Source: a bacterium (lineage in GTDB: Bacteria > UBA10199 > 2-02-FULL-50-16 > JAJFLM01). Taken from it: 64,000 bases of DNA. The stretch's first letter is position 1, and each line of letters begins with the position of its first letter. The stretch lies in assembly GCA_965216315.1 (NCBI GenBank), contig CBDCFN010000016.1, positions 1,408,001 to 1,472,000 on the forward strand, read 5' to 3'. Shown piece after piece: positions 1 to 64,000 of the stretch. The notes beneath the pieces were generated by a model. It was not told the origin of the DNA, did no database searches, and worked only from the letters and a program-made list of their open reading frames with translations. Both the position numbers and the translations under genes were made by a program.

Positions 1-1
1 C

Positions 2-319
2 GGGGCGGCCAAGTCAGCGATGGAAACACTGGTGAAGTATTTTTCGGTTGAGTTGGCTCCACTCAATATCAATGTGAACGCCATTAACCCGGGTTTCATC
101 GCCTCGACTTCGACAAAGATCTACATGGGCGACTTCTACCAACAAATTAAACGGGCGAATGAAGAGATTACTCCCCGCGGCCGCGTCACCGATGGCAAGG
201 AACTTGCCGATGTCGTCATATTTCTATGCTCGGATGAAGCCAATTGGATTGTCGGCCAGACAATTCGAACCGATGGGGGGCTCTCACACATTCAGCCCAT
301 GGCCCAACCCAGTTCTTAG
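2..319 (+). CDS. SDR-family oxidoreductase, FabL-like enoyl-ACP reductase (5'-truncated by window edge)
   Basis: Frame open from position 2 (GAAKSAMETLVKYFSVELAPLNINVNAINPG); C-terminal SDR signature 'TPRGR...FLCSDEANWIVGQTIRTDGG'. Confidence 0.8.
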   Translation, partial: GAAKSAMETLVKYFSVELAPLNINVNAINPGFIASTSTKIYMGDFYQQIKRANEEITPRGRVTDGKELADVVIFLCSDEANWIVGQTIRTDGGLSHIQPMAQPSS

Positions 320-329
320 CAGCAAAGCA

Positions 330-1640
330 CTATTGATCGAGTACCTTCCAGTTACATACAGAATCTTCAGCTGGCTTCACACACATCCAACCGAAGGGTA
401 ATTCGTCCGTTTTATTCGTGTTAATAATGAAATCGCCGGAACGCCACGTCAGCCCCTCATTCGGTTTCCCGTCTCGATAGGACAGCCACCCTTTCGTCAT
501 TTTCTGGTCTTCATAGCCCGCGAGTCCGGACAAGGCGATGTTCCGACCTTTAGAAGCTACCGACATGAGCCAAGACTTATCTTCACCCCCGTACATGTTA
601 GCGAGAAAATAATTATCCTCAGCGCTATCAGATACGTGGAAGGTGGCGTAAAGATGGGCTTCTTCTTGTCCCAATTCAGTTGTCACGGAATTCGCGAGCA
701 GCGAACACATCGAGCTATTTCCATCCAGCTTATAGGCCCGGTTCCCGGTCCCTGGCGTCCCCTTGACCTGCGAGTGCGATAGGGTCGTATCCTTGACGTT
801 TTTAAGCCAGATACCATGATTCGACGCGCCCTCTACATTGATATATTCATAGGCGCCTTTTAGTTGCCCTTCGAGGACGACACCATTGGCTTTATTCCCT
901 ACGGAATTAAGGTGGGTGAGCTGCGAATTACCCGCTGGAGTCGTTGCCAGCAGATAATCCGACGACTCCGACGCATAGGCAATGGCCTCCGCCGACTTAC
1001 CCTCGGCAGTGAGTCCGTTGACCTTATTATACGTCAATTCGATATCGTTTCCCTTAAGCGAAGATCCCTTTAACTTGATTCCTGAGCCTTCGTTTCCTTC
1101 CGCAATAAGCCGCAACAGCTCCATATTTTTTATTCTATCAAAATAATACCCGTCATAAAGGGCACCCGTCACGATGCAATTACGCACCGTCGACATCGGG
1201 TCATCCGTCCCAACGACGTAGATCCCAACACTCGCGTGCTTGCGTGCATCGATCTTGAGGTTTTCCAATACCGTGCGCCCGTCGCTCATAATCACTGACT
1301 TTAAAGGCGCTGACAGGTCCGCCGCTACCACGATAGACGATTTTTTCCCTGCCGCTAACACTCCGGCCACGCGCTTACCGGAGACATTAAGTGTCTCTTT
1401 GATTATGTAATCACCGGGAGGAAAATAAACAATATGATCGGCTGAAGCCGCAGCCAAGGCTCTTTTGATCGCCTGCGTGTCGTCATTTTCACCATTACCC
1501 ACAGCGCCATAACAATGAACACTCCGGATATTCGTCTGGTTAAGCTGCTCACAGGGCCCTGAAGGTAAAGTAAACGCCGCTGCCGCTGATAATTGAGCGA
1601 TAAAAAATCCGATGAGAAGCGCGCCAAAGATCCTCCTCAT
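330..1640 (-). CDS. Secreted right-handed beta-helix protein (Pectate_lyase_3/tailspike-like glycan-active protein)
   Basis: N-terminal signal peptide; 'VHCYGAVGNGENDDTQAI...VYFPPGDY' motif; Gly/Asn beta-helix repeats. Confidence 0.8.
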   Translation of the reverse strand: MRRIFGALLIGFFIAQLSAAAAFTLPSGPCEQLNQTNIRSVHCYGAVGNGENDDTQAIKRALAAASADHIVYFPPGDYIIKETLNVSGKRVAGVLAAGKKSSIVVAADLSAPLKSVIMSDGRTVLENLKIDARKHASVGIYVVGTDDPMSTVRNCIVTGALYDGYYFDRIKNMELLRLIAEGNEGSGIKLKGSSLKGNDIELTYNKVNGLTAEGKSAEAIAYASESSDYLLATTPAGNSQLTHLNSVGNKANGVVLEGQLKGAYEYINVEGASNHGIWLKNVKDTTLSHSQVKGTPGTGNRAYKLDGNSSMCSLLANSVTTELGQEEAHLYATFHVSDSAEDNYFLANMYGGEDKSWLMSVASKGRNIALSGLAGYEDQKMTKGWLSYRDGKPNEGLTWRSGDFIINTNKTDELPFGWMCVKPAEDSVCNWKVLDQ

Positions 1641-3565
1641 AATCCCGGCCCTCCCACAATCCCAATTTTCTCTAGTTTATTGAAGGGAAGCCATTCACAT
1701 TTTGAATTCAAGGTTTCCGAGCAATGCCAGCCATAGGGTTCGTCCGCCCCACCATTAAGAATCGTGTCCCCCTTACGCCATTTATATTGCGGATCCGGCT
1801 TTTCCTTGCGAAAGCCAATGACGTTAAACAATGCATCGCTATTGCCGGAATCCACAATCATATTTCTCTTTTCGTACTTAACCGGAACAATCGCTGCCTT
1901 GCCCGCCCCCTCTATATAATTCCCCTTAACAACGTTCCCCACGCCCTCGATATCAATCTGCGCGAATCCACCCTCGGAACTAGAGCCTCCCGAATTAAGA
2001 ATATAATTCCCCGCAACATAGCAACCGAAGCTATCCGGTTTAAGATGAATCGCCTTCCCCTTTCCACCACTCGACCTAAATCGATTGTCCACCAGGCTAA
2101 CAAATCGCGTTTTTGTAGCGACAATGACACCATCACCCATCGTTTCTATTTCCATCCCTTTGATGACCGTCCGCGTTGTCGTACCGCTCACGATAATACC
2201 ACCGCCCTCTTTTGCCTTCACCGTCCCTGAATTGAGATAAACACCGCCACCCATCTGGCCACTATCCACAGCGCCTTGGACCCGAATGCCGGCCCCTTTG
2301 TTATTGATGGCTTCGATATTATAAGCGGCAAAATTGGTGCAGCCATCGAAACGGAACCCGTCGCCCCCATTACCCTCGGACCGCACGGTTCGCATCGAGC
2401 CACTCATTGAAGTCTGACAATGAATTCCATGCCCTTTCGCATTTTTCAGGACGATATTCTCCAGGCGCGTATGCACCCCATTGCTATACTGAAAAAATAA
2501 GCCGGTATCCGCGCCATTCGCATCCAAGGTCATGTTCTCGAGGCTGATCGGGGATTCGATGGAAACAATCATTCGATTGATCGGACTTGAAACGGAATCG
2601 GATACCTTAAGGACGACATCGCTGACTGATTCGCCAACGATAACTTGACCACTCAACGTCAGCGTGTCTGAAATAATATAAGTTCCCTTCGGAAACAAAA
2701 CAGCTTTTGACCGATCGGCCTGCTCCAAAGCCTTGTTGATGGCATCCGTATCATCTCTGACACCGTCACCAACCGCACCAAAGCATTTCACATTGATCAC
2801 ATCAATCACGCTGGACGCGAGCACGTCGCAATCGAGGTCGAAAAAAGCCATAAACGGACTCGCTAAGCGCAAGGCCGCCGTAACCGGCTTGGTGGCGACT
2901 TCAACCGCCTCTTCCTTCACTTCCTCGTTCTTACTTTCCACGGCCTCACTCTCTTTGGGAGGACTCGGCTCCATCTCATTGGGTTCCGCTTCGCTATCGC
3001 TTTGCGGAGGACTGTCCGTAGGCGGGGCCTTCTTTGCGACGTTTGTCGGTGCCGCACGACGCGAAGGGGAAGAGGTCACCGCCCCCAAATTAGGAGCGGC
3101 CGCGGGTGTCTCCGCCTTAGGGGCGGCAGCGAGTTCGGGCTCATTGCTGTAGGGTCGCTCCGGGCGACGGCCTGCCGGCCTAATGATGGGCGGACGACCC
3201 TTCATATTTCTCCAGAAATTTTGGCTGAGCTGGCCGCGTCTGGGCGAGGGAAGCTTTTTCTTTTTGCCCAGCAGCTTCTTGTCCAAGCCGGGCATCGGCA
3301 TACCCGGGGCGAGCATGCCACTCTCGGGCGATTTCACGGTGGGCAGAAATCCGAGGCTGGGCTGCGGCAGCCCCTGCGGTTGAACCTCGCCTACCTCCAC
3401 AGGAGGCTCTGAAGGCGCTTCAGACGGACTAATTTGGTCCAGGGATGGCGATGTCGTCATTTTGACGACAACAATGGCTGAACCGCCCAAGGCAACGAAA
3501 AGAAGAGGACGCAGACCGATACGACTCAAGGCGCTGGCCAGGACCTTCAAAATACTGCTCCCCAT
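1637..3565 (-). CDS. Membrane-anchored right-handed beta-helix protein with Pro-rich linker
   Basis: N-terminal hydrophobic segment, ~190-aa Pro/Ala/Glu-rich linker, 'VKCFGAVGDGVRDDTDAI...LFPKGTY' motif; 4-nt overlap with downstream paralogue. Confidence 0.8.
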   Translation of the reverse strand: MGSSILKVLASALSRIGLRPLLFVALGGSAIVVVKMTTSPSLDQISPSEAPSEPPVEVGEVQPQGLPQPSLGFLPTVKSPESGMLAPGMPMPGLDKKLLGKKKKLPSPRRGQLSQNFWRNMKGRPPIIRPAGRRPERPYSNEPELAAAPKAETPAAAPNLGAVTSSPSRRAAPTNVAKKAPPTDSPPQSDSEAEPNEMEPSPPKESEAVESKNEEVKEEAVEVATKPVTAALRLASPFMAFFDLDCDVLASSVIDVINVKCFGAVGDGVRDDTDAINKALEQADRSKAVLFPKGTYIISDTLTLSGQVIVGESVSDVVLKVSDSVSSPINRMIVSIESPISLENMTLDANGADTGLFFQYSNGVHTRLENIVLKNAKGHGIHCQTSMSGSMRTVRSEGNGGDGFRFDGCTNFAAYNIEAINNKGAGIRVQGAVDSGQMGGGVYLNSGTVKAKEGGGIIVSGTTTRTVIKGMEIETMGDGVIVATKTRFVSLVDNRFRSSGGKGKAIHLKPDSFGCYVAGNYILNSGGSSSEGGFAQIDIEGVGNVVKGNYIEGAGKAAIVPVKYEKRNMIVDSGNSDALFNVIGFRKEKPDPQYKWRKGDTILNGGADEPYGWHCSETLNSKCEWLPFNKLEKIGIVGGPGL

Positions 3566-3614
3566 ACCGGGTATTGTATAGAATCTGCTTTAAAGAATAA
3601 AGGAAAGGACGGGC

Positions 3615-3986
3615 TTATTTGGACCGCTTGGTAACCCGTCTGGCCCTTCTTTTGGCCGTCGGTTTAATGACTTTGGACTTGCTGAGTTGGATCTTGGAGC
3701 CATGTCTATCGACGTGAATCGTGGCTTCGATATCGATTTTCATCCCGGATACGGCCTTGCGGATTTCCTCATGGATATTAATCCGACCGAGAAAACCTTT
3801 AACTTCCTCGGCAATGATCCCCGCCAATTCGGACTTCTTTTTGGCCGCCTGGTTCACCAGATATTTCTTGGCATCACGGGGCAATTTCACCTCACCGAGG
3901 AGACGCGCTAAGCTCTCCTCTGTCATCAACGCGGCCCCGATGCCGGTCATCACAATCTTGCGCAATGTCTCCAGGTTCGAAGCCAC
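3615..3986 (-). CDS. Phasin-like/granule-associated hypothetical protein
   Basis: 'LRKIVMTGIGAALMTEE' N-terminus resembles phasin-family proteins; basic C-tail; abuts upstream gene. Confidence 0.5.
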   Translation of the reverse strand: MASNLETLRKIVMTGIGAALMTEESLARLLGEVKLPRDAKKYLVNQAAKKKSELAGIIAEEVKGFLGRINIHEEIRKAVSGMKIDIEATIHVDRHGSKIQLSKSKVIKPTAKRRARRVTKRSK

Positions 3987-4414
3987 TATTCCCCCAAACT
4001 TTCCGCGCGATCTTTGAATGCCTGCATCAGGTTGGGGAGATTCTTGCCGACCAGCATTTCAGTGATTTTTTTAGGGACAAATAAACCAAAGGACACATCG
4101 ACCTCATAGGTCGCTTCAGTCACGCCATCTTTATCTTCGAGACTCCATGAACCAAAGCAATCCTTAAAACCGTCGCCTTCGACAAAGGTCCAGGAGATCC
4201 CTTTGTTTTGGCTCAGCTTATAATCAAGCGTATAACGAATGGTCTTAATAACCTTGATCTCAAAATCAACCTGAGCTGACTTAGTATTCTTATGAATCAC
4301 CTCAACATGACGCGTTTCGGACAGAAATTCGGGGTAGGCTTCAAAGTCCGTAATCACCTCGTAAACAACTTTGGGTGGTACTTCTATTTCAATAGTCGCG
4401 CTCGCTCCTGGCAC
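3986..4414 (-). CDS. SRPBCC/START (polyketide cyclase, RatA/Coq10-like) protein
   Basis: 'VYEVITDFEAYPEFL...GSWSL' pattern; start reassigned to GTG at 4414 behind an AAGGAGG RBS. Confidence 0.8.
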   Translation of the reverse strand: MPGASATIEIEVPPKVVYEVITDFEAYPEFLSETRHVEVIHKNTKSAQVDFEIKVIKTIRYTLDYKLSQNKGISWTFVEGDGFKDCFGSWSLEDKDGVTEATYEVDVSFGLFVPKKITEMLVGKNLPNLMQAFKDRAESLGE

Positions 4415-4436
4415 GAGAACCTCCTTAAGTTCCGAT

Positions 4437-5402
4437 TCAACTACGCATGTAATCAGGCTTCTTATCAAAATGGTGACGGGCTGTAATATAGCGGATCGTC
4501 CCCGTCGCCGAACGCATCACCAGAGAATGTGTCTCCGCACCGCCGCCGAAGAAACGCACACCCTTCAAGAAGTCCCCATAAGTCACGCCTGTCGCCGCAA
4601 ACATGACGTCACCACTCGCTAATTCCTCAAGCATGAAAATTTTATTAATGTCCGTGACACCCATTTTCTTGGCACGCTCAATCTCTTCATCATTGCGCGG
4701 TTTGAGCCGTCCCTGCATATCGCCACCCGTACATCTTAAGGCCGCCGCCGCGAGCACACCTTCCGGTGCTCCACCGATGCCAAAGAGTATATCAATTCCG
4801 GTATCTTTCCAGCAGGTCGCCAAGGCCGCCGCAACATCCCCATCAGGAATGAGACGAATGCGCGCTCCGGACTCTCTGACCTCACGAATCAAGTCCTCAT
4901 GGCGGGGCCGGTCCAGAATAATAGCCGTCAGATCGGATACGTCACAGCCTTTAACCTTAGCCAGTTCCTTCAGGTTAGCTGTCGGGGAGAGATCAAGACT
5001 GATGATCCCTTTACCGGATGGACCGCAGGCGATCTTATCCATGTAAGTATCGGGAGCATGCAAAAAATTACCGTCTTCCGCCATCGCGATGACAGACAAT
5101 GCATTCGGTTGGCCATGCGCCGTTAAAGTCGTCCCTTCTAACGGGTCCAGCGCAATATCGACCTTGGGCGCGCCTTCACCGTGACCCACTTTCTCACCAA
5201 TATAGAGCATCGGCGCTTCATCACGCTCCCCCTCACCGATAACGACGGTCCCATCGAAATGAATGGAGTTGAGCGAATCGCGCATGGCGTTGACCGCCAC
5301 TTGATCAGCGGCGTTATTATCACCGCGTCCCATCAAACGAGCGGCCGCAATGGCAGCAGCTTCGGTCGCGCGAACAGCTTCAAGGGCAAGGTTGCGATCC
5401 AT
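4437..5402 (-). CDS. glpX: Fructose-1,6-bisphosphatase class II
   Basis: 'VVIGEGERDEAPML', 'DPLEGT', 'GGAPEGV', 'FAATGVT' motifs. Confidence 0.97.
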   Translation of the reverse strand: MDRNLALEAVRATEAAAIAAARLMGRGDNNAADQVAVNAMRDSLNSIHFDGTVVIGEGERDEAPMLYIGEKVGHGEGAPKVDIALDPLEGTTLTAHGQPNALSVIAMAEDGNFLHAPDTYMDKIACGPSGKGIISLDLSPTANLKELAKVKGCDVSDLTAIILDRPRHEDLIREVRESGARIRLIPDGDVAAALATCWKDTGIDILFGIGGAPEGVLAAAALRCTGGDMQGRLKPRNDEEIERAKKMGVTDINKIFMLEELASGDVMFAATGVTYGDFLKGVRFFGGGAETHSLVMRSATGTIRYITARHHFDKKPDYMRS

Positions 5403-5450
5403 AAGAAGCCTGTTCTCCTAACAGGCTTGCCCAGCTCGTGCAACCGTTTC

Positions 5451-6503
5451 TTAAATCTTGATAGCTTTCATGACTTTATTGATATCCGCCGGCAGGGTCC
5501 GGGGCTTGGCAGCGGTTGCAAAGGCCGCATCAGGGTCTTTCAGGCCGTGCCCGGTCAGGGTGCAAACAACCCGTTCTCCGCGTTTAAAAAACCCTTTCTT
5601 CGCTAGCTTGGCAATTCCGGCCAAGCCGGCGGCTGATGCCGGTTCGGCGAAATAGCCGGTCGTTTCCGCCAACCAGCGGTAGGCCTGCAGTATCTGGCGA
5701 TCCGTCACCGAATCAATCAAGCCCCCCGATTCTTCGCGGGCCTGCAGCGCGGTTTCCCAATTGGCAGGATTGCCGATCCGGATCGCGGACGCGACGGTTT
5801 CAGGATTTTTGACAACACGCCCTTTTACGATGGGAGCCGAACCGGCCGCTTGAAAACCGATCATCTTGGGAAGCCGTTTAATCAATCGCTCCTGCCGATA
5901 GTCTTGATACCCTGCCCAATAAGCGGAAATATTACCCGCATTTCCCACCGGAAGGGCATGATAGTCCGGAGCGTCGCCCAAGAAATCACAAACCTCGTAG
6001 GCAGCGGTACGCTGCCCCTTGAGCCGATGCGGATTGATTGAGTTCACAAGAACACAATTACCCGTCTCCGCGATGGCCTTGACGATTTCCAGGGCCTGAT
6101 CAAAGTTTCCCTTAATTTGAATCACTTGGGCGCCATGCATCAGGGCCTGACTCAATTTGCCCATCGCGATTTTGCCGACGGGAATAAACACAACCACTTT
6201 CAATCCCGCCCGGGCGCCATAAGCCGCGGCCGCCGCCGATGTATTTCCCGTTGATGCGCAGGCGATGGCCTTGGCCCCCGCCTCAACCGCCTTGGAAACC
6301 GCATACGTCATCCCACGGTCCTTAAAAGACCCCGTCGGATTCAAGCCTTCAAATTTAAGATACAGATCGATCCCCTTAGCGAGCTTGTCCGCCAAGCGCG
6401 GTGCGCGCAATAAGGGCGTATTGCCCTCTTGCAGTGTCACAATTGATTTGGGAGCCACTGGAAGGTACTTCCGATACCGTTTGATAACCCCTTCGTACTT
6501 CAA
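5451..6503 (-). CDS. thrC: Threonine synthase
   Basis: PLP lysine motif 'NPTGSFKDRG', 'ASTGNTS', 'PVGNAGN', 'EPASA'; next to hom. Confidence 0.95.
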   Translation of the reverse strand: MKYEGVIKRYRKYLPVAPKSIVTLQEGNTPLLRAPRLADKLAKGIDLYLKFEGLNPTGSFKDRGMTYAVSKAVEAGAKAIACASTGNTSAAAAAYGARAGLKVVVFIPVGKIAMGKLSQALMHGAQVIQIKGNFDQALEIVKAIAETGNCVLVNSINPHRLKGQRTAAYEVCDFLGDAPDYHALPVGNAGNISAYWAGYQDYRQERLIKRLPKMIGFQAAGSAPIVKGRVVKNPETVASAIRIGNPANWETALQAREESGGLIDSVTDRQILQAYRWLAETTGYFAEPASAAGLAGIAKLAKKGFFKRGERVVCTLTGHGLKDPDAAFATAAKPRTLPADINKVMKAIKI

Positions 6504-6508
6504 AACAA

Positions 6509-7798
6509 CTATCCCTTCTCCACGCGAATCAAGACCGGCCTATCGACCGTTGTATCGAGCGCCTCAATCTTGGCGATGGCTGCTTGCATATTTTTCTCAC
6601 GTGCCTCATGCGTCATCACGACAATCGCCACCTGCTCCCCTTCAGCACGTTCCGGCTGGTAGACCGACGTAATACTGATGTCTTGCTCCCCAAGCACGCC
6701 CGCTATCTTTGCCAACACGCCAGGGCGGTCTAAGACAGAGAACCGTAGGTAATACTCGCCCACCCATTCCTGCATAGGTCGAATATCCGCGGGTCTGAGC
6801 CGTGCCGCGATGTCCAGCAGACTCGACTCATTGAGACGCGCCGCAATGAGCGCCGCATCACTAACCACAGCCGATGCCGTGGGCAAGCTGCCCGCGCCCG
6901 CTCCATAGAACATCGCATCTCCAACGGCATCTCCCCGCAAGTAAATCGCATTCATCGCCCCACTCACCTGAGTGAGGAGATGATCCAAAGGAAGCATGGT
7001 GGGATGCACGCGTGCTTCAATCCCCTTGCCGGTATCACTCGCGATGGCGAGGAGCTTGAGGCGATAACCGAGCCGCTCGGCAAACTCGATATCCATAGAT
7101 GTCACGTAACGGATTCCTTCCGCGTAAATTTGATCAAACGGAACCTGAACGCCGTAACAAAGCGTAATAATGATAGCCAACTTGTGCGCCGCATCGACGC
7201 CGTCAATGTCAAAGGAGGGGTCCGCCTCGGCGTAACCCGCCTCCTGGGCCTGTTGAAGCACGACGTTAAAGTCCAGGCCTTTTTCGCTCATTTCAGACAG
7301 GATGTAATTCGCGGTTCCGTTGATGATTCCCGCAATACCTTCAATGCGGTTGGCAATAAAGCCTTCTTGGATCGCCTTGATAATAGGGATTCCACCGGCC
7401 ACGCTCGCTTCAAAACCGACGTGGCGGTTTTTTTCAGCCGCCTTTTTAAAAATCGGGGCCCCCGCCTCTGCCAAAAGCGCCTTATTCGCCGTAACGATAT
7501 GCTTTCCGTTCTCTAAAGCCTGTAATAGAAGGCCGCCGGCCGGCTCAATCCCACCCATGACTTCGATAACGATATCAATGTCCGGGTTATCAATGACATC
7601 CCGGGGATCTTTCGTATAAACCGATGCGGGCAGCGGCAAACCACGGTCTTTATCAAGCGCACGCACGAGTACCTTGCGCACCTCCATGCGCCGTCCCAGG
7701 CGGTCCCACATGGGAGAATTATCGTCGCCTAAAAGTTTGACCACGCCCTGTCCCACGGTTCCGCAACCTAATAAACCTATACCGATCGCTTCAGACAT
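6509..7798 (-). CDS. hom: Homoserine dehydrogenase with ACT domain
   Basis: 'GCGTVG', 'VTANK', 'EASVAGGIP', 'GYAEADP'; C-terminal ACT 'DRPGVL'. Confidence 0.97.
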   Translation of the reverse strand: MSEAIGIGLLGCGTVGQGVVKLLGDDNSPMWDRLGRRMEVRKVLVRALDKDRGLPLPASVYTKDPRDVIDNPDIDIVIEVMGGIEPAGGLLLQALENGKHIVTANKALLAEAGAPIFKKAAEKNRHVGFEASVAGGIPIIKAIQEGFIANRIEGIAGIINGTANYILSEMSEKGLDFNVVLQQAQEAGYAEADPSFDIDGVDAAHKLAIIITLCYGVQVPFDQIYAEGIRYVTSMDIEFAERLGYRLKLLAIASDTGKGIEARVHPTMLPLDHLLTQVSGAMNAIYLRGDAVGDAMFYGAGAGSLPTASAVVSDAALIAARLNESSLLDIAARLRPADIRPMQEWVGEYYLRFSVLDRPGVLAKIAGVLGEQDISITSVYQPERAEGEQVAIVVMTHEAREKNMQAAIAKIEALDTTVDRPVLIRVEKG

Positions 7799-7801
7799 CG
7801 C

Positions 7802-8959
7802 TTATATAACCTTCTTAATTCCTCTGACTGCCTGTCGAATACGGTTTTCATTTTCGACCAAGGCAAATCGAACGTGACCTTCTCCATACTCACCAAAACC
7901 TAAGCCGGGTGATACGGCCACTCCGGCCTCTTTTAACAGTTTCTTCGCAAAAGGCATTGATTTTTTTCGCCCGCCGGGAATCTTGGCCCAGACAAACATC
8001 GTCGCCTTGGGTGGCTCAACGGACCAACCAATCCGCTCTAAAGCCGTACACAACACATCACGCCGTCGCCGGTAGATCTCCGCAATCTCCTTCACACACT
8101 GCTGCGGTCCATCCAATGCGACCGTCGCGGCAATCTGTATCGGCGTGAACATCCCATAGTCCAAATAGCTCTTCAGTTTGCGAAGATTCCCCACCATCTC
8201 CGCATTGCCGCAACAAAAGCCGACGCGCCATCCCGGCATACTATACCCTTTGGAGAGCGAATAAAATTCAACGGCTATTTTCTTGGCTCCAGGGACCTGC
8301 AAGATCGAAGGCGCCTTATACCCGTCAAAGACGAGGTCGGCATACGCCAAATCATGAATAATGAGCAGCTCATTCTCGCGCGCAAAAGCCACGATTTTTT
8401 TCAAGAACTTGAGATCCACGACCTGCGTCGTCGGATTCGACGGAAAGTTGAGAATCAAAAGCTTCGCCTTCGGCCACATGGTCTTGGTAGCACGCTCTAA
8501 CTCGTGCATAAACTCGTCCGGTTCGTTAATGGGTATTGAACGAACATCCGCACCGGCGATAATGACCGAGTAGGTATGAATCGGATAGGCCGGATTGGGG
8601 ACCATCACCACATCGCCGGGCTGAACCATCGACAGGACTAAATGCGAAAGCCCTTCCTTGGCGCCAATCGTTGCAATCGCCTCTTTCTCGGGATCGATCC
8701 TGACGTTGTAGTGGCGTTTGTACCATTTCGAGATCGCCATCCGAAGCTTTGGTATTCCACGCGATACAGAGTAGCGATGATTTCGGGCTTTAGCGGCCGC
8801 TTCCGTCAGCTTAGTGACAATATGCGGGGGCGTCGGCAAATCCGGGTTTCCCATCCCCAGATTGATGATGTCTTCCCCCTGTCGACGGGCCTTGAGCATC
8901 AGGTTGGTCACCTCACCCAGAATGTACGGGGGCAATCTATTAATGCGTGTATTTTTCAT
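7802..8959 (-). CDS. alaC: Class I/II PLP aminotransferase (AlaC/YfdZ-like)
   Basis: 'LGMGNPD', 'NFPSNPT', 'DLAY', '[14 protein letters not shown]', 'YLDYG'; ATGA overlap with lipA; typical position upstream of hom. Confidence 0.8.
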
Positions 8960-9855
8960 GGCGAACACATCTCTTCCGCGTGATAAGAACTCCGTACAAA
9001 GGGCCCACTCGCGACCGAGTGAAATCCCAGTTCATACGCCTTCGACTCGTAGACCTTAAACTGCTCCGGCCGGATGAAATCCACGACCGGTAAGTTGCGC
9101 TTAGCCGGACGCAGATACTGACCTATCGTCACAATATCACAGCCGGCCGCGCGCAAATCCTGAAGCGTCGCGAACACTTCGCTTTCGCATTCACCGAGAC
9201 CCAACATTAAGCCCGACTTACTCAACTGTTGGGGGCACTGTTCTTTTATATAAGCCAAAAAGCGGAGTGTATGAGCATAACTCGCCCGATGACGCACCTG
9301 AGGCGAAAGACGCGCGACCGTCTCAATATTGTGATTAAAGACATCCGGTTGCGCCGCTAACACCTGATCAATCGCCTCATAGTTGAGCGAGAAATCCGTC
9401 GTCAATATTTCCACTTTCGTTTTCGGGCACTTAGTCCTTACCTCTCGAATACACTTAACGAAATGGTCCGCCCCGCCATCCTCCAAATCATCGCGCGCGA
9501 CACAGGTAATCACGACGTGCTTAAGCCCCATCAATGCAACCATGTGGGCGAGCTGCCGGGGTTCTTCAACATCGACGGGACCGGGTTGCCCTGCGGTCAC
9601 ATCACAAAAGCCACAGTGCCGCGTACATATTTCGCCTAAGATCATAAAGGTCGCTGTCCCCGCATTCCAGCATTCGCCGAGGTTGGGGCATGAGGCCTCT
9701 TCGCAAACCGTATGCAAACCACGTCCCCGCAGATCCTTCTTGAGGGCATGGATGGGCCCCTGCGGCCCCAGTTTCTTTTTGAGCCATACCGGCAATCTAC
9801 GGTGTTCCCCCCGGATTCCCGCCGCCTTGCCAAGTTGTTTGATAGACGAATCCAT
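8956..9855 (-). CDS. lipA: Lipoyl synthase
   Basis: '[12 protein letters not shown]' plus radical SAM 'CTRHCGFC'; C-terminal 'RSSY'. Confidence 0.97.
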
Positions 9856-9994
9856 AACGCGTCAGATGAAAGTAGCCTTTAATATCAAGAAAATCAAATG
9901 GTTACGGTAGTTACTGCGACCGCGTCAATCTATCGGCGGAAGATTTCTTTGTCAAACTTGATATCACCGCGCCGATCCACTAGAAGCCCCGGCA

Positions 9995-10837
9995 ATGAAA
10001 ACGTTTTTACTCCTCATCGCGCTCGGATGGATTTGGCCGGCCCCAAGCCTGGCCATCGGCACCAAGTCACAACCGCAGCGAGGCCTCAGCGCCCATGAAA
10101 CGCCGAAGGTCATGGCGAATATCGGAATCACCGAACATCTCGGCGATTCCATTGACCTCAACCTGCCATTCACCGACGAAAACGGCGCCGCCGTCAAACT
10201 GGGCGATTATTTTGATGGAAAAACCCCTGTCTTGCTGTCCTTTGTCTATTTCACCTGTCCCATGCTGTGCTCACTCATCCTGGACGGCCTCACCCAATCG
10301 TTAAAAGAACTCGAATGGACGGTCGGCAAAGAATTTAAGACCCTCATCGTTAGTTTCGACCCTAATGACACCCCTGAGGACGCCGCCAAGAAAAAAGCGA
10401 AATACCTAAAAAAGTACGGTCGTAACGTCGGCACATCGGGTTTACACTTTCTAACCGGCGACAAAGCGGCTATTGAAAAAATCACCAATCAAATCGGTTT
10501 TCAATACAAGTGGGACGCCGAAAATGAACAGTGGGGCCATGCCGCCGCCTCTTACGTACTCACGCCGACAGGGAAAATTTCCTATTATCACTATGGAATT
10601 AAATATGATCCCGTAACAATGCGTCTCTCTTTAGTTGAGGCCTCCGGCAACAAGATTGGTACGATCGTCGACCGTGTCCTGCTCTTCTGCCTGCGCTACG
10701 ATCCTACTAAAAAAACCTATGCTTTCTATGCTATGAACCTCATGCGGGTAGGCGGCGGCATGATGTTCGTCATATTGGCCGCTTTTCTATTTGCATTCTG
10801 GAGAAAACAAAGTAAGAAAGCGCACCCAAATACTTAA
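9995..10837 (+). CDS. SCO1/SenC copper chaperone
   Basis: Signal peptide, 'CPMLC' motif, conserved His, C-terminal TM; first gene of cox operon. Confidence 0.92.
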   Translation: MKTFLLLIALGWIWPAPSLAIGTKSQPQRGLSAHETPKVMANIGITEHLGDSIDLNLPFTDENGAAVKLGDYFDGKTPVLLSFVYFTCPMLCSLILDGLTQSLKELEWTVGKEFKTLIVSFDPNDTPEDAAKKKAKYLKKYGRNVGTSGLHFLTGDKAAIEKITNQIGFQYKWDAENEQWGHAAASYVLTPTGKISYYHYGIKYDPVTMRLSLVEASGNKIGTIVDRVLLFCLRYDPTKKTYAFYAMNLMRVGGGMMFVILAAFLFAFWRKQSKKAHPNT

Positions 10838-10849
10838 GGATTTTGAATA

Positions 10850-11824
10850 GTGGCTTTCATTTTTGGTTTCATCTCAGACATCCTCCTCCCGGAAAGTGCC
10901 TCGAGTACCGCACCAGAGGTCGATAAACTCTTTGTTTTCATCACCGTTATCAGCCTCATCGGCTTCGTCGGTCTGATGTGGACAATGATCGTCTTCATTA
11001 AGAAATACATCCGGCGCACCGAATATCAAAAAACTTCGAAATTAGCGCATCATAATACGCTGGAAGCTATCTGGATGATCATTCCGGCCATCATTTTTGT
11101 CGGAATCGCGCTCTGGGGATGGTATATCTACCACAAGCTCGACAATCCCCCCCCAAATGCCAAGATATTCCATGTCATCGGTAAACAATGGTCGTGGGAC
11201 TTCGCTTACTCTTACAAAGACAAGACTATTAAGACGCATAACAATCTCTATGTCCCCGTCGACGAAAATGTGGTCCTCGACATGACTTCAACCGATGTTG
11301 TTCACAGTCTGTTCATTCCCAACTTTCGGGTCAAAAAGGACGTACTCCCGGGTATGCGCACGCAAGTCTGGTTTAAAGCGACCAAACCGGGCAAGTATCC
11401 TATTCTCTGCACGGAGTACTGTGGAACGAAACACTCTAAAATGCTCGCAACAGTACATGTCCTCCGCAAAAGCGAATTCATCTTGTGGGCCAACAAAGAA
11501 TCAGGTGGAGCGGAAGGCATATCCTTTGCCGAGCTTGGCAAGAAACTCTATGCGGCCAAAGGATGCGATTCATGTCATACCGTCGATGGAACCCCTGACA
11601 TTGGGCCTTCCCTCAAGGACCTCTGGGGCATGCCACGAGAGTTTCAAGACGGTAGCAAACTCGAAGCCGTTGATGCGGAGTATATTCGTGAATCCCTGAT
11701 GGAACCTAAGGCTAAACTTGTCGTCGGCTTTAAGCCCAAAATGAATAGTTTCCAAGGACAATTGACAGAAGAAGAAGTCACTCAGCTCATCGAATACATC
11801 CGAAGTCTGGGTAAGGATAAATAA
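10850..11824 (+). CDS. coxB: Cytochrome c oxidase subunit II with fused cytochrome c (caa3 type)
   Basis: CuA motifs 'DVVHS' and 'CTEYCGTKHSKM'; haem c 'CDSCH'. Confidence 0.95.
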   Translation: MAFIFGFISDILLPESASSTAPEVDKLFVFITVISLIGFVGLMWTMIVFIKKYIRRTEYQKTSKLAHHNTLEAIWMIIPAIIFVGIALWGWYIYHKLDNPPPNAKIFHVIGKQWSWDFAYSYKDKTIKTHNNLYVPVDENVVLDMTSTDVVHSLFIPNFRVKKDVLPGMRTQVWFKATKPGKYPILCTEYCGTKHSKMLATVHVLRKSEFILWANKESGGAEGISFAELGKKLYAAKGCDSCHTVDGTPDIGPSLKDLWGMPREFQDGSKLEAVDAEYIRESLMEPKAKLVVGFKPKMNSFQGQLTEEEVTQLIEYIRSLGKDK

Positions 11825-11836
11825 GGAACCATAATA

Positions 11837-13426
11837 ATGTCTACCGGCACACCATCAACACTCAACTATCTTGAATGTGAAAAGGGCATCAAGTCCTGGC
11901 TCACGACCCTCGACCACAAAAGAATTGGGCTGCTTTATTTCTTCGCCGTGATGGCCTTTTTTGTGGTTGGCGGGCTCTTCGCCATTCTGTTGCGGCTGGA
12001 GTTGTTGACACCCGAAAGCCTTTTCATTTCCTCGGATACCTATAATACGTTAATGACGCTGCACGGCTCGGTCATGATATTTATGGTCATCATCCCGGGC
12101 ATCCCTGCCATTCTGGGCAATTTCTTTTTACCGATCCATATCGGCGCCAAAGATGTCGCCTTTCCGCGACTCAATCTCTTAAGCTGGTATCTCTTTATGA
12201 TCGGCGCCCTAATGGCGGTTCTTTCCATCTTTTTAGGGGGTGTCGATACAGGATGGACCTTCTACACTCCGTACAGCATCGAGACGGCCACAGCCGTCAC
12301 CGTAATCGTGGCCGGCGCCTTCATCATGGGATTTTCATCGATCCTGACAGGACTCAATTTTCTTGTCACTATTCATAAGCTGCGCGCACCCGGCATGACG
12401 ATGATGAAACTTCCGCTATTTGCATGGACCCTCTATTCAACGGCCATTATTCAGATTCTTGCCACACCGGTCCTTGCGATTACCTTGTTGCTGTTAATAG
12501 CGGAACGGCTTTTTGGCATCGGCTTTTTCGATCCAGCCCTGGGTGGAGATCCGGTCCTCTTTCAGCATTTCTTCTGGTTCTATTCACATCCCGCGGTTTA
12601 CATCATGATACTTCCCGCGATGGGGATTATCAGTGAAGTTATCACGACTTTCTCACAGCGGCCTATATTCGGATACAAGGCCATTGCCTTCTCCAGTGTC
12701 GCCATTGCACTGATTAGCTTTCTCGTCTGGGGCCATCACCTTTTTGTCAGCGGGCAATCGGAAATTGCAGGAGCTATATTTTCAGTACTCACCGTACTCG
12801 TCGGTGTCCCGACCGCAATCAAGCTCTTCAACTGGATTGCGACAATGTACAAGGGTTCCATCAAACTCGATACCCCCATGCTCTATGCCATCTCATTCCT
12901 ATCACTGTTCCTCATCGGGGGCCTGACAGGCCTTTTCCTGGCCGCCATGGCAACGGACGTTCACCTTCATGATACTTATTTTATCGTGGCACACTTTCAT
13001 TACACGATGGTCGGCGGGACGATGATGGGATTTCTGGCCGGATGTTTTTACTGGATTCCCAAGATCACGGGCAAGATGTATGATGAAGCGCTCGGGCGCA
13101 TTTCAGCCGGTCTCAGTTTTGCCGGCTTTAACATCACCTTTATTCCGCAATTTATCATGGGCAGCCTCGGCATGCCGCGGCGCTATCACCTGTATGACCC
13201 CCAATTCAAGCCCTATCATTACACTTCGACTATCGGCTCATGGGTCATGGGGATCGGATTTTTATTGGCCGCCTATGTCCTCTTTAAAGCGTTTTTTCGT
13301 GGCAAAAAGGCACCCGCAAATCCTTGGAAAGGCACGACGTTGGAATGGACGATACCCTCGCCTCCGACACATCACAACTTTGAAGTGACACCGACAATCC
13401 CGGGAAAGGTTTATGACTACCACTAA
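11837..13426 (+). CDS. coxA: Cytochrome c oxidase subunit I (A2 type)
   Basis: 'GWTFY', 'YSHPAVY', 'WGHH', 'AHFHY', 'GMPRR'. Confidence 0.97.
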
Positions 13427-14060
13427 GACTGCAGAACAAAGAGAGCTTCCGCATCACTTCGACAGTGCGGAGCAAGAATATGAGTCCGGCAAGATCGGGA
13501 TCTGGCTCTTTCTCATCACCGAGATCCTCATGTTCAGCGGCCTCTTCGTCGGCTATGCCATCTATCGCACGCTCTACCCCGAGGCCTGGAGCGCAGGCAG
13601 CGCCCTCTTAGATGTCCGCCTCGGAGGCCTGAATACCGTCGTCCTGATCTCAAGTTCACTCTCGATGGCACTCGCGGTGAATTTCACGCAGCGCGGCCAA
13701 ATCAAAAAGGCCATCCCGAGCCTGGTAATTACCTTGCTACTGGCCGGCACCTTTATGGTCATTAAATACTTTGAATATGCCCATAAGTTTCATGATGGGT
13801 TATTGCCGGGGCCTTTCTTTACTTACGAAGGCGGCGTCGAGAATCTAAAACTGTTCTTTGGGGCCTATTTCGGCATGACGGGCTTACATGGGATTCACGT
13901 TCTCATCGGAATGGCGTTGATTACGTGGACGCTGATTCGTTTAAAACGAGGACAGTTCGGACCTAATTATTATTTACCGTTGGAAGGGGTCGGCCTATAT
14001 TGGCATATCGTCGATATCTTTTGGATCTACCTTTTTCCCCTGCTTTATTTGATTGGCTAG
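13413..14060 (+). CDS. coxC: Cytochrome c oxidase subunit III
   Basis: '[11 protein letters not shown]', 'TGLHGIHV', 'YWHIVD'. Confidence 0.95.
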
Positions 14061-14072
14061 TGGAGTGAAACT

Positions 14073-14357
14073 ATGAGTGACAACGCCCATCATATCGTCC
14101 CGATCAAGACCAACCTCTTGGTCTTTGCAACCCTGCTCTGCTTGACCGCCGTTACGGTTTGGGTCGCCCAACTCGACTTCGGGATCATGAATATCGTCGT
14201 CGCGATGCTCGTCGCCAGCGTGAAGGCCGTGCTCGTCTTCCTCTGGTTCATGCACCTCCGTTACGATAGCTGGGCCAACCGCGTGATCCTGTTCACCGGC
14301 GTCTTCTTCGCGATCATCTTTTATGCCCTGACCGCCGTCGATGTCTTCACGCGCTAA
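14073..14357 (+). CDS. Cytochrome c oxidase subunit IV
   Basis: Three TM helices, 'KAVLVFLWFMHL' motif; end of cox operon. Confidence 0.9.
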   Translation: MSDNAHHIVPIKTNLLVFATLLCLTAVTVWVAQLDFGIMNIVVAMLVASVKAVLVFLWFMHLRYDSWANRVILFTGVFFAIIFYALTAVDVFTR

Positions 14358-14529
14358 TAGCATATAAATTCTCCTTTAAATTCAGGCTACTAAGAGGTTT
14401 TCCTAACCTGAACTGCGCGATACGCATTTATTCATCACCTCCAAGAAAGCTAGCAACTTGTTGCCCTCCAAACCGAAGAATCCGGCGGGTCATTCGGTAC
14501 TAACGGTTTATCCTTAAGGGAGGGTCTTC

Positions 14530-16134
14530 ATGCTGCCACTGTCATCCACAGCACTTGCACAACAATCATTACTCGCTAGCGGGGGCATCGCCCAGAACCC
14601 CATCGTTCAGGCGATCTTTGCGCAGAATCGATATTCTTCACAGCAACCAAACAACGGATTACTCGCCCAAATGGAAAATCCGGCCAATGGTTTTGACCCG
14701 TTCAAAACGGAAAGCGGCACCGAAGTTCGCTTTGTGCCTAATCCCAGTCAATTAGGCATCCCTTTCGGCGCGCAACTGGCGGCCAACTGGCATAACAGTT
14801 TGGGCATCGTTTTATTCCGCAATGCAGAAGTCGATCAATTTGGCGCCATTGCCATCCACGGACTGCGCCGCAACAGCTGGAGCGAAATCCCTACCCCCGC
14901 CGGCCGCGACTACGTATGGCAGGCCTTAGGCGGGTGCATGGCCTTCACCGACGAGCACTTCGAAGGAAACGCGGCAGACGATGCCGCAATTCGATACGCC
15001 TTATCGACGGTTCTCGATAAGGCCATGGCAATGACCCCCAAATGGCAGTTTATTGACGATTCACTCCGCAATGCCGGTCATCAAATCACGACCGACCTCG
15101 GCGGAGCCAAATCCGTTCACCTGCACCAGCCCGGTAATGACGCCAAACGGGCATCGATCGCCGTTGTCGGCGAGGTCGCCAGCATTATTGGTGCCTACAT
15201 TGCCGGTGCTGACCAAAACATGGGTGGTGAGTGGAGCAATGAATTAGGTCGCCATGCCCCCATCAACTTCATGGGAGCCACAACAACTCACGAACTTTAT
15301 CGTGGCATGGATAATCCCAGCCCTTGGACCGCCATGGGCACCTATGAAGGACTCAAAGCAGCGCGGGACAAGATCATGGCCGGCCGCAAGGTTCCGATTT
15401 TTTTCCAGGGATATGGTGGCGTCGGTAGTCGCATGGTCGCACTCGCCACAGATGACGGCCACCAAGTCGCCGGCATCAGTGAGGTCTTTCTCGCTCCTTT
15501 ATTAAGGGCCCGTAAAGACGGAGTAACGGCCCCACTCTTTCTCGACGTCTCGGGGATGAACCCCAGCGAACTCACGGATGCCACGGAAGACGCTGAAGGC
15601 TACGACATCACCTTCGTCAACAGCCTCCAAGAAGCGATCTCGAGAGTCCCTAATCATCTAAAACCCCGCATCTTTTCACCGAATGCCGGGGCGCATCCGC
15701 TCACGCGTGATGTCGCCCACTTCATTGTCGAAGATACGGACATTCGGATTATCGTGGGGGCGGCTAACAACATGCTGGGGCTCATCAATGGATCTCCCGA
15801 ACCCATTGCCTGGTATCTACAAAACAATGAGGTCTATCTTTCTAATGATTCAGCCACCAATCGCATGGGGGCGCTCTCCGTCACGGTTAAGAAAATTGGC
15901 CTCGATGAAGCCGGACTCGAAGCTCAAGTCCGTCGCGTTGGCATTGGGCGCCAGAATGAAATCGACGAGGGTTTTCTGCGGGGAGTTCCGCCCCAATTGT
16001 ACGCGGACCGGCAGGCTCAAAAGGCTTGGAATCAACTACTCCATGAAGGACTTGCCGTCGGTGGTTATTTCTACACGCATCCGATTGCACCGCCATCCGA
16101 TGAAGACCTAAAGAAACTGATGGGAATTGCCTAA
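14530..16134 (+). CDS. Divergent Leu/Val/Phe dehydrogenase-family protein with N-terminal extension
   Basis: Collinear motifs 'ALGG', 'MTPK', 'LGGAKSV', 'NPSPWTAMG', 'QGYGGVG', 'IVGAANN'; GGGAGG RBS. Confidence 0.7.
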   Translation: MLPLSSTALAQQSLLASGGIAQNPIVQAIFAQNRYSSQQPNNGLLAQMENPANGFDPFKTESGTEVRFVPNPSQLGIPFGAQLAANWHNSLGIVLFRNAEVDQFGAIAIHGLRRNSWSEIPTPAGRDYVWQALGGCMAFTDEHFEGNAADDAAIRYALSTVLDKAMAMTPKWQFIDDSLRNAGHQITTDLGGAKSVHLHQPGNDAKRASIAVVGEVASIIGAYIAGADQNMGGEWSNELGRHAPINFMGATTTHELYRGMDNPSPWTAMGTYEGLKAARDKIMAGRKVPIFFQGYGGVGSRMVALATDDGHQVAGISEVFLAPLLRARKDGVTAPLFLDVSGMNPSELTDATEDAEGYDITFVNSLQEAISRVPNHLKPRIFSPNAGAHPLTRDVAHFIVEDTDIRIIVGAANNMLGLINGSPEPIAWYLQNNEVYLSNDSATNRMGALSVTVKKIGLDEAGLEAQVRRVGIGRQNEIDEGFLRGVPPQLYADRQAQKAWNQLLHEGLAVGGYFYTHPIAPPSDEDLKKLMGIA

Positions 16135-16249
16135 CCGGCACCTAATGGAGCGCGTTGACCCACGTCAACAGATTTAAGTCGGTCCCACTTGACTGAACGC
16201 CCTCACCGCGTTAGCGCCATGGTTTCACTTCATTTATTAGGAGGGAATC

Positions 16250-16759
16250 ATGGAATTCAACGGCGTCACGATTGAAAAATATGCCGACCTTTGTGCCTTA
16301 ATGGCGGACACGGCCGGCGACGAATCCAAAGAAATTGCTATTGCCGAAGCCAACGGCGTCACCGGCAATGATTGGCTCGAAGCCAAAAAGAGTTTCACCG
16401 CCCAAATGAGCGATCCCAACGACATGGGTAAAACCGCCCTGGCCTTCATGCCCCTCTATCAAGCCGCCCAAGACCGACTCCGTGGCGGTGGTGAACCCTG
16501 TAGCCTGGAAACCTATTCCAAGGTCCACGCCGAAATGGCCTTTCGTAAAAACCCGGACAATCCGGAAGAAAAAATCGATTTTATGATCGTGCTCAACGAA
16601 CATGGTTTCGAACATCATAAATGGCTCGAGTGCGAAGGTTATTGGACGCCGCGCGTCTCCGACCCACAGAACGAAAAATTTGATCAAGCACTCGCCACGC
16701 GCTTCTCCGCACAGATCCAGCAAGAGTCAGATCGTATCCTAGGCATTCAACGCGACTAA
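16250..16759 (+). CDS. Hypothetical acidic protein
   Basis: AGGAGG RBS; 169-aa ORF with two loosely repeated helical units. Confidence 0.7.
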   Translation: MEFNGVTIEKYADLCALMADTAGDESKEIAIAEANGVTGNDWLEAKKSFTAQMSDPNDMGKTALAFMPLYQAAQDRLRGGGEPCSLETYSKVHAEMAFRKNPDNPEEKIDFMIVLNEHGFEHHKWLECEGYWTPRVSDPQNEKFDQALATRFSAQIQQESDRILGIQRD

Positions 16760-16818
16760 TCGGGATTTCCGAAGAGATTCTCTTGAGTTATCGCTTAAGA
16801 TGCGCTACCTAGCTCGTC

Positions 16819-19800
16819 TTGCTTATGCATTTCCGATGCGCGAAATGTCTTTCTCTGGCCCTCTTCTTGCTGCTCGCAGCGATCGGGGTCTCTCATGCGG
16901 CTACCCGTAATTCTAATGATGTCGCGATTCCGGAGCCACTTCGACCCTGGGTAGACTGGGTCCTTAAAGACGATGCCCAGTGCCCGTATCTTCAAGGGGC
17001 CGAAGGGGAATATCGCTGCACTTGGGCCTCACGACTGGACCTCTCGATCACGGCCAAGGGAGGCCAGTTTTCACAACGCTGGCACGTCTACGACGATAGT
17101 TGGATTCCGCTGCCGGGTAACGAGGACCATTGGCCTCAAAATGTTAAGGTCGACAAGAGCGACGGCGTCGTCCTCACGGAAAACAATCAACCTTTTCTCT
17201 ATCTCAAGCCCGGCAACTATACGATCAGCGGGAGTTTCAGTTGGGACCGAGCCCCGGAATCCTTTCAAATCCCGCCCGACACTGGGTTGCTCAGTCTCAA
17301 ATTCAAGGGCAAAGCCGTTCCCTTTCCTAAACTCGAAGAAGATGGACTGATCTGGTTGCAAAAGACCGAGGAAGAGACCGAGCAGGAAAATCGGCTCGAA
17401 CTGCGCGTCTACCGCAAGTTGATCGATGAGATCCCTTTTAATCTCACGACTCAATTAACGCTTAATGTCTCGGGCCAAATGCGCGAAGTCATCCTCGATC
17501 AGGTCCTGCCGAAAGGCTTTATCCCGATGACCTTAGTCAGTTCGCTCCCGGCGCGCCTCGAAAAAGATGGGCGTCTGAGGATTCAGGTCAAGGCCGGAGA
17601 ATGGACGGTGACGTTGGGCGCGCGACACCGCGGCCCCTTGAGTCAGCTCGCGTTTACCGCGAAAAAAGCCCCCTGGCCGGAGGAAGAATTATGGGTCTTC
17701 GAGGCCCGCAACGACCTCCGACTCGTCTGGGTCGAGGGAGTCCCCTCCATTGACCCCCAACAAACCACCTTGCCGAGCCGCTGGAAAAAGCTTCCGGCCT
17801 ATCGGTTGACCAAAGGTAAAGCCTTAAAGTTTGTTGAAAAGCGGCGCGGCGATTCGGATCCTTCTCCCGATCAAATGACGCTCTACCGCAAGTGGTGGCT
17901 TGATTTTAACGGGGGTGGCTTCACGATTCACGATGAAATCTCCGGTACACTCAATCGGAGCTGGCGCCTGGAAATGAATCCTCCTCTCCAACTCGGACGC
18001 ATTTCGGTCGACGGCAAAGACCAATTCATTACACAGCTCCCCGATAGTGACAAAATTGGGGTCGAGATCCGTCGGGGCCACTCAAACATCAGTGCCGATA
18101 GCCGCATCGACCAGGGTATTCGCAAACTGTCTGCCGTCGGCTGGGACCATGACTTTCAAAGCGTCTCCGGCATCCTCCACATCCCGCCGGGCTGGCGGCT
18201 GTTTAACGTGACCGGTGTCGACCGCGTCTCCGATAGCTGGATCGAGCGCTGGACCCTGCTTGACATCTTCCTCGTCCTCATTATCGCACTCTCTTTTATG
18301 AAACTGTGGGGAATTCGTTGGGGACTCACCGCTTTACTGACGCTCGTCTTGACCTTTCTTGAAAAGGATGCCCCTCAATGGATCTGGCTCGCCATCGTGT
18401 TGGGCTATGCGATTTTACGACTCATATCAAAAGGGAAATTTTACAAATTCATCCAGGCCTACAAGATCGTCACGTTACTGCTCCTGTTTATTTTTGCCAT
18501 TCCTTTTATGGTCACGCAGATCCGGACCGCTATTTACCCGGCATTGGAATATAAATATCGAACCATTCGTGCTGAGACGAGTGTCCCTTACAAAAGGAAA
18601 ATGAGGGCCCACAAACCACCCCCGCCCCCGGCACCGGTTTTGGCTCAACCACAGGCCGACGGTGCCGCCATGGAAAGCGGTGATTTATTAGATGCGGAAC
18701 TCGCCCCGAAGGAAGAAAAACGAGTTGAACGACGCCTCATACCGAGCAGCGGCTTTATTCAGAAATCGAGTCAGTATAATTATTACGCAAGCCGCCAACA
18801 AAATTTCCAGAAACAACGGCCCGGAGCGAAAGTACAAACGGGACCGGGTCTTCCGCGCTGGAGCTGGAATCAAGTCGATCTCAAATGGAACGGCCCCGTT
18901 GAAAAAACGCAGCAAATCCGTTTTGTCTTGTTATCCCCTTTAGTAAATTTGATCTTGGCTTTTGTCCGTGTTTTACTCCTCGTCCTCCTCCTCATTTGTG
19001 TCCTCAATATTCCGCCCGAGACCTGGCGCAAACTCAGAAAAGCGCGCGTTGCGAGTTTCTTGCTGGCTCTATTCGTAGGAGCCTCGCTGTTGTTCCCTCA
19101 AAGTGCGCAGGCCGAATTTCCGTCCGACAAATTACTGCAAGAGCTGCACGATCGTTTAACGGAGGATCCGGAGTGTTTTCCGGAGTGTTTTTCTATCTCT
19201 AAAATGCAGTTGGAGGTGACATCTCACCAGATAAAGGCGCGGCTGCAAGTGAGCGCCCAAGATCTCGGCGCCATTCCGCTGCCGGGGAGCGCAAAAGAGT
19301 GGGCACCCGCGGAAATTACCGTCGATGGCCGCAACGATGTGGGTGTTATTCGGGAAGATGACGGGCACCTTTGGATTGAAGTCACGCCGGGTGTCCACCA
19401 GATCACCATTTCCGGACCAATCAGCGAGCAAGAAACGATTCAGATTCCGCTGCCGTTGAAGCCGCATCACTTAGCCGCTCAGGTCGCCGGCTGGACCTTG
19501 GAAGGCCTCCACGAGGATGGTCAAGTTGACAACACCCTGCAGCTGACGCGTCAGCAAACTCTTGCCAAGGCGAAACGAGGTGCCAGCGCCGCCCAATTGG
19601 GAGGCCTGACCCCATTCGTTATGATACACCGTGAGCTCAGTCTCGGCCTTAATTGGGAGGTCCAGACCCGCATTGTGCGCATGAGTCCGACGGGAACACC
19701 GATCGTCCTGGCCGTTCCCTTACTCCCGGGTGAATCCGTCATCACGGCCGGAACCCGGGTCGAAAACCGCAAGGTCCAAGTCAACATGGCTCCCAATGTA

Positions 19801-20976
19801 TCGGAAGTCGTCTGGCGTTCGGTATTAAAACAAGGACCGGCCATTCAACTGCGCGCCGACAATGAAATATCATTTATGGAGCGTTGGATGGTCGATGTCA
19901 GCCCCGTCTGGCACGTCAAATTCGGGGGCATTCCGGTTATTCATCCGCAACAGGAAGAGTTGAAATGGATACCTGAATGGCGGCCTTGGCCAGGAGAACA
20001 GGTTAAAATCAGTGTCATCCGCCCGGAAGGTGTCGCCGGTGAAACCCTCACCATCGACCGCAGTTTGCTCGAAGTACAACCCGGCCTACGTTTCACGAAA
20101 ACGCAACTGTCGCTGGAACTAAGAAGTAGTTTGGGCAGCCAACATGTACTGACTCTCCCAGCGGGATCTCAACTCCAATCGGTATCCATCAACAATAAAG
20201 TCCACCCGATCCGCATGGAAGGCAATAAGCTGACGATTCCCATTGTACCCGGCAAACAAAACATCAAAATAGAGTGGCAGCAGTCAGGAGGCATACAATC
20301 TTTTTTTAAGGCCCCTGCCATCGATTTAGGGTCCTCCAGCGTCAACAGCCTGGTTCACTTTAAGATGCCGCATAACCGCTGGATACTGTTTGTCTGGGGC
20401 CCCCGACTCGGCCCCGCCGTGATGTTTTGGTCTCTCTTGGCGGTCCTGCTCATCTTCTCTATCGGCCTGAGTCGCGTCGATTGGACACCATTGCGCTTTC
20501 GCCATTGGTTTTTCTTAGGTATCGGTATCACGCAATTCCCTGAGATACCGATTGTCGCCGCCGTCTTCCTCGTTGGTTGGTTTTTGCTGCTCGGCTGGCG
20601 CCGAAGAACACCGAACATGGGGAATATCGCGTTTAATCTGCGGCAAATCGTCCTCGCGATATACAGTCTATTAGCGCTACTCGCCCTCTTTGCGGCCATT
20701 CACCAAGGACTTCTTGGGCAGCCGGAGATGCAGATCGCCGGCAATGGTTCCCGTGCAAGCCTATTGCGTTGGTTCCAAGATCGCAGTCTCTCCGAACTCC
20801 CCCGACCCTGGGCGATTTCGATTCCCCTCTTCTATTATCGCATCGCGATGCTGGGCTGGGCGCTCTGGATCGCCTTTGCCCTGATGCGCTGGCTTAAATG
20901 GGGCTGGCAATGCTTCTCCGAGCAAGGCCTATGGAAGTCTTTCAATCTTGTTCGCAAGGATGCGAATAAATCTTAA
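16819..20976 (+). CDS. Large multi-domain integral membrane protein of unknown function
   Basis: 1385-aa ORF; signal peptide, two beta-rich soluble regions, two multi-TM blocks. Confidence 0.8.
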   Translation: MLMHFRCAKCLSLALFLLLAAIGVSHAATRNSNDVAIPEPLRPWVDWVLKDDAQCPYLQGAEGEYRCTWASRLDLSITAKGGQFSQRWHVYDDSWIPLPGNEDHWPQNVKVDKSDGVVLTENNQPFLYLKPGNYTISGSFSWDRAPESFQIPPDTGLLSLKFKGKAVPFPKLEEDGLIWLQKTEEETEQENRLELRVYRKLIDEIPFNLTTQLTLNVSGQMREVILDQVLPKGFIPMTLVSSLPARLEKDGRLRIQVKAGEWTVTLGARHRGPLSQLAFTAKKAPWPEEELWVFEARNDLRLVWVEGVPSIDPQQTTLPSRWKKLPAYRLTKGKALKFVEKRRGDSDPSPDQMTLYRKWWLDFNGGGFTIHDEISGTLNRSWRLEMNPPLQLGRISVDGKDQFITQLPDSDKIGVEIRRGHSNISADSRIDQGIRKLSAVGWDHDFQSVSGILHIPPGWRLFNVTGVDRVSDSWIERWTLLDIFLVLIIALSFMKLWGIRWGLTALLTLVLTFLEKDAPQWIWLAIVLGYAILRLISKGKFYKFIQAYKIVTLLLLFIFAIPFMVTQIRTAIYPALEYKYRTIRAETSVPYKRKMRAHKPPPPPAPVLAQPQADGAAMESGDLLDAELAPKEEKRVERRLIPSSGFIQKSSQYNYYASRQQNFQKQRPGAKVQTGPGLPRWSWNQVDLKWNGPVEKTQQIRFVLLSPLVNLILAFVRVLLLVLLLICVLNIPPETWRKLRKARVASFLLALFVGASLLFPQSAQAEFPSDKLLQELHDRLTEDPECFPECFSISKMQLEVTSHQIKARLQVSAQDLGAIPLPGSAKEWAPAEITVDGRNDVGVIREDDGHLWIEVTPGVHQITISGPISEQETIQIPLPLKPHHLAAQVAGWTLEGLHEDGQVDNTLQLTRQQTLAKAKRGASAAQLGGLTPFVMIHRELSLGLNWEVQTRIVRMSPTGTPIVLAVPLLPGESVITAGTRVENRKVQVNMAPNVSEVVWRSVLKQGPAIQLRADNEISFMERWMVDVSPVWHVKFGGIPVIHPQQEELKWIPEWRPWPGEQVKISVIRPEGVAGETLTIDRSLLEVQPGLRFTKTQLSLELRSSLGSQHVLTLPAGSQLQSVSINNKVHPIRMEGNKLTIPIVPGKQNIKIEWQQSGGIQSFFKAPAIDLGSSSVNSLVHFKMPHNRWILFVWGPRLGPAVMFWSLLAVLLIFSIGLSRVDWTPLRFRHWFFLGIGITQFPEIPIVAAVFLVGWFLLLGWRRRTPNMGNIAFNLRQIVLAIYSLLALLALFAAIHQGLLGQPEMQIAGNGSRASLLRWFQDRSLSELPRPWAISIPLFYYRIAMLGWALWIAFALMRWLKWGWQCFSEQGLWKSFNLVRKDANKS

Positions 20977-20985
20977 GCTGACGCG

Positions 20986-21603
20986 TTACAACTTGCCCTT
21001 GACGTACAGTAAAGCGAGCTTGGGATAGTACACTCCAATGACGAGAGCAATCTCCAGCAGATAGGCGTGAAAGCGAAAGTTTTCCCATGATAAGGACTTG
21101 CCATCTGTAGCAACGTCCGCTCCGAGCAGGAAAAAATAGGCCATACAAATAAGAAAAGGGATCGCAATTAAGATCAATACCAAGATGCGAAGTAAGGTTT
21201 TATCCGCGTTACCTGCCGCCAAATAAGCGACGCCCACTAGAAAACAGATATTCAGTCCGAGATAATACGCGGTCCCATGCATCGTTGCTTCGAGCAGCAC
21301 CGAGTCGACCGATCGCCAAAAGACGCTGTAAATAATAAAGACTACAAACGGGATCAACATGATGAGATTATCCGCGACTCGCCGTGGATAGTATTCTTTA
21401 TAAAGAATTCCGGCATAAACCGCGGTTATGGGGAGAACCACAAAAAGGAATGATAAGCGCGTGACCATTCCGAAAATCGTATCGAAATAATCGAAACGCG
21501 AGCGCCACAGCGCGTAAAAAAGCAATGATCCTAAAGGGAGCACGACGCTAATCAGAAAATTAACATTGCGAAGTGTATTCCTGAGCGCATTTGGAGCCGG
21601 CAT
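20986..21603 (-). CDS. Hypothetical polytopic membrane protein
   Basis: About 6 hydrophobic helices; start chosen just after recG stop. Confidence 0.65.
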   Translation of the reverse strand: MPAPNALRNTLRNVNFLISVVLPLGSLLFYALWRSRFDYFDTIFGMVTRLSFLFVVLPITAVYAGILYKEYYPRRVADNLIMLIPFVVFIIYSVFWRSVDSVLLEATMHGTAYYLGLNICFLVGVAYLAAGNADKTLLRILVLILIAIPFLICMAYFFLLGADVATDGKSLSWENFRFHAYLLEIALVIGVYYPKLALLYVKGKL

Positions 21604-21608
21604 CAATA

Positions 21609-23732
21609 TCAACCTACGTCGGCTAACTCTAGTTTCTCCTGCCACCGTTCCTTGATGACGGCGCGGAAAGTCGGGAGTTCGAACAGGTTGGGATCTTCGG
21701 CGATAATCTGGAAGGCAGCCTCGCGGGCTTCGGAAAGAATCGGGACATCCCGAACGAGATTGGCAAAGCGCAGGTCCGGCAAACCACTCTGGCGCGTCCC
21801 CAAAAATTCACCAGGACCACGAATCTTGAGGTCTTCTTCCGCAATACGAAAACCATCCGTCGTCGCCTCCATGACTTTCATGCGACGCTTGGCATCGTCG
21901 GTCTGCTTGCTTGATGACATGAGGATGCAGAGTGAAGCCTTATCCCCTCTTCCGATCCGACCCCGCAACTGATGAAGTTGCGACAGGCCAAAGCGTTCCG
22001 GATGCTCGATGACAATACAGGTCGCATTTGGAACATCAATTCCCACTTCGACCACGGTCGTCGCCACGAGAATATGGTGGTCATGCTCTTTAAAGGCACG
22101 CATCGTCGCTTCTTTCTCATCGGCACTCAGACGGCCATGCAAGAGACCGACCGAAAATTGAGGAAAAATATCGTCTTGCAGATGTTGGGCCATCTCTGTT
22201 GCCGCTTTAAGATCACTTTTTTCGGTTTCTTCTACTAAGGGATAAACAATAAAAATCTGCTCCCCTCGCTCCATTATCCGCTCCAAGCCCCGATACATCT
22301 GTCTTCGCTGGCGTTCCCCTACAATACGCGTCTCAATCGCTTGACGTCCTGGCGGCAACTCATCGATCACCGAAACATCCAGCTCCCCATAAACCGTCAT
22401 CGCAAGAGTCCGCGGGATCGGTGTCGCCGTCATCACCAGAACGTCCGGCGCACCTTCACTGCAAGCTTTTTGTTTTAAGGCCTTACGTTGCATCACCCCG
22501 AAACGGTGCTGCTCATCGATAACCACTAAACCCAGTCGCTTGAAATGAACCTCCTCACTGAGCAAGGCATGGGTCCCAATGACGATGGGAATCCGTCCCT
22601 CTTGCAGACAAAGTCGCAGCCACTTCTTTTCTTTCGCTCGCAGACTCGCCGTCAACAGCGCGGCCTGACTGGCGTCATTTCCGAGCAGATTTCTAAAACT
22701 ACGGAAATGCTGTTCGGCTAGTATTTCGGTGGGCGCCATCACGGCCACTTGGTAGCCGGCCTTGACCGCAGCACGCGCCGCCAACAGGGCCACCACGGTC
22801 TTACCACTGCCCACATCCCCCTGAATGAGCCGATTCATTGGAGTCGCTTGACTCATGTCGCGCAAACTCACTTCCAGTACCCGTGACTGCGCCCCCGTGA
22901 GCTTAAAAGGTAATTCACCCAACAAGTCATGCCTGTAAGAACTTGGTATCTGAATGGCGATCCCCTGTTCCCGTTCCAGGCCTTTTCGTTTGAGGGCCAA
23001 GCCCAATTCGAGAAAGAAGAGCTCCTCAAAGATCATGCGGCGATGCGCCAGGCTACGGCCTCCGTGCAGCTCTCCCGTATCCGCATCATCCGGCGGTCGG
23101 TGTAAATATTCCAAGGCCTCCACCAGTCCCTGCAGATGATGGCGCTCTCGAAAGCTTCGCGGCAGGGGATCTTGTAGATGCGGCAGGCAGAGTTCGAGTG
23201 CATTGCGGATGACTTTACTCAAATAACGCTGTCCCAGCTGTGAAACCGATGGGTAGAGCGCGACAATGCCGGGGGCCTCAGGACTCATCATCGCCTCGCC
23301 TTCCATAATTTCAACGGTCGGATGAATCATCTGCAGTTCACCACGAAATTCGGTGACTTTTCCCGAGACGAGCAAGGTCGCCCCCTTGCGATACGCCGAT
23401 TGCACATATTTTGTATTGAAACGAAACCATTTCAGCCGCAAGACCCCGCTCCCATCACTCAAGGCCGCTTCAAAACGACGCCGTCCACGCCCGGCAAAGC
23501 CCATTCCGCTCGCGAGAATTTCACCCATGATGCTGTAGTCTTGACCCGGCTCAATGGAAGCAATGGTCACGACCTGACGACGATCGAGATAGCGTGAGGG
23601 TATGTGATAGAGGAGATCGCCGGCCGTTGCTATGCCCCGCGCAGCCAGCAGATCGGCCACCTTGGGGCCAACGCCCTTAACGAAGCGTACCGGCATCTGG
23701 AGGGGATTGTCCGTATAGGAGCTATCGGCCAT
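21609..23732 (-). CDS. recG: ATP-dependent DNA helicase RecG
   Basis: Wedge domain, 'QGDVGSGKT', 'DEQH', 'TATPIPRT', 'HQLRGRIGR', 'RGPGE'. Confidence 0.98.
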   Translation of the reverse strand: MADSSYTDNPLQMPVRFVKGVGPKVADLLAARGIATAGDLLYHIPSRYLDRRQVVTIASIEPGQDYSIMGEILASGMGFAGRGRRRFEAALSDGSGVLRLKWFRFNTKYVQSAYRKGATLLVSGKVTEFRGELQMIHPTVEIMEGEAMMSPEAPGIVALYPSVSQLGQRYLSKVIRNALELCLPHLQDPLPRSFRERHHLQGLVEALEYLHRPPDDADTGELHGGRSLAHRRMIFEELFFLELGLALKRKGLEREQGIAIQIPSSYRHDLLGELPFKLTGAQSRVLEVSLRDMSQATPMNRLIQGDVGSGKTVVALLAARAAVKAGYQVAVMAPTEILAEQHFRSFRNLLGNDASQAALLTASLRAKEKKWLRLCLQEGRIPIVIGTHALLSEEVHFKRLGLVVIDEQHRFGVMQRKALKQKACSEGAPDVLVMTATPIPRTLAMTVYGELDVSVIDELPPGRQAIETRIVGERQRRQMYRGLERIMERGEQIFIVYPLVEETEKSDLKAATEMAQHLQDDIFPQFSVGLLHGRLSADEKEATMRAFKEHDHHILVATTVVEVGIDVPNATCIVIEHPERFGLSQLHQLRGRIGRGDKASLCILMSSSKQTDDAKRRMKVMEATTDGFRIAEEDLKIRGPGEFLGTRQSGLPDLRFANLVRDVPILSEAREAAFQIIAEDPNLFELPTFRAVIKERWQEKLELADVG

Positions 23733-23768
23733 AGCCAGCGCTTAACCGGTCCCAGAGATGAGAACAAG

Positions 23769-23796
23769 AAAAAAGCGCCCGCCTTCAGGCGGGCGC
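23769..23796 (-). terminator. Rho-independent terminator
   Basis: Perfect 9-bp stem GCGCCCGCC/GGCGGGCGC with 4-nt loop, followed by a T-run on the minus strand. Confidence 0.8.
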
Positions 23797-23847
23797 CCAA
23801 CACTCACTCGAGAACTAGTAGGTCAACTTTACTACTCAACTTCCGCT

Positions 23848-24063
23848 TCAGCTCCAAATAGACTTGATATATTCTTCAAAATCTTTCTCATCCTTGAAGA
23901 AATTTAAACCGTCTGACTGTCTCTCATTCCTTGCACGACTTCCTGTAGCCACTGGCCGCTGTGAACTCTGGGAACGACCGGATACCATCCGACTGATCCG
24001 ACTGATCCAGCTGCGGCGACTTCGCGATGCTCCACTATGTGGACGACTCGTTTTCATCATCAT
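23848..24063 (-). CDS. Small Ser/Arg-rich hypothetical protein (alternatively a non-coding transcript)
   Basis: GGAGAG upstream of ATG ATG ATG; lies between a sigma54 motif and a terminator. Confidence 0.45.
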   Translation of the reverse strand: MMMKTSRPHSGASRSRRSWISRISRMVSGRSQSSQRPVATGSRARNERQSDGLNFFKDEKDFEEYIKSIWS

Positions 24064-24159
24064 CTCTCCGTTGATCCTCTCTCCCCGGTTAGGTCTCTCT
24101 CAGTGGCTCCACTCTAAACCACTATTCATCCGCTGAAGCTTGCTTTCAGCCTGTTTATT

Positions 24160-24176
24160 TGCAATTCGGCTGCCAA
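24160..24176 (-). promoter_or_regulatory. Sigma54 (-24/-12) promoter
   Basis: Minus strand TTGGCAGCCGAATTGCA = GG-N10-GC; IHF-like box at 24199-24214. Confidence 0.7.
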
Positions 24177-24404
24177 CTCAGTGGAAAAAAAACACACCAT
24201 ATTTCAGGGACTTAAATTAGAGTCCTGGGCGAAAGTGGGTGAAATTCAACCTCGCCCGATGTGGATAAAATGCCGTTTAGCCTTTATTTTCAGGGCTTTT
24301 TCAAACTCAGCTATTTTTTAGCTGTAGCAGGATAATTGACACTTTTTACGCCTGATTGGGCCCTATTGACGCACCAGTACCAATATGAGACCTTGGAGCG
24401 CCCT

Positions 24405-26369
24405 ATGGCGTTACAGCCCCACCCATTCGTCGCAATCGACCCCCTTAAAGAGCAAGTCTTGAATTATCTCAACCTCACTCTATGGGTGAACCCGGACCCG
24501 CAGCTGTCCTTGCCACGCGTACTCGAACGCGTCGCCTCGCAGTACGGCACCAAAACCGCCCTCATGGAAAAGGTGAATGGAAACTATGAACCTATTAGCT
24601 TCCACGAACTCCTCTCCGATGCGATGGCGACCGCAGCTGCCTTAAGGGACAGTGGGCTTAAGCCGGGAGGAAAAACCGCTCTCCTCCTCAAAAATTCTCC
24701 TGTCTGGGTGTTAGGTGACTTTGGGACACTATTCGCTGGTGGCACGATGGTCCCGATCTACCCGACGCTCACTCCCGCTGCGATCGAGTATATATTAAAG
24801 GACTCCGCGACCGAGATACTCATCTTGGAGGACAAAGTGCAGTACCGTAAAATAGCCGACAAACTCGCTGCGCTCCCCCTGTTGCGTAAAATTGTCATTC
24901 GTCATCCGGAGGGTATCGAACTCGGCGACCAAGCTATTTCATGGCAGGACTTTCTCGATCAAGGTCGCCAATCACTCCCCGATCATGTTGACGCCATCCA
25001 TAAGGTCGTGGACTCGCTGCAACGTGATGATGTCGCGAGCATCGTCTATACGAGTGGTACGACAGGAGAACCTAAGGGGGTAATGCTCACGCACCTTAAT
25101 TTCATCAGCACTGTCTTCGGGCTCATGTCCGTTACCGACTTTAACTCCAATGATCGCTTTTTATCCCTCCTGCCTTTATCTCACGTTTTTGAACGTAGCT
25201 TCGGGTACTATGCCGCCTTAATAAGCGGTTCGATGATTGCTTATGCCGAAGGAATAGAAACACTTAACAAAAATTTCCAGGAGATACAGCCAACCATATG
25301 CGCGGCCGTCCCCCGCATTTTTGAAAAAATCTATACGCGCGTCAATACGGAGTTAATTAAGGGATATAGATTTAAGCGATCATTATTCCATTGGGCCAGC
25401 GGTGTCGGTGAAAAGATTTGGGATATCTGGCTGACGGGCCTCAAGGAAAGCGGCGAGCGCAATAATAAGCGCTTACGCCATCGAGTCGAGGATCACCCTG
25501 ACCAAAGCCTGCGCTGGAACCAAAAATTGTGGCTACGAAGTCAGTACTGGTTGGCAAAGCAACTGGTCTACAAGCGTATTCGGTCCAAATTTGGCGGCTC
25601 CATTCGCTATTTTGTCACCGGAGGGGCTCCGCTGTCCGCCGAAGTCATTACCTTCTTTCGCAATTTGCAGATTATTATTTACGAAGGCTATGGGCTCACG
25701 GAAACAAGCCCAGTCATCAGTTTCAATTATGGGAATGCCTACAAACCCGGGACCGTCGGCAAACTCATTGCGCACGTAAATGTAAAACTGGCCGATAATG
25801 GTGAAATTCTGGTTAAAGGGCCGAATGTCATGCAAGGCTACCTTAATAAGCCGGAAGCAACCCACGAGGTAATCGATGACGACGGTTGGTTTCACACGGG
25901 AGATATTGGCGAGTGGGACGATGAGCATTTTCTCAAGATCACCGACCGTTTAAAGGAACTGATCGTTCTGAGCACGGGGAAAAATGTTGCGCCTTTACCG
26001 TTAGAACAACGTCTATGCCAATCCGATCTAATTTCACATGTCGCTGTCATCGGCAACAACCGCAAATATATTACCGCGCTGGTTTTCCCTGATATGCAGG
26101 CCTTAGAGGACCATGCCGCTCATCGAGGACTCTCGAAAAACGGTACCGAATCACTCTGTCAGAACGATCAGATTCGTTCCTATGTCCATGAACTCATCAA
26201 TGAAGCCAATAAGCCGTTTTCTTCTTTTGAGCAAATTAAGCGCTTTGTCATCGCGCCCTATGATATTAGCGATGACACGGAGTTACTCACCCCGACCTTG
26301 AAACTGAAGCGAAAAAAAGTTGAAGAGAAATTCAAAGATTTGATCGAAAAACAGCTTTATCCCCGATAA
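24405..26369 (+). CDS. Long-chain fatty acid-CoA ligase (AMP-dependent synthetase)
   Basis: 'YTSGTTGEPKG', 'GYGLTE', 'GWFHTGD', 'LTPTLK'; GGAG RBS before ATG 24405. Confidence 0.92.
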   Translation: MALQPHPFVAIDPLKEQVLNYLNLTLWVNPDPQLSLPRVLERVASQYGTKTALMEKVNGNYEPISFHELLSDAMATAAALRDSGLKPGGKTALLLKNSPVWVLGDFGTLFAGGTMVPIYPTLTPAAIEYILKDSATEILILEDKVQYRKIADKLAALPLLRKIVIRHPEGIELGDQAISWQDFLDQGRQSLPDHVDAIHKVVDSLQRDDVASIVYTSGTTGEPKGVMLTHLNFISTVFGLMSVTDFNSNDRFLSLLPLSHVFERSFGYYAALISGSMIAYAEGIETLNKNFQEIQPTICAAVPRIFEKIYTRVNTELIKGYRFKRSLFHWASGVGEKIWDIWLTGLKESGERNNKRLRHRVEDHPDQSLRWNQKLWLRSQYWLAKQLVYKRIRSKFGGSIRYFVTGGAPLSAEVITFFRNLQIIIYEGYGLTETSPVISFNYGNAYKPGTVGKLIAHVNVKLADNGEILVKGPNVMQGYLNKPEATHEVIDDDGWFHTGDIGEWDDEHFLKITDRLKELIVLSTGKNVAPLPLEQRLCQSDLISHVAVIGNNRKYITALVFPDMQALEDHAAHRGLSKNGTESLCQNDQIRSYVHELINEANKPFSSFEQIKRFVIAPYDISDDTELLTPTLKLKRKKVEEKFKDLIEKQLYPR

Positions 26370-26374
26370 AAAAA

Positions 26375-26406
26375 GCGGGAGAGAAGATCGATATCTTCTC
26401 TCCCGC
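26375..26406. terminator. Palindromic, probably bidirectional terminator between convergent genes
   Basis: 14-bp perfect arms GCGGGAGAGAAGAT/ATCTTCTCTCCCGC, 4-nt loop, A-run on the left. Confidence 0.8.
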
Positions 26407-26441
26407 AATTTGATAAGCCTCGATAGTAGCGCTGTTGAGTA

Positions 26442-27803
26442 TCAACCACCCGAGCGCTGCAGGATCGTAAACTCAGTCCGGCGGTTTCTCGCGCGGCCCA
26501 ACGCCGTATCGTTGGTATCGATTGGTTTGCTCTCGCCAAAACCCTTCGCAACCATACGACTAGACGAGACGCCACGTTGGACTAAGTAAGCCATGACGGA
26601 GCGAGATCGCCGTTCTGACAGTCGCTGGTTATACTGATCGGAACCAACGGCATCCGTATGACCTTCAATTTGGATGCGTAGAATCTCAGGATGACGCTTC
26701 ATAACATCCGCGACGGCGTCTAAGATGTGGAAGGAAATCGGCCGTATCACCGCTTTATCGAATTCGAAGTGGATCTTCTGCGTGATAACAATCCGTTCTT
26801 TTTCAACGCGGACGATCGGCACCGGAGCTGGCGGCGGCGGCGGCAAATCAACGATGCGCGGCTTGGTATAACTGACGCCGACAAGTCCACGAAAATCAGG
26901 CGAGCCATAACCAAAGGTCAAACCGGCACCCGCACCGACATCAATCTCCCAGCCCTCCCAGGGCCTAAAACGCGCTCCACCCAACACTTCAAGAGGTAAT
27001 TCAGACTCCCGATCAAAGAAGTCACTCGTGACGGTTGCACCCCAGATCTCCATAATCACATCCATCCACTCGAGGGCTTTGACGTTGACACCCAAACCAT
27101 AGGTAAACTTATCGTCTTCTTGGACGTTCAAATTTACGGGGCGCACCGAATCACGCATAAAATAACCTAAATTCAAGGCTACGTAGAGGCGTTCCCAGGC
27201 ATGCACATCAAAGATGACATCCAGTCCACCGGCAAAGCTATCATTACCGACTAGTTTGTCGCCATCACCGGTTGGAAAGAAAATATAGGGTCGCAAGGCC
27301 AATCCGACCGGATGCACGAAATCATTGACTAACCTAAATTTGGCCTCGAGACGAATATCACCCATCCGAGCGACATTCTCAGCCGGCGCATTGGGTGCGA
27401 ACACAGGATTAAAAAACTGCTCGTACAGGGCAACCGGAATATCGATGCCCATTTGAAACCAATCAGTCCACCCCACGGAGGCATAGGCATCTAGCATGAG
27501 CAGATGATCAATGATCGGACCGCGCCGGGCTCCGCCGATACCAAACTCGACCGGTCGATAGGCATAATTGAACATGCCGCCGACCTTCCACTGCCATTTT
27601 TGCATGGTCTGTGAACTGTATTGCCCAAAATACTTTGACGTATCGATGGATGGCAGGAATTTTTGCGCACTCGCGTCAGGCGCCGCCTGCACCGTGAGAG
27701 GCGCAAGGGTCACAGCAATCACTACTGCTAGCAAAAACCGCCTTATCCTCAACCGACTCAAATTCTTGATTGTTGTGGCCACTCTATCCTCCCTCTTGTT
27801 CAT
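26442..27803 (-). CDS. OmpA-family outer membrane protein (beta-barrel + Pro linker + OmpA_C)
   Basis: Signal peptide, amphipathic beta strands, PPPPPAP linker, 'IEGHTD...NQRLSERR...GFGE...NRR'. Confidence 0.92.
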   Translation of the reverse strand: MNKREDRVATTIKNLSRLRIRRFLLAVVIAVTLAPLTVQAAPDASAQKFLPSIDTSKYFGQYSSQTMQKWQWKVGGMFNYAYRPVEFGIGGARRGPIIDHLLMLDAYASVGWTDWFQMGIDIPVALYEQFFNPVFAPNAPAENVARMGDIRLEAKFRLVNDFVHPVGLALRPYIFFPTGDGDKLVGNDSFAGGLDVIFDVHAWERLYVALNLGYFMRDSVRPVNLNVQEDDKFTYGLGVNVKALEWMDVIMEIWGATVTSDFFDRESELPLEVLGGARFRPWEGWEIDVGAGAGLTFGYGSPDFRGLVGVSYTKPRIVDLPPPPPAPVPIVRVEKERIVITQKIHFEFDKAVIRPISFHILDAVADVMKRHPEILRIQIEGHTDAVGSDQYNQRLSERRSRSVMAYLVQRGVSSSRMVAKGFGESKPIDTNDTALGRARNRRTEFTILQRSGG

Positions 27804-27885
27804 AACCTATAGCGAATTATGCCAATATTATAGGTAATTTTGGCATAATTTAGTCGATTTAGAGGTCAGTGTCAACGAATCAACC

Positions 27886-28716
27886 TCATTGAAGAAAAAT
27901 TTTCTTCCCGAGTTGGGCGGCAATTTCCCGTAACGATGCACCGCGTTCAAACTCGATAACAACCGTCTGAGATCGTGATTTACGGCTAAAAGGAAAGCGA
28001 TGCAACTCCAAACGCGCATTCCAACCCACCGCACTCACCCGAAGGGCCCATAATTGCCGCCAGCCCTGTCGGCGCGCGTAGGCAATTGCTTGCTTATGAA
28101 TAGAGGCCAAAACCTGGTGCGACTCCGGAGGCGCTGGTATGCCAACGCGGCGCGCTCCACCAAATAATTGGATAAAGGCAGGCGGATAAATATCGGCAGG
28201 CAGCTGCAACTGGGGCCATTCGAAATGAAGTTGTTGCATGATGCGACGCACCGCTTTTTGCTGTCCCCGCGCCTGCTGGATCAGCGCCGCCAAAACATTC
28301 GCGGCCAGACGCGCGCCTTGCCTGTGTTCACCCTGTTTTGCCCGCTCGACGATTCGAAGCGCCTTACTGAATTGCAGCTGATAGTAAGCGTCCCAGGCTG
28401 CCTTAAGTTCCTGTGGTGCTGACTGAGGGCGAAGCAAGTGTATAGACTGACGTGAGCTTTCACGTTGAGGACCAACAACGGTCAGCTCGATCGAGTGTCT
28501 ACGAAAATAACGTTGTAGCTCCTGAGCCAACCCGTTGGCCTCTGCTTGCCACTTCATTTGATCGACAAAAACGAGTAGTCCCGCGACATCTCGCTGCGAG
28601 CCGGCAACTGAAATTCTGCCGAGCGCCAACAATCCTGCCAACACGATCAGCGAGACACCGCAAAGCGTCCTAAATTGAGACAGTCGCGTCTGAGAATAAG
28701 TCGATTTTAGCTTCAA
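27886..28716 (-). CDS. Hypothetical exported/membrane-anchored protein
   Basis: 276-aa ORF with N-terminal hydrophobic segment. Confidence 0.55.
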   Translation of the reverse strand: MKLKSTYSQTRLSQFRTLCGVSLIVLAGLLALGRISVAGSQRDVAGLLVFVDQMKWQAEANGLAQELQRYFRRHSIELTVVGPQRESSRQSIHLLRPQSAPQELKAAWDAYYQLQFSKALRIVERAKQGEHRQGARLAANVLAALIQQARGQQKAVRRIMQQLHFEWPQLQLPADIYPPAFIQLFGGARRVGIPAPPESHQVLASIHKQAIAYARRQGWRQLWALRVSAVGWNARLELHRFPFSRKSRSQTVVIEFERGASLREIAAQLGKKIFLQ

Positions 28717-28788
28717 ATGATCTCTCCCTCATGAGTGAATATTAGTGTAACTCCATGTAATTATAGAATTTTCCATGAAAAGCCCATT

Positions 28789-28805
28789 CTGGCATCGGCC
28801 CTGCA
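28789..28805 (+). promoter_or_regulatory. Sigma54 (-24/-12) promoter
   Basis: CTGGCATCGGCCCTGCA = GG-N10-GC; IHF-like box at 28748-28764. Confidence 0.65.
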
Positions 28806-28818
28806 ATAGCGAAACAAC

Positions 28819-29016
28819 ATGCCCGTGCCAAAACTCATCAAGTCCGTCCGTCGTCCCCAGCCGACCAAAACCCAAGTCGCTGCGGTCGCAACCAATCCGT
28901 ACGAGCAAAAACTGCGCCAGCGCGCAAGTGATTTGACCGCAACCGAACGTTTCGATGAAGCGTCACGGACTATTCGACAAATTCAACAAATCACACGACT
29001 GACTCAACCTATCTAA
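28819..29016 (+). CDS. Small basic hypothetical protein upstream of the VWD-like gene
   Basis: 65-aa ORF ending just before the RBS of 29033; no clear RBS of its own. Confidence 0.4.
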   Translation: MPVPKLIKSVRRPQPTKTQVAAVATNPYEQKLRQRASDLTATERFDEASRTIRQIQQITRLTQPI

Positions 29017-29032
29017 CCTTAAGGAGAAATAT

Positions 29033-30475
29033 ATGCCGCCCGCTTCCGTCAGTTCAGAAATTCAGCACCAAATCAAAAAAACGCTTATTAAAGAAACGAC
29101 GACGACAGTCCAAACGCAGGTCCCTTCCTTTGCCCCACAATACTCTCATAACACGCGGAGTCTACACCGCTATCAACATGTCATCGAGGGCGGCGTCTCT
29201 CATACATGCAAAGTAGCCATTCCACCGTTGCCAAAAATCAACGGCCGCACAGTGCATGAAGTTTGGCCGACAACCAGCACGATAGCGGCCAATGAAAAAG
29301 CCTCCGCAACCGGCGACCCACACATTAAGGGTGGAGATGGCGGACGGTTTGATTTTCAAGGTCGTCCCGGACGCGTCTACAATCTCTTGAATGATTCGGG
29401 ACTGCAGCTCAATGCCAAATTCAGAGCTTGGTTGGGTGCTGGAACCGCTATCAGCGAGGTCGGCCTGACCGTAACGGGTCGAGGTGGATATTCCCGCGTC
29501 ACCATGCAAACCAAAGTCGGACGCCAACTCGAAATAAAGATCAACGGGCGCCGCCTTTTACCGGGACAAAGCACACGACTGGCCGATGGCGGCACCCTTC
29601 ACCTCAGCAAAACCGGCAAGTCAGTCTCCATCCGCACCAGAGAAGGCTACCGCACCCGAGTCCACGTTAAAGGAAACGGCCTCCGTGCTCATCTTGATGT
29701 TCATATCAGCAGTCCGCGCCAAGGCGTCGCACGAGATGGCCGCATGCCCGGTGGTCTGCTGGGCCATACCTTCGACAAAGGAAAAGACGCGCGACATGGC
29801 GCTAAAGGTCGGGGGGCTCAAGGGGAAGGTGCCATCGATGGACACTATACAGATTACGAAGTTCTGGGCGGACTTCATGCCCGGCCAAAAGCAAAAATCA
29901 CCAAGGCAAAGCTGGCGCCGACCACCAGACCCATTGGACCTGTCCATCGCCACTATCTTGGCGACACTCAAAAAACCGAATTCAATGAATTCAACCGAAC
30001 TGAGCTTCAAGAGACATGGCGACAGATCACGCAACAAATGACGGAATCAACCCTCATTCAAAATACACTTAAGCGGAAGCAAAATATTCAGCGGCAAACG
30101 CGTAAAACAGAACGCTTACTCATGGCCGCACTCAACAGTGGCAACATGGATCTTGCCGTTATCATGCTGGCCAGCATCGAAACGCAGCTTGCCAATGACG
30201 TCACGAGTGGCCTTGTCAAACAAATCCACACCCTACAAAAACAACGTCAGTCCCTCTCATCACAGATGGCTAAGCTCGGCAACAAAGGCAAAGATGCCAG
30301 CAAGTTGAGCAGTCTGAGTACGCAGGCCCAGAATATTGGAACGGAGATCTCCTTGCTCCAGACCTTTCTTCAAGATTCGATGTCCAGCAAACGCAACACC
30401 CAGGAATTTGCGAGTAATTGGATACGACAGAGTCATGAAACGACGCGGTCGATTATTCAGAATATTGGCCGGTAA
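29033..30475 (+). CDS. VWD-like domain protein with T3SS filament/needle-like helical C-terminus
   Basis: AAGGAG RBS; 'GDPHIKGGDGGRFDFQG...YNLLND..LQLNA.F' VWD-like start; C-terminus 'SKRNTQEFASNWIRQSHETTRSIIQNIGR'. Confidence 0.6.
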   Translation: MPPASVSSEIQHQIKKTLIKETTTTVQTQVPSFAPQYSHNTRSLHRYQHVIEGGVSHTCKVAIPPLPKINGRTVHEVWPTTSTIAANEKASATGDPHIKGGDGGRFDFQGRPGRVYNLLNDSGLQLNAKFRAWLGAGTAISEVGLTVTGRGGYSRVTMQTKVGRQLEIKINGRRLLPGQSTRLADGGTLHLSKTGKSVSIRTREGYRTRVHVKGNGLRAHLDVHISSPRQGVARDGRMPGGLLGHTFDKGKDARHGAKGRGAQGEGAIDGHYTDYEVLGGLHARPKAKITKAKLAPTTRPIGPVHRHYLGDTQKTEFNEFNRTELQETWRQITQQMTESTLIQNTLKRKQNIQRQTRKTERLLMAALNSGNMDLAVIMLASIETQLANDVTSGLVKQIHTLQKQRQSLSSQMAKLGNKGKDASKLSSLSTQAQNIGTEISLLQTFLQDSMSSKRNTQEFASNWIRQSHETTRSIIQNIGR

Positions 30476-30509
30476 GAAATGGCAAATGAGGGCGCGGCGA
30501 GCAGCGCCT

Positions 30510-32117
30510 CTACAAGCGGCGTCGCGCCTTTTTCAGAAACTGAATAAACTCACTGGGACCCAGCACGTCACCAACGAGGCGCGCCTCATCGACCTCATTG
30601 CCATGCCGGTCCGTTACAATAAGGGTCGGCCAACCGATGACCTTATAGCGCTCTACGGCTTCTTTGCACCTATCGGTATTTTGAGTACAGTCCACTTTGA
30701 ATGGCACATAATACTGCTTCATGTACCCTTTGACGGCCGCAACCGAGAGAGTCTTTTCTTCCCACTCCAAACACGGCAAACACCAATCCGCATAAAAATC
30801 TATCAACAACCCCTTGTCCTGCGCCTGCGCCTCAGCCAATGCCGCCGCATAATCCTGATGCCAAAATAGTTCCTCGCTGACGGGCTTGGGGCTATCGGAG
30901 TTAATTCGCAAGCCCGTATAGCCCACATACCCATAATAGAGCGCGGGCACTAACAAGAGCACGCCCATCGCACGTTTGACCCAAACGGCTGCGGGACCAC
31001 TGTGGAGCCTGCCGGCCAACGAACCATAAAAAGTCCCGAAGACGAGAATGAGACTCCCCATACCGATGCCAAACGCAAACAAGAGACCAAAGCCATGGAG
31101 CACATCGCGAGTCTGAGCCACCCATACCAGCAAGGCTCCAATCACGGGGCCAACGCAAGGTGCCGCCAAGATCCCCATTGTCACGCCAGCGATAGCAGCC
31201 CCGCTGTATCCCCTCCCCCCAACCTTGGCGAGCCGGTTACGCATCCACAACGGGACCTGCAATTCATAGACGCCAAACATGCCCAGCGCAAAGAATGCGA
31301 ACAACGCCGCACCCAACATGAGAAACCACGGATTTTGAAACAGAAATCCGAGCTGCAAGCCCAAAATGGCCGCCAGTACTCCAAAAACGGCATAGGTCAC
31401 CGCCATCGCCAAGACCAACACACTCGTCAGCGCAAAATTCCGACTGTGGCGTTTTTCGCGGCGGACACCGACGACGGCCAGGGTCAAGGGTATCAGCGGC
31501 AACACACAGGGGGTAAAATCAGTCAAAAACCCACCGATAAAAGCCAGCAAATACGCCAACCAGCCCCTCGCCTTGAGCGCATCGACCAAACGACCCTTAA
31601 GCGTGTTATCTTCCGTTTGGCTCATGACCGTATCCGGCGATTGACCGGAAACAATTTTCACCGGAATCTTGAGATCGATGGACTTCTCACGAAAGCAAAT
31701 TTTAGGAGAACAGCCCTGATAGAAAAGTCGTAGCGTAACCGCTTGCTCGCCCAAAGGAGCATCCCTTAAAGCCCGCAGTCCAATACTGGCCAAAGCAGGC
31801 CCCTGATAAATCTTCAATTCCTTCTTTAAAAAGGGATCATTTTTCAATTCAGCCTCAGGATATTTAATCGAAGCAACCTTGATCCCATTGCCATGGACTA
31901 AATCGACACGTGTCTTGTCCTCGTAGAGATAATGACCCACTGGTATATCAAAAAAAATGTCTACGTTTGCGACCTCTCCCCTTTTCACGGTCCGCGTCGT
32001 AGGTTCCCATGAGAATTGAAAAGGATCCTGGGTCGCCCCTAATTCCCCTCCCAGAAAAAGAAGCAATAGCAATACAAAATGGCGTCGTTTTATGCGCATC
32101 AATCTCATTAGATCCAT
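30510..32117 (-). CDS. dsbD: Protein-disulfide reductase DsbD
   Basis: N-domain 'CSPKIC', TM 'TPC' and 'APC', thioredoxin 'WCLPC'; start is one of ATG 32117/32108/32099. Confidence 0.92.
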   Translation of the reverse strand: MDLMRLMRIKRRHFVLLLLLFLGGELGATQDPFQFSWEPTTRTVKRGEVANVDIFFDIPVGHYLYEDKTRVDLVHGNGIKVASIKYPEAELKNDPFLKKELKIYQGPALASIGLRALRDAPLGEQAVTLRLFYQGCSPKICFREKSIDLKIPVKIVSGQSPDTVMSQTEDNTLKGRLVDALKARGWLAYLLAFIGGFLTDFTPCVLPLIPLTLAVVGVRREKRHSRNFALTSVLVLAMAVTYAVFGVLAAILGLQLGFLFQNPWFLMLGAALFAFFALGMFGVYELQVPLWMRNRLAKVGGRGYSGAAIAGVTMGILAAPCVGPVIGALLVWVAQTRDVLHGFGLLFAFGIGMGSLILVFGTFYGSLAGRLHSGPAAVWVKRAMGVLLLVPALYYGYVGYTGLRINSDSPKPVSEELFWHQDYAAALAEAQAQDKGLLIDFYADWCLPCLEWEEKTLSVAAVKGYMKQYYVPFKVDCTQNTDRCKEAVERYKVIGWPTLIVTDRHGNEVDEARLVGDVLGPSEFIQFLKKARRRL

Positions 32118-32180
32118 TTTTGACCGAAGAGTCCCTTCAATCTTGTTGACAAAAGCCTCTCTCAGTACGATTTTTAAACC

Positions 32181-33086
32181 ATGCGTAGTCTTAACAAAGC
32201 CATTTTTCAATCGGCAGCACGGCTCGCCAAGAAAGCAAAGGCATCTGCCATGCTATATAGCCTCGACTGCCTTGACAAGCTTCCTAATGACGAACTGCCC
32301 AAAACCACTCAGGATCTGACCCTTATTCCTGTCACGCAGCGAACGCCTGAGGAATTCGACAGTATGTTTAATGACCATGCCAAACACATACAATCTGGCG
32401 TTGTCCATTTGCCGGCAGTTAATATGTCACGGATGAGTCATATAAAGATCTCTGTCGTCCATGCCATCTCCAAAGGACTTATTAACATGGGCGACAAAAT
32501 TGTTTTCGTGACCGGGCTTCAAGGCTCCAAGGAACTAGACAGCATGGTCCTGATTGACACGAGTAAAGAATCTGAAGTCATGACTGCCCACGGCGTCGAC
32601 AGAATCGTTCAATCAGTCACACAAGAAGTCTTTCAGGCCGTACTCAACCTAGCGTTGGAACTCGCCCATCGGGGGCGGGAAGGTAAACCCATCGGAACGA
32701 TATTTGTTCTGGGTGATGAAGAGCGAGTCATGCAACTCTCCAAACAAATGGTTATCAACCCATTCAAGGGGTACACCGAAGAAGAGAGCAATATTCTCAA
32801 CCTCGACCTCAAAGAAACGATTCGCGAATTTTCCGCCATTGATGGAGCTTTCATAATCGGTGCGAACGGCCACGTGCTCGCCGCCGGACGCTATCTCAAT
32901 GCAGCCAGCGAAGAAGAAAGCGTACCACGGGGCTTGGGATCGCGACATATGGCTGCCGGGGGAATCACTGCCTTGACAAATGCGGTTGCAATTGTCATAG
33001 CCGAGTCCTCTGGAGACGTCCGAATCTTCAAGAATGGCCGGATCATTATGGAGATTGAGAAGTCACAGAGCCCGAAGTCAATATAG
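32181..33086 (+). CDS. Diadenylate cyclase (DisA_N domain, DacZ-like)
   Basis: 'GREGKPIGT', 'IDGAF', 'GLGSRHMAA' motifs; soluble N-terminal domain, no TM. Confidence 0.88.
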   Translation: MRSLNKAIFQSAARLAKKAKASAMLYSLDCLDKLPNDELPKTTQDLTLIPVTQRTPEEFDSMFNDHAKHIQSGVVHLPAVNMSRMSHIKISVVHAISKGLINMGDKIVFVTGLQGSKELDSMVLIDTSKESEVMTAHGVDRIVQSVTQEVFQAVLNLALELAHRGREGKPIGTIFVLGDEERVMQLSKQMVINPFKGYTEEESNILNLDLKETIREFSAIDGAFIIGANGHVLAAGRYLNAASEEESVPRGLGSRHMAAGGITALTNAVAIVIAESSGDVRIFKNGRIIMEIEKSQSPKSI

Positions 33087-33107
33087 GTATTTAAGGAGTT
33101 TGTTACC

Positions 33108-33338
33108 ATGGCTGAACTTGAAAAAAACCGCCTCGACTATCGCGTCCGAACGCTTAACATCAAGCGCGGACGCATCACACGTGAAGACATTGATCAGCAC
33201 ATTGCTGAACTGCCGGATGACAGTGAATGGGCGGTCGAACATGCCGTCTATGAAGAAGAAACCGAAGTCACCCTCGATGAGTTGGCGCTAGGAGAAGTGA
33301 GCAGCGACCCTTTCTCTACCGAATCCGAAAACACCTGA
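33108..33338 (+). CDS. Small acidic hypothetical protein
   Basis: AAGGAG RBS; 'LDYRVRTLNIKRGRIT...LPDD'. Confidence 0.7.
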   Translation: MAELEKNRLDYRVRTLNIKRGRITREDIDQHIAELPDDSEWAVEHAVYEEETEVTLDELALGEVSSDPFSTESENT

Positions 33339-33985
33339 TCAAACGCATTCAGCATGACAGCTAGGATCTCTTGGGTCTCGATGACTTTCCCCATTTCCTG
33401 ATAAATAGAACTAACAGGCAGTTTTGCACCACAGGGAATGATCCAATCGTAATACTCCAGCTGTGGATTGACATTTATAGAAAAACCATGTCGTGAAATT
33501 CCGCGGCTAATATGAAAACCCAGCGACGCAAGCTTAGACCCGTTAACCCAGAGCCCGGGCCTACCTTCCAATCGTTCCGAGTCAATTCCTATGCGACGCA
33601 AACCTATTCGCATCGATTCCTCGACATGCCATACAAATTCGGGGACTGATAAGTGCCGCGCCTTGAGATCAAAGATCATATACCCAACCAACTGACCTGG
33701 ACCATGATAAGTAATCTGGCCACCTCTATCACACGAGCAGATCTTAATCGATCTCTCGAGGCATTGAGCTGAACTGATCAAAATATCTTTTTGAGAAGCC
33801 GAACGTCCCAGAGTATAGGTATGCGGATGCTCAAGCAGTAATAGCGTATCGCTTACTTCTCCTTGCAACCGCTGCGCTTCGATTTCTCGTTGCAACGTGT
33901 CCGCAGCCTCATAATCGAGACACCCGAGCCAGGAGAAACGAAACGATGAATCATTAGGCTGTTCGAATATCACGTGTTGTTTCAT
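33248..33985 (-). CDS. lipB: Octanoyltransferase LipB
   Basis: 'LLEHPHTYTLG', 'RGGQITYHGPGQ', 'KLASLG', 'HGF', 'PCG'; start uncertain. Confidence 0.95.
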   Translation of the reverse strand: MKQHVIFEQPNDSSFRFSWLGCLDYEAADTLQREIEAQRLQGEVSDTLLLLEHPHTYTLGRSASQKDILISSAQCLERSIKICSCDRGGQITYHGPGQLVGYMIFDLKARHLSVPEFVWHVEESMRIGLRRIGIDSERLEGRPGLWVNGSKLASLGFHISRGISRHGFSINVNPQLEYYDWIIPCGAKLPVSSIYQEMGKVIETQEILAVMLNAFDQVFSDSVEKGSLLTSPSANSSRVTSVSSS

Positions 33986-35051
33986 GCGGTCCAATCCATT
34001 CCTTGAGATACCCTTCAGCATGACCCTCATCGTCAATGTCCAGTAATACGTAGGTCAGCCGAATAATGCGGCCCAGATGAGCCGGATCAAGGCTTAAGCG
34101 CTCTGTCCAGGTACCGCAATTGAGATAAAGCTTGTCAGGCCCATAATAAGAGCGGCGATAACCATGCGAGTGGCCGAACACAAGGATCCTCAAACCCGGG
34201 TTCGTCAGGAGGATTTTCTTGGCAGCGCGATCTAAGTTGGAGTCAATCGCCACTTCCTTGAGTAACTGCAGTGTCCTCCAGAAGGATGAATGACGTCTTT
34301 TTGAATGAACGAATCGAAGTGAGACAAAATAATAAAGTATTTTAGCGAAACTTTTTAACGCAAAAAAAGTTTCATGAATAAATGCCCATCGAAAAAAATA
34401 TCTCATTGGATAGATTCGAGAAAAATAAGGGCGATCTTTACGGACCTTATTCACGTAATGAATCACAAAATAACAACCCCATGGCATATTTACTATAGGC
34501 TCTGAAAGACCTTTCGTCAGAAAATAGCGCTTCTCATTAAACGCACTATCCGCTTGATAACGATGACCGTGCTCTACACGAACTCCATTAAACTCGTAAG
34601 GTTCCAAACGAACATGAACCTCACCTCCAATAGCTTCTTGCAAGACTTTATGAACGCCGGGCCAGAGCAAACCCGCATCATGATTTCCAAGCATGAAACT
34701 GATGCGATGATTAGGCAACTGATTAAAGCACTTAAAAGCCTCGAACATCTCCGAATGCCCAGCAATAATTTTTTTTTGCCGCTCAACAGCAACCCGCTCG
34801 GTCATCATGTCGGGATTCGCTTGTCCGGGTACAACCTCTAGATGTTCAAAAAAATCCCCATTAAGAATGATTTCAAAATCCTTCTCCGCCCACTCACCTG
34901 TCGAATAATGGGTAATAAGCTCTATGAAAGCGTCATCATAGAAAAAGTTTTCAAGATAATTCGTCGTTCCATCAGGAAACCGGCGCCCCCCTCCTACATG
35001 AAAATCACTGACAACCAGTTTATAACTCTTGTTCGCCTTCTTGTTTCTCAA
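33954..35051 (-). CDS. Calcineurin-like metallophosphoesterase
   Basis: 'SDFH', 'NGD', 'GNHD', 'EHG', 'GHSH' motifs; TTG start at 35051 with GGAG RBS. Confidence 0.88.
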   Translation of the reverse strand: MRNKKANKSYKLVVSDFHVGGGRRFPDGTTNYLENFFYDDAFIELITHYSTGEWAEKDFEIILNGDFFEHLEVVPGQANPDMMTERVAVERQKKIIAGHSEMFEAFKCFNQLPNHRISFMLGNHDAGLLWPGVHKVLQEAIGGEVHVRLEPYEFNGVRVEHGHRYQADSAFNEKRYFLTKGLSEPIVNMPWGCYFVIHYVNKVRKDRPYFSRIYPMRYFFRWAFIHETFFALKSFAKILYYFVSLRFVHSKRRHSSFWRTLQLLKEVAIDSNLDRAAKKILLTNPGLRILVFGHSHGYRRSYYGPDKLYLNCGTWTERLSLDPAHLGRIIRLTYVLLDIDDEGHAEGYLKEWIGPHETTRDIRTA

Positions 35052-35619
35052 CTTGACTCCGTAGTACGCGTAGGCCAATGGCCGTATAATGAAAACCTGA
35101 CGCAACCGTTAAAACACTTGCTGCTATTATGGCCCATGGAAGCGCATCTGCAAAAAACAAAATCCACTCCGGCAGCTGAAATCCGGCATTTCGCGTGGCG
35201 ACGGCAAAACCAAAAGAAATCGTGAGAATCTGCGATAAAGTCGTCAACTTGGATAAGATCGACGGACGCAATCGTGCATTGGCCGACCGCGACCATAAAT
35301 AGAAAAGCCCTAATACGATATAGAGATCCCGCCCGACGATAATCGCCATAAGCCACCATGGCAGTATCTCTTGGATCGTCAGCAGGCTGACACCCGCGAG
35401 CATCATCAATTTATCTGCCGCGGGGTCGATGATAGCGCCAAAACGGCTTTTTTGATTCAAGAGCCGTGCGATTGTTCCATCAATCATATCTGTGACCGCC
35501 GCGGCGACAAAGAGCGTTAACGCCCAGGGCCAATCATTTTGGAGCCCGGCTGAGAAAAAGAAAACCGTCAATACCATCCGGCCAAACGTTAAAATATTGG
35601 GGATTGTGAGTGCGTGCAT
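35020..35619 (-). CDS. CDP-alcohol phosphatidyltransferase (PgsA-like)
   Basis: 'PNILT', 'DMIDGTIAR...GAIIDPAADK'. Confidence 0.92.
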   Translation of the reverse strand: MHALTIPNILTFGRMVLTVFFFSAGLQNDWPWALTLFVAAAVTDMIDGTIARLLNQKSRFGAIIDPAADKLMMLAGVSLLTIQEILPWWLMAIIVGRDLYIVLGLFYLWSRSANARLRPSILSKLTTLSQILTISFGFAVATRNAGFQLPEWILFFADALPWAIIAASVLTVASGFHYTAIGLRVLRSQVEKQEGEQEL

Positions 35620-35623
35620 TTTT

Positions 35624-36880
35624 CTATGGGGACTCGATGTAATCAGCAAATTTCCCTAAAAATTTGGGTCCTAACTCCGCCGTCAGGCGTATACACTGGC
35701 CGCTGTCTTCCTGACTAAGCACTCGACAGGACCGATAGATTTCATGAAGCACCCCGCCGGCGGCATACGGCAACGACAACGTCACTTTAGTCGCCTCTCC
35801 TGCCAGAAAAGCATCAACACTTTCAAGTAAATCTTCAATTCCCATGCCCGTATGAGCAGAAACCTTCAGAGATAAACCTTCATTGTGGAGCGCAAGCGGT
35901 ATCTCAGGGCTACAGTCCATTTTATTAAACACACGTATGATCGGTGTTTCGTGAAACCCTAGTTCATCGAGAACACTTTCTACCGTCTGCACCTGTTCCT
36001 CAACATTTGGTTCCGGTGTATCAATAACATGCAACAATAAACGCGCTCCGCCAATTTCTCTCAGCGTCGCCTTGAATGCCTCAATAAGCTGATGAGGCAA
36101 CTTTCGGACAAAACCGACCGTATCTGCAAGCAAACACTGGCGACCACTGGGAAGCCGAACACGACGCACCGTCGGGTCTAGAGTTGCAAACAGAGCATCC
36201 TCAACAAGTACGTCAGCAGCGGTTAAGCGATTGAGTAATGATGATTTACCGGCATTCGTATACCCTACAAGCGAGATCAATGGAATAGGAACTTTCTGGC
36301 GCCGCTTGCGTTGTAAGTCTCTTTGTCTTTCTACTTTGCGCAACTCACGCTTGAGTCGTGTCATCCTCTCACGCAGGCGTCGCCGCTCCATCTCTAACAG
36401 GGTTTCACCAGGACCTAAAGTACCGATGCCACCAGCCAACCGACTCCAGTGACTCACCTGCCCGACTAAGCGAGGCAACAAGTAGCTCAACTGCGCCAAT
36501 TCAACTTGGAGCTTCCCTTCCCGGGTCGTTGCATGGCGCGCAAAAATATCCAAAATCAGCCCCGTACGGTCCAAGACTTTAACATTCAGTCTGCTTTCAA
36601 GATTTCTATTCTGGGAGGGTGAAAGTTCATGGTCAAAAATGACCGCCTGCACTTGCTCTGTTTTGACACGCTCGGCGATTTCAGCAACCTTACCGGCGCC
36701 CAGATAGGTTGCCGAGTCAATGCCATCACGCTTTTGAACGACTTCAGCGACAACGTTTCCACCGGCAGTCGCGACTAATCTTTCCAGCTCGCGCATCGAC
36801 GCTCCCAAGCCATTGCCGGATTCAGGAACACGTGCGGCAAGCAGGATACGTTCACTTATCTTTTTTTCATTATTTATCAA
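35624..36880 (-). CDS. hflX: GTPase HflX
   Basis: 'GKLQVELAQL', 'GPGET', 'GYTNAGKS', 'DTVG', 'NKMD'. Confidence 0.97.
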   Translation of the reverse strand: MINNEKKISERILLAARVPESGNGLGASMRELERLVATAGGNVVAEVVQKRDGIDSATYLGAGKVAEIAERVKTEQVQAVIFDHELSPSQNRNLESRLNVKVLDRTGLILDIFARHATTREGKLQVELAQLSYLLPRLVGQVSHWSRLAGGIGTLGPGETLLEMERRRLRERMTRLKRELRKVERQRDLQRKRRQKVPIPLISLVGYTNAGKSSLLNRLTAADVLVEDALFATLDPTVRRVRLPSGRQCLLADTVGFVRKLPHQLIEAFKATLREIGGARLLLHVIDTPEPNVEEQVQTVESVLDELGFHETPIIRVFNKMDCSPEIPLALHNEGLSLKVSAHTGMGIEDLLESVDAFLAGEATKVTLSLPYAAGGVLHEIYRSCRVLSQEDSGQCIRLTAELGPKFLGKFADYIESP

Positions 36881-36951
36881 TGACTTAGAGAAGCCTCCTT
36901 TAGTACTTCATTATATCTACTCTAATTATAAGAACGCGCCTCCCGCTTTGT

Positions 36952-39900
36952 CTAGTGCAGCTGCGTCACAGGGGTCCCGAAAAGTCGGTCGACTGCACTC
37001 ACCAAGTCATCCGAGGGTTGGGCATTGAGCTCTTCCGGCAGGGTTAGAACCGTCTCGCCACGTCGTGGATCGCTCAAATGAATATAAGTCGGCGTAAAAC
37101 CGCGATGAGATTCGAGTATTTTGCGTAAATGCTCTAATTGTTGCTTCGAGACACTAGGTACGCGTAGCTGAATATGCACGCCGCTCACACTCGCACCTTG
37201 TTTCGCATCCGTTAAGAGACATATATCCCGCCCAATAATCTTGCAGGTCTCCTCCCCTACATCCAAGTTGCCGGTGACAAAAATAGGATCATCCTGTTTT
37301 AGCAAGGACCCCCGCTTTTTAAACAATTCCGGAAACACAACGACCTCTACGGTCCCTTTTAGATCTTCCAGGGTCATAAAGGCCATTCGATCGCCCTTTT
37401 TCGTCACAATTTCACGCATCGCCGCAACGACACCACCCAACCTTACCGAGGCTTTATCGCCCATTTCTCTCATGCTGATCGTGTCCGTGTTACCGGCACC
37501 GGACAACTCTTTCTGGAATTCCTTGAGAGGGTGTCCACTGAGATAAAAGCCCAGGGCCTCTTTTTCATAGGATAGCATTTCACGAAGCGGCCACTCTTCA
37601 ATCGCCTTGCGTTGAGAGGTATGCAGTTCAAGTCCACCCCCATCCAACATCTGATCAAACAGAGATGACTGGCCACTGGCTCTTTCCTTCTGGTAACGAG
37701 CCGCCTCTTCCAAACAATCGTCTAATTCACTGATATGCTGTGCCCTCGAGATACCCATTGAGTCAAAGGCCCCGCTTTTGATTAAACTCTCAATCACCTT
37801 GCGGTTCACTCGCCGGGTATCAACTTCATTACAAAAATGGCTTAATGATTCAAAACGGCCGAGATTATTTCTTACCTCAATGAAGGACTCAATGGCCGCT
37901 TCACCAACGTTTTTGACGGCATTAAGTCCATAACGAATATTTTTAGCATCAACGACACCAAAACCAATATAACTTTCGTTAATATCAGGTGGGAGTACAT
38001 TGACACCCAAACCACGGCACTCATTAATGTAGTAGAGTATCTTATCCGTATTTCCCATTTCATGAGACAAGACCGCCGCCATATATTCCACCGGATAATG
38101 GGCGCGCAAATAAGCTGTCTGATAGGAAATTAATGCATAAGCCGCACTATGAGACTTATTAAATCCATACTCGGCAAACTTAGCCATTAAATCGAAAACC
38201 TCGGCGGCCTTCTTTCTATCGAGCTCGTTCTGCTTGGCGCCCTCAAGAAAGCGTTTTCGTTGCCGAGACATTTCTTCTTTCTTCTTCTTACCCATCGCGC
38301 GACGAAGAATATCGGCTTCGCCGAGCGAATAATTCGCCAGACGAGAGGCAATCTTCATGACTTGCTCTTGGTAAACAATGACTCCATAAGTATCCGCCAA
38401 GATATCCGTCAGCTCTTTCATGATATGTTTGACTTTGATCTGGCCATGCTTTCGTTTAATGAAATCATCAACCATCCCCGACCCAAGTGGGCCAGGACGA
38501 TAGAGGGCTACCAACGCAATCAGATCCTCAAAACAAGATGGTTTCAACTTAACGATAAGATCACGCATTCCGGATGATTCTAACTGGAAAACACCGCCGG
38601 TTTCGCCTGCACTCAGCTTCTTATAAACTTCCTCGTCATCCATCGGTAGGCGCTGAATATCTATCTGCTTTTCATGGGTTCTATTGATAATCTTAAGGGC
38701 CTGATCAATGACTGAAAGTGTTTTCAAGCCAAGAAAGTCGAACTTAATGAGACCAACTTTCTCGACGTTCACCATGTCATACTGAGTCACAATATCTTCA
38801 TTGTTACCCTTATAAAGAGGAAGATAGTTGTCGAGATTGGTATCTGAAATAACGATACCTGCAGCGTGCGTCGAAGCATGCCGGACAAGCCCTTCTAAAC
38901 GACCCGCAATCTTCATGAGCTCAGCGACCTGGGGATCACTTTTTTCCATCTCTCCGAGGCGTGGTTCTTGTTTATGCGCCAACTCCAGTGTCATCCCCAA
39001 CGTGTTCGGAATAAGTTTGGCTATCTTATCAACATCACCATACGGCAACCCCATGACGCGACCAACATCGCGAATAACCGCCTTGGCCTTCATGGTTCCG
39101 AAAGTAATAATCTGAGAGACATGGCCATACTTATCACGAACATACTGGATGACCTCATCGCGGCGGTGCATGCAAAAATCAATATCCACATCGGGCATGC
39201 TTACCCGTTCTGGATTAAGAAACCGCTCAAAGAGGAGATCATAAGGAATCGGGTCAATATCGGTGATCTTAATCGCGTAAGCCACCAAACTGCCCGCGGC
39301 AGAACCCCGCCCCGGCCCGACGGGAATACCTTGCTGCTTGGCGAACTGAATGAAATCCGCAACAATCAAGAAATAACCGGCAAAGCCCATCTGCTCGATA
39401 ATCTTAAGCTCGGTTTCTAGTCGTTCTTTATACTCCTGCGCTTTAACCTCCCTGTCCGCCTCGGGAAGAGCTGATAAAATGACATCGAGGCGTTCTGCCA
39501 GGCCCTCTCTCGATTGCTCGGCCAAACACTGTTCCAGAGTTTTTTTCGGGGGAGCCTCATACTTTGGGAAATACCGCTTTGAAAAGTCCATATCGAAGTC
39601 ACAGCGTTCCGCCACTTCAAGCGTCCTATCCAATACATCCGGCCTTCCAGCGAATTCCTGTGAGATTTCGTCTACCGATTTGAGATAGAAATCATCACTC
39701 CCAAAGCGCATCCGGCTTTCATCTTGTAAAGTTTTACCCGTCTGAATACAGAGGAGAGCTTCATGTGCACGGTTATCTTCTTTATGAAGATAATGGCAGT
39801 CATTCGTGGCGACTACCGGAAGATCATGTTGCGACGCGAGCTCTAAGAGTATTTTGTTAACACTTAGTTGATGGTCTAACGAATTGGCCTGCACTTCGAT

Positions 39901-40431
39901 ATAATAGCGATCATCAAAAATTTCCCGGAATTCTTGGATACATTTAACAGCGTCTTCTGTTCTCCCACCTTGCAAGTAGCCGCATAGCTCACCGGACAAA
40001 CAACCCGATAGTGCAATCAAGCCCTTTGAATTTTCACGTAATAACTCTTTGTCAATACGGGGTTTGTAATAAAACCCTTCTAAGTAACCTGCCGTTACCA
40101 TCTTACACAGGTTCCGATAACCTTCCGATGACTGCACAATGAGAGTGAGGTGATTATAGGGGTCATAACCTTTTTTAACTTTCTTATCGAAACGGCTTCC
40201 CGTCGACTCGATATAGACTTCACAGCCAAGTATCGGCTTTATCCCCTGAGCCGTCATGGTCTGAAAGAATTCAACCGCCCCAAACATGTTGCCGTGATCC
40301 GTCATCGCCACGGCAGGCATATTAAATTTCTTCACTTGCTCGGCGAGCTGCTTGATACGAATCGCCCCGTCGAGCAGGCTATATTCGGTATGCAGATGTA
40401 AATGGACGAAATTCGCTGGCTTTTGAGTCAC
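36952..40431 (-). CDS. dnaE: DNA polymerase III alpha subunit
   Basis: PHP 'HLHLHTEYSLLDG', 'GRGSAAGS', 'PDVDIDF', 'YGFNKSHS', OB fold; no intein-sized insertion; GTG start assumed. Confidence 0.98.
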   Translation of the reverse strand: MTQKPANFVHLHLHTEYSLLDGAIRIKQLAEQVKKFNMPAVAMTDHGNMFGAVEFFQTMTAQGIKPILGCEVYIESTGSRFDKKVKKGYDPYNHLTLIVQSSEGYRNLCKMVTAGYLEGFYYKPRIDKELLRENSKGLIALSGCLSGELCGYLQGGRTEDAVKCIQEFREIFDDRYYIEVQANSLDHQLSVNKILLELASQHDLPVVATNDCHYLHKEDNRAHEALLCIQTGKTLQDESRMRFGSDDFYLKSVDEISQEFAGRPDVLDRTLEVAERCDFDMDFSKRYFPKYEAPPKKTLEQCLAEQSREGLAERLDVILSALPEADREVKAQEYKERLETELKIIEQMGFAGYFLIVADFIQFAKQQGIPVGPGRGSAAGSLVAYAIKITDIDPIPYDLLFERFLNPERVSMPDVDIDFCMHRRDEVIQYVRDKYGHVSQIITFGTMKAKAVIRDVGRVMGLPYGDVDKIAKLIPNTLGMTLELAHKQEPRLGEMEKSDPQVAELMKIAGRLEGLVRHASTHAAGIVISDTNLDNYLPLYKGNNEDIVTQYDMVNVEKVGLIKFDFLGLKTLSVIDQALKIINRTHEKQIDIQRLPMDDEEVYKKLSAGETGGVFQLESSGMRDLIVKLKPSCFEDLIALVALYRPGPLGSGMVDDFIKRKHGQIKVKHIMKELTDILADTYGVIVYQEQVMKIASRLANYSLGEADILRRAMGKKKKEEMSRQRKRFLEGAKQNELDRKKAAEVFDLMAKFAEYGFNKSHSAAYALISYQTAYLRAHYPVEYMAAVLSHEMGNTDKILYYINECRGLGVNVLPPDINESYIGFGVVDAKNIRYGLNAVKNVGEAAIESFIEVRNNLGRFESLSHFCNEVDTRRVNRKVIESLIKSGAFDSMGISRAQHISELDDCLEEAARYQKERASGQSSLFDQMLDGGGLELHTSQRKAIEEWPLREMLSYEKEALGFYLSGHPLKEFQKELSGAGNTDTISMREMGDKASVRLGGVVAAMREIVTKKGDRMAFMTLEDLKGTVEVVVFPELFKKRGSLLKQDDPIFVTGNLDVGEETCKIIGRDICLLTDAKQGASVSGVHIQLRVPSVSKQQLEHLRKILESHRGFTPTYIHLSDPRRGETVLTLPEELNAQPSDDLVSAVDRLFGTPVTQLH

Positions 40432-40631
40432 GTTGTTGGCTTTACAACAAGCGCCGCTCAAAAGAGCAATTCACTTCTAAGTCCCCCCTATTTTTCAATT
40501 AGTTACGGCCACTTTAGAAGCAAAAATATAGCTAAGGAAATTCCTTGATCAGCCGGAAAAATGCCCGTTCGCAAGTTTTCGCAAGACATTTGACACACCG
40601 AATCATGATTTCTGCCGATGAGGAGTACGCC

Positions 40632-42677
40632 ATGAATGCGCCTGCGACCAACATGACGTCAATACTCGCCCAGCTGGGCCAACTGGCCGGGGGAACCATT
40701 GCGCTCAATTCGAATCCCAATTTAAATCAGCACAACGCAGCGATACCGGGTCTCCCTCTGGACCGGCAAAGTGAAGTGGCAGACGCCGTTGAAGTCTTAG
40801 AAGTCGTCACCTTATCAATGAATGATGTCTTCACGGATGTCGCTAAAGATATAGCCAGTTTTGTGGATGTGACTGAGACGGGGACATCGCGCACGGCTTA
40901 CACAGCATCTGCTGACGTCAAGACTACCCCCGTACGGACCCAAGAATCCGACCAGAGTCCAGTCGCCCTCATCAGCAGTCAACTACGAAGGCTTCACTGG
41001 CAGGGCACCGTCACCCCTTCAACCTTTTCAACCTTTCTGGTCGGACAATCACTGTCATTCCCATCAGCACATTTATTAGCAAGGACACTACCCGCAACAA
41101 CAATAGCTGAACCCAATGCTACTCCAGTAGCAAACGAGAGCAACCAAGGTCATTCAACTCTTCCAGCGCCGACAATATCAACACCGACAACCGCAACAGT
41201 CTCAACTCCAAGAGTCGATGACTCACAAACGATTACAGATACTCCTTCCTTGCCGCCCGTTGCACCGAACGCATCACCTCACCATGAAGAAACGCGAACG
41301 GCACCAAGCCCACATAATAATATTCCACAGCTCTCTACCCCCTTTGGGCGTCACGTACTAACGGTCGCGCTAAATGATTATCAGAGCACGTTATTTTTGA
41401 GAGAGCTACAACATCGAGATCCTCACGGCACCACCGAACCCTCGGAAGCTGACACCGTCAGCACCCCCATTCCATCTATTCCGCATAGCGATTCAATTCC
41501 GGTCAGCCTCCAAGATGGAGCGATCATGTTGGGGGCGCGTGCCATTTTACCTAATGAAGCCCCTGAAGCTGCCAACGATAATGCCTATGCCATCCCTTAC
41601 TCGGGCGTTGCACATCGCCTCGCACCGATTATTCATCTCAGGCGCTTTCTTGAAACCAGGCAGCCCCTATCCGAAGCCATCAACACCGCCAGGGGAGCCG
41701 AAGGATTCGAACCAACTCAATCGGCGACTGTCGTTGCTTTACCTTCCAGCAGGTCAACCGCCGCGGCCATACCGGCCGAATTCCCGATGGCGCTTTATGA
41801 GCGTTATGGGGCACGGCCCTCTCAAGAGACTCTTTCTTTATATAATCTGGCGCGCTCTACCCGAGCTGATGCCCTGCAAATAGCCCTGGATACACCTTAT
41901 CACCCCACTGACTTAAATAATCATCGCTCTGCTGATTTTTCATCGGCCTTGGGCGTTCAAGCACAATCCCAGTTTCAGGAGTCCGAGACACCTTTAAGCG
42001 CCGAAGATGCCGAACTCAGGGCGACTATTATGAGCGCCCTTGATGAAGCAGGTTTTTTGAATGAAGATAATAGCATTCGCCCCCTGCGAGATGTCACCGA
42101 AGGCACGATCTTGATCGATTTATTAACGCGTCTGACTCCGGAAGATCATGATCTCTTCGACATACTCGAAAAGATCGAACTCAAATGGAATATGGGCTTT
42201 GGTGAATGGCTGGATGTAAAGGACATTAACGGAACGTTGAGAACCTACTCTTTTTGGGCCGAACGCGAAGGAAGCAAAGAGGCTTCATTGATCCATCCTG
42301 CCGGCGGTCGCGCCAATATTGTCATGCAAGTCAATGACCTATTCGATCACATGCCGGTTAATGAGATTCTCGATTTCCTCAGAATAAACCAAGAAGGCTT
42401 TACTGCCATGAGCAAGGCCCAAAGTGCGGAAGATCTGATTAAGGCCATTCCCCCGCAATCAATTCTCGCCAGGTTGTTAACAGAAATACACTACATGAAA
42501 ATCTTCTTAAAACGTCCGCGTTGGCTCGAACGTCTCTTTGGTGATCGCGGCCCCGAATACCGCCAAAACCACGAAGACCGACTCAGAAAGCTCAACGAAC
42601 TCACCGAATCCGCCGTCATTCGCTGTTTGAGATTACTTGTAGGAATGGGTCAAAAACAGAAAAGACGTTCCGCCTAG
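40632..42677 (+). CDS. Large orphan protein with Thr/Pro/Ser-rich disordered N-terminal half
   Basis: GAGGAG RBS before ATG 40632; no signal peptide or recognisable motif. Confidence 0.7.
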   Translation: MNAPATNMTSILAQLGQLAGGTIALNSNPNLNQHNAAIPGLPLDRQSEVADAVEVLEVVTLSMNDVFTDVAKDIASFVDVTETGTSRTAYTASADVKTTPVRTQESDQSPVALISSQLRRLHWQGTVTPSTFSTFLVGQSLSFPSAHLLARTLPATTIAEPNATPVANESNQGHSTLPAPTISTPTTATVSTPRVDDSQTITDTPSLPPVAPNASPHHEETRTAPSPHNNIPQLSTPFGRHVLTVALNDYQSTLFLRELQHRDPHGTTEPSEADTVSTPIPSIPHSDSIPVSLQDGAIMLGARAILPNEAPEAANDNAYAIPYSGVAHRLAPIIHLRRFLETRQPLSEAINTARGAEGFEPTQSATVVALPSSRSTAAAIPAEFPMALYERYGARPSQETLSLYNLARSTRADALQIALDTPYHPTDLNNHRSADFSSALGVQAQSQFQESETPLSAEDAELRATIMSALDEAGFLNEDNSIRPLRDVTEGTILIDLLTRLTPEDHDLFDILEKIELKWNMGFGEWLDVKDINGTLRTYSFWAEREGSKEASLIHPAGGRANIVMQVNDLFDHMPVNEILDFLRINQEGFTAMSKAQSAEDLIKAIPPQSILARLLTEIHYMKIFLKRPRWLERLFGDRGPEYRQNHEDRLRKLNELTESAVIRCLRLLVGMGQKQKRRSA

Positions 42678-43423
42678 CGCAGCTTTTTCATATCCATATC
42701 CCCACCCCACATACTAAAGACTGAATCATGGGCCTCATTAAAAGAAGCGGCCAGATCGGTCATGAACTTCTGTAGTGGGGCTTTAATGATTTGGGCTCGT
42801 GCCTGGCGGCGCAGAGCAAGGACTTGCGATTTAACAGCAGCTAAATCACCCGCATAGGCCCTATTCTGATCTGCCGGTATCTTACTGAGTATATCGATCG
42901 CCAGATCAAAAACGCCTACCGCTTCTTCATACTGCTTGTTCGACATATAATCAACACCATCAGCGACTCTTTGTTCAGCGACGATAAATTGGATGACCGG
43001 CTTCCGGTATAACATATCAACAATGCGATGGGCCCGGCTCAGATTCTGTTTTGCAGCTTTGGCATCACCGACAGCAAGCTTTGTTTCAGCCTGATTCAGA
43101 TACTTGATAATTTCCCCGACCGGGCGAGTGAAGTGCCGCAAATAGCTGCGGTCTTGTTTATGGCGCTCCAAATTCGTTTGCATCTTTTGGAACTGCCTGG
43201 TGATATTTTGAATCGAAGAGACCTGATCTGGCTCCAAAGCGCGTTCCTGCGCTAAGAGTAAATGCATGATACGGTGAGCGCTTTTGATTTTAGAGTGATA
43301 CGGGCCAACCTCTGGAGTCACTGAACTTTCGATAACGATACTTGGGTTATCTTGAGCCGTCAGTGGACTTGGACCCAGCACCACAAGAGCTCCCAATAAA
43401 CACAATGATAATATTTGCTTCAT
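42674..43423 (-). CDS. Exported helical hypothetical protein
   Basis: Sec signal peptide; TPR-like helical content; directly downstream of guaA. Confidence 0.7.
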   Translation of the reverse strand: MKQILSLCLLGALVVLGPSPLTAQDNPSIVIESSVTPEVGPYHSKIKSAHRIMHLLLAQERALEPDQVSSIQNITRQFQKMQTNLERHKQDRSYLRHFTRPVGEIIKYLNQAETKLAVGDAKAAKQNLSRAHRIVDMLYRKPVIQFIVAEQRVADGVDYMSNKQYEEAVGVFDLAIDILSKIPADQNRAYAGDLAAVKSQVLALRRQARAQIIKAPLQKFMTDLAASFNEAHDSVFSMWGGDMDMKKLR

Positions 43424-43426
43424 AAC

Positions 43427-44968
43427 TTACTCCCACTCAATCGTCGCAGGGGGCTTTGACGATATGTCATAAACGACTCTATTGACGCCGCGTACTTCGT
43501 TGATCACGCGACTCGAAATTCGCTCAAGCAGCTCATATGGAACTTTCACCCAGTCCGCCGTCATTCCATCCCGACTTTCTACCGCCCGCAGAGCAATCAC
43601 ATTCTCATAGGTACGCGCATCGCCCATCACACCAACCGTTTTAACCGGCAACAGAACGCCAAAGGATTGCCACACCTCAGTATAAAGACCCGCTTTCTTA
43701 AACTCATTGACGATAATACTGTCCGCTTCCCTCAAAATAGAAAGACGCTCTGCTGTTACCTCGCCAAGAATACGAACCGCCAATCCCGGCCCTGGAAAAG
43801 GCTGTCGTTGTATCAATTCCTCCGGAACACCGAGTATCCTGCCCAATTCACGGACCTCATCCTTAAAAAGCTCTCTAAACGGTTCAATCAATTCCAGGTT
43901 CATCCGTTCAGGCAGCCCCCCCACATTATGATGGCTCTTGATTGTCACCGACGGACCCCTGAATGAAACGCTTTCGATCACATCCGGATATAAAGTCCCT
44001 TGCGCAAGAAATTTAATGCCTTTCAGCTTTTTTGCTTCTTTTTCAAAGACATCAATAAAGGTATAACCGATTTGCTTACGTTTTACTTCGGGATCCTCAA
44101 CTCCGGCGAGCTTTTCCAGAAACAATTGGACGGCATCTACTTTGGTAATGTCCATGTCGAGATGGTCTTTGAAAAGCTTGGGAACTCTCTCCCCTTCATT
44201 TTTTCGAAGGAAACAGTTATCAACGAATATCGCATCGAGCTGGTCTCCAATCGCCTTATGAATGAGTGCCGCCATCACCGTGGAGTCGACTCCGCCCGAC
44301 ACCGCACAAAGAACGCGATCCGGCCCCACCTGCTCACGGATCTCGGCGACCTTTTCATCGATAAAGGACTCCATCGTCCAATCACCGCTTAATTGAGCCA
44401 CTTTAAATAAAAAGTTTTTCAGGATCTGCGTACCATTCTCGGTATGAACGACCTCGGGGTGAAATTGGAGTCCGAAACAAGAGCGTTGTTTATCACCGAT
44501 CGCTGCCAGGATATCATTACCACTCTGTGCGTAAACCTCGAAACCGTCAGGAAGTCTCGTCACATGATCGCCATGACTCATCCAGACGGATTGAGTACGA
44601 TCGTTGAGGCCTTCAAAAAGAGCCTCTCCCTTTTCAACATGAATTTTAGCGGGACCATATTCGTGGACATCCCCTGTCTCAACGACGCCACCGAGTTGCT
44701 GCGTCAGCCACTGCATGCCATAGCATATGCCCAGGACCGGCCGCCCCATCGTAAGCACCTTTGGGTCCGCATGGGGAGCATCCTCGTCATAAACACTTGC
44801 CGGACCACCGGAGAGAACGAGGGCATCCGGCTGATGGTTTTCAATCTCGTCAAACGGCGCGTTGCATGGCAGGACTTCGCAGAAAACACCGCATTCACGA
44901 ATGCGACGCGCAATGAGCTGCGTGTACTGGCTACCAAAGTCTAAGATTAATACTGTTGAATGTTGCAT
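43427..44968 (-). CDS. guaA: GMP synthase (glutamine-hydrolysing)
   Basis: 'LDFGSQY', 'GICYG', 'HPEV', 'SGGVDS', 'KPPATIEWE'. Confidence 0.98.
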
Positions 44969-45049
44969 TATTTATAGGGGCTCGCGTCGCCCCCTCCACC
45001 GGCAGAGCCGTCGGAGCCTCCCCCTCTCGCTCACGTTGTTCGCTAAGAA

Positions 45050-46519
<1,470 letters not shown>

Positions 46520-46634
46520 CTATACAAAAGCCCCTATATTGTCAATAGTTATGGAGATTCCGTGGGCAAGTCTGGAAGCTCGGCTCAGCGTCTCTGACGC
46601 CCCAGGTGCCGCAAGCTCTGCGCGCGGCGCGCTT

Positions 46635-47816
46635 TCAGTTCGCTGAATGAATACGAAATTGGTCCTTGAGCTGAAGGGCATAAACCCTTCCCCCACCCGA
46701 CATATAGACGAGCAGGTTACCCTGATCTCCTGTTAAAATGGGATCGCTGTGGACATTCTTGCGGGCAAAGCGCTGCATAACCTTGTTGCCGTTAAGGGCA
46801 TCGACGAAGATAATCGAATGCTTTGAGGAGCCAACAATCACCAAATCTTTGTAAACGAGAGGTCGGGTCAGGGCACCCTTTTGACTCACATATTTCCAGC
46901 GCTGCGCGCCATCGTTGGCGCTGAGAGCATAGAGGACACCATCCGATCCCGCAACGTAGAGGACGTCCTTATCAAGGGCGAAACGGACACCACTGCCAAT
47001 AGCAACCTGCCACAGCGTCGCACCCGACTTTCGGTTGAGACAATAAAGATCCCCCGCAAAAGTCGCGGCATAAATACGGTCGCCATCAATCAAAGGTTGC
47101 ATATCAATATCGACAAACTTCGGGCGGTTCCGAGAAAGATCCTTCGACCAGAGTTGGCGCCCGCTGCCGGCGTCAATTGAGAGAAGATGACCATCGCTGA
47201 AACCGATATAAAGTCGTCCGCCCCCCTCACTACTATAAGCAGGCCGACTCTGTCCCAATAGGGTCATCTCACGGTCGGCTACCGTATAGGGATAAGCCCA
47301 CAGACGGTTTCCCGACTCCGCGTCTAAGCCGTATACCGTCCCTCTCACTGTCACAATAAAAAGACGATTTCCTTGCAGCACGGGCGCCGTCGTGACAGCG
47401 GCACCAAAACGCTTCTTCCACGCGAGTTCACCCGTATCTAGGCTGAGTGCATAAAAGTTGCCGTCATCATCGCCAAAATAAACCTTGCCATTACCCGCAG
47501 CGGCACCTGAATTGATCGGGGCGTCGGCTTCAAAGCGCCATTGCTTGTCACCATCCTTTTCATCAAAGGCATAAAAATAGCCACTATCGGCCCCCACTAG
47601 GATCATTCCGTTTTCCGCGGCAGGCGCGGCTAATTCGCGCCTTTTATATTTAAAGAGTGCTCCTTTTTTGACACGTGAGACCCATTTGGGCCGAAAAGGA
47701 ATCTTGTATTTTTGACTCGTGCCAGCGCCCTTGCTCACCCAGGCGTCCGACGTCGGTACAGCTAAAAAAGGAGTGATCAAAAGTATCGTTAAGAAGATTT
47801 TCCAATATCGAGCCAT
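46635..47816 (-). CDS. PQQ-repeat beta-propeller, BamB-like
   Basis: Repeated 'A.D..TG...W' blades; downstream of yfgM-like gene. Confidence 0.8.
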   Translation of the reverse strand: MARYWKIFLTILLITPFLAVPTSDAWVSKGAGTSQKYKIPFRPKWVSRVKKGALFKYKRRELAAPAAENGMILVGADSGYFYAFDEKDGDKQWRFEADAPINSGAAAGNGKVYFGDDDGNFYALSLDTGELAWKKRFGAAVTTAPVLQGNRLFIVTVRGTVYGLDAESGNRLWAYPYTVADREMTLLGQSRPAYSSEGGGRLYIGFSDGHLLSIDAGSGRQLWSKDLSRNRPKFVDIDMQPLIDGDRIYAATFAGDLYCLNRKSGATLWQVAIGSGVRFALDKDVLYVAGSDGVLYALSANDGAQRWKYVSQKGALTRPLVYKDLVIVGSSKHSIIFVDALNGNKVMQRFARKNVHSDPILTGDQGNLLVYMSGGGRVYALQLKDQFRIHSAN

Positions 47817-48472
47817 AACATGCGTTCCTTAGCACGGTTAGCAACAGCAAGTCCGAGCCCTTTATCTATCGCCTCTTCATACCATTTACGAGCTTCATCT
47901 TTTTTACCCAGGGCCTCGGCCGCTCGACCCATATGATAGTACGTCAATGCAACGGTTTGGTTGGCCGGATCAGCAGCCGCCTTGCGATAGATCTCAAAGG
48001 CCTCCTGCCATTTTCCTTGCGTCTCCAAGACCACTCCCAAATTATGCTGCGCCATAATTCGAATCATTGCTTGCCGTTCCGGAAGTGACTGCAAGGCCTT
48101 ATAATGCCGCTCGGCACTTTCATAATCACCGGCTTCAAATGACTTGCGACCAAGAGAAAAATTGGCAAGCATGCCAGCCCCGGTCTCTGGATACTCATCG
48201 GCAATCGCCGTCAAGCCGATATCCCTGCCCTTAGGGTCGACCGGCAACTCGGCATAAAGTTTGAGCGCCGTTTGCTGCGTATGATATTGATACCAGCTAA
48301 TCCCCCCCCATATCGCCCCGATGACCAAAGCGCCCGCAACGATAGAGACCACCGTTTTAAAATTTCTATCCAGCCAAGCCACGGCAATACGCACCGGTCT
48401 CGGCTGATGTGATAGCCACTGTACCGTATGAACTGTTTCGGTCTTTGCTTCTTGTTTCAAGGTCAGTTTCAC
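47789..48472 (-). CDS. YfgM-like membrane-anchored TPR protein
   Basis: Single N-terminal TM followed by TPR helices; adjacent to bamB-like gene. Confidence 0.75.
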   Translation of the reverse strand: MKLTLKQEAKTETVHTVQWLSHQPRPVRIAVAWLDRNFKTVVSIVAGALVIGAIWGGISWYQYHTQQTALKLYAELPVDPKGRDIGLTAIADEYPETGAGMLANFSLGRKSFEAGDYESAERHYKALQSLPERQAMIRIMAQHNLGVVLETQGKWQEAFEIYRKAAADPANQTVALTYYHMGRAAEALGKKDEARKWYEEAIDKGLGLAVANRAKERMLWLDIGKSS

Positions 48473-48556
48473 TCCATTTATCTATTGGCTTAGCGGTGCA
48501 GATGTCAAAAAAGGCTAGTCTTGTCAATAAGATGTAAAGACGTTACCATCGTGCCC

Positions 48557-49387
48557 ATGATTGGTCGCATCCGCGGAATCATCCGCCATCGACGTCGAGA
48601 TCTCAGTAATATGATTACCTACCTCAAGTTAACCCTTGAGGGCAACAAAGTTGAGCGTTTAACTGATTTTGAAACCTGTGAGCACCCAGTTCTCCTCCTC
48701 TACGGCTTTGGCGCGACACGACGCACCTTCGGCATCTTGGAAAATCGGCTGAGAAGAGACGGTTTTTGCGTCTTCAGCCTCAATTTGGGGGGCATATTCG
48801 ATACTTTCAACACCCACTGCATTGAGGAACTCGCGGAGCTTGTTGACGAAAAAGTTGAACGCCTCTGCCACCGCTATCGACTCAAAAAAATCAGTATCAT
48901 TGGTCATTCCAAGGGAGGTCTTATCGGCCGTTATTATGTGAAGCGCCTGGGGGGTGCCAAAAGGGTTCGGGCCCTCATCACGCTGGGAACACCCCACAAT
49001 GGCAATCCTTGGGCCCTCCTCGGATTAGTGTCGCCGCTCATGCTCATCGCCAAGAGTATTCGCCAGATGTTTCCCATGAGCCCCTTTATTCGCGCCCTTA
49101 AAGATGGCGCATTTCCCCGCTCGGTTCGCTTCGTTTCAATCTATTCCAAAGATGATCGGGTATGTTTCTATAAAAGTGCCATGCTCGATATCCCCGCCAA
49201 GGGGAATGACAATATCAAGAACGTTGAGATCAAAGGCATGGGTCATGCGGACCTTGTCATGCGCAAGGCCGCCTACAATATCATCAAACGCGAGTTATTG
49301 GCAGGAAGTCGCAATAGCCGCAAACAGGCTCCCAAAAGAAATAAGAAACCCAGCCCGCCGAAACTTCATCAGGTTATCGGCCACTAG
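48557..49387 (+). CDS. Alpha/beta hydrolase (lipase/esterase family)
   Basis: Nucleophile elbow 'GHSKG', 'LGTPHNG', Asp and His of the triad. Confidence 0.88.
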   Translation: MIGRIRGIIRHRRRDLSNMITYLKLTLEGNKVERLTDFETCEHPVLLLYGFGATRRTFGILENRLRRDGFCVFSLNLGGIFDTFNTHCIEELAELVDEKVERLCHRYRLKKISIIGHSKGGLIGRYYVKRLGGAKRVRALITLGTPHNGNPWALLGLVSPLMLIAKSIRQMFPMSPFIRALKDGAFPRSVRFVSIYSKDDRVCFYKSAMLDIPAKGNDNIKNVEIKGMGHADLVMRKAAYNIIKRELLAGSRNSRKQAPKRNKKPSPPKLHQVIGH

Positions 49388-50204
49388 AAAGTTTCTTTTC
49401 CTGCAAGCGCGCCACAAGCTCCGCTGACAAAAGAAAGATATTCGCCAAATAGTAAACCCACACCATCAACACAATCATGACAGTTAACGAACCATAAATA
49501 ACGTCATACCGGTCCCAGCTGGCGACGATGTATTCCCGAAAAATTAAACGTGCCACTCCCGTTAATACCGTGAAAACAATGGCTCCAATAAAGGAATAGC
49601 GCATATACACTTTGCGGTTGGGTATCACCGTTGTCCCAAAAAAGAAGGCTCCAAAGGCAACAAAGAAAAAGAAAAGATCTCCCGACATTGAAAAGACTGC
49701 GGCAGGAGCCAGCAACTTGGCTTTGACTAAGGTAATCTGAAAAAGATGAAGGATACCGGGCGTCGCAAACAATAGGATAAAAACAAATAAGAAACCCACC
49801 GCAAGAATCTTAGAGTGAAAAAAGTTCCGCTTCTTTTCAGTTCGAAACACGCGATCCAAGGCCCTTTCGAGCGCGCTCACCATGAATGACGCTATGACAA
49901 TCAAAATACCGGCACTAATAAGACTGACACGTTGCTTTTTTGCCAGCGCCGCATGCATAACTTGAAAAAGATCGCCAGCGGCGGTCGGAATGACACTCTG
50001 AATAAGCGCCTCAAAACGGGCCACCAAGTCTCCTGAATAACCGACGAGATAAGCCAGAATCGCCACCGTAATCATGGCCAGCGGCAGCATCGAAAATATC
50101 GCATAAAAGGAAATGACCGAAGCCGATTGATTGCAGTCATCATCGCGGTATCCCTTGAGAACCGCTTTAAGCAAAGACCACGCTTTACCCGCAACTGCTT
50201 TCAT
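49374..50204 (-). CDS. YihY/BrkB family membrane protein
   Basis: 'SFYAIFS..P', 'YGSL...LMVWVY' motifs; 6 TM. Confidence 0.88.
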   Translation of the reverse strand: MKAVAGKAWSLLKAVLKGYRDDDCNQSASVISFYAIFSMLPLAMITVAILAYLVGYSGDLVARFEALIQSVIPTAAGDLFQVMHAALAKKQRVSLISAGILIVIASFMVSALERALDRVFRTEKKRNFFHSKILAVGFLFVFILLFATPGILHLFQITLVKAKLLAPAAVFSMSGDLFFFFVAFGAFFFGTTVIPNRKVYMRYSFIGAIVFTVLTGVARLIFREYIVASWDRYDVIYGSLTVMIVLMVWVYYLANIFLLSAELVARLQEKKLSSGR

Positions 50205-50208
50205 GTAA

Positions 50209-51510
50209 CTACTTCCTCTTGCGAAATACGACTCTTACCGGGATTCTCTCGAGACCAAAACGTCTTTGAAACCCATGAACCAGATAACGCCGATACGACT
50301 CGGGCACACCACTCGGCCAATTAGTAAAGACGATAATGATAGGCGGATGGGTTCCCACTTGGGTGGCATAATACAATTTCACCTCACGCCCTTTATACAT
50401 TGGAATGGAATGATGTTCTACTAGATCCGCCAAGGCATCGTTTAACTTAGATGTGCTGATCTCGGCACCGAGCTCGTCATAAAGCTCCATGAGTGCCGGG
50501 ATCACCTCCTCGACGCCTTTACCTGTCAATGCGGAAGAAAACAGCACGGGAAATTGCGGGAGAAAGCGTAACTCATCTCGAATTGTTTTCAACAATTTCT
50601 CACGGCTATCGGGACTCTTAAGATCCATCTTATTCCAGAGCATAATACAGCCTTGCCCCTGCTCTTCGATGTAGCCGGCAATATGCGCATCCTGCTTCAA
50701 CAATCCATCTTCGGCCGACAACACCAACAAGCAAACATCCGCTCGCTCAAGCGCGCGCGTCGCCTGAAGAACAGCAATTTTTTCGAGCTTCCCCCCTTTT
50801 TGCGAGCGACGCCTAATCCCCGCCGTGTCAATCAGGCGGAGGGGCCGGCCTTCGTAATGCAAAGGCGTATCAATACTATCACGCGTGGTCCCCGGCGTTG
50901 AATCAACGACGACGCGCGACTGACCCAGCAAGGCATTGACCAAAGAAGACTTCCCCACATTGGGGCGGCCCACAATCGCGATACGCAGCTCTTTGTCGTC
51001 AACCGCAGCCTTCTCGTCACGCGGCAATTCCTCGACAACGGCATCAAGCAACTCCGCAAGTTGATACCCATGCTCTCCCGATACCGGATATAATTTTTCA
51101 ACCCCTAACTTAAAGAAGTCATTTTGGCGCATCTCATGTGCCGGCACATCAATCTTGTTGACCGCATAAAACACCGGCTTGTTGATCTTACGCAGACGCT
51201 CGACAATCGCCTTTTCTTCCGGAATAAGCCCTGACTCCCCGTCAAAGACGCAAAGAATAATGTCACTTTCTTCAATAGCAAGATCGATCTGCACAGAGAC
51301 CTTGTCATCAATGGACTCTTCATCGAGAGGAAAACCGCCGGTATCGACACAGAGAAATTCGCGTCCACCCCACTCCGCGACGGCAAAATTTCGGTCTCGC
51401 GTGACCCCGGGATAATCATGAGTTAAGGCCTTACGTTGTCCGACAATACGGTTAAAGAGTGTGGATTTACCCACATTGGGACGGCCAATTATAGCGATGG
51501 TTGGTCTCAT
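50209..51510 (-). CDS. der: Ribosome biogenesis GTPase Der
   Basis: Two 'GRPNVGKS' G-domains and KH-like C-terminus. Confidence 0.98.
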   Translation of the reverse strand: MRPTIAIIGRPNVGKSTLFNRIVGQRKALTHDYPGVTRDRNFAVAEWGGREFLCVDTGGFPLDEESIDDKVSVQIDLAIEESDIILCVFDGESGLIPEEKAIVERLRKINKPVFYAVNKIDVPAHEMRQNDFFKLGVEKLYPVSGEHGYQLAELLDAVVEELPRDEKAAVDDKELRIAIVGRPNVGKSSLVNALLGQSRVVVDSTPGTTRDSIDTPLHYEGRPLRLIDTAGIRRRSQKGGKLEKIAVLQATRALERADVCLLVLSAEDGLLKQDAHIAGYIEEQGQGCIMLWNKMDLKSPDSREKLLKTIRDELRFLPQFPVLFSSALTGKGVEEVIPALMELYDELGAEISTSKLNDALADLVEHHSIPMYKGREVKLYYATQVGTHPPIIIVFTNWPSGVPESYRRYLVHGFQRRFGLERIPVRVVFRKRK

Positions 51511-51542
51511 GAGAGAATCTCTAGATATTCAGCTGCGCGCGC

Positions 51543-52634
51543 TTAATCTACCGGCAGCCGTAACTCATTGCGGTGTTCGTTTTTTAGGTACCAATCAACT
51601 AAAGTGTTCATATAGCTGCCGACCTCCGGACATTCGATCCCCTCTTGCTTCAGGACGGCTTGCGCCTGGGAACTATCATAATCGGCACCATGGTTCATAT
51701 ACACGACCGACTCTTGTGGAAAGCCCAGGAGTTTTCGCACCGGCTTGACCTTGGCTAACATCGAAAGAAGACCTGCCGGTATCAAGCCACGCGGCCGCGG
51801 ACAACCCAAAGCCTTCGCTAAGCCGCGGTAGACCTCTCCTGAAGTCCAGGGCCGTGGATCCGTGATGTGATACGTCTTTCCAACCGTATCGTCACGGGCC
51901 GCTATCGCCGCTGAAGCTTCAACGACATAGCTGACCGGAACCATATTAAACTTTGATTTCATCGGGCCCACATGCGGAACCGGAACCTTGCCCCAGCGTT
52001 TGAGAAAGTTGAGTAAAAAATAGGGGCCGTCAAATTTGGCCGTCTCTCCCGTGCGATGATCGCCGACGACGACACCATAGCGATAAATCGTTACCGGCAA
52101 CTCCGGCATCGCCTCACGGACCAGGACCTCTGCATCATGCTTGGTGGATTCATAAAAATTCTTGAACCCCTGGCTGTCGCCATTCAACAACTCCTCTTCC
52201 TTAACGACACCCAAGCGGTCTCCCGAGACATACGCCGTACTCACATACTGCAAGCGCCGCAACTGCTTACACTGCTTCGCCAAGTCAAGGACATGACGTG
52301 TCCCTTCGACATTCACCTGCTCCGCAACCTTGGGTCCGACATCCAGGCGATACACCGCGGCCAGATGCCACCACTCACCTGGATCGTTTTTCATCGTCTC
52401 CAAGACTTTGCTATCTTCGATACCCAAATTGGGCTGAGTGATATCCCCTTCAATCAGTTCGACGGGAAGGTCCGCAAGATCGTTGGCAACCGATTCCTGG
52501 GCCATTTTCAGAAAGCGCTGATCCGGGGTGCGGAGGACAATCAACCAGATCTTGTCGAACTTTTGGCGCTTCACGAGTTCACGTAACAAGCGTGTCGCAA
52601 TGAAACCCGGATAGCCGGTCATGAATAGATACAT
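51543..52634 (-). CDS. Extended SDR / thioester-reductase-like (NAD_binding_4) protein
   Basis: 'TGYPGFIA', 'HLAA', 'VSTAYVSG', 'YESTK'. Confidence 0.88.
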   Translation of the reverse strand: MYLFMTGYPGFIATRLLRELVKRQKFDKIWLIVLRTPDQRFLKMAQESVANDLADLPVELIEGDITQPNLGIEDSKVLETMKNDPGEWWHLAAVYRLDVGPKVAEQVNVEGTRHVLDLAKQCKQLRRLQYVSTAYVSGDRLGVVKEEELLNGDSQGFKNFYESTKHDAEVLVREAMPELPVTIYRYGVVVGDHRTGETAKFDGPYFLLNFLKRWGKVPVPHVGPMKSKFNMVPVSYVVEASAAIAARDDTVGKTYHITDPRPWTSGEVYRGLAKALGCPRPRGLIPAGLLSMLAKVKPVRKLLGFPQESVVYMNHGADYDSSQAQAVLKQEGIECPEVGSYMNTLVDWYLKNEHRNELRLPVD

Positions 52635-52646
52635 AACAACCCTCTG

Positions 52647-52720
52647 GGCGGGTCCTGCCGCTTTCGCAATCCTTTGGCTGCGTCTGAAGTGACGTTCCCA
52701 AGGATCGCTCGCGTCACCCG
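52647..52720 (+). repeat. 74-bp palindromic intergenic repeat, copy 1
   Basis: 66/74 identical to the reverse complement of 55511-55584; internal stems. Confidence 0.85.
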
Positions 52721-52767
52721 CCTCATTTGCAGTCTATTAACAATGCGACGCAAGCCCCTTTTGAATG

Positions 52768-52841
52768 TGGCGGTGGAGGGATTCGAACCCCCGACACAAC
52801 GGATATGAGCCGTTTGCTCTAACCGACTGAGCTACACCGCC
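52768..52841 (-). tRNA. tRNA-Met(CAT), probably elongator; 3' CCA not encoded
   Basis: GGCGGTGTAGCTCAGTCGGTTAGAGC-AACGG-CTCATAT-CCGTT...GGTTCGAATCC-CTCCACCGCCA cloverleaf; paired first base argues against initiator; Ile2 not excluded. Confidence 0.92.
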
Positions 52842-52956
52842 CGACTACGCTTCAATTTTCGCTAAAGCTTCGTCGGACAAGCTAAGTTCCATTCAATCTC
52901 AACCTGTCCACCGAAGCTCGTTCTTTAATACGAGCGAAGGTGGAAGCTACACCGCC
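52842..52956. repeat. REP-like palindromic insert flanked by a 12-bp duplication of the tRNA 5' end
   Basis: AGCTACACCGCC at 52830-52841 and 52945-52956; inner hairpin TCCACCGAAGCTCGT...ACGAGCGAAGGTGGA. Confidence 0.65.
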
Positions 52957-52962
52957 TAATAC

Positions 52963-54516
52963 CTACTGCGCTTTCAACTTACGGCTCCTCGCAATCATCT
53001 TCATCAAGCCCTTAATGCGCTTCACGATCCCTTTTGCAAAAAAAGCATCGGCCATGGCCAGAAAAAAATTAATGCGCGCTTGATCGTAGGTATACCACCA
53101 CAGATCCTTCATAAAGGCCATTTTATTAATATGAACATGTTTCGGCTCAACCATCTCAAGAAAACCCGTCTTGCCATGAGTTCGACCGATGCCACTCCAC
53201 TTGGGCCCGCCCCATGGCGTCTGCGGCAAGGCATAGGTGTAGACGTTTTCGTTAATCGTAACCGTCCCGGCCTCCAATTGCCGCGCCAGCTTTTCCCCGC
53301 GACGGCGGCTCTTGGTCCATACCGAAGCCGTCAAGCCATAGGGCGTATCATTCGCCTTGGCAATGGCCTCCGCTTCGTCCTTGAACGTCATGATCGGCAA
53401 AACGGGCCCAAAGGTTTCTTCACTCACGACGTCCATCGAATCCGTGACATTTTTAAGCAAGGTCGGTGGGTAAAAATAGCCGGACTTATCCTGGAGTCGC
53501 TTACCGCCGGTTAATGCGACGGCACCCGCTTGTAGCGCCGCCTTCACTTGCGCTTCCACTTTATTGAGCTGCATCTCGTTATTGAGCACCGTGACATCGG
53601 CTTCCGGATTCGTTCCTATGCTCTGCTTGAGTTGCTGCGTCTTCGCAACCAGCTGCTGCTCAAACGGCTCCGCAATATCTTCATGAACGTACAAACGCTC
53701 TACGGAGGCACAGATCTGTCCATTATTCGAAAAAGCCCCCCACACCGCGGCACTCGAAGCCACATCCAAATTGGCGTCTTTGCAAACAATCATCGGATCC
53801 TTGCCACCTAACTCTAAGCAAATTGGCTTTAAGTGTTCCGCGGCAGCGGCCATAATTTTCTTACCCGTTCCTACGCTCCCGGTGAAAAATATTTTATCGA
53901 CCTCCGAGTTGATCAATGCCGCGCCGGTCATCCCGTCACCGGTTACAACTTCGATAACTCCCGCCGGAAAACCCGCCGCGCGCGCAAGCTCCCCTATCTT
54001 TTCACCGATCAACGGTGTGTACTCGGAAGGCTTCAACACAACCGTGTTGCCCGCCATCACCGTCATCATGACCTGACCCGCAGGGATCGAGAACGGATAA
54101 TTCCACGGCGCAATCACGCCGACAGTCCCGAGCGGCACATATTCGATGTAACTGGAACGACCCATCAAATCCCATTTGCCCAACCAGATACGCTGCCGTT
54201 TCAAGATCTTGGCCGCATTTTTGGCAAAGTACGTACAAAGGTCCATCACCGGCACGAGATCCGAACTGAAGGCTTCGGCAAGGGGCTTGCCGTTCTCCAG
54301 TGCAATGAGTTCTGCAAGCACTCTTAATTGGCAACGGATCTGTTCCCGAAACTCGAGGACCAACTGACCACGCTCGCGAAAGCTTAAGGCCTGCCACCCT
54401 TCGGCGGCCTTCTGCCCCCGCTCGACCGCCGCTTGCACGGCCGCCGCATCAGCGACGGGGAGTTCCGCAATTGTTTCCAGGGTCGCAGGGTTGATCGATT
54501 TAATGGTTCGAGTCAT
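52963..54516 (-). CDS. Aldehyde dehydrogenase family protein
   Basis: 'PWNYP', 'FTGS', 'LELGGK', 'GQICAS', 'ETFGP'. Confidence 0.95.
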   Translation of the reverse strand: MTRTIKSINPATLETIAELPVADAAAVQAAVERGQKAAEGWQALSFRERGQLVLEFREQIRCQLRVLAELIALENGKPLAEAFSSDLVPVMDLCTYFAKNAAKILKRQRIWLGKWDLMGRSSYIEYVPLGTVGVIAPWNYPFSIPAGQVMMTVMAGNTVVLKPSEYTPLIGEKIGELARAAGFPAGVIEVVTGDGMTGAALINSEVDKIFFTGSVGTGKKIMAAAAEHLKPICLELGGKDPMIVCKDANLDVASSAAVWGAFSNNGQICASVERLYVHEDIAEPFEQQLVAKTQQLKQSIGTNPEADVTVLNNEMQLNKVEAQVKAALQAGAVALTGGKRLQDKSGYFYPPTLLKNVTDSMDVVSEETFGPVLPIMTFKDEAEAIAKANDTPYGLTASVWTKSRRRGEKLARQLEAGTVTINENVYTYALPQTPWGGPKWSGIGRTHGKTGFLEMVEPKHVHINKMAFMKDLWWYTYDQARINFFLAMADAFFAKGIVKRIKGLMKMIARSRKLKAQ

Positions 54517-54517
54517 T

Positions 54518-55447
54518 TTACAATTTGATTTTATCTAATATCTTTTGGGCCGACTCATAGGGATTCGTTCCATTTCCCTGAATAAGTTTTGATTCGGAAA
54601 CTTTTTTACTGACTTCTTCTAAGATAATTTCATGCGTTTCTTGAGTCGCCAACTGCTTGCGGCGCTCATCACTCAAGCCCTGTTGACGAAGGAATCGCCT
54701 GTGTTCATCGATGGCTTCGATAAGTTTATCGACGCCGACATCATCGCGCGCCTGCACCAAAAGCACGGGGACCTTCCATGTGGAATTTGTTTCCGAATTC
54801 CCTCGGCTACTCTGACTGATATCGATCATCGCCATCAGTTCTTGGGCCATTTGATCCGCCCCGGCGCGATCCGCTTTATTCACGACGAAAATGTCCGCGA
54901 TTTCCAGTATGCCCGCCTTCATAGTTTGGATTGTATCGCCTGATTCGGGGGTCAAAACGACGATCGTCGTTTCCGCAATCCCCATGATATTCAGTTCGGT
55001 CTGGCCCACTCCAACAGTCTCAACAATCGCCTCATCAAAACCGAAGGCATCGATCAATTTGACCATCTCACGGGTCGCGCGCGACACGCCACCCAGACTA
55101 CCCCGTGTTCCGAGGCTGCGAATAAATACCTGGTCGTCGCCGGCATGCTCCTGCATCCGGATACGGTCCCCCATCACGGCCCCACCGCTGAACGGACTGG
55201 AGGGATCAATCGCGACGACCCCGACGCTCTTACGGGCGGCCCGCAAATGGGCAATCAGTCGGTCGACCAGTGTACTCTTGCCGGCGCCCGGAGGTCCGGT
55301 CACGCCAATGGTATGGACGTGTCCACAACGCTCTTGGATCTCCTGCATAATGGAAAACACACCCTCGGCGCGGTTTTCTACGAGGGTCATCAGTCGCGAG
55401 AGTGCCAGGGGGTCTTTTTGAAGTAACTTTTCAACGAGTGGATGCAT
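54518..55447 (-). CDS. meaB: Methylmalonyl-CoA mutase-associated GTPase MeaB/ArgK
   Basis: 'GPPGAGKST', 'DPSSPFSGGA..GDRIRM', 'ETVGVGQ', 'NKAD'. Confidence 0.95.
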   Translation of the reverse strand: MHPLVEKLLQKDPLALSRLMTLVENRAEGVFSIMQEIQERCGHVHTIGVTGPPGAGKSTLVDRLIAHLRAARKSVGVVAIDPSSPFSGGAVMGDRIRMQEHAGDDQVFIRSLGTRGSLGGVSRATREMVKLIDAFGFDEAIVETVGVGQTELNIMGIAETTIVVLTPESGDTIQTMKAGILEIADIFVVNKADRAGADQMAQELMAMIDISQSSRGNSETNSTWKVPVLLVQARDDVGVDKLIEAIDEHRRFLRQQGLSDERRKQLATQETHEIILEEVSKKVSESKLIQGNGTNPYESAQKILDKIKL

Positions 55448-55510
55448 GGGTTTATTGAAACTATCGGAGTAAGTAGTTGAAATCAATTGAAATACCGTGA
55501 GAACCTGCAA

Positions 55511-55584
55511 CGGGTGGCGCGAGTAATCCTTGGGAACGTCTCTTCAGACGCAGCCCAAGGATTGCGACGGCGACAGGACCCGCC
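55511..55584 (-). repeat. 74-bp palindromic intergenic repeat, copy 2 (inverted relative to copy 1)
   Basis: Reverse complement matches 52647-52720 with 8 mismatches. Confidence 0.85.
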
Positions 55585-55728
55585 AACTTCTACTATAAAC
55601 TGTGGTTTTAGGCCCCCATCTGGGGTGTAAAACCCCCTATTTCCGGATCAGCTGAGCAACGTGATCAGCGCGACTGTCGATTATATAAATAATTACATGG
55701 ACTTATAATGTCCTCCCATGTCGGCGCG

Positions 55729-55745
55729 TTGGCACGGGACTTGCT
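55729..55745 (+). promoter_or_regulatory. Sigma54 (-24/-12) promoter
   Basis: TTGGCACGGGACTTGCT, a near-perfect TGGCAC-N5-TTGC; IHF-like box at 55689-55705. Confidence 0.85.
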
Positions 55746-55789
55746 ATATACTACGGTGAAGGATCAGTTCCTTCAGGAGAAAGAATAAT

Positions 55790-56824
55790 ATGTCAGATCC
55801 AGTAGGACAATACGAAGGCGTCAGCGAAATGATCGCCGAGATGATGGAGCAGATGCAGGAGTCTACGAATCAGCAGATTCGTCAGTCCAAGCGTACCATG
55901 ATCACGGAGATGGTCACGGCCCGCCAGCGGCGTGCCACGCAGTCCGTTTTCAATCAACTGGCTGACAACCTGATGGACATTCAATCGGCCCGTAATCTCC
56001 GCAAAGAACTCAAGATGGGGGCGCTTGAAACCGCTTCCGTCCCGGAGTGGAAATCCGCTGAAGAGGTCCGCGCCGAGGCGCCCGAAGTGAGCAAAGGCGG
56101 CGGCGATCCGCTCATCGCCAAATACCAAGGTCTCGCCGACAACTTAGGCGCGATTGTCGCTCACCTTGAAGGCGGTGGTAGCGTTGATGATAAAATGAGC
56201 GAGGCCGGACTCGAAGGCTTTGGGACCATGACGATTCGTCAGTTTCTCGAGGCCCAGAATATCAATCCCAACGACCTCAACGAAATCAAAGAAGCTCAGC
56301 AGGATGCCCAAGCCGTTGCCGATAAAATTGATGAATGGATGTCCAGTGCCACGGATCAATCAGTCGAGGAATTCATGGATGCCCTGTGGGACCGTGCCGA
56401 TAACCTCGATCCGGATACAGTCCAGGAGATCATGGATGCCGTTGAGCACTATAGTGAGATGAAGCGGATCCAAGGTGTCATTGATGAGGCCATTGCCGAT
56501 GGCGCGACCAGCGGGTTTGAAATCATCCTCTATATGACCGATACGTCAAAGGTTGCCGGCGGGGAAGAAATGCTTGAATATCTCGCCGCGCATGGCATTT
56601 TCCTTGAAGGCTCGGCCGATGAGGTCAAAAATGCCATCCAGGCCGAAGTCGACTCCGCCAAGGCCCACATGGATGCCGTAATCGAAGCGAACATGGATGA
56701 CAGCTATGTCGGCGAATCCAGCGTGAGCACGCAAAGTGCGATGCAGACCGCTAGCGACGAACTCAGCGCTCCGGACAGCTCAGAAGAGGACGAAGAGCTG
56801 GATGAGATCTTAAACGACCTCTAG
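55790..56824 (+). CDS. Acidic alpha-helical orphan protein (candidate secreted/structural protein)
   Basis: AGGAG RBS; Asp/Glu/Met-rich; no signal peptide; sigma54 promoter upstream. Confidence 0.75.
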   Translation: MSDPVGQYEGVSEMIAEMMEQMQESTNQQIRQSKRTMITEMVTARQRRATQSVFNQLADNLMDIQSARNLRKELKMGALETASVPEWKSAEEVRAEAPEVSKGGGDPLIAKYQGLADNLGAIVAHLEGGGSVDDKMSEAGLEGFGTMTIRQFLEAQNINPNDLNEIKEAQQDAQAVADKIDEWMSSATDQSVEEFMDALWDRADNLDPDTVQEIMDAVEHYSEMKRIQGVIDEAIADGATSGFEIILYMTDTSKVAGGEEMLEYLAAHGIFLEGSADEVKNAIQAEVDSAKAHMDAVIEANMDDSYVGESSVSTQSAMQTASDELSAPDSSEEDEELDEILNDL

Positions 56825-56901
56825 TCTCTCCCGGCGCCCCAATTACTTGAAAATATTGAAAATTTGGCCTGTCTGCATTAGTATGGCAGCTGCGGAGTGC
56901 T

Positions 56902-57600
56902 ATGGCCGATTTAAAGCGCGCAAAAGAGATCATGGATTGGCTTTGGAAGCAGATGCACCGAGGCAATCTCAAAATGCCCGCCGATCAACTCATCTTTGAG
57001 GGCGAGCACGACCTCGTCTATCTGTACAACACCGGCTTTGTCGATACGGATAAGTTCTCGCTAGATAAGTGGATCCAGGCCTTCCGCGAAAGCCGGCAAC
57101 GGGACGGCAGTTACAGCCTGACCCATGAACAATGGCTGGATAAAGTCACCTATCGCTACAATGAAAAAGTGGAAGCCCCCTTTGATATAATGGCCATCAG
57201 GGAAGGAGAATGGACTGAATCGGAGTGGAAAGACTTTGTCAAAGAAAAGATCATGCCAGAGACAATTTTTACCTATGATCAGTTCTTAAAAGGCTTTGAA
57301 GAAGGCAAGAAGGCCGGCAAGCTTAAAAATGGCATGGTCATTGTAACGCAGGAACTCAAACAAACTTGGCTGCAGGCAATTAACAAAAACCCTTCACCTC
57401 AACGTCACCGCGCTCTCGCAGTCCACCGTATTCGTCAGCATGAAAACTTTGAATCTCCGTCTGGGATGCAAAAATCAAAAGGGGCTGCGAAACGACCTGT
57501 AGTTACTGAACAGGAAAAGACTAAATATGATAAAAGTCCTGACCGACAGAAACAAATGACAGGTAAACTCAGTGATCTGCTTTCGGGATCTAAAAAGTAG
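56902..57600 (+). CDS. Hypothetical protein, paralogue family member 1
   Basis: Full-length similarity to 63065-63601; GGAG RBS. Confidence 0.8.
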   Translation: MADLKRAKEIMDWLWKQMHRGNLKMPADQLIFEGEHDLVYLYNTGFVDTDKFSLDKWIQAFRESRQRDGSYSLTHEQWLDKVTYRYNEKVEAPFDIMAIREGEWTESEWKDFVKEKIMPETIFTYDQFLKGFEEGKKAGKLKNGMVIVTQELKQTWLQAINKNPSPQRHRALAVHRIRQHENFESPSGMQKSKGAAKRPVVTEQEKTKYDKSPDRQKQMTGKLSDLLSGSKK

Positions 57601-57609
57601 TATTGACCC

Positions 57610-58974
57610 ATGTTTAAGGTCGCACTCATTACCGCTAAAAAAAGAAGCCCCGAGTATCTTTTTCAAACTTCTGGCATTGATCTTGGTACCATGTCGCTCG
57701 AGGCCTATATATCAGCACAAACCGATGATGTTGATGTCTTGGTCACTGAAGAAATAGAAGATATCATTAAATACAGCCCCGACCTGCTAGGCATTTCAAC
57801 AACTTCAGAAAACTACTTTCTTGCAACAAAGATCGCGAAAGAAGTCCGAACTAAAATTGATTGCCGGGTTGTCGTTGGGGGTGCCCACATAACTGGATGT
57901 CCCGAATCGCTCACGCACGATTTCGAACTCGGAGTCCGCGGCGAAGGCGAAGAAACTTTTTTAGAAGTCATCGAAACTTTTAAACGCGGCGAAAATAATC
58001 CCAACAATTACAAAGATATTCAAGGCATCGCATATCACGGAGAAAATGGCCCGATACTAACACCACTACGACCGCCCATAAAAGACCTGGGAGCTCTCCC
58101 CGTTCCGAACCGGAGAAAATGGGTCGAGAAGATAGGCCTCCCCTTTTTGATGACAGTAAGAGGCTGTCCGTTTCACTGTTGGTTCTGCGCGGCTCGTGAA
58201 ACCTATACGGGACTCCGCTACTTTCCAGTTGATCACGCTATCGCCGAAATAAAAGATATCATCGACAATTTTCATCCCCAATGCATCCGTATTTTTGATG
58301 ATGTTTTCAATCTCAGCAAGGATCGCGTCAAAGAATTTACTTCGCGCATGATCTCAGAGGGGCTTACAAAAGACGTCTCCTATATCTGCTGGGTACGAGC
58401 AGAGCTACTCGACCAAGAATACGTAGACTTATTGAGCAAAGCCAATTTTGTTCATGTTTCATTTGGGGTGGAGTCAGCAGACGAGGCGCTGATGAAAAAA
58501 ATGAAAGGTGGGCGTATTGACTTGCAATCGGTTCAATCAGCTATCGATATGCTGCATGCTGCGGGAATCAATATCGCTTGCACCTTTATCATTGGGACAC
58601 CTGGTGAAACGACGAAGGAACTCGATGAAACCTACGAATTCATTGAGAAAAATTTTGACAAACTGTTGGATGTCGAAATTAACCCTTTGATTCCCATGCC
58701 TGCCACGCCATTGTGGACTCATGCAGAAAAACGCGGACTCGTCAGCAAGGACATGAATTGGGATATATTATCCGACACCGGAGTCCTGCTCGCCTTTAAT
58801 AGTGATGACTATATATACTTGAATGATGCGATGCCTAAAGAAGTTTTCCTCTCTTATGTCGAAAAATTTAAGGCGCTCTATAAAAGAATCATAGAAAAAC
58901 CGCAAATAGCTGAATTTGCCGAAAAAACTTTTCCAATGTCCGTATTTCCTGCAAGGCTTAAGCGCCTGAGTTAA
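57610..58974 (+). CDS. B12-binding radical SAM protein (class B methyltransferase-like)
   Basis: N-terminal cobalamin-binding region ('VVVGGAH', 'GEGE'); 'RGCPFHCWFC'; 'GVES'; 'FIIGTPGET'. Confidence 0.92.
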   Translation: MFKVALITAKKRSPEYLFQTSGIDLGTMSLEAYISAQTDDVDVLVTEEIEDIIKYSPDLLGISTTSENYFLATKIAKEVRTKIDCRVVVGGAHITGCPESLTHDFELGVRGEGEETFLEVIETFKRGENNPNNYKDIQGIAYHGENGPILTPLRPPIKDLGALPVPNRRKWVEKIGLPFLMTVRGCPFHCWFCAARETYTGLRYFPVDHAIAEIKDIIDNFHPQCIRIFDDVFNLSKDRVKEFTSRMISEGLTKDVSYICWVRAELLDQEYVDLLSKANFVHVSFGVESADEALMKKMKGGRIDLQSVQSAIDMLHAAGINIACTFIIGTPGETTKELDETYEFIEKNFDKLLDVEINPLIPMPATPLWTHAEKRGLVSKDMNWDILSDTGVLLAFNSDDYIYLNDAMPKEVFLSYVEKFKALYKRIIEKPQIAEFAEKTFPMSVFPARLKRLS

Positions 58975-59995
58975 GGTGATACTTATCAAAAATCTTGGCG
59001 GGGTCGCCACCCAAGATCCGGATTAATGCTCTTAAGTCATCGAGGGTATACTCAACCACATCCGGCATTCCTGCGTAGGCATCAATCACCTCAAAGGGAG
59101 TTTTATCACATTCCTCGGCCAAGATATCGATAAGCTGTAGTGGATAAAGGTCGCGGCGATAGGAAGCGAGATAGTAAGTATACCAATGAGGACGCGTCTG
59201 ATTCGCAAAAATGGGACGCACAAATTCGCCAGCCTCGATCAGCTTATTCAGATTAATCGAACATTTTAATTTAAGCTGTTGCATGACAATCACTAAGGCC
59301 TCTAAAAAAACATTACCTGCATCCTTACCCATTCCTAAGAGACTTGCATCGACAATCGTACAGCCAGCATCCATGGCTTCAAGTGTATTGGCCAGGGCGA
59401 GCTGCAAGGTATTATGCGCATGAAACCCCAGAGGCTGCTGGCTCACTTTCCGGATCGCTTCGACATAGCGTGTCACTTCACCCGGTAACATACATCCGGT
59501 CGTATCGACGAGATAGACATAATCTACCCCCCAATCCGAAAGCTTTTTGACCGACTCAGCAATTTGTTCAGGTTTCACGGCATAGGATCGCGTCAGTTGA
59601 GCACACACTTCGAGTTTTTCTTGTTGGCAATGCTCGATGAATGGCTTCAAGGGCTCCGGTTGGATAGGAGAAGAAATGAGCCGCACAAAATCATAATACT
59701 CAGCGACCGCACTGATTTCATCTTGGGACGCACAGCGCGGATCCGCGAGGGCTCCAAGCTTGGCCTTTTTCTGTCCGCGTGCCGCCGCCTGGGCATAAGC
59801 GAGATCATCCGCTCCATGAGGATAGCCTTGCTTTTGGGCTCCAACTCCAGCACCGTGACTGGCCTCAATATAGGCCACGCCGGCCGCATCAAGCCGCGCG
59901 ACAATTCCCTCAATCTGCTCTGGAGTATAGGCGAAATCGAGCAGGAAACTCCCGTCACGTATCGTGACATCCATAATTTGAGCGGTACTTGGCAT
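58958..59995 (-). CDS. DmpG-like (4-hydroxy-2-oxovalerate aldolase family) DRE-TIM metallolyase
   Basis: 'DVTIRDG', 'EASHGAG', 'VDTTG', 'HAHN', 'GMGKDAGN'. Confidence 0.85.
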   Translation of the reverse strand: MPSTAQIMDVTIRDGSFLLDFAYTPEQIEGIVARLDAAGVAYIEASHGAGVGAQKQGYPHGADDLAYAQAAARGQKKAKLGALADPRCASQDEISAVAEYYDFVRLISSPIQPEPLKPFIEHCQQEKLEVCAQLTRSYAVKPEQIAESVKKLSDWGVDYVYLVDTTGCMLPGEVTRYVEAIRKVSQQPLGFHAHNTLQLALANTLEAMDAGCTIVDASLLGMGKDAGNVFLEALVIVMQQLKLKCSINLNKLIEAGEFVRPIFANQTRPHWYTYYLASYRRDLYPLQLIDILAEECDKTPFEVIDAYAGMPDVVEYTLDDLRALIRILGGDPAKIFDKYHLNSGA

Positions 59996-60058
59996 AATCC
60001 CTTGAAATTGTTAGAATAATATATCAGCAACTGAGGCGGAAAACAATAAAAAATATAG

Positions 60059-60110
60059 CAATTTCAGATAGTTACACTACGCAACTCGAACACGCCTCAG
60101 GGTCGATAAT
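60059..60110 (+). promoter_or_regulatory. IHF-like box + sigma28-like promoter
   Basis: ATTTCAGATAGTTA-N7-CAAC-N16-GTCGATAAT. Confidence 0.45.
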
Positions 60111-60132
60111 TAAGGCGTAGGAAATTATTACA

Positions 60133-60525
60133 ATGGATTTATACCTTTTTGATAATGATCCCAAGATAGTCCGCCTGAAACCAGGAAAGTTTTTTGGCGT
60201 CGCAGCGGCTGTCGGTGTGGCAGGAGCCGTCGCGGCAGTTGCCGGAGCGGCCATTACCGCTGGAACGACTGCGAGTGAAGGGGCCAAAAACCGGGCTGCT
60301 AGCCAACAGGCGATGTCGATGCAACAGGCCAACGAGAGCGCCCATGCCCAGGACGAAATGGCCGCTCATATGATGCAAGTCTTTCAGGATGACGGCATCG
60401 CGGCAGCGGCCGGTGGAATGGCGCAGAACAACGCGATTGGCCTGATGGGCGTCGGTGGCATGATGGGCCAAGGCGGCGAAGGTGGTCAGGGGGGCCAAGG
60501 CGGCCCGATGGGAATGCCCGTATAA
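60133..60525 (+). CDS. Small Gly/Ala/Met-rich protein A (hydrophobic segment + Gln-rich helix)
   Basis: AGGA RBS; paralogous core with 60546-60974. Confidence 0.75.
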   Translation: MDLYLFDNDPKIVRLKPGKFFGVAAAVGVAGAVAAVAGAAITAGTTASEGAKNRAASQQAMSMQQANESAHAQDEMAAHMMQVFQDDGIAAAAGGMAQNNAIGLMGVGGMMGQGGEGGQGGQGGPMGMPV

Positions 60526-60545
60526 ACTTTTTTTGAGGAGACCAA

Positions 60546-60974
60546 ATGGCAGGCGATACAACCGTACAGAATCAGACTCCGGTAGCACCGCCACCCGCGG
60601 ACACCCTTTCCGGCGGCGGAGCCGGTGCAACCGGATCCGAAGGCGCGCAGGCCGCCGGTGGCATCGCTGGGGCTGTAGCCGCACTTGGCGGATCCATTGC
60701 CGGCGGAGTCATCACTGCCAACAATGGCGCCAACCAACGCGCCGCCCTCATTGAAGGGACCCGCGCACAAATTCATGCGCAACAGACCGAGCGATCAATG
60801 GCCATGGCCGTCATGTCACAGCAACTCGGTGAACTTGAAAGTAGACAAATGATTGCCGCGTCATTGGGAGTCGGCGGAGCGGGCCAAGGCACGACCACCG
60901 ATACGACGCAAACGGATCCCAATCTCAGTCCAGATCGTCCAACCGGGACGCCTCAAAATCGCAACTTCGCCTAA
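60546..60974 (+). CDS. Small Gly/Ala/Gln-rich protein B
   Basis: GAGGAG RBS; 15/29 ungapped identity to the core of protein A. Confidence 0.8.
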   Translation: MAGDTTVQNQTPVAPPPADTLSGGGAGATGSEGAQAAGGIAGAVAALGGSIAGGVITANNGANQRAALIEGTRAQIHAQQTERSMAMAVMSQQLGELESRQMIAASLGVGGAGQGTTTDTTQTDPNLSPDRPTGTPQNRNFA

Positions 60975-61654
60975 TCTAACCGTTCTTGCGGAACCAAAAC
61001 TTCATGAGCCCGCAACCACTTGGTCGCGGTCCACTTCTCACCGATTTCTACCGGGCAAGACGCATGCAGCGAATTCTCATCGATCTGCTCACCGACCGAA
61101 CAATTCTTGAAGTAAAGCGCGGCCCCTTGCTTCGGCCGCACCCCCAGCTTCAGCTTGGGGAAGGTTGTTTCGCCGCCCCGCTCCACATCCGATAAATAAA
61201 GGAGCACGGTGCCGACCCGCTGGCCGCCTCCCGCCAGCAACGAATGACTGCCCGCATATTGGGGATCAAAATAGTCATGATGCGCCTTATATTCTTTGCC
61301 GATTTGGTAGTGCAGCACGTGAAACGGTTCGCCTTTGTTGACCGGATGCTGCACCCACGCCGCAATGCGCGCCTCCAGACAACTCACGCGCATGTTTTGT
61401 TGCCGCTTCAAGAAGACTCCCTGACTCGTCCGCATGCCGACAAATTGTTCATCCGGCAAGCCAGCAATATTGGTTAATCCGGACGGCTTTAAATCAGGCT
61501 GTGCCAGTTCGATTAAATACGCGCATTCCTCCGGACTGAGAAACTCCGGCCAGATTTCAATATAGGGGCTCACGCTCAGGACTTCTCGTCGCTGCGGTGT
61601 CACATAGCGCCACCGTTTCCAAAAACGGAAATCGATACTAGGAAATAGTCGCAT
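60971..61654 (-). CDS. Fe(II)/2-oxoglutarate dioxygenase, prolyl 4-hydroxylase-like
   Basis: 'FLSPEEC', 'RTS', 'HHD' (HxD), 'GGQR..TVLLYL..VE.GGET.FP', 'LH...PV..GEKW'. Confidence 0.92.
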   Translation of the reverse strand: MRLFPSIDFRFWKRWRYVTPQRREVLSVSPYIEIWPEFLSPEECAYLIELAQPDLKPSGLTNIAGLPDEQFVGMRTSQGVFLKRQQNMRVSCLEARIAAWVQHPVNKGEPFHVLHYQIGKEYKAHHDYFDPQYAGSHSLLAGGGQRVGTVLLYLSDVERGGETTFPKLKLGVRPKQGAALYFKNCSVGEQIDENSLHASCPVEIGEKWTATKWLRAHEVLVPQERLD

Positions 61655-61760
61655 CCCTTAACCATCTCATCGCGCTAGGCTAATAAGCGATATTGCCATA
61701 AACTATTGAAATTGTTAAGGTAATCAAGAGCGCTCACGCAAAAAAACGTGAAATACTCAA

Positions 61761-61811
61761 TGATTACATGACGTTACAGCTAACAACCCGAGCGGCGCAT
61801 CCGCCGATAAT
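61761..61811 (+). promoter_or_regulatory. IHF-like box + sigma28-like promoter
   Basis: GATTACATGACGTTA-N7-CAAC-N15-GCCGATAAT; -10 matches the FliA consensus GCCGATAA exactly. Confidence 0.5.
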
Positions 61812-61817
61812 AAGGGG

Positions 61818-62474
61818 ATGACGATGCAAGCGCAGCAGCGGCGGGTCCCGCCGCATATTCAGCATCCTGACGGCCATACGGTCTATCTAATCGATGACGC
61901 CGAGATGGATGAATTGCTCCCTCCGCCCACGGAGCTTCCAATCCCTTGTAGTGGCTTTATGGACCATGAGGGCCACATCCACTACGAGCTCTGCCATTTT
62001 AGCTGGTACCCGCCGCGAGGCTTCTGGAACAAGCTCAAGATCAGCTTTAACATGAAAGACTATTACCTCTCCACCCCGCGCCATCTCTGCGAAGGAGGCC
62101 TCCATCGAGACCCCAATGAGCTTGTCGGCGCCGGCGTTGCGACCTATTACCCCCAGGATCACCATGCCGAACTCGTCCACCTCGGGCTCCGCCCCCGGAG
62201 CGAGATACCCGAATTTGACGTAAGTCTTCGAAAAGACGCGATTTTTCGCTTTCAGCGCAGCTACAATCGCTTCATTCAGTGGTTGGGCGGGACCCGCCTG
62301 ACGACCTATACCGCCATTATTCCGGATGACAAGATGCAGGCCCTCGGCTGGAAACCGTTTAAGTTCTCCAGCATGAGAGAGCGCTTAAAATATTTTTGGT
62401 ACTGTTTACCCCCGAGCTTATTTGGTAAGCTACGTGCATACGAAATAAATTTGCCCGTAGACGAAACTGGATGA
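61818..62474 (+). CDS. Hypothetical protein, possible GNAT-like fold
   Basis: AAGGGG RBS; 'AELVHLGLRP...LTTYT...MQALGWKP' loosely resembles GNAT motifs A/B. Confidence 0.6.
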   Translation: MTMQAQQRRVPPHIQHPDGHTVYLIDDAEMDELLPPPTELPIPCSGFMDHEGHIHYELCHFSWYPPRGFWNKLKISFNMKDYYLSTPRHLCEGGLHRDPNELVGAGVATYYPQDHHAELVHLGLRPRSEIPEFDVSLRKDAIFRFQRSYNRFIQWLGGTRLTTYTAIIPDDKMQALGWKPFKFSSMRERLKYFWYCLPPSLFGKLRAYEINLPVDETG

Positions 62475-62556
62475 GCCTAAGAGCCCGATAATAATCATGT
62501 AGGCGGCTCTATCGAGTCGCCTCGCCTAACAAGCTTTTTAGCGAAGGAGTTTTTAT

Positions 62557-62943
62557 ATGTCTTCAGGATCCCCACCGCCGGCGCCACCGCCAGTCGATTA
62601 TAATCCCGCCATGAGCGTTCAGGCCATGGCCAGTGCTGACAAGATGGCCATGTTCGTCGGAGGCCAGGTTCAGCAAACCATGTTGCAGACCAACATGATG
62701 AACCTCATGGGCATGCGCATGCAGATGATGCAGGAAGACAAGCTCGATGCCAAACTCGAGATTGCCTCCATGAATTACGAAGCGCGCATGCAAGAGGCCC
62801 AGTGGCGTCATGAAGAAAGAACCCAGGAACTGGCCAATAACCACGTCGAAGCCTTAGTCGACAAGGGCATGATGGATCAGGAACAGTTCTCCGACATCCG
62901 CTACCCTTATCAATGGGGCGGTTCGGGAGATGCAGGCGCCTAA
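62557..62943 (+). CDS. Small Met/Gln-rich protein C with poly-Pro N-terminus
   Basis: AAGGAG RBS; 'MSSGSPPPAPPPVDYNPA'; followed by its own terminator. Confidence 0.8.
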   Translation: MSSGSPPPAPPPVDYNPAMSVQAMASADKMAMFVGGQVQQTMLQTNMMNLMGMRMQMMQEDKLDAKLEIASMNYEARMQEAQWRHEERTQELANNHVEALVDKGMMDQEQFSDIRYPYQWGGSGDAGA

Positions 62944-62976
62944 GTAAAGAATATTATATGCTGCAGCTCGTTCAGC

Positions 62977-63015
62977 AAACCCACTTAGAGCGATTGCTTT
63001 AAGTGGGTTTTTTTT
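62977..63015 (+). terminator. Rho-independent terminator
   Basis: Stem AAACCCACTTAGAGC/GCTTTAAGTGGGTTT followed by a T-run. Confidence 0.85.
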
Positions 63016-63064
63016 CGGCTCATCTTGACGCGATTCCATGATACAGATACCCTACTCTCCACTC

Positions 63065-63601
63065 ATGTCTTTCTTCACGGATATCTGGGACAAGATTGCC
63101 AAGGACGATGGAACCGGAACACGCGTCATTAGGTATGGCTCCCTTGATGACTTGGTCTTTCTCTACGCCTCGGGTTTTGTCGACGCCGAAAAATACGATC
63201 TTAAAGCCTGGCTTGAAGCCTTCGATTCAAGCAAACAGAGTGATGGTTCTTACGTCATCAACAAGGGGCACTGGCTTGAAAAGGAAAAGTTCCATTATCA
63301 TGGCCCGATCCGCGATCCGTTTGAAGCCCACCTCATCCCGGAAAAAGAATTCACCGAAGCCGAACTGATTGAGCTCTTTAATCAGTGTATTGTCCCCTCG
63401 TCACAGGCGACCAAAGAATCCATTCCTAATTTCATCCGCCTGTATGAGAATCGAAACCTGCTTAAGAACGGCAAAATGATGATGACCAAAGAGATCAAGC
63501 AGGAATTACATGACTTCATCGAAGCCTTTCCATCCCCCTTGCGCGTGTTGGAAACCCATCTACACGAAATGCTCCCTTCCGCGGAGAAGAAGCCAGAATA
63601 A
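63065..63601 (+). CDS. Hypothetical protein, paralogue family member 2
   Basis: Start moved to ATG 63065 by alignment with member 3 (MSFFTDIWDK vs MALFDEIWKK). Confidence 0.8.
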   Translation: MSFFTDIWDKIAKDDGTGTRVIRYGSLDDLVFLYASGFVDAEKYDLKAWLEAFDSSKQSDGSYVINKGHWLEKEKFHYHGPIRDPFEAHLIPEKEFTEAELIELFNQCIVPSSQATKESIPNFIRLYENRNLLKNGKMMMTKEIKQELHDFIEAFPSPLRVLETHLHEMLPSAEKKPE

Positions 63602-63780
63602 CCCTTGCAGCGCTAGACGCAACGCAGCATTATCAGTTTGAGAATCCCAATTAGCCGAACAATTAAGGCCTCTTCCAACCTCACGTTTTTCCAAGACTTT
63701 TTCAGCTCGCCTGCTTGACGTCACCTTTTAAAAGAGATAATCTGAGATCGTGAGTAATCTCAGGGGGTTAGTGTAAGCTC

Positions 63781-64000
63781 ATGGCGCTGTTTGATGAAAT
63801 TTGGAAAAAGGTTTCCGAAGACGATGGCACGGGCACGCGGGTCATCAAATACGGGTCCAATGAGGACCTCGTCTTCATCTATGCCTCGGGCTTTGTGGAC
63901 TCCGCCAAATACGACCTCAAATCCTGGCTGGATGCCTTCGAGCCGAGCAAACAAGAAGATGGTACCTACAAGGTTTCGCAGGCGCAATGGGCGGAAAAAG
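63781..64000 (+). CDS. Hypothetical protein, paralogue family member 3 (3'-truncated; absent from ORF track)
   Basis: Manual translation MALFDEIWKKVSEDDGTGTRVIKYGSNEDLVFIYASGFVDSAKYDLKSWLDAFEPSKQEDGTYKVSQAQWAEK aligns ungapped with member 2. Confidence 0.85.
   Translation, partial: MALFDEIWKKVSEDDGTGTRVIKYGSNEDLVFIYASGFVDSAKYDLKSWLDAFEPSKQEDGTYKVSQAQWAEK

Follow-up and report, generated by a model that had tools for sequence, protein, structure and literature searches.

Non-flagellar type III secretion systems (T3SSs) beyond the classic pathogens are usually called needle-less. The question of what such systems export, and by which conduit, takes concrete form in a 480-aa protein, P0001, encoded within a window of 64,000 nucleotides: is it a component or a substrate of such a system? 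An earlier sequence-only reading had seen in it an exported, polymerising filament or tip subunit displaying an adhesin-like domain. Taken as a whole this proposal stood in part: the VWD fold of the middle domain, the presence of a T3SS in the genome and paralogy with genes of the T3SS cluster were all found, but direct similarity of the C-terminal module to needle or filament proteins was not. The features to which the text refers, all on the forward (+) strand and numbered within the window, are as follows.

28790..28805 (+): sigma-54-type promoter motif TGGCATCGGCCCTGCA (GG-N10-GC), 243 nt 5′ of the main-gene ATG
28819..29016 (+): small upstream ORF, 65 aa, predicted helical hairpin
29021..29026 (+): strong ribosome-binding site AAGGAG, 6 nt 5′ of the ATG, read directly
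29033..30475 (+): main gene, P0001, 480 aa, stop codon included; the longest frame there
29033..29296 (+): residues 1–88, N-terminal region, Ser/Thr/Pro/Gln-rich, poorly conserved and without a Sec-type hydrophobic core
29297..29887 (+): residues 89–285, β-sandwich domain of VWD fold by Foldseek, with sequence matches to FCGBP
29312..29323 (+): GDPH motif (Gly94-Asp95-Pro96-His97) that may be cut autocatalytically between Asp95 and Pro96
29984..30472 (+): residues 318–480, the family-defining three-helix C-terminal module, conserved through the last residue
30287..30472 (+): residues 419–480, last helix, which ends ...ASNWIRQSHETTRSIIQNIGR and shares homology with the C-terminal helix of P0095, a protein of the T3SS cluster

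The ORF is a genuine, conserved gene. A sequence search returned 37 matches, about 20 of them full-length, at 35–57% identity, and all the strings quoted in the sequence-only reading are present in the translation, with GDPH at residues 94–97, 'GLLGHT...IDGHYTDYEV' at residues 241–277 and ASNWIRQSHETTRSIIQNIGR at the C-terminal end; a scan against NCBIfam gave 0 families, and a contig scan with one peptide pattern retrieved only four loci. AlphaFold2 predicts a β domain at residues 89–226 (pLDDT about 88) and three long helices (residues 322–369, 372–415 and 419–479), in agreement with the coiled-coil character that had been assigned to the last ~160 aa. The remark that the protein has a Thr/Ser/Pro-rich N-terminus and no Sec signal was likewise correct: residues 1–88 are 39% S+T+P+Q, polar, modelled as disordered (pLDDT <50) and variable among relatives, they contain no hydrophobic core, and the first 45 residues of 66 of 67 family members are free of hydrophobic runs of eight residues or longer (the sole exception, P0084, is a fragment). 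Residues 1–88 are a candidate for the T3SS export signal and for chaperone binding.

The gene and the T3SS cluster share a contig but are separated by 1.07 Mb, so that, as had been stated, the gene stands away from the cluster. The neighbourhood of the gene is one of housekeeping genes (DsbD, a DisA-like gene) and is syntenic in relatives. One neighbouring gene has a weak EccA1_N match (E 0.0088).

The middle domain and its type III precedent

As modelled, the middle domain has a VWD fold. Foldseek aligned the β domain with the VWD domains of MUC5AC, MUC2, VWF, FCGBP and RGMB (best E 2.3e-6; 43 chains at E<=0.001, with 145–175 aligned columns and an rmsd of about 3.5–4), and sequence searches of the PDB found VWD domains of FCGBP at E 5.4e-7 and 1.1e-8, the GDPH at the start of the domain aligning with the GDPH of five FCGBP VWD repeats. 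The claim of a VWD-like central domain opened by GDPH is thereby upheld. Neither Pfam VWD (PF00094) nor Pfam DUF1521/MIIA (PF07481) matched P0001 itself; among 20 orthologs the former matched five (best E 7.8e-4) and the latter seven (best E 0.001), in every case below threshold.

Fold and position of the motif are shared with the eukaryotic VWD domains that carry GDPH (MUC2, MUC5AC, FCGBP, RGM), several of which are known to cleave themselves autocatalytically at GD/PH. P0001 differs from them in being bacterial, in having no cysteine anywhere in the protein and no C8/TIL companions, in lacking a signal peptide and in the fusion to a helical module. By analogy, P0001 may cut itself between Asp95 and Pro96. 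Since GDPH is absent from 5 of the 20 full-length orthologs, cleavage cannot be essential to the family; across the module family as a whole, the motif is retained in 25 of 67 members.

There is also a precedent within type III secretion that the sequence-only reading overlooked, namely the DUF1521/MIIA domain, which cleaves itself after the Asp of GDPH upon calcium binding and is known from the T3SS-secreted NopE1 and NopE2 of Bradyrhizobium and from VIC_001052 of Vibrio coralliilyticus (PMC6506597). P0001 would share with these proteins the link to a T3SS and a GDPH domain, whereas its own domain is basic (32 K+R vs 16 D+E over residues 89–285) and confidently VWD in the model, and MIIA is described as acidic and, without calcium, disordered. 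In one relative of the module family, P0070, a true DUF1521/MIIA domain (E 1e-17; 65.1 bits vs a cut-off of 23.6), acidic at 11 K+R vs 23 D+E, replaces the VWD-like one; BLASTP of P0001 against P0070 matched the module at E 1e-17 and the GDPH region merely at E 4e-4. We know of no NopE protein that carries the P0001 C-terminal module.

The middle domain is a swappable passenger of the module family: among relatives, the passenger is absent, VWD-like, DUF1521/MIIA or RTX-like. VWD-like GDPH domains also occur without the module, in company with GSGDD-type repeats or dockerin (P0018, P0023, P0029, P0031). Our literature search found no work combining a VWD domain with type III secretion, and for bacterial GDPH autocleavage its sole relevant match was PMC6506597. 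These findings connect VWD-type GDPH domains to the self-cleaving MIIA domain found in T3SS proteins of rhizobia and Vibrio, and suggest that type III substrates repeatedly carry, as passengers, GDPH modules able to process themselves.

The C-terminal module and the T3SS cluster

The three-helix module, which AlphaFold2 models at pLDDT 89.5 when it is given alone with 67 sequences, lies at the extreme C-terminus, without any tail, in 60 of 60 cluster representatives (lengths 55–591 aa), and many members, at 150–270 aa, barely exceed it. A profile of the module searched against the 15,177 ORFs of the genome gave six matches, P0001 and five consecutive genes of the T3SS cluster (P0092, P0093, P0094, a 491-aa ORF and a 460-aa ORF) that stand in tandem at C16:362938-371710, beside TPR genes; two TPR proteins are encoded at C16:370124-370810 and 371762-372364. 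The 491-aa and 460-aa ORFs were absent from the training set of the profile and were found at E 2.8e-12 and 4.2e-12, respectively. Conversely, a profile made from P0094-family C-termini alone recovers P0001 (E 8.1e-6), and hhalign aligned the module with the P0094 family over 121 columns (Prob 96.3%, E 1.6e-9). Between P0092 and P0093 only the C-terminal 133 aa are held in common (35% identity, E 2e-25). These paralogs are detectable solely with profiles; a motif scan and phmmer searches with three parts of P0001 against the same 15,177 ORFs retrieved P0001 alone. The search for other proteins with this C-terminus that the sequence-only reading had proposed as a check thus gave, by profile, five such proteins, all in the T3SS cluster, and none by phmmer.

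Because five of the six module ORFs are located in the T3SS cluster, paralogy ties the module to the T3SS apparatus. The five form a tandem array, and their location should therefore be counted as about one event rather than five. Across the phylum, 17 of 93 genomes carry cluster-type module genes in tandem; in the eight where such an array shares a contig with sctV, seven arrays lie within 35 kb of it and one at 125 kb, and module genes near the T3SS cluster are found in several families of the phylum. Mere co-occurrence of module and T3SS is uninformative, because FHIPEP matches are present in 91 of the 93 genomes; the module itself matches in 40 of 93 at E<=0.001, and P0001 has strong matches in 28 of 93. 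Judged from the sequences available, the module family is phylum-specific. The named sources of this family and of the P0095 family are only uncultured 'Deltaproteobacteria bacterium', 'Pseudomonadota bacterium' and 'bacterium'.

The type III export apparatus on which the sequence-only reading depended is present. The genome has one FHIPEP/SctV gene and a cluster with SctD-like, SctJ, SctL, SctN, SctO, SctP, SctQ-like, SctR, SctS and SctT genes, the SctU gene being located outside it, and neither Flagellin_N nor Flg_bbr_C (flagellin, rod/hook) found a match in this 98%-complete genome. The cluster contains no dedicated secretin, a point against export in that passage across the outer membrane has no evident route. 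The 'needle-less' T3SS* of Myxococcus xanthus, which that bacterium needs to lyse prey (PMC10849154), is similar to the system described here: it too is non-flagellar, has neither needle nor translocon genes that can be recognised, and lacks a dedicated secretin among its cluster genes.

Two further candidates arose among module relatives and were rejected. The motif G-T-[IV]-C-[LMI]-P, conserved in 11 of 67 family members, was considered as a lipobox, but it is not preceded by a signal peptide and its position -1 is unfit. Type VII (WXG/LXG-like) export was considered in view of weak LXG and DUF5344 matches among the relatives (E 0.0086 and 0.00097, respectively); these, together with EccA1_N, are regarded as chance coiled-coil or TPR likeness in a T3SS-bearing diderm.

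Needle-like features of the module and of a cluster protein

The direct similarity of the module to SctF, EspA, LcrV or IpaD that had been proposed proved marginal or absent by Pfam, PDB profiles and fold searches. No Pfam T3SS family matched the P0001 module or 44 relatives, save for one relative's LcrV at E 0.071; PF09392 (SctF) found nothing in P0001 at E<=1 or in the 44 relatives at E<=0.1, and its scan of the whole genome gave a lone sub-threshold match (E 0.14), inside P0094. A PDB profile search with the module had its best match, at E 0.043, in a tRNA-synthetase coiled coil, and Foldseek against the PDB returned generic coiled coils, with HP0958 (E 0.17) and CT398 (E 0.28) best and non-significant. 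VIA-align produced top Z values of 11.9–11.5 that are tied among unrelated coiled coils (HP0958 11.9, CT398 11.7, the IpaB N-terminal coiled coil 11.7, with ESCRT-III, chemoreceptors and SMC arms among the ties). By hhalign, the module reached a Prob of at most 1.8% against EspA, EscF, IpaD, MxiH, MxiI, IpaB, IpaC, EspB and EspD (as single sequences, EscF 1.8%, MxiH 0.9%, EspA of E. coli O157 0.3%, IpaD 0.1%). The named ESM-Atlas clusters nearest to the module, which serve as a lead only and score 0.87–0.92, carry EspA (0.92), LcrV (0.90), T3SS_needle_F, DUF720 and a family of chlamydial T3SS effectors.

What likeness there is lies in the last helix. The C-terminus of the module aligns in register with an alignment of 120 Mxi/Prg-type needle sequences (score 18.7, Prob 9%, E 0.0035), a score that 1 of 100 column-shuffled controls matched and that is thus marginal. 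The last helix of P0001 has 6 identities with MxiH over 18 ungapped positions, its ending SNWIRQSHETTRSIIQNIGR standing in register with SNTVKVIKDVDAAIIQNFR of MxiH; BLASTP of P0001 against MxiH gave no C-terminal match. The sequence-only reading had called an ending of the form SN..K...D....II.N.R established for needle and filament subunits; as SN..K...D....IIQN.R, it holds for MxiH and for the Mxi/Prg-type consensus but not for EscF and EspA, which end differently. The needle-like ending of P0001 appears to match Mxi/Prg-type needles only at the level of a motif, S-N-x-[VI]-[KR]-x-x-x-[DE]-x-x-x-[AS]-I-I-Q-N.

A conserved cluster protein of 183 aa, P0095, provides the connection. It is encoded between the SctD-like gene and sctJ, that is, in the sctF/sctI position, which in Shigella is occupied by mxiH and mxiI, and it is present, adjoining sctV, in 68 of the 93 phylum genomes. 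The last helix of the module aligned with the P0095 family end to end; hhalign gave Prob 88.5% and E 2.7e-6 with the module, and Prob 95% and E 3.5e-8 with its C-terminal 62 columns. P0095 in turn weakly resembles the needle subunits EscF (Prob 59.5%, E 9e-5) and MxiH (Prob 39.7%, E 3e-4), and the score of its family against the needle alignment, 23.1, was matched by 0 of 100 column shuffles; merging module and P0095 gave a score of 21.5, again matched by 0 of 100. When 24 P0095 members were compared with PF09392 and PF17001, none matched at E<=10. On these comparisons, the module is connected to SctF solely by way of the P0095 family as intermediate, and P0095 is a better SctF candidate than P0001.

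Compared with SctF of the MxiH/PrgI type (PF09392), P0001 thus shares a helical C-terminus conserved to the last residue, the motif in register and a homology traceable via P0095. It differs in length (480 aa vs about 80; MxiH 83, EscF 73), in a module of three helices over about 160 aa where SctF is a two-helix hairpin, in the globular domain that it carries, in a location that is not near sctD/sctI/sctJ, and in having no Pfam, fold or significant profile match. With the EspA filament, Bsp22 and the SctA tips (LcrV, IpaD), the likeness is one of concept, a coiled-coil protein added distally to a conduit, together with the ESM-Atlas lead to clusters carrying EspA and LcrV; the hhalign figures for EspA and IpaD, and a Pfam record limited to one relative's LcrV match, point the other way.

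Proposed export and assembly, and competing explanations

In this genome the tail of P0001 is otherwise found only in genes of the T3SS cluster, and P0001 is therefore probably exported by the T3SS and may assemble on it. We hold T3SS-linked export to be probable; a structural, polymerising role is a more tentative proposition that falls somewhat short of an even chance; and the fuller statement that P0001 is exported by the T3SS, belongs to a phylum-specific family and is perhaps a distal or filament subunit, we judge to be about evenly balanced. On that statement, the module would be a shared assembly or docking domain that places the family on the distal, extracellular part of the apparatus, where its members might have a filament-, tip- or cap-like role, and the region N-terminal to it would be a swappable passenger. 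The passenger of P0001, a basic, cysteine-free domain of VWD fold, would be exposed outside the cell, where its possible activities are the binding of a surface ligand and, in the manner of GDPH VWD and MIIA domains, self-cleavage at Asp95/Pro96. Axial proteins of the flagellum (rod, hook, junction, flagellin) may offer an analogy for the organising principle, in that these paralogs share terminal helices, differ elsewhere and sit with type III export, but members of the module family share the C-terminal part only and not both ends. The most elaborate version, in which the T3SS of this phylum builds its own appendage, with P0095 as conduit, module paralogs extending or capping it and P0001 as a distal, calcium-triggered, self-cleaving VWD-type adhesin to prey or host, is unlikely to be right in all its parts.

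The same data can be read differently. P0001 might be a soluble cargo of the T3SS, an effector whose module is read by TPR chaperones or the sorting platform or is active in the target cell, and whose GDPH domain would process itself in response to calcium, as that of NopE1 does. The DUF1521/MIIA precedent is itself an effector (PMC6506597). Effector families, too, have variable passenger domains and often genes away from the cluster, and the module is without fold or profile likeness to needle, filament or tip proteins. Yet a long helix that is conserved to the final residue and homologous to the SctF-like P0095 fits an assembly interface better, many members have little beyond the module, and in known systems the signals for T3SS export and chaperone binding are N-terminal, which counts against a C-terminal module as the recognition signal of an effector; we consider this reading rather unlikely, if worth keeping in view. 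Secretion by another route, for example, type I with a C-terminal signal, would make the likeness to cluster proteins a shared coiled coil of other function. RTX-like repeats do precede the module in relatives (P0048, HemolysinCabind E 6.7e-4; L012), the module-free GDPH domains keep company with GSGDD-type repeats or dockerin, and the conserved C-terminus could be read as such a signal; but type I signals are short and poorly conserved, unlike a 160-aa module of three helices, and the five other module genes of this genome are all in the T3SS cluster, a pattern that recurs across several families of the phylum. This makes such a route very unlikely.

Two further possibilities carry still less weight. 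HP0958 and CT398, the top-ranked though non-significant structural neighbours of the module, together with the sigma-54-type promoter upstream, could point to an intracellular coiled-coil protein that, like these two, connects sigma-54 with type III export as a regulator or export chaperone; these neighbours are tied with many unrelated coiled coils, however, VWD and MIIA modules are extracellular or secreted, and the C-terminal module is homologous to the helix of the SctF-like P0095, so that we regard this as highly improbable. Were P0001 itself the needle subunit, as a true SctF of enlarged size, the register between SNWIRQSHETTRSIIQNIGR and SNTVKVIKDVDAAIIQNFR would be accounted for, but this is disfavoured to the point of being hardly credible: the protein has no PF09392 match, is six times as large as SctF and is not encoded in the cluster; it has strong matches in 28 of 93 genomes although 91 of 93 have a T3SS, and the cluster contains in P0095 a better candidate.

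For a lineage of the kind usually called needle-less, the results provide concrete candidates, namely an unannotated module family with six genes here and 60 cluster representatives in public data, and the conserved P0095 of the T3SS cluster, whose C-terminal helix is needle-like. Were the most elaborate version above to be right, the appendage would represent a third architecture for filaments built by type III export, next to the flagellum and to injectisome needles that bear a tip or an EspA filament.

P0001 and the small conserved ORF upstream of it would be transcribed jointly from a sigma-54 promoter. Public sequencing runs containing this DNA comprised four DNA runs of one study and, from another, a run with a small share; no RNA run was among them. 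TGGCATCGGCCCTGCA is a candidate promoter; of 14 distinct ortholog loci, 6 have a motif of this class at 205–262 nt upstream, and the genome as a whole has 107 of them vs 11.4 expected from base composition. The ATG of the small ORF would lie ~3 nt past the transcription start expected from the motif. No Pfam family matched this ORF, which is a candidate partner or chaperone of P0001 or else a translated leader; in the alignment, an ORF of 48–80 aa stands at the equivalent place in 12 loci, with the shared core L..LR.RA......GR...A.R..RQI...Y.

P0001 and its VWD-type domain

The gene under study, with AAGGAG 6 nt ahead of its ATG by direct reading, is the longest frame at its position in the window:

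29033-30475, + strand: open reading frame of P0001, 480 aa

The frame is real, and every string that the sequence-only reading had quoted from it is found in the sequence, which ends ...ASNWIRQSHETTRSIIQNIGR. P0001 matches no family in Pfam or NCBIfam, yet it is conserved, since there are 37 database matches, about 20 of them full-length at 35–57% identity. An AlphaFold2 model based on 20 sequences has a beta domain at residues 89-226 (pLDDT about 88) and long helices at 322-369, 372-415 and 419-479; the tail modelled alone with 67 sequences reaches a pLDDT of 89.5. The three-helix C-terminus of about 160 aa (residues 318-480) is here called the module, and whatever lies N-terminal to it the passenger. 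In 11 of 67 family members a G-T-[IV]-C-[LMI]-P motif stands directly ahead of the module or of the passenger domain (residues 57-66 in P0001, 56-61 and 57-62 in its relatives P0002 and P0039), often with Y..L..G N-terminal to it and in many members with the protein's sole cysteine; its interpretation as a lipobox was rejected.

That the beta domain is VWD-like, as had been proposed, is confirmed by structure and sequence alike: Foldseek places it with the VWD domains of MUC5AC, MUC2, VWF, FCGBP and RGMB (best E 2.3e-6; 43 chains at E<=0.001), and PDB sequence searches match it to FCGBP VWD repeats with GDPH in register (E 5.4e-7 for the single protein, 1.1e-8 for a profile). It is an atypical example, basic (32 K+R versus 16 D+E) and without cysteine. 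GDPH, residues 94-97 of P0001, occurs in 25 of 67 module-family members and is absent from 5 of 20 orthologs. In the DUF1521/MIIA domain (PF07481) of the T3SS-secreted NopE1/NopE2 and of VIC_001052, calcium binding is described as leading to a cut after the Asp of GDPH (PMC6506597). Compared with Pfam, the 20 full-length orthologs give sub-threshold matches to DUF1521 in 7 cases and to VWD in 5, which places the passenger domain between the two families.

Bacterial GDPH/VWD-like domains also exist without the module (P0018, P0023, P0029, P0031, P0034 and P0037), in tandem copies amid GSGDD-type repeats, alone, or with a dockerin (PF00404). The genomes concerned bear the labels Myxococcota, Cyanobacteriota and Pseudomonadota. 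This domain is a widespread, unannotated building block of VWD type.

The C-terminal module and the type III secretion cluster

A search of 1.84 billion representatives with residues 301-480 by themselves returned 60 proteins of 55-591 aa at E<=0.001, 44 with E<=1e-10, and in every case the match extends to the last residues. Some relatives are almost without a passenger (150-270 aa; the ortholog at the syntenic locus L011 has 245 aa), and others carry a VWD-like domain, a true DUF1521 (P0070; E 1e-17, 65.1 bits, cut-off 23.6) or RTX-like repeats (ortholog locus L012 and P0048). A Sec-like hydrophobic N-terminus was found in 0 of 66 complete members. Neither Pfam nor NCBIfam models this family, whose source entries are named no more than “hypothetical protein” and come from uncultured bacteria; a literature search for papers that pair VWD domains with type III secretion returned none.

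The window (positions 1408001-1472000 of contig C16) comes from an assembly of 2.96 Mb, 98% complete, whose single FHIPEP (SctV) gene lies at 339 kb on the same contig. Around it are two FHA/YscD-type genes, SctJ and a sigma factor gene, followed by a FliG_C-like gene, SctL, SctN and a YscO-like gene, and then by SctP (FliK/HpaP-like) and FliM-like, FliN-like and FliO-like genes; SctR, SctS and SctT also belong to the cluster. The apparatus genes are scattered, sctU (C16:805026-806048) lying 465 kb from the others. No secretin was found in the cluster; of two secretin matches elsewhere, the sole strong one (C16:974670-975164, in a 989-aa frame) is 600 kb away. The SctV cluster and SctU supply the export apparatus that the sequence-only reading presupposed, and its statement that P0001 is encoded apart from such a cluster holds at a distance of 1.07 Mb. 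The genome has no match to Flagellin_N or Flg_bbr_C, and the system is non-flagellar. Two flagellum-type parts nevertheless stand in this injectisome-type setting, in a genome that matches neither flagellin nor rod/hook proteins (L003 is a locus of the cluster):

C16:351908-352918 (L003:12908-13915): FliG_C-like protein, E 1.1e-6, above cut-off
C16:358036-358365 (L003:19036-19362): FliO-like protein inside the non-flagellar cluster

The main new result is that the module is tied to this cluster. Run against all 93 phylum genomes, the module profile found, besides P0001, a weaker match in the source genome itself, within the T3SS cluster (E 8.8e-7), which a local hmmsearch confirmed as P0092 (E 1.6e-6). 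P0092, of 601 aa, and the adjacent P0093, of 624 aa, have only their C-terminal 133 aa in common (35% identity, E 2e-25), and hhalign of the module family with that of P0094 (298 aa), whose gene comes next in the cluster, aligns 121 columns, the whole module (Prob 96.3%, E 1.6e-9). A combined profile recovers exactly 6 of 15,177 genome ORFs, namely P0001 and five consecutive cluster genes; a 491-aa and a 460-aa ORF among them, left out in building the profile, score E 2.8e-12 and 4.2e-12. A profile from P0094-family C-termini only recovers P0001 in turn (E 8.1e-6).

C16:362938-371710: five tandem module genes (491-aa ORF, 460-aa ORF, P0093, P0092, P0094), by the combined profile
C16:362938-372364 (cluster locus L005:3938-13364): module array including TPR genes

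The array follows sctRST and a 717-aa ORF, with a TPR gene on either side of P0094. Translocator and tip operons of classic injectisomes carry their chaperone genes (in the reference record, ipgC adjoins ipaBCD), and the layout of the array with its TPR genes is like theirs. Cluster-type module genes form tandem arrays in 17 of the 93 genomes; array and sctV share a contig in 8 of these (7 within 35 kb, 1 at 125 kb) and lie on separate contigs in 9. Since they stand in tandem, the five genes amount to about one event of placement, though one that several families of the phylum have kept. The protein family is T3SS-linked and has a shared, undescribed module, and its GDPH passenger is kin to an effector domain already known.

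P0095 and the needle question

Direct resemblance of the C-terminus to needle, filament or tip proteins is at best marginal: hhalign of the module gives Prob <=1.8% throughout against EspA, EscF, IpaD, MxiH, MxiI, IpaB, IpaC, EspB and EspD, and a PDB profile search and two fold searches returned generic coiled coils only. The needle-like ending stands at the level of a motif (6 identities in 18 ungapped positions of P0001 and MxiH, in register with the C-terminus) and falls as a general trait of needle and filament subunits, since EscF and EspA end differently. Against a 120-sequence needle alignment the module C-terminus scores 18.7 (Prob 9%), reached by 1 of 100 column shuffles. As a lead only, its nearest clusters in ESM-Atlas are unnamed and the nearest named ones carry EspA (0.92), DUF720 (0.91) and LcrV (0.90), followed by T3SS_needle_F at 0.87 and, at 0.88, a family of chlamydial T3SS effectors; recognition stayed below the tool's mark.

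Any link to SctF runs through a protein encoded outside the window:

C16:347385-347936 (L003:8385-8936), + strand: P0095, 183 aa, between the SctD-like gene and sctJ

Shigella has mxiH and mxiI at the equivalent place, between mxiG and mxiJ. P0095 combines a Gly/Ala/Ser/Tyr-rich N-terminal part with a C-terminal helix ending ...SNILKAKHDTEMAQVRNFRVT; it has no Pfam match, adjoins sctV in 68 of 93 phylum genomes and has 174 relatives in a large database, all unnamed. By hhalign its family is homologous to the last helix of the module (Prob 88.5%, E 2.7e-6; over the C-terminal 62 columns Prob 95%, E 3.5e-8, end to end) and also matches the P0094 family (Prob 69%, E 4.3e-5). Among nine T3SS references its best matches are the single sequences EscF (Prob 59.5%, E 9e-5) and MxiH (Prob 39.7%, E 3e-4, up to the last residue), with E>0.05 each for EspA, IpaD, MxiI, IpaB, IpaC, EspB and EspD. 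Its C-terminus scores 23.1 against the needle alignment, a value reached by 0 of 100 column shuffles (maximum 17.3). In Pfam, PF09392 and PF17001 match 0 of 24 P0095 members, and P0094 gives E 0.047 and 0.1 with them. P0095 is a candidate divergent SctF/SctI, and it and, more weakly, P0094 are candidate divergent needle or rod proteins, so that calling this T3SS needle-less may be premature; the module appears connected to SctF through P0095 only.

In the mechanism proposed here, P0001 would leave via the T3SS through its unfolded N-terminus, and the three-helix module would pack distally on the apparatus, either with like modules or onto a conduit of P0095. So exposed, the VWD-type domain may bind a surface ligand and may cleave between Asp95 and Pro96 on meeting extracellular calcium. 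Export linked to the T3SS is probable. A structural or polymerising role is a more tentative proposal, somewhat less likely than not: assembly, as against mere carriage as cargo, is favoured by conservation of the module to its last residue, by the homology of its last helix to SctF-like P0095, by the many members with little beyond the module and by a paralog series sharing one common end, and it is opposed by a module unlike all solved needle, filament or tip proteins, by a cluster without secretin and by the loss of GDPH from 5 of 20 orthologs.

Candidate promoter and neighbourhood

28790-28805: sigma-54-type motif TGGCATCGGCCCTGCA, 243 nt before the P0001 ATG
28819-29016: 65-aa small ORF between promoter and P0001 gene
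27886-28716, - strand: divergent neighbour, 276 aa, N-terminus like a signal anchor, weakly TPR-like by T7SS_EccA1_N (E 0.0088)

Of 14 distinct ortholog loci, 6 have the motif class at a conserved distance upstream, 205-262 nt (the other 8 include one without upstream sequence). In the genome, TGGCAY-N5-YTGCW matches at 107 places where base composition predicts 11.4. Most of these sites stand 30-100 nt ahead of a long ORF, a pattern that points to a sigma-54 regulon of very large size, comparable to that of myxobacteria. Sites of this type precede the 460-aa gene and P0093 in the T3SS cluster. The promoter class is thereby plausible, but the motif is too common to tie P0001 to the cluster. 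An FHA-domain sigma-54 activator (L005:13425-14819, - strand) ends the cluster.

The small ORF has counterparts in 12 loci, with a common core of about 35 aa, and may encode a partner or chaperone or be a translated leader; its ATG, about 3 nt downstream of the expected transcription start, suggests a leaderless small protein or such a leader. The divergent neighbour is not syntenic in L011 or L012. Downstream of P0001, the genes for DsbD and for a DisA-like protein are syntenic in both loci, which makes this a stable chromosomal site rather than an island.

Follow-up and report, generated by a model that had tools for sequence, protein, structure and literature searches.

The right-hand end of the window (the whole stretch of 64,000 nucleotides analysed here) carries an unnamed operon that belongs to the core of its phylum and is vertically inherited. 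It encodes a new protein family, labelled PAR here, which is the triplicated family that an earlier note on this DNA had seen at 56902, 63065 and 63781. Its invariant core comprises a PAR protein of ~240 residues together with between one and five small helical proteins in which Ala, Gln, Met, Gly and Glu abound. In the reading that we tentatively prefer, PAR would act as a dedicated chaperone or adaptor, keeping the coiled-coil-prone small proteins soluble and delivering them to an assembly in the membrane or envelope, or possibly to an export route. Tailoring-enzyme genes have joined this operon in different lineages.

The three paralogues do form one family (30% identity to the first copy, 42 invariant columns in the alignment), and a search of the genome with the PAR profile returned exactly three copies, with E values from 4e-99 to 5e-115. 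PAR-A (56902..57600, plus strand, 232 residues, assigned by paralogue alignment and profile) is a short-tailed copy with the radical SAM gene directly 3' of it. PAR-B (63038..63601, plus strand, 187 residues) is tail-less, and the start at 63065 given by the earlier note is the likelier one, since it suits the family alignment better than 63038. PAR-C (plus strand, 235 residues), the long-tailed, lapA-proximal type that is universal, starts at 63781, reaches the window's last position at 64000 and ends beyond it. The locus thus leaves the window on the right, as had been stated, but by just 488 bases; the downstream inspection proposed at that time shows the third paralogue completed at window coordinate 64488 and followed by housekeeping genes. 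Two motifs, Y-x-x-G-F-V-D and P-S-P-x-R, are nearly invariant in the family, and the AF2 model of PAR-C has pLDDT above 90 across residues 1-170. Sequence-family and structure searches gave no matching family or solved fold for PAR, the best fold matches being weak EF-hand pairs (Foldseek E 0.036 or worse, TM 0.17-0.33; VIA-align Z 4.6 or less), and it does not resemble any known chaperone type.

PAR is present in 80 of the 93 genomes of one uncultured, single-class phylum (the same 93 genomes were returned by a phylum-wide search) and in 59 of the 63 high-quality ones; in all, only 141 clusters exist among 1.84 billion proteins. Its chromosomal position is usually the same: the PAR gene comes after one to five genes for small helical proteins rich in Ala, Gln, Met and Gly, and the locus is flanked on one side by the gene for the MeaB GTPase and on the other by a lapA-HIT-ihf-sppA-rpsA block. 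Among 41 mapped loci, many of them cut by contig ends, lapA, HIT or ihf follows the last PAR gene within four genes in 28, and MeaB precedes the first within eight genes in 18; by manual reading, small co-oriented Ala-rich ORFs stand upstream of PAR in 36 loci, three being cut by the contig and two lacking them. Derivation of the locus from a phage or another mobile element, as a remnant, is very improbable. Microvirus DNA-pilot proteins resemble the small Gly/Ala/Gln/Met-rich proteins, in composition only, and an integrase gene lies ~9 kb farther right; this origin is already contradicted by tblastn (neither PAR nor two companions matched any phage or plasmid), by IMG/VR contigs and viral structure models (no relative in either), by PHROG (no match to the core proteins), by a chromosomal position fixed across 24 families and by an ordinary GC content.

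All 11 ORFs named in the earlier note are present in the ORF list of the window. The first gene of the operon here encodes an acidic helical protein (Q1; 55790..56824, plus strand, 344 residues, composition E11 A11 D9), with a codon-usage score of 0.43, no family match above any cut-off in Pfam, NCBIfam and PHROG-type searches, and orthologues in G001 and G002 that lie ahead of a PAR gene (cluster ACIDIC47; 28.5% identity, E 5e-17). The three small low-complexity proteins, all on the plus strand, are genuine ORFs, with codon-usage log-odds of 0.31, 0.23 and 0.31 against -0.02 to 0.09 in antisense ORFs: a Gly/Ala/Met-rich protein (Q5; 60133..60525, 130 residues; its antisense ORF scores -0.02), a Gly/Ala-rich one with a GAGGAG ribosome-binding site upstream (Q6; 60546..60974, 142 residues) and a Met/Gln/Ala-rich helical one (Q9; 62557..62943, 128 residues). 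They are alike in composition only (7 invariant columns in a three-way alignment; BLASTP E 0.30 for Q5 against Q6). Q5, which has an uncharged Gly/Ala/Val stretch of ~25 residues and no significant BLASTP relative, shares its N-terminal motif MDLYLFDN...P.KF with three small proteins of G017 and one of G002; Q9 belongs to an alignable family (A6) of 16 members from 10 loci, whose best-conserved block is residues 63-82. The claim that several units share upstream motifs was borne out in part. One 32-nt sigma-70-like motif (TTGGCA, 17 nt, TAGAAT, with TG; 10 of 12 consensus matches) lies upstream of Q5 at 59989..60020 on the plus strand, and recurs with 78% identity upstream of Q8 at 61693-61724, but the third copy (63% identity) is inside the radical SAM gene. 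A separate sigma-70-like promoter precedes PAR-A (56856-56884), and an intrinsic terminator, a 15-bp stem with a T run behind it, stands after Q9 (62977..63010, plus strand).

Across the phylum, the companions are richer than the other ORFs of the same loci in Ala (12.7% vs 7.8%) and Gln (6.4% vs 3.2%). Many have an N-terminal uncharged Gly/Ala/Val/Ile stretch, which by its sequence might anchor them in a membrane, and many a C-terminal aromatic-Gly(-x-Pro) patch, the aromatic-Gly motif occurring in 26 of 107 companions against 2 of 311 control ORFs. Two companion families probably share ancestry, judging from their comparison in hhalign (probability 75.7%, E 2.4e-5); common descent of all the companion families could not be demonstrated by sequence comparison.

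The binding role proposed for PAR draws on structure prediction. When residues 1-175 of PAR-C were co-folded with Q9, ipSAE reached 0.82-0.84 over three runs, the best of three controls giving 0.00, and the runs shared at least 44% of their contacts, with a pLDDT for Q9 of at least 52 (52-54 overall). Of 157 solved complexes, 116 reach the mark applied, as do 2 of 215 mismatched pairs, rates that apply just roughly here because our own alignments, which are shallow, were the input to this single model-based prediction. The predicted interface joins residues 63-82 of Q9 to residues 29-38 and 155-170 of PAR, which include or abut the two nearly invariant motifs. PAR is thus predicted to clamp the conserved helix of the Met-rich protein, and by extension its two-lobed helical domain would clamp a conserved amphipathic helix in the small proteins. 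That the paralogues are likely to be binding partners of these proteins had been overlooked in the first reading of the sequence.

Proteins secreted by type III systems are typically helical and rely on dedicated chaperones, which grasp a single helix, and PAR and the small proteins might accordingly be a chaperone and its substrates (needle, translocon or effector-like) of the non-flagellar type III secretion system found throughout the phylum. FHIPEP occurs in 91 of the 93 genomes; G000 has a cluster of SctV, D, J, L, N, O, P, Q, R, S and T-type genes; no flagellin N or C, rod or hook domain turned up in a genome that is 98% complete; and two small proteins within the cluster show the same compositional style. 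We nevertheless consider this assignment improbable. The cluster and the PAR locus are ~1.1 Mb apart, and are non-adjacent in the complete genome G075; the co-occurrence with PAR is uninformative because both are near-universal; the companions have no significant similarity to the small proteins of the cluster (E 0.14, 0.82 and 0.29); and PAR is unlike any type III chaperone class.

Two of the enzymes are non-random neighbours of PAR. The call of a class B (B12-binding) radical SAM enzyme (Q3; 57610..58974, plus strand, 454 residues) holds, with Pfam matches to Radical_SAM (5.8e-24) and B12-binding (2.7e-11) and a CxxxCxxC motif in the translation; it reaches no NCBIfam equivalog cut-off, its match to the MCR glutamine C-methyltransferase model (1.4e-25) being far under that model's cut-off. 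So does that of a DmpG-like aldolase (Q4; 58958..59995, minus strand, 345 residues, convergent with the radical SAM gene), with Pfam HMGL-like at 5.7e-38 and 201 bits against the DmpG-type model NF006049, under its cut-off of 229. By coordinate comparison, orthologues of the former occur in 23 of the 93 genomes, 19 of which have one no more than 5 kb from a PAR gene, and homologues of the latter in 44, of which 28 have one no more than 6 kb from PAR. In three genomes (G028, G068 and G007) the pair lies away from PAR and the small proteins, the radical SAM gene still adjoining the aldolase amid additional genes of both kinds. Because an aldolase acting on a protein is hard to fit and not plausible, and because the pair stands apart in these genomes, the enzymes may be unrelated to the small proteins.

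They could then be an independent pathway in which no protein is modified and which stands beside PAR merely through conserved regional gene order: two aldolase-type enzymes and a B12-radical SAM C-methylase, joined in some genomes by an aminotransferase, methyltransferases or a carbamoyltransferase, with a product such as a branched keto acid, a sugar acid or an envelope component. We take this possibility seriously, while judging it on the whole unlikely. Besides the adjacency kept away from PAR, it is favoured by the fact that aldolases of the HMGL-like family act on small molecules, by the sugar-type enzymes that adjoin the pair in G027 (DegT, an NDP-hexose C-methyltransferase-type domain, a CmcI-type methyltransferase and GT2) and by the synteny of the entire region, MeaB and lapA included. 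The genes, however, lie within the operon in the same orientation and with little space between them (the PAR-A stop is at 57600, the start of the radical SAM gene at 57610); the order small protein, radical SAM, PAR, aldolase is repeated in G008, G083 and others, radical SAM and PAR genes alternate in tandem in G018, and the operon also includes GNATs and the peptide-backbone enzymes YcaO plus TfuA. Two types of pathway are ruled out: there is no PEP mutase, therefore it is not a phosphonate pathway, and the genome has no DmpG_comm domain or DmpF partner, therefore it is not the catabolic DmpFG pair. Under the chaperone or adaptor reading, the methylase and the aldolase, which travel together, would more probably make or alter a small molecule used with the complex.

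The remaining enzymes differ in their ties to the operon. The possible GNAT protein (Q8; 61818..62474, plus strand, 218 residues) is supported at the level of its predicted fold, divergent as it is: the AF2 model (pLDDT 77.9) has 26 PDB matches at E<=0.001 in Foldseek, with GNAT enzymes in all those listed, and its best VIA-align match is chain 1y9w_B (Z 8.6, rmsd 3.3, 105 aligned residues). Found in 13 of 93 genomes, its gene is co-oriented with, and at most three genes upstream of, a gene of the Met-rich family in 7 of 7 mapped loci, and in an eighth stands divergently beside one; the protein may acylate the Met-rich protein. The prolyl-4-hydroxylase-like oxygenase (Q7; 60971..61654, minus strand, 227 residues) was rightly recognised (Pfam 2OG-FeII_Oxy_3, 9.6e-15), but its linkage to the small proteins did not survive, for it occurs in just one further genome (G001; 2 of 93 in all), where it lies among unrelated genes without them, a context of the kind that the earlier note had named as refuting. 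It is a lineage-specific insertion outside the conserved operon, and would be a recent acquisition. In other genomes the same operon holds YcaO plus TfuA, an Asp/Asn hydroxylase, a WelO5-like oxygenase, GNATs and methyltransferases. The tailoring enzymes, found in 23, 44, 13, 6 and 2 of the 93 genomes against 80 for the operon core, are accessory to it.

Enzymes of these classes had led to the proposal of either a RiPP-like locus or a set of modified, exported proteins. In the proteusin-type version, the B12-radical SAM enzyme, the Fe/2OG oxygenase and the GNAT would tailor the small Gly/Ala/Met-rich proteins as precursors, much as PoyB/C and PoyI tailor Gly/Ala-rich peptides in the polytheonamide pathway, and modified peptides or membrane-inserting products would then be released. 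Part of the proposal stands: the enzymes are linked and interleaved with small low-complexity ORFs, the GNAT fold is upheld, Gly/Ala-rich ORFs of 69-157 residues adjoin enzymes in several genomes, and further tailoring enzymes appear in relatives, among them the YcaO plus TfuA of G082 and G083 beside a Ser/Gly/Ala/Asn-rich ORF of 75-77 residues. Against it, the operon is no sporadic biosynthetic cluster but a syntenic phylum core at a fixed place, in which each enzyme is patchy, the oxygenase being unlinked in its second genome; its small proteins have no NHLP, Nif11 or other known leader (Pfam, NCBIfam); no transporter, protease or radical SAM epimerase was found in the locus or in the ORFs beyond the window; and the best-conserved small proteins are helical and 100-230 residues long, not short hypervariable cores. 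A RiPP origin is thus doubtful.

The closest known systems each share some features with the PAR operon. Proteusin loci (PoyA with PoyB/C and PoyI) likewise set a class B radical SAM enzyme and an Fe/2OG oxygenase beside small Gly/Ala-rich ORFs, with YcaO plus TfuA in two relatives as a further likeness, but the PAR locus lacks their leaders, epimerase, protease and transporter and is phylum-wide, syntenic and vertical, its only constant, enzyme-independent parts being PAR and the helical proteins. In the MCR tailoring set (YcaO-TfuA thioamidation and B12-radical SAM C-methylases) the enzyme classes are the same and the target is a folded protein, not a leader-bearing peptide; here, no equivalog cut-off is reached and there is no MCR. 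Calmodulin and other EF-hand proteins recall the two lobes of helix-loop-helix pairs predicted for PAR and its predicted clamp on a Met-rich amphipathic helix, although the fold matches are sub-significant and the invariant residues of PAR include no DxDxDG-type calcium loop. Type III secretion pairs also encode a small dedicated binder beside helical, partly hydrophobic substrates, and the system of this phylum has unnamed substrates, but PAR is related to none of the chaperone classes I-III in sequence or fold, its locus is far from the cluster, and nothing connects the two. Flagellin, with its chaperone FliS and its glycosylation islands, combines a helical partner with variable tailoring enzymes alongside. 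The present genome lacks flagellin N and C domains, PAR differs in fold from FliS, most PAR loci have no glycosyltransferase, and many companions open with an uncharged stretch that may span the membrane; nevertheless, both systems have helical, Ala/Gln-rich, Cys-poor structural proteins, a dedicated helical partner on one conserved helix (predicted, in the case of PAR) and lineage-variable enzymes alongside (aminotransferase, methyltransferases, carbamoyltransferase, aldolase-type).

All open reading frames proposed in the earlier note were found where it had placed them in this genome (2.96 Mb, 98.3% complete), and its three enzyme calls were borne out by both Pfam and NCBIfam: a B12-binding radical SAM enzyme (57610-58974), an HMGL-like, DmpG-like aldolase (58958-59995, minus strand; under the DmpG cut-offs) and a P4H-type 2OG-Fe(II) oxygenase (60971-61654, minus strand). 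The remaining eight ORFs gave no match passing the cut-offs of Pfam, NCBIfam or PHROGs. Among them are the three copies of the triplicated family (hereafter PAR: PAR-A, 56902-57600; PAR-B, 63038-63601; PAR-C, 63781-64488), whose paralogy was upheld by an alignment at 30% identity with 42 invariant columns; a genome search found these three copies only, and a scan of genome contigs with the three paralogues returned a single locus. The three small proteins encoded at 60133, 60546 and 62557 (the last of them Met-rich) are similar in composition, and their reading frames are preferred over long antisense ORFs by codon usage. Their relatedness was supported by neither alignment nor BLASTP, and the first two gave no significant BLASTP match to each other or to their positional counterparts in other loci. 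The locus does not run on far past the right edge: PAR-C stops 488 bases beyond the window and is followed by a LapA-like gene, HIT, ihf, sppA, rpsA and aroA, and no biosynthetic-type transporter or peptidase was seen downstream of the window. The upstream motifs said to be shared by several units reduce to one sigma-70-like promoter, present before 60133 and before 61818, no other motif being really common. A strong terminator lies 3' of 62557-62943, and Rfam found only a tRNA-Met over 50000-64000.

Two further features were observed in the surroundings of the locus. A 74-nt element, unmatched in Rfam, occurs at 52647-52720 and 55511-55584 as an inverted pair (89% complementary), which encloses the tRNA-Met and the genes for an aldehyde dehydrogenase and MeaB. 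The genome holds 8 copies according to blastn (82-100% identity, one of them a 37-nt partial match), and the element contains nested palindromes (ATCCTTGG...CCAAGGAT within CGGGT...ACCCG); possible identities are a dispersed structured repeat and a small RNA. About 9 kb to the right of the window, in a fetched stretch, a tyrosine-integrase-like ORF of 386 aa (L002:17457-18617, read by eye) comes after a rhomboid-like gene and before orphan ORFs, and may mark a separate island.

The PAR profile was positive in 38 of the 41 nearest genomes and, counted at E<=1e-8, in 80 of the 93 genomes of the class (59 of the 63 high-quality ones); since a search at phylum rank returns the same 93 genomes, phylum and class coincide. 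Only 141 matches (sequence clusters) were obtained among 1.84 billion representative proteins, a word-indexed search gave 26 matches, none with a Pfam domain or any name except 'hypothetical protein', and no relatives were found in phages, plasmids, IMG/VR contigs or viral structure models. A few distant proteins share only the N-terminal lobe of PAR. In P0136, P0139, P0141, P0144 and P0153 this lobe stands at the C-terminus, with a signal peptide plus helical region ahead of it in four of them and a PDZ domain in the fifth, an arrangement which suggests that the lobe may act outside the cytoplasm in other lineages.

For the comparison of gene order, 40 related loci were fetched and mapped together with our own (n=41), using a simple ORF caller which, at least in our own locus, took the antisense ORF where genes were Gly/Ala-rich; linkage was counted by hand from the coordinates. 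The usual order is MeaB in one orientation, then small Ala-rich proteins, optional enzymes, PAR and an optional aldolase in the other, and lapA, HIT, ihf, sppA and rpsA again in the first. LapA, HIT or ihf is found at most four genes after the last PAR copy in 28 of the 41 loci, and MeaB at most eight genes ahead of the first copy in 18; many of the mapped loci are interrupted by contig ends, so that all linkage counts are lowered. The contigs of many metagenome-assembled genomes end at or beside the PAR locus (L019, L020, L023, L025, L027, L037 and others); the paralogous copies or the low-complexity genes may be the reason for these breaks. The site tolerates insertions, as toxin-antitoxin-type genes are inserted there in other genomes: AbiEii and AbiEi (Pfam) at L053:5553-7323 and, at L052:8612-9069, two small ORFs, HicAB-like by eye, between a small protein gene and PAR.

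Small co-oriented ORFs rich in Ala, Gln, Gly, Met and Glu stand ahead of PAR in 36 of the 41 loci (maps read by eye); three loci are cut at this point and two have none. These companions comprise Met-rich, Ala/Gln-rich and acidic families, as well as types starting with an uncharged Gly/Ala/Val/Ile stretch. A C-terminal aromatic-Gly(-x-Pro) motif is present in 26 of 107 companions, and among 311 further ORFs from these loci it is seen in 2; a Met-Gly start occurs in 21 of 107 and 18 of 311, respectively. Profile alignment makes a relationship between the Met-rich and Ala/Gln-rich families probable (hhalign probability 75.7%, E 2.4e-5). A single superfamily for all companions was rejected, since only these two families connect and the acidic and membrane-type ones do not. 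We conclude that PAR and the small helical proteins are the core of the locus and a vertically inherited signature of the phylum.

The AlphaFold2 model of PAR (22 sequences) shows a confidently predicted helical domain, with pLDDT >90 over residues 1-170, and a disordered Lys-rich C-terminal tail ending in a conserved L-K-D-L-Q-K-like motif. The family has no named relative and no convincing fold match: Foldseek gave no match in the PDB at E<=0.001, the best E against the sequences of solved structures was 0.32, and a Protein Atlas search gave no usable match. The top Foldseek rows are EF-hand proteins, weakly matched (E 0.036-0.4, TM 0.17-0.33), and a Foldseek-independent fold search returned no chain with Z>=5 (best 4.6, mostly EF-hand pairs over residues 1-81). 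No acidic loop was seen in the invariant columns of PAR, whose residues do not make up calcium loops; its fold is therefore treated as unassigned, with a weak EF-hand-like topology.

Co-folding of PAR-C (residues 1-175, 22-row alignment) with the Met-rich protein encoded at 62557 (16-row alignment) supports binding between the two. The predicted complex has an ipSAE of 0.83 (0.82-0.84 between runs), while the best of three controls scored 0.00, with at least 44% of the contacts in agreement between runs and a partner pLDDT of at least 52. Of 157 solved complexes, 116 attain the mark used for co-folds, as do 2 of 215 mismatched pairs; these counts are only rough for this pair because our own alignments were used. 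The lowest-error predicted contacts join residues 63-82 of the small protein, which form the conserved L-D-x-K-L-x-I-A-x-L-N-Y block of the Met-rich family, with PAR residues 29-38 and 155-170, at or adjoining the signature motifs of the family. A nearly universal family at one chromosomal place, with fast-evolving small helical partners that it is predicted to bind, points to a lineage-defining function that nobody has described; judged from family libraries and a limited literature search, the operon is undescribed. Our preferred reading, given slightly less than even weight, is that PAR serves the small proteins as a dedicated chaperone or adaptor; the enzymes of the operon would then tailor these proteins or produce a small molecule that is used with them. 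For experiment, PAR and its predicted partners offer a concrete and cheap entry point.

The main rival to this reading concerns the radical SAM enzyme and the aldolase, which could instead belong to an unrelated small-molecule pathway, held nearby by the conserved gene order. Based on its domains (PF02310, B12-binding, 2.7e-11; PF04055, radical SAM, 5.8e-24) and on the CxxxCxxC motif in its translation (GCPFHCWFC), the former can be assigned as a class B (cobalamin-dependent) radical SAM enzyme. It could not be placed in a named subfamily (ApyD, PhpK, BchE, HpnJ, MCR Gln methylase), all 25 models listed being below the NCBIfam cut-offs (best score 114 bits, for ApyD, with a cut-off of 750). 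Its orthologues (E<=1e-50) were found in 23 of the 93 genomes, and in 19 of these 23 they are no more than 5 kb from a PAR gene; for the aldolase, 44 genomes have homologues (E<=1e-30), at most 6 kb from PAR in 28. The radical SAM enzyme is absent from 70 of the 93 genomes, most of which keep the small proteins. Of its four orthologues away from PAR, two (G007, G028) lie on contigs other than that of PAR and two in PAR-negative genomes (G068, G071); the contig of G071 carries MeaB and two companion-like ORFs, and is thus the same locus cut short. In the other three genomes, these genes stand among more radical SAM or aldolase-like genes, without the small proteins, and since the radical SAM enzyme and the aldolase are still adjacent when apart from PAR, they form a module of their own.

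As to what such a module might do, two pathways were excluded. The aldolase has the barrel of the DmpG 4-hydroxy-2-oxovalerate aldolase but scores under its models (NF006049, 201 against 229; TIGR03217, 177 against 286), and the catabolic DmpFG pair is ruled out because neither PF07836 (DmpG communication domain) nor PF09290 (DmpF) was found in the genome. A RhiG-type aldolase with a PhpK-type radical SAM enzyme is the combination of the phosphonate/phosphinate pathway; PEP mutase (PF13714) was not found in this 98.3% complete genome, control genomes being positive, which excludes a phosphonate pathway. A literature search did not find the combination of radical SAM, 4-hydroxy-2-oxovalerate aldolase and cobalamin. 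Even if these enzymes do not act on the small proteins, the pair would still be an undescribed two-enzyme module.

The other enzymes are accessory and interchangeable, like those just described. The oxygenase (PF13640, 9.6e-15) has H-H-D and a distal His in its translation and can be assigned as a P4H-type Fe/2OG oxygenase with the HxD...H triad; its proposed membership of the system did not hold, as it occurs in only 2 of the 93 genomes and is unlinked in G001, between SelO-like and secreted-protein genes. The possible GNAT protein of the earlier note fared better, its predicted fold (pLDDT 77.9) having 26 PDB matches at E<=0.001 in Foldseek, with GNATs throughout the matches listed (TM 0.29-0.50), and Z values of 8.6, 8.2 and 7.7 for acetyltransferases in VIA-align (best rmsd 3.3 over 105 residues), which supports a GNAT fold at the level of models. 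It is unmatched in Pfam, its best E against the sequences of solved structures is 0.38, and the Protein Atlas gave only leads (unnamed clusters, YkoP, GNAT_C). The acyl-CoA binding motif of GNATs is Q/R-x-x-G-x-G/A, for which the sequence offers only the imperfect candidate QWLGGT. This protein is found in 13 of the 93 genomes, and in all 7 mapped loci its gene has the same orientation as a Met-rich-family gene and precedes it by at most three genes; in G002 it stands divergent, beside such a gene. At the same operon position, other genomes carry an Asp/Asn hydroxylase, a WelO5-like oxygenase, classical GNATs, several SAM methyltransferases (including the TylF type), a carbamoyltransferase, aminotransferases or an HpcH-type aldolase, and in G018 a second, non-B12 type of radical SAM enzyme alternates with PAR copies. 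YcaO, present in 6 of the 93 genomes, takes this position together with TfuA in G082 and G083. There the two genes lie 3' of the aldolase inside the PAR operon (L045:5437-7736 and L068:5833-8074, respectively), adjoined by a Ser/Gly/Ala/Asn-rich ORF of 75-77 aa, a candidate thioamidation substrate.

Outside the window, at 339000-361000 of the same contig (L062, L063), we observed the core cluster of a type III secretion system, with FHIPEP, two FHA/YscD-type proteins, YscJ/FliF, FliH/SctL, the ATPase, YscO-like, FliK/HpaP-like and FliM-like proteins, FliO, FliP, FliQ-type and FliR-type proteins, a sigma factor and TPR proteins. This core is complete and of non-flagellar type; no flagellin or rod/hook domain was found in the genome, and the export gate FHIPEP is present in 91 of the 93 genomes of the phylum. 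Two small proteins of this cluster (L062:11541-11996 and L062:9385-9936) have a Gly/Ala hydrophobic stretch followed by a Gln/Ala/Met-rich helix. They were rejected as relatives of the companions, with which they share a compositional style, the similarity not being significant. The PAR operon could hold the missing substrates and chaperone of this system, to which it is linked by composition alone. A flagellin/FliS system was dismissed, as PF00669 and PF00700 were not found in the genome, rod domains are also absent, and the companions have no Pfam match.

Other known systems were also compared with the locus. A phage remnant or microvirus pilot protein was rejected, since tblastn of PAR and two companions against phages and plasmids found nothing; IMG/VR likewise contained no relative and the viral structure library no match at E<=0.001, and only the radical SAM and 2OG domains matched in PHROGs. 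Anti-phage defence was likewise set aside, PADLOC having no match for PAR or the small proteins and only generic ones for the radical SAM (PDC-M51A) and 2OG domains. A proteusin/NHLP-type cluster is unlikely, as no NHLP or Nif11-type leader was found, the small proteins, the acidic helical protein and PAR were unmatched (Pfam/NCBIfam, E<=0.01), and no leader protease or exporter is present among the ORFs of 55650-64488 or in the 10 kb downstream, where SppA is a member of the conserved rpsA-sppA-ihf block. Of the RiPP-like locus envisaged in the earlier note, the association of enzymes with small proteins stands; against it speak the missing leader, the missing protease or exporter, the P4H and the patchy occurrence of all the enzymes.

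An unlikely but more far-reaching alternative to the chaperone or adaptor role is that PAR is a new substrate-recognition scaffold, an EF-hand-like clamp presenting the conserved helix of the small proteins to interchangeable tailoring enzymes. Such a clamp would be phylum-specific and would serve a B12-radical SAM methylase, YcaO-TfuA, Fe/2OG hydroxylases and GNAT acyltransferases, and the phylum's non-flagellar type III system might take the modified products as its substrates. If the enzymes do act on the small proteins, the operon would supply such enzymes with a recognition domain of a new kind, and RiPP-type chemistry (B12-radical SAM methylation, thioamidation, hydroxylation and acylation) would be applied to structural proteins of a cell. 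Compared with RiPP pathways, the scaffold would thus represent RiPP-like chemistry on the scale of proteins, housed in a core cellular operon and not in a secondary-metabolite cluster.
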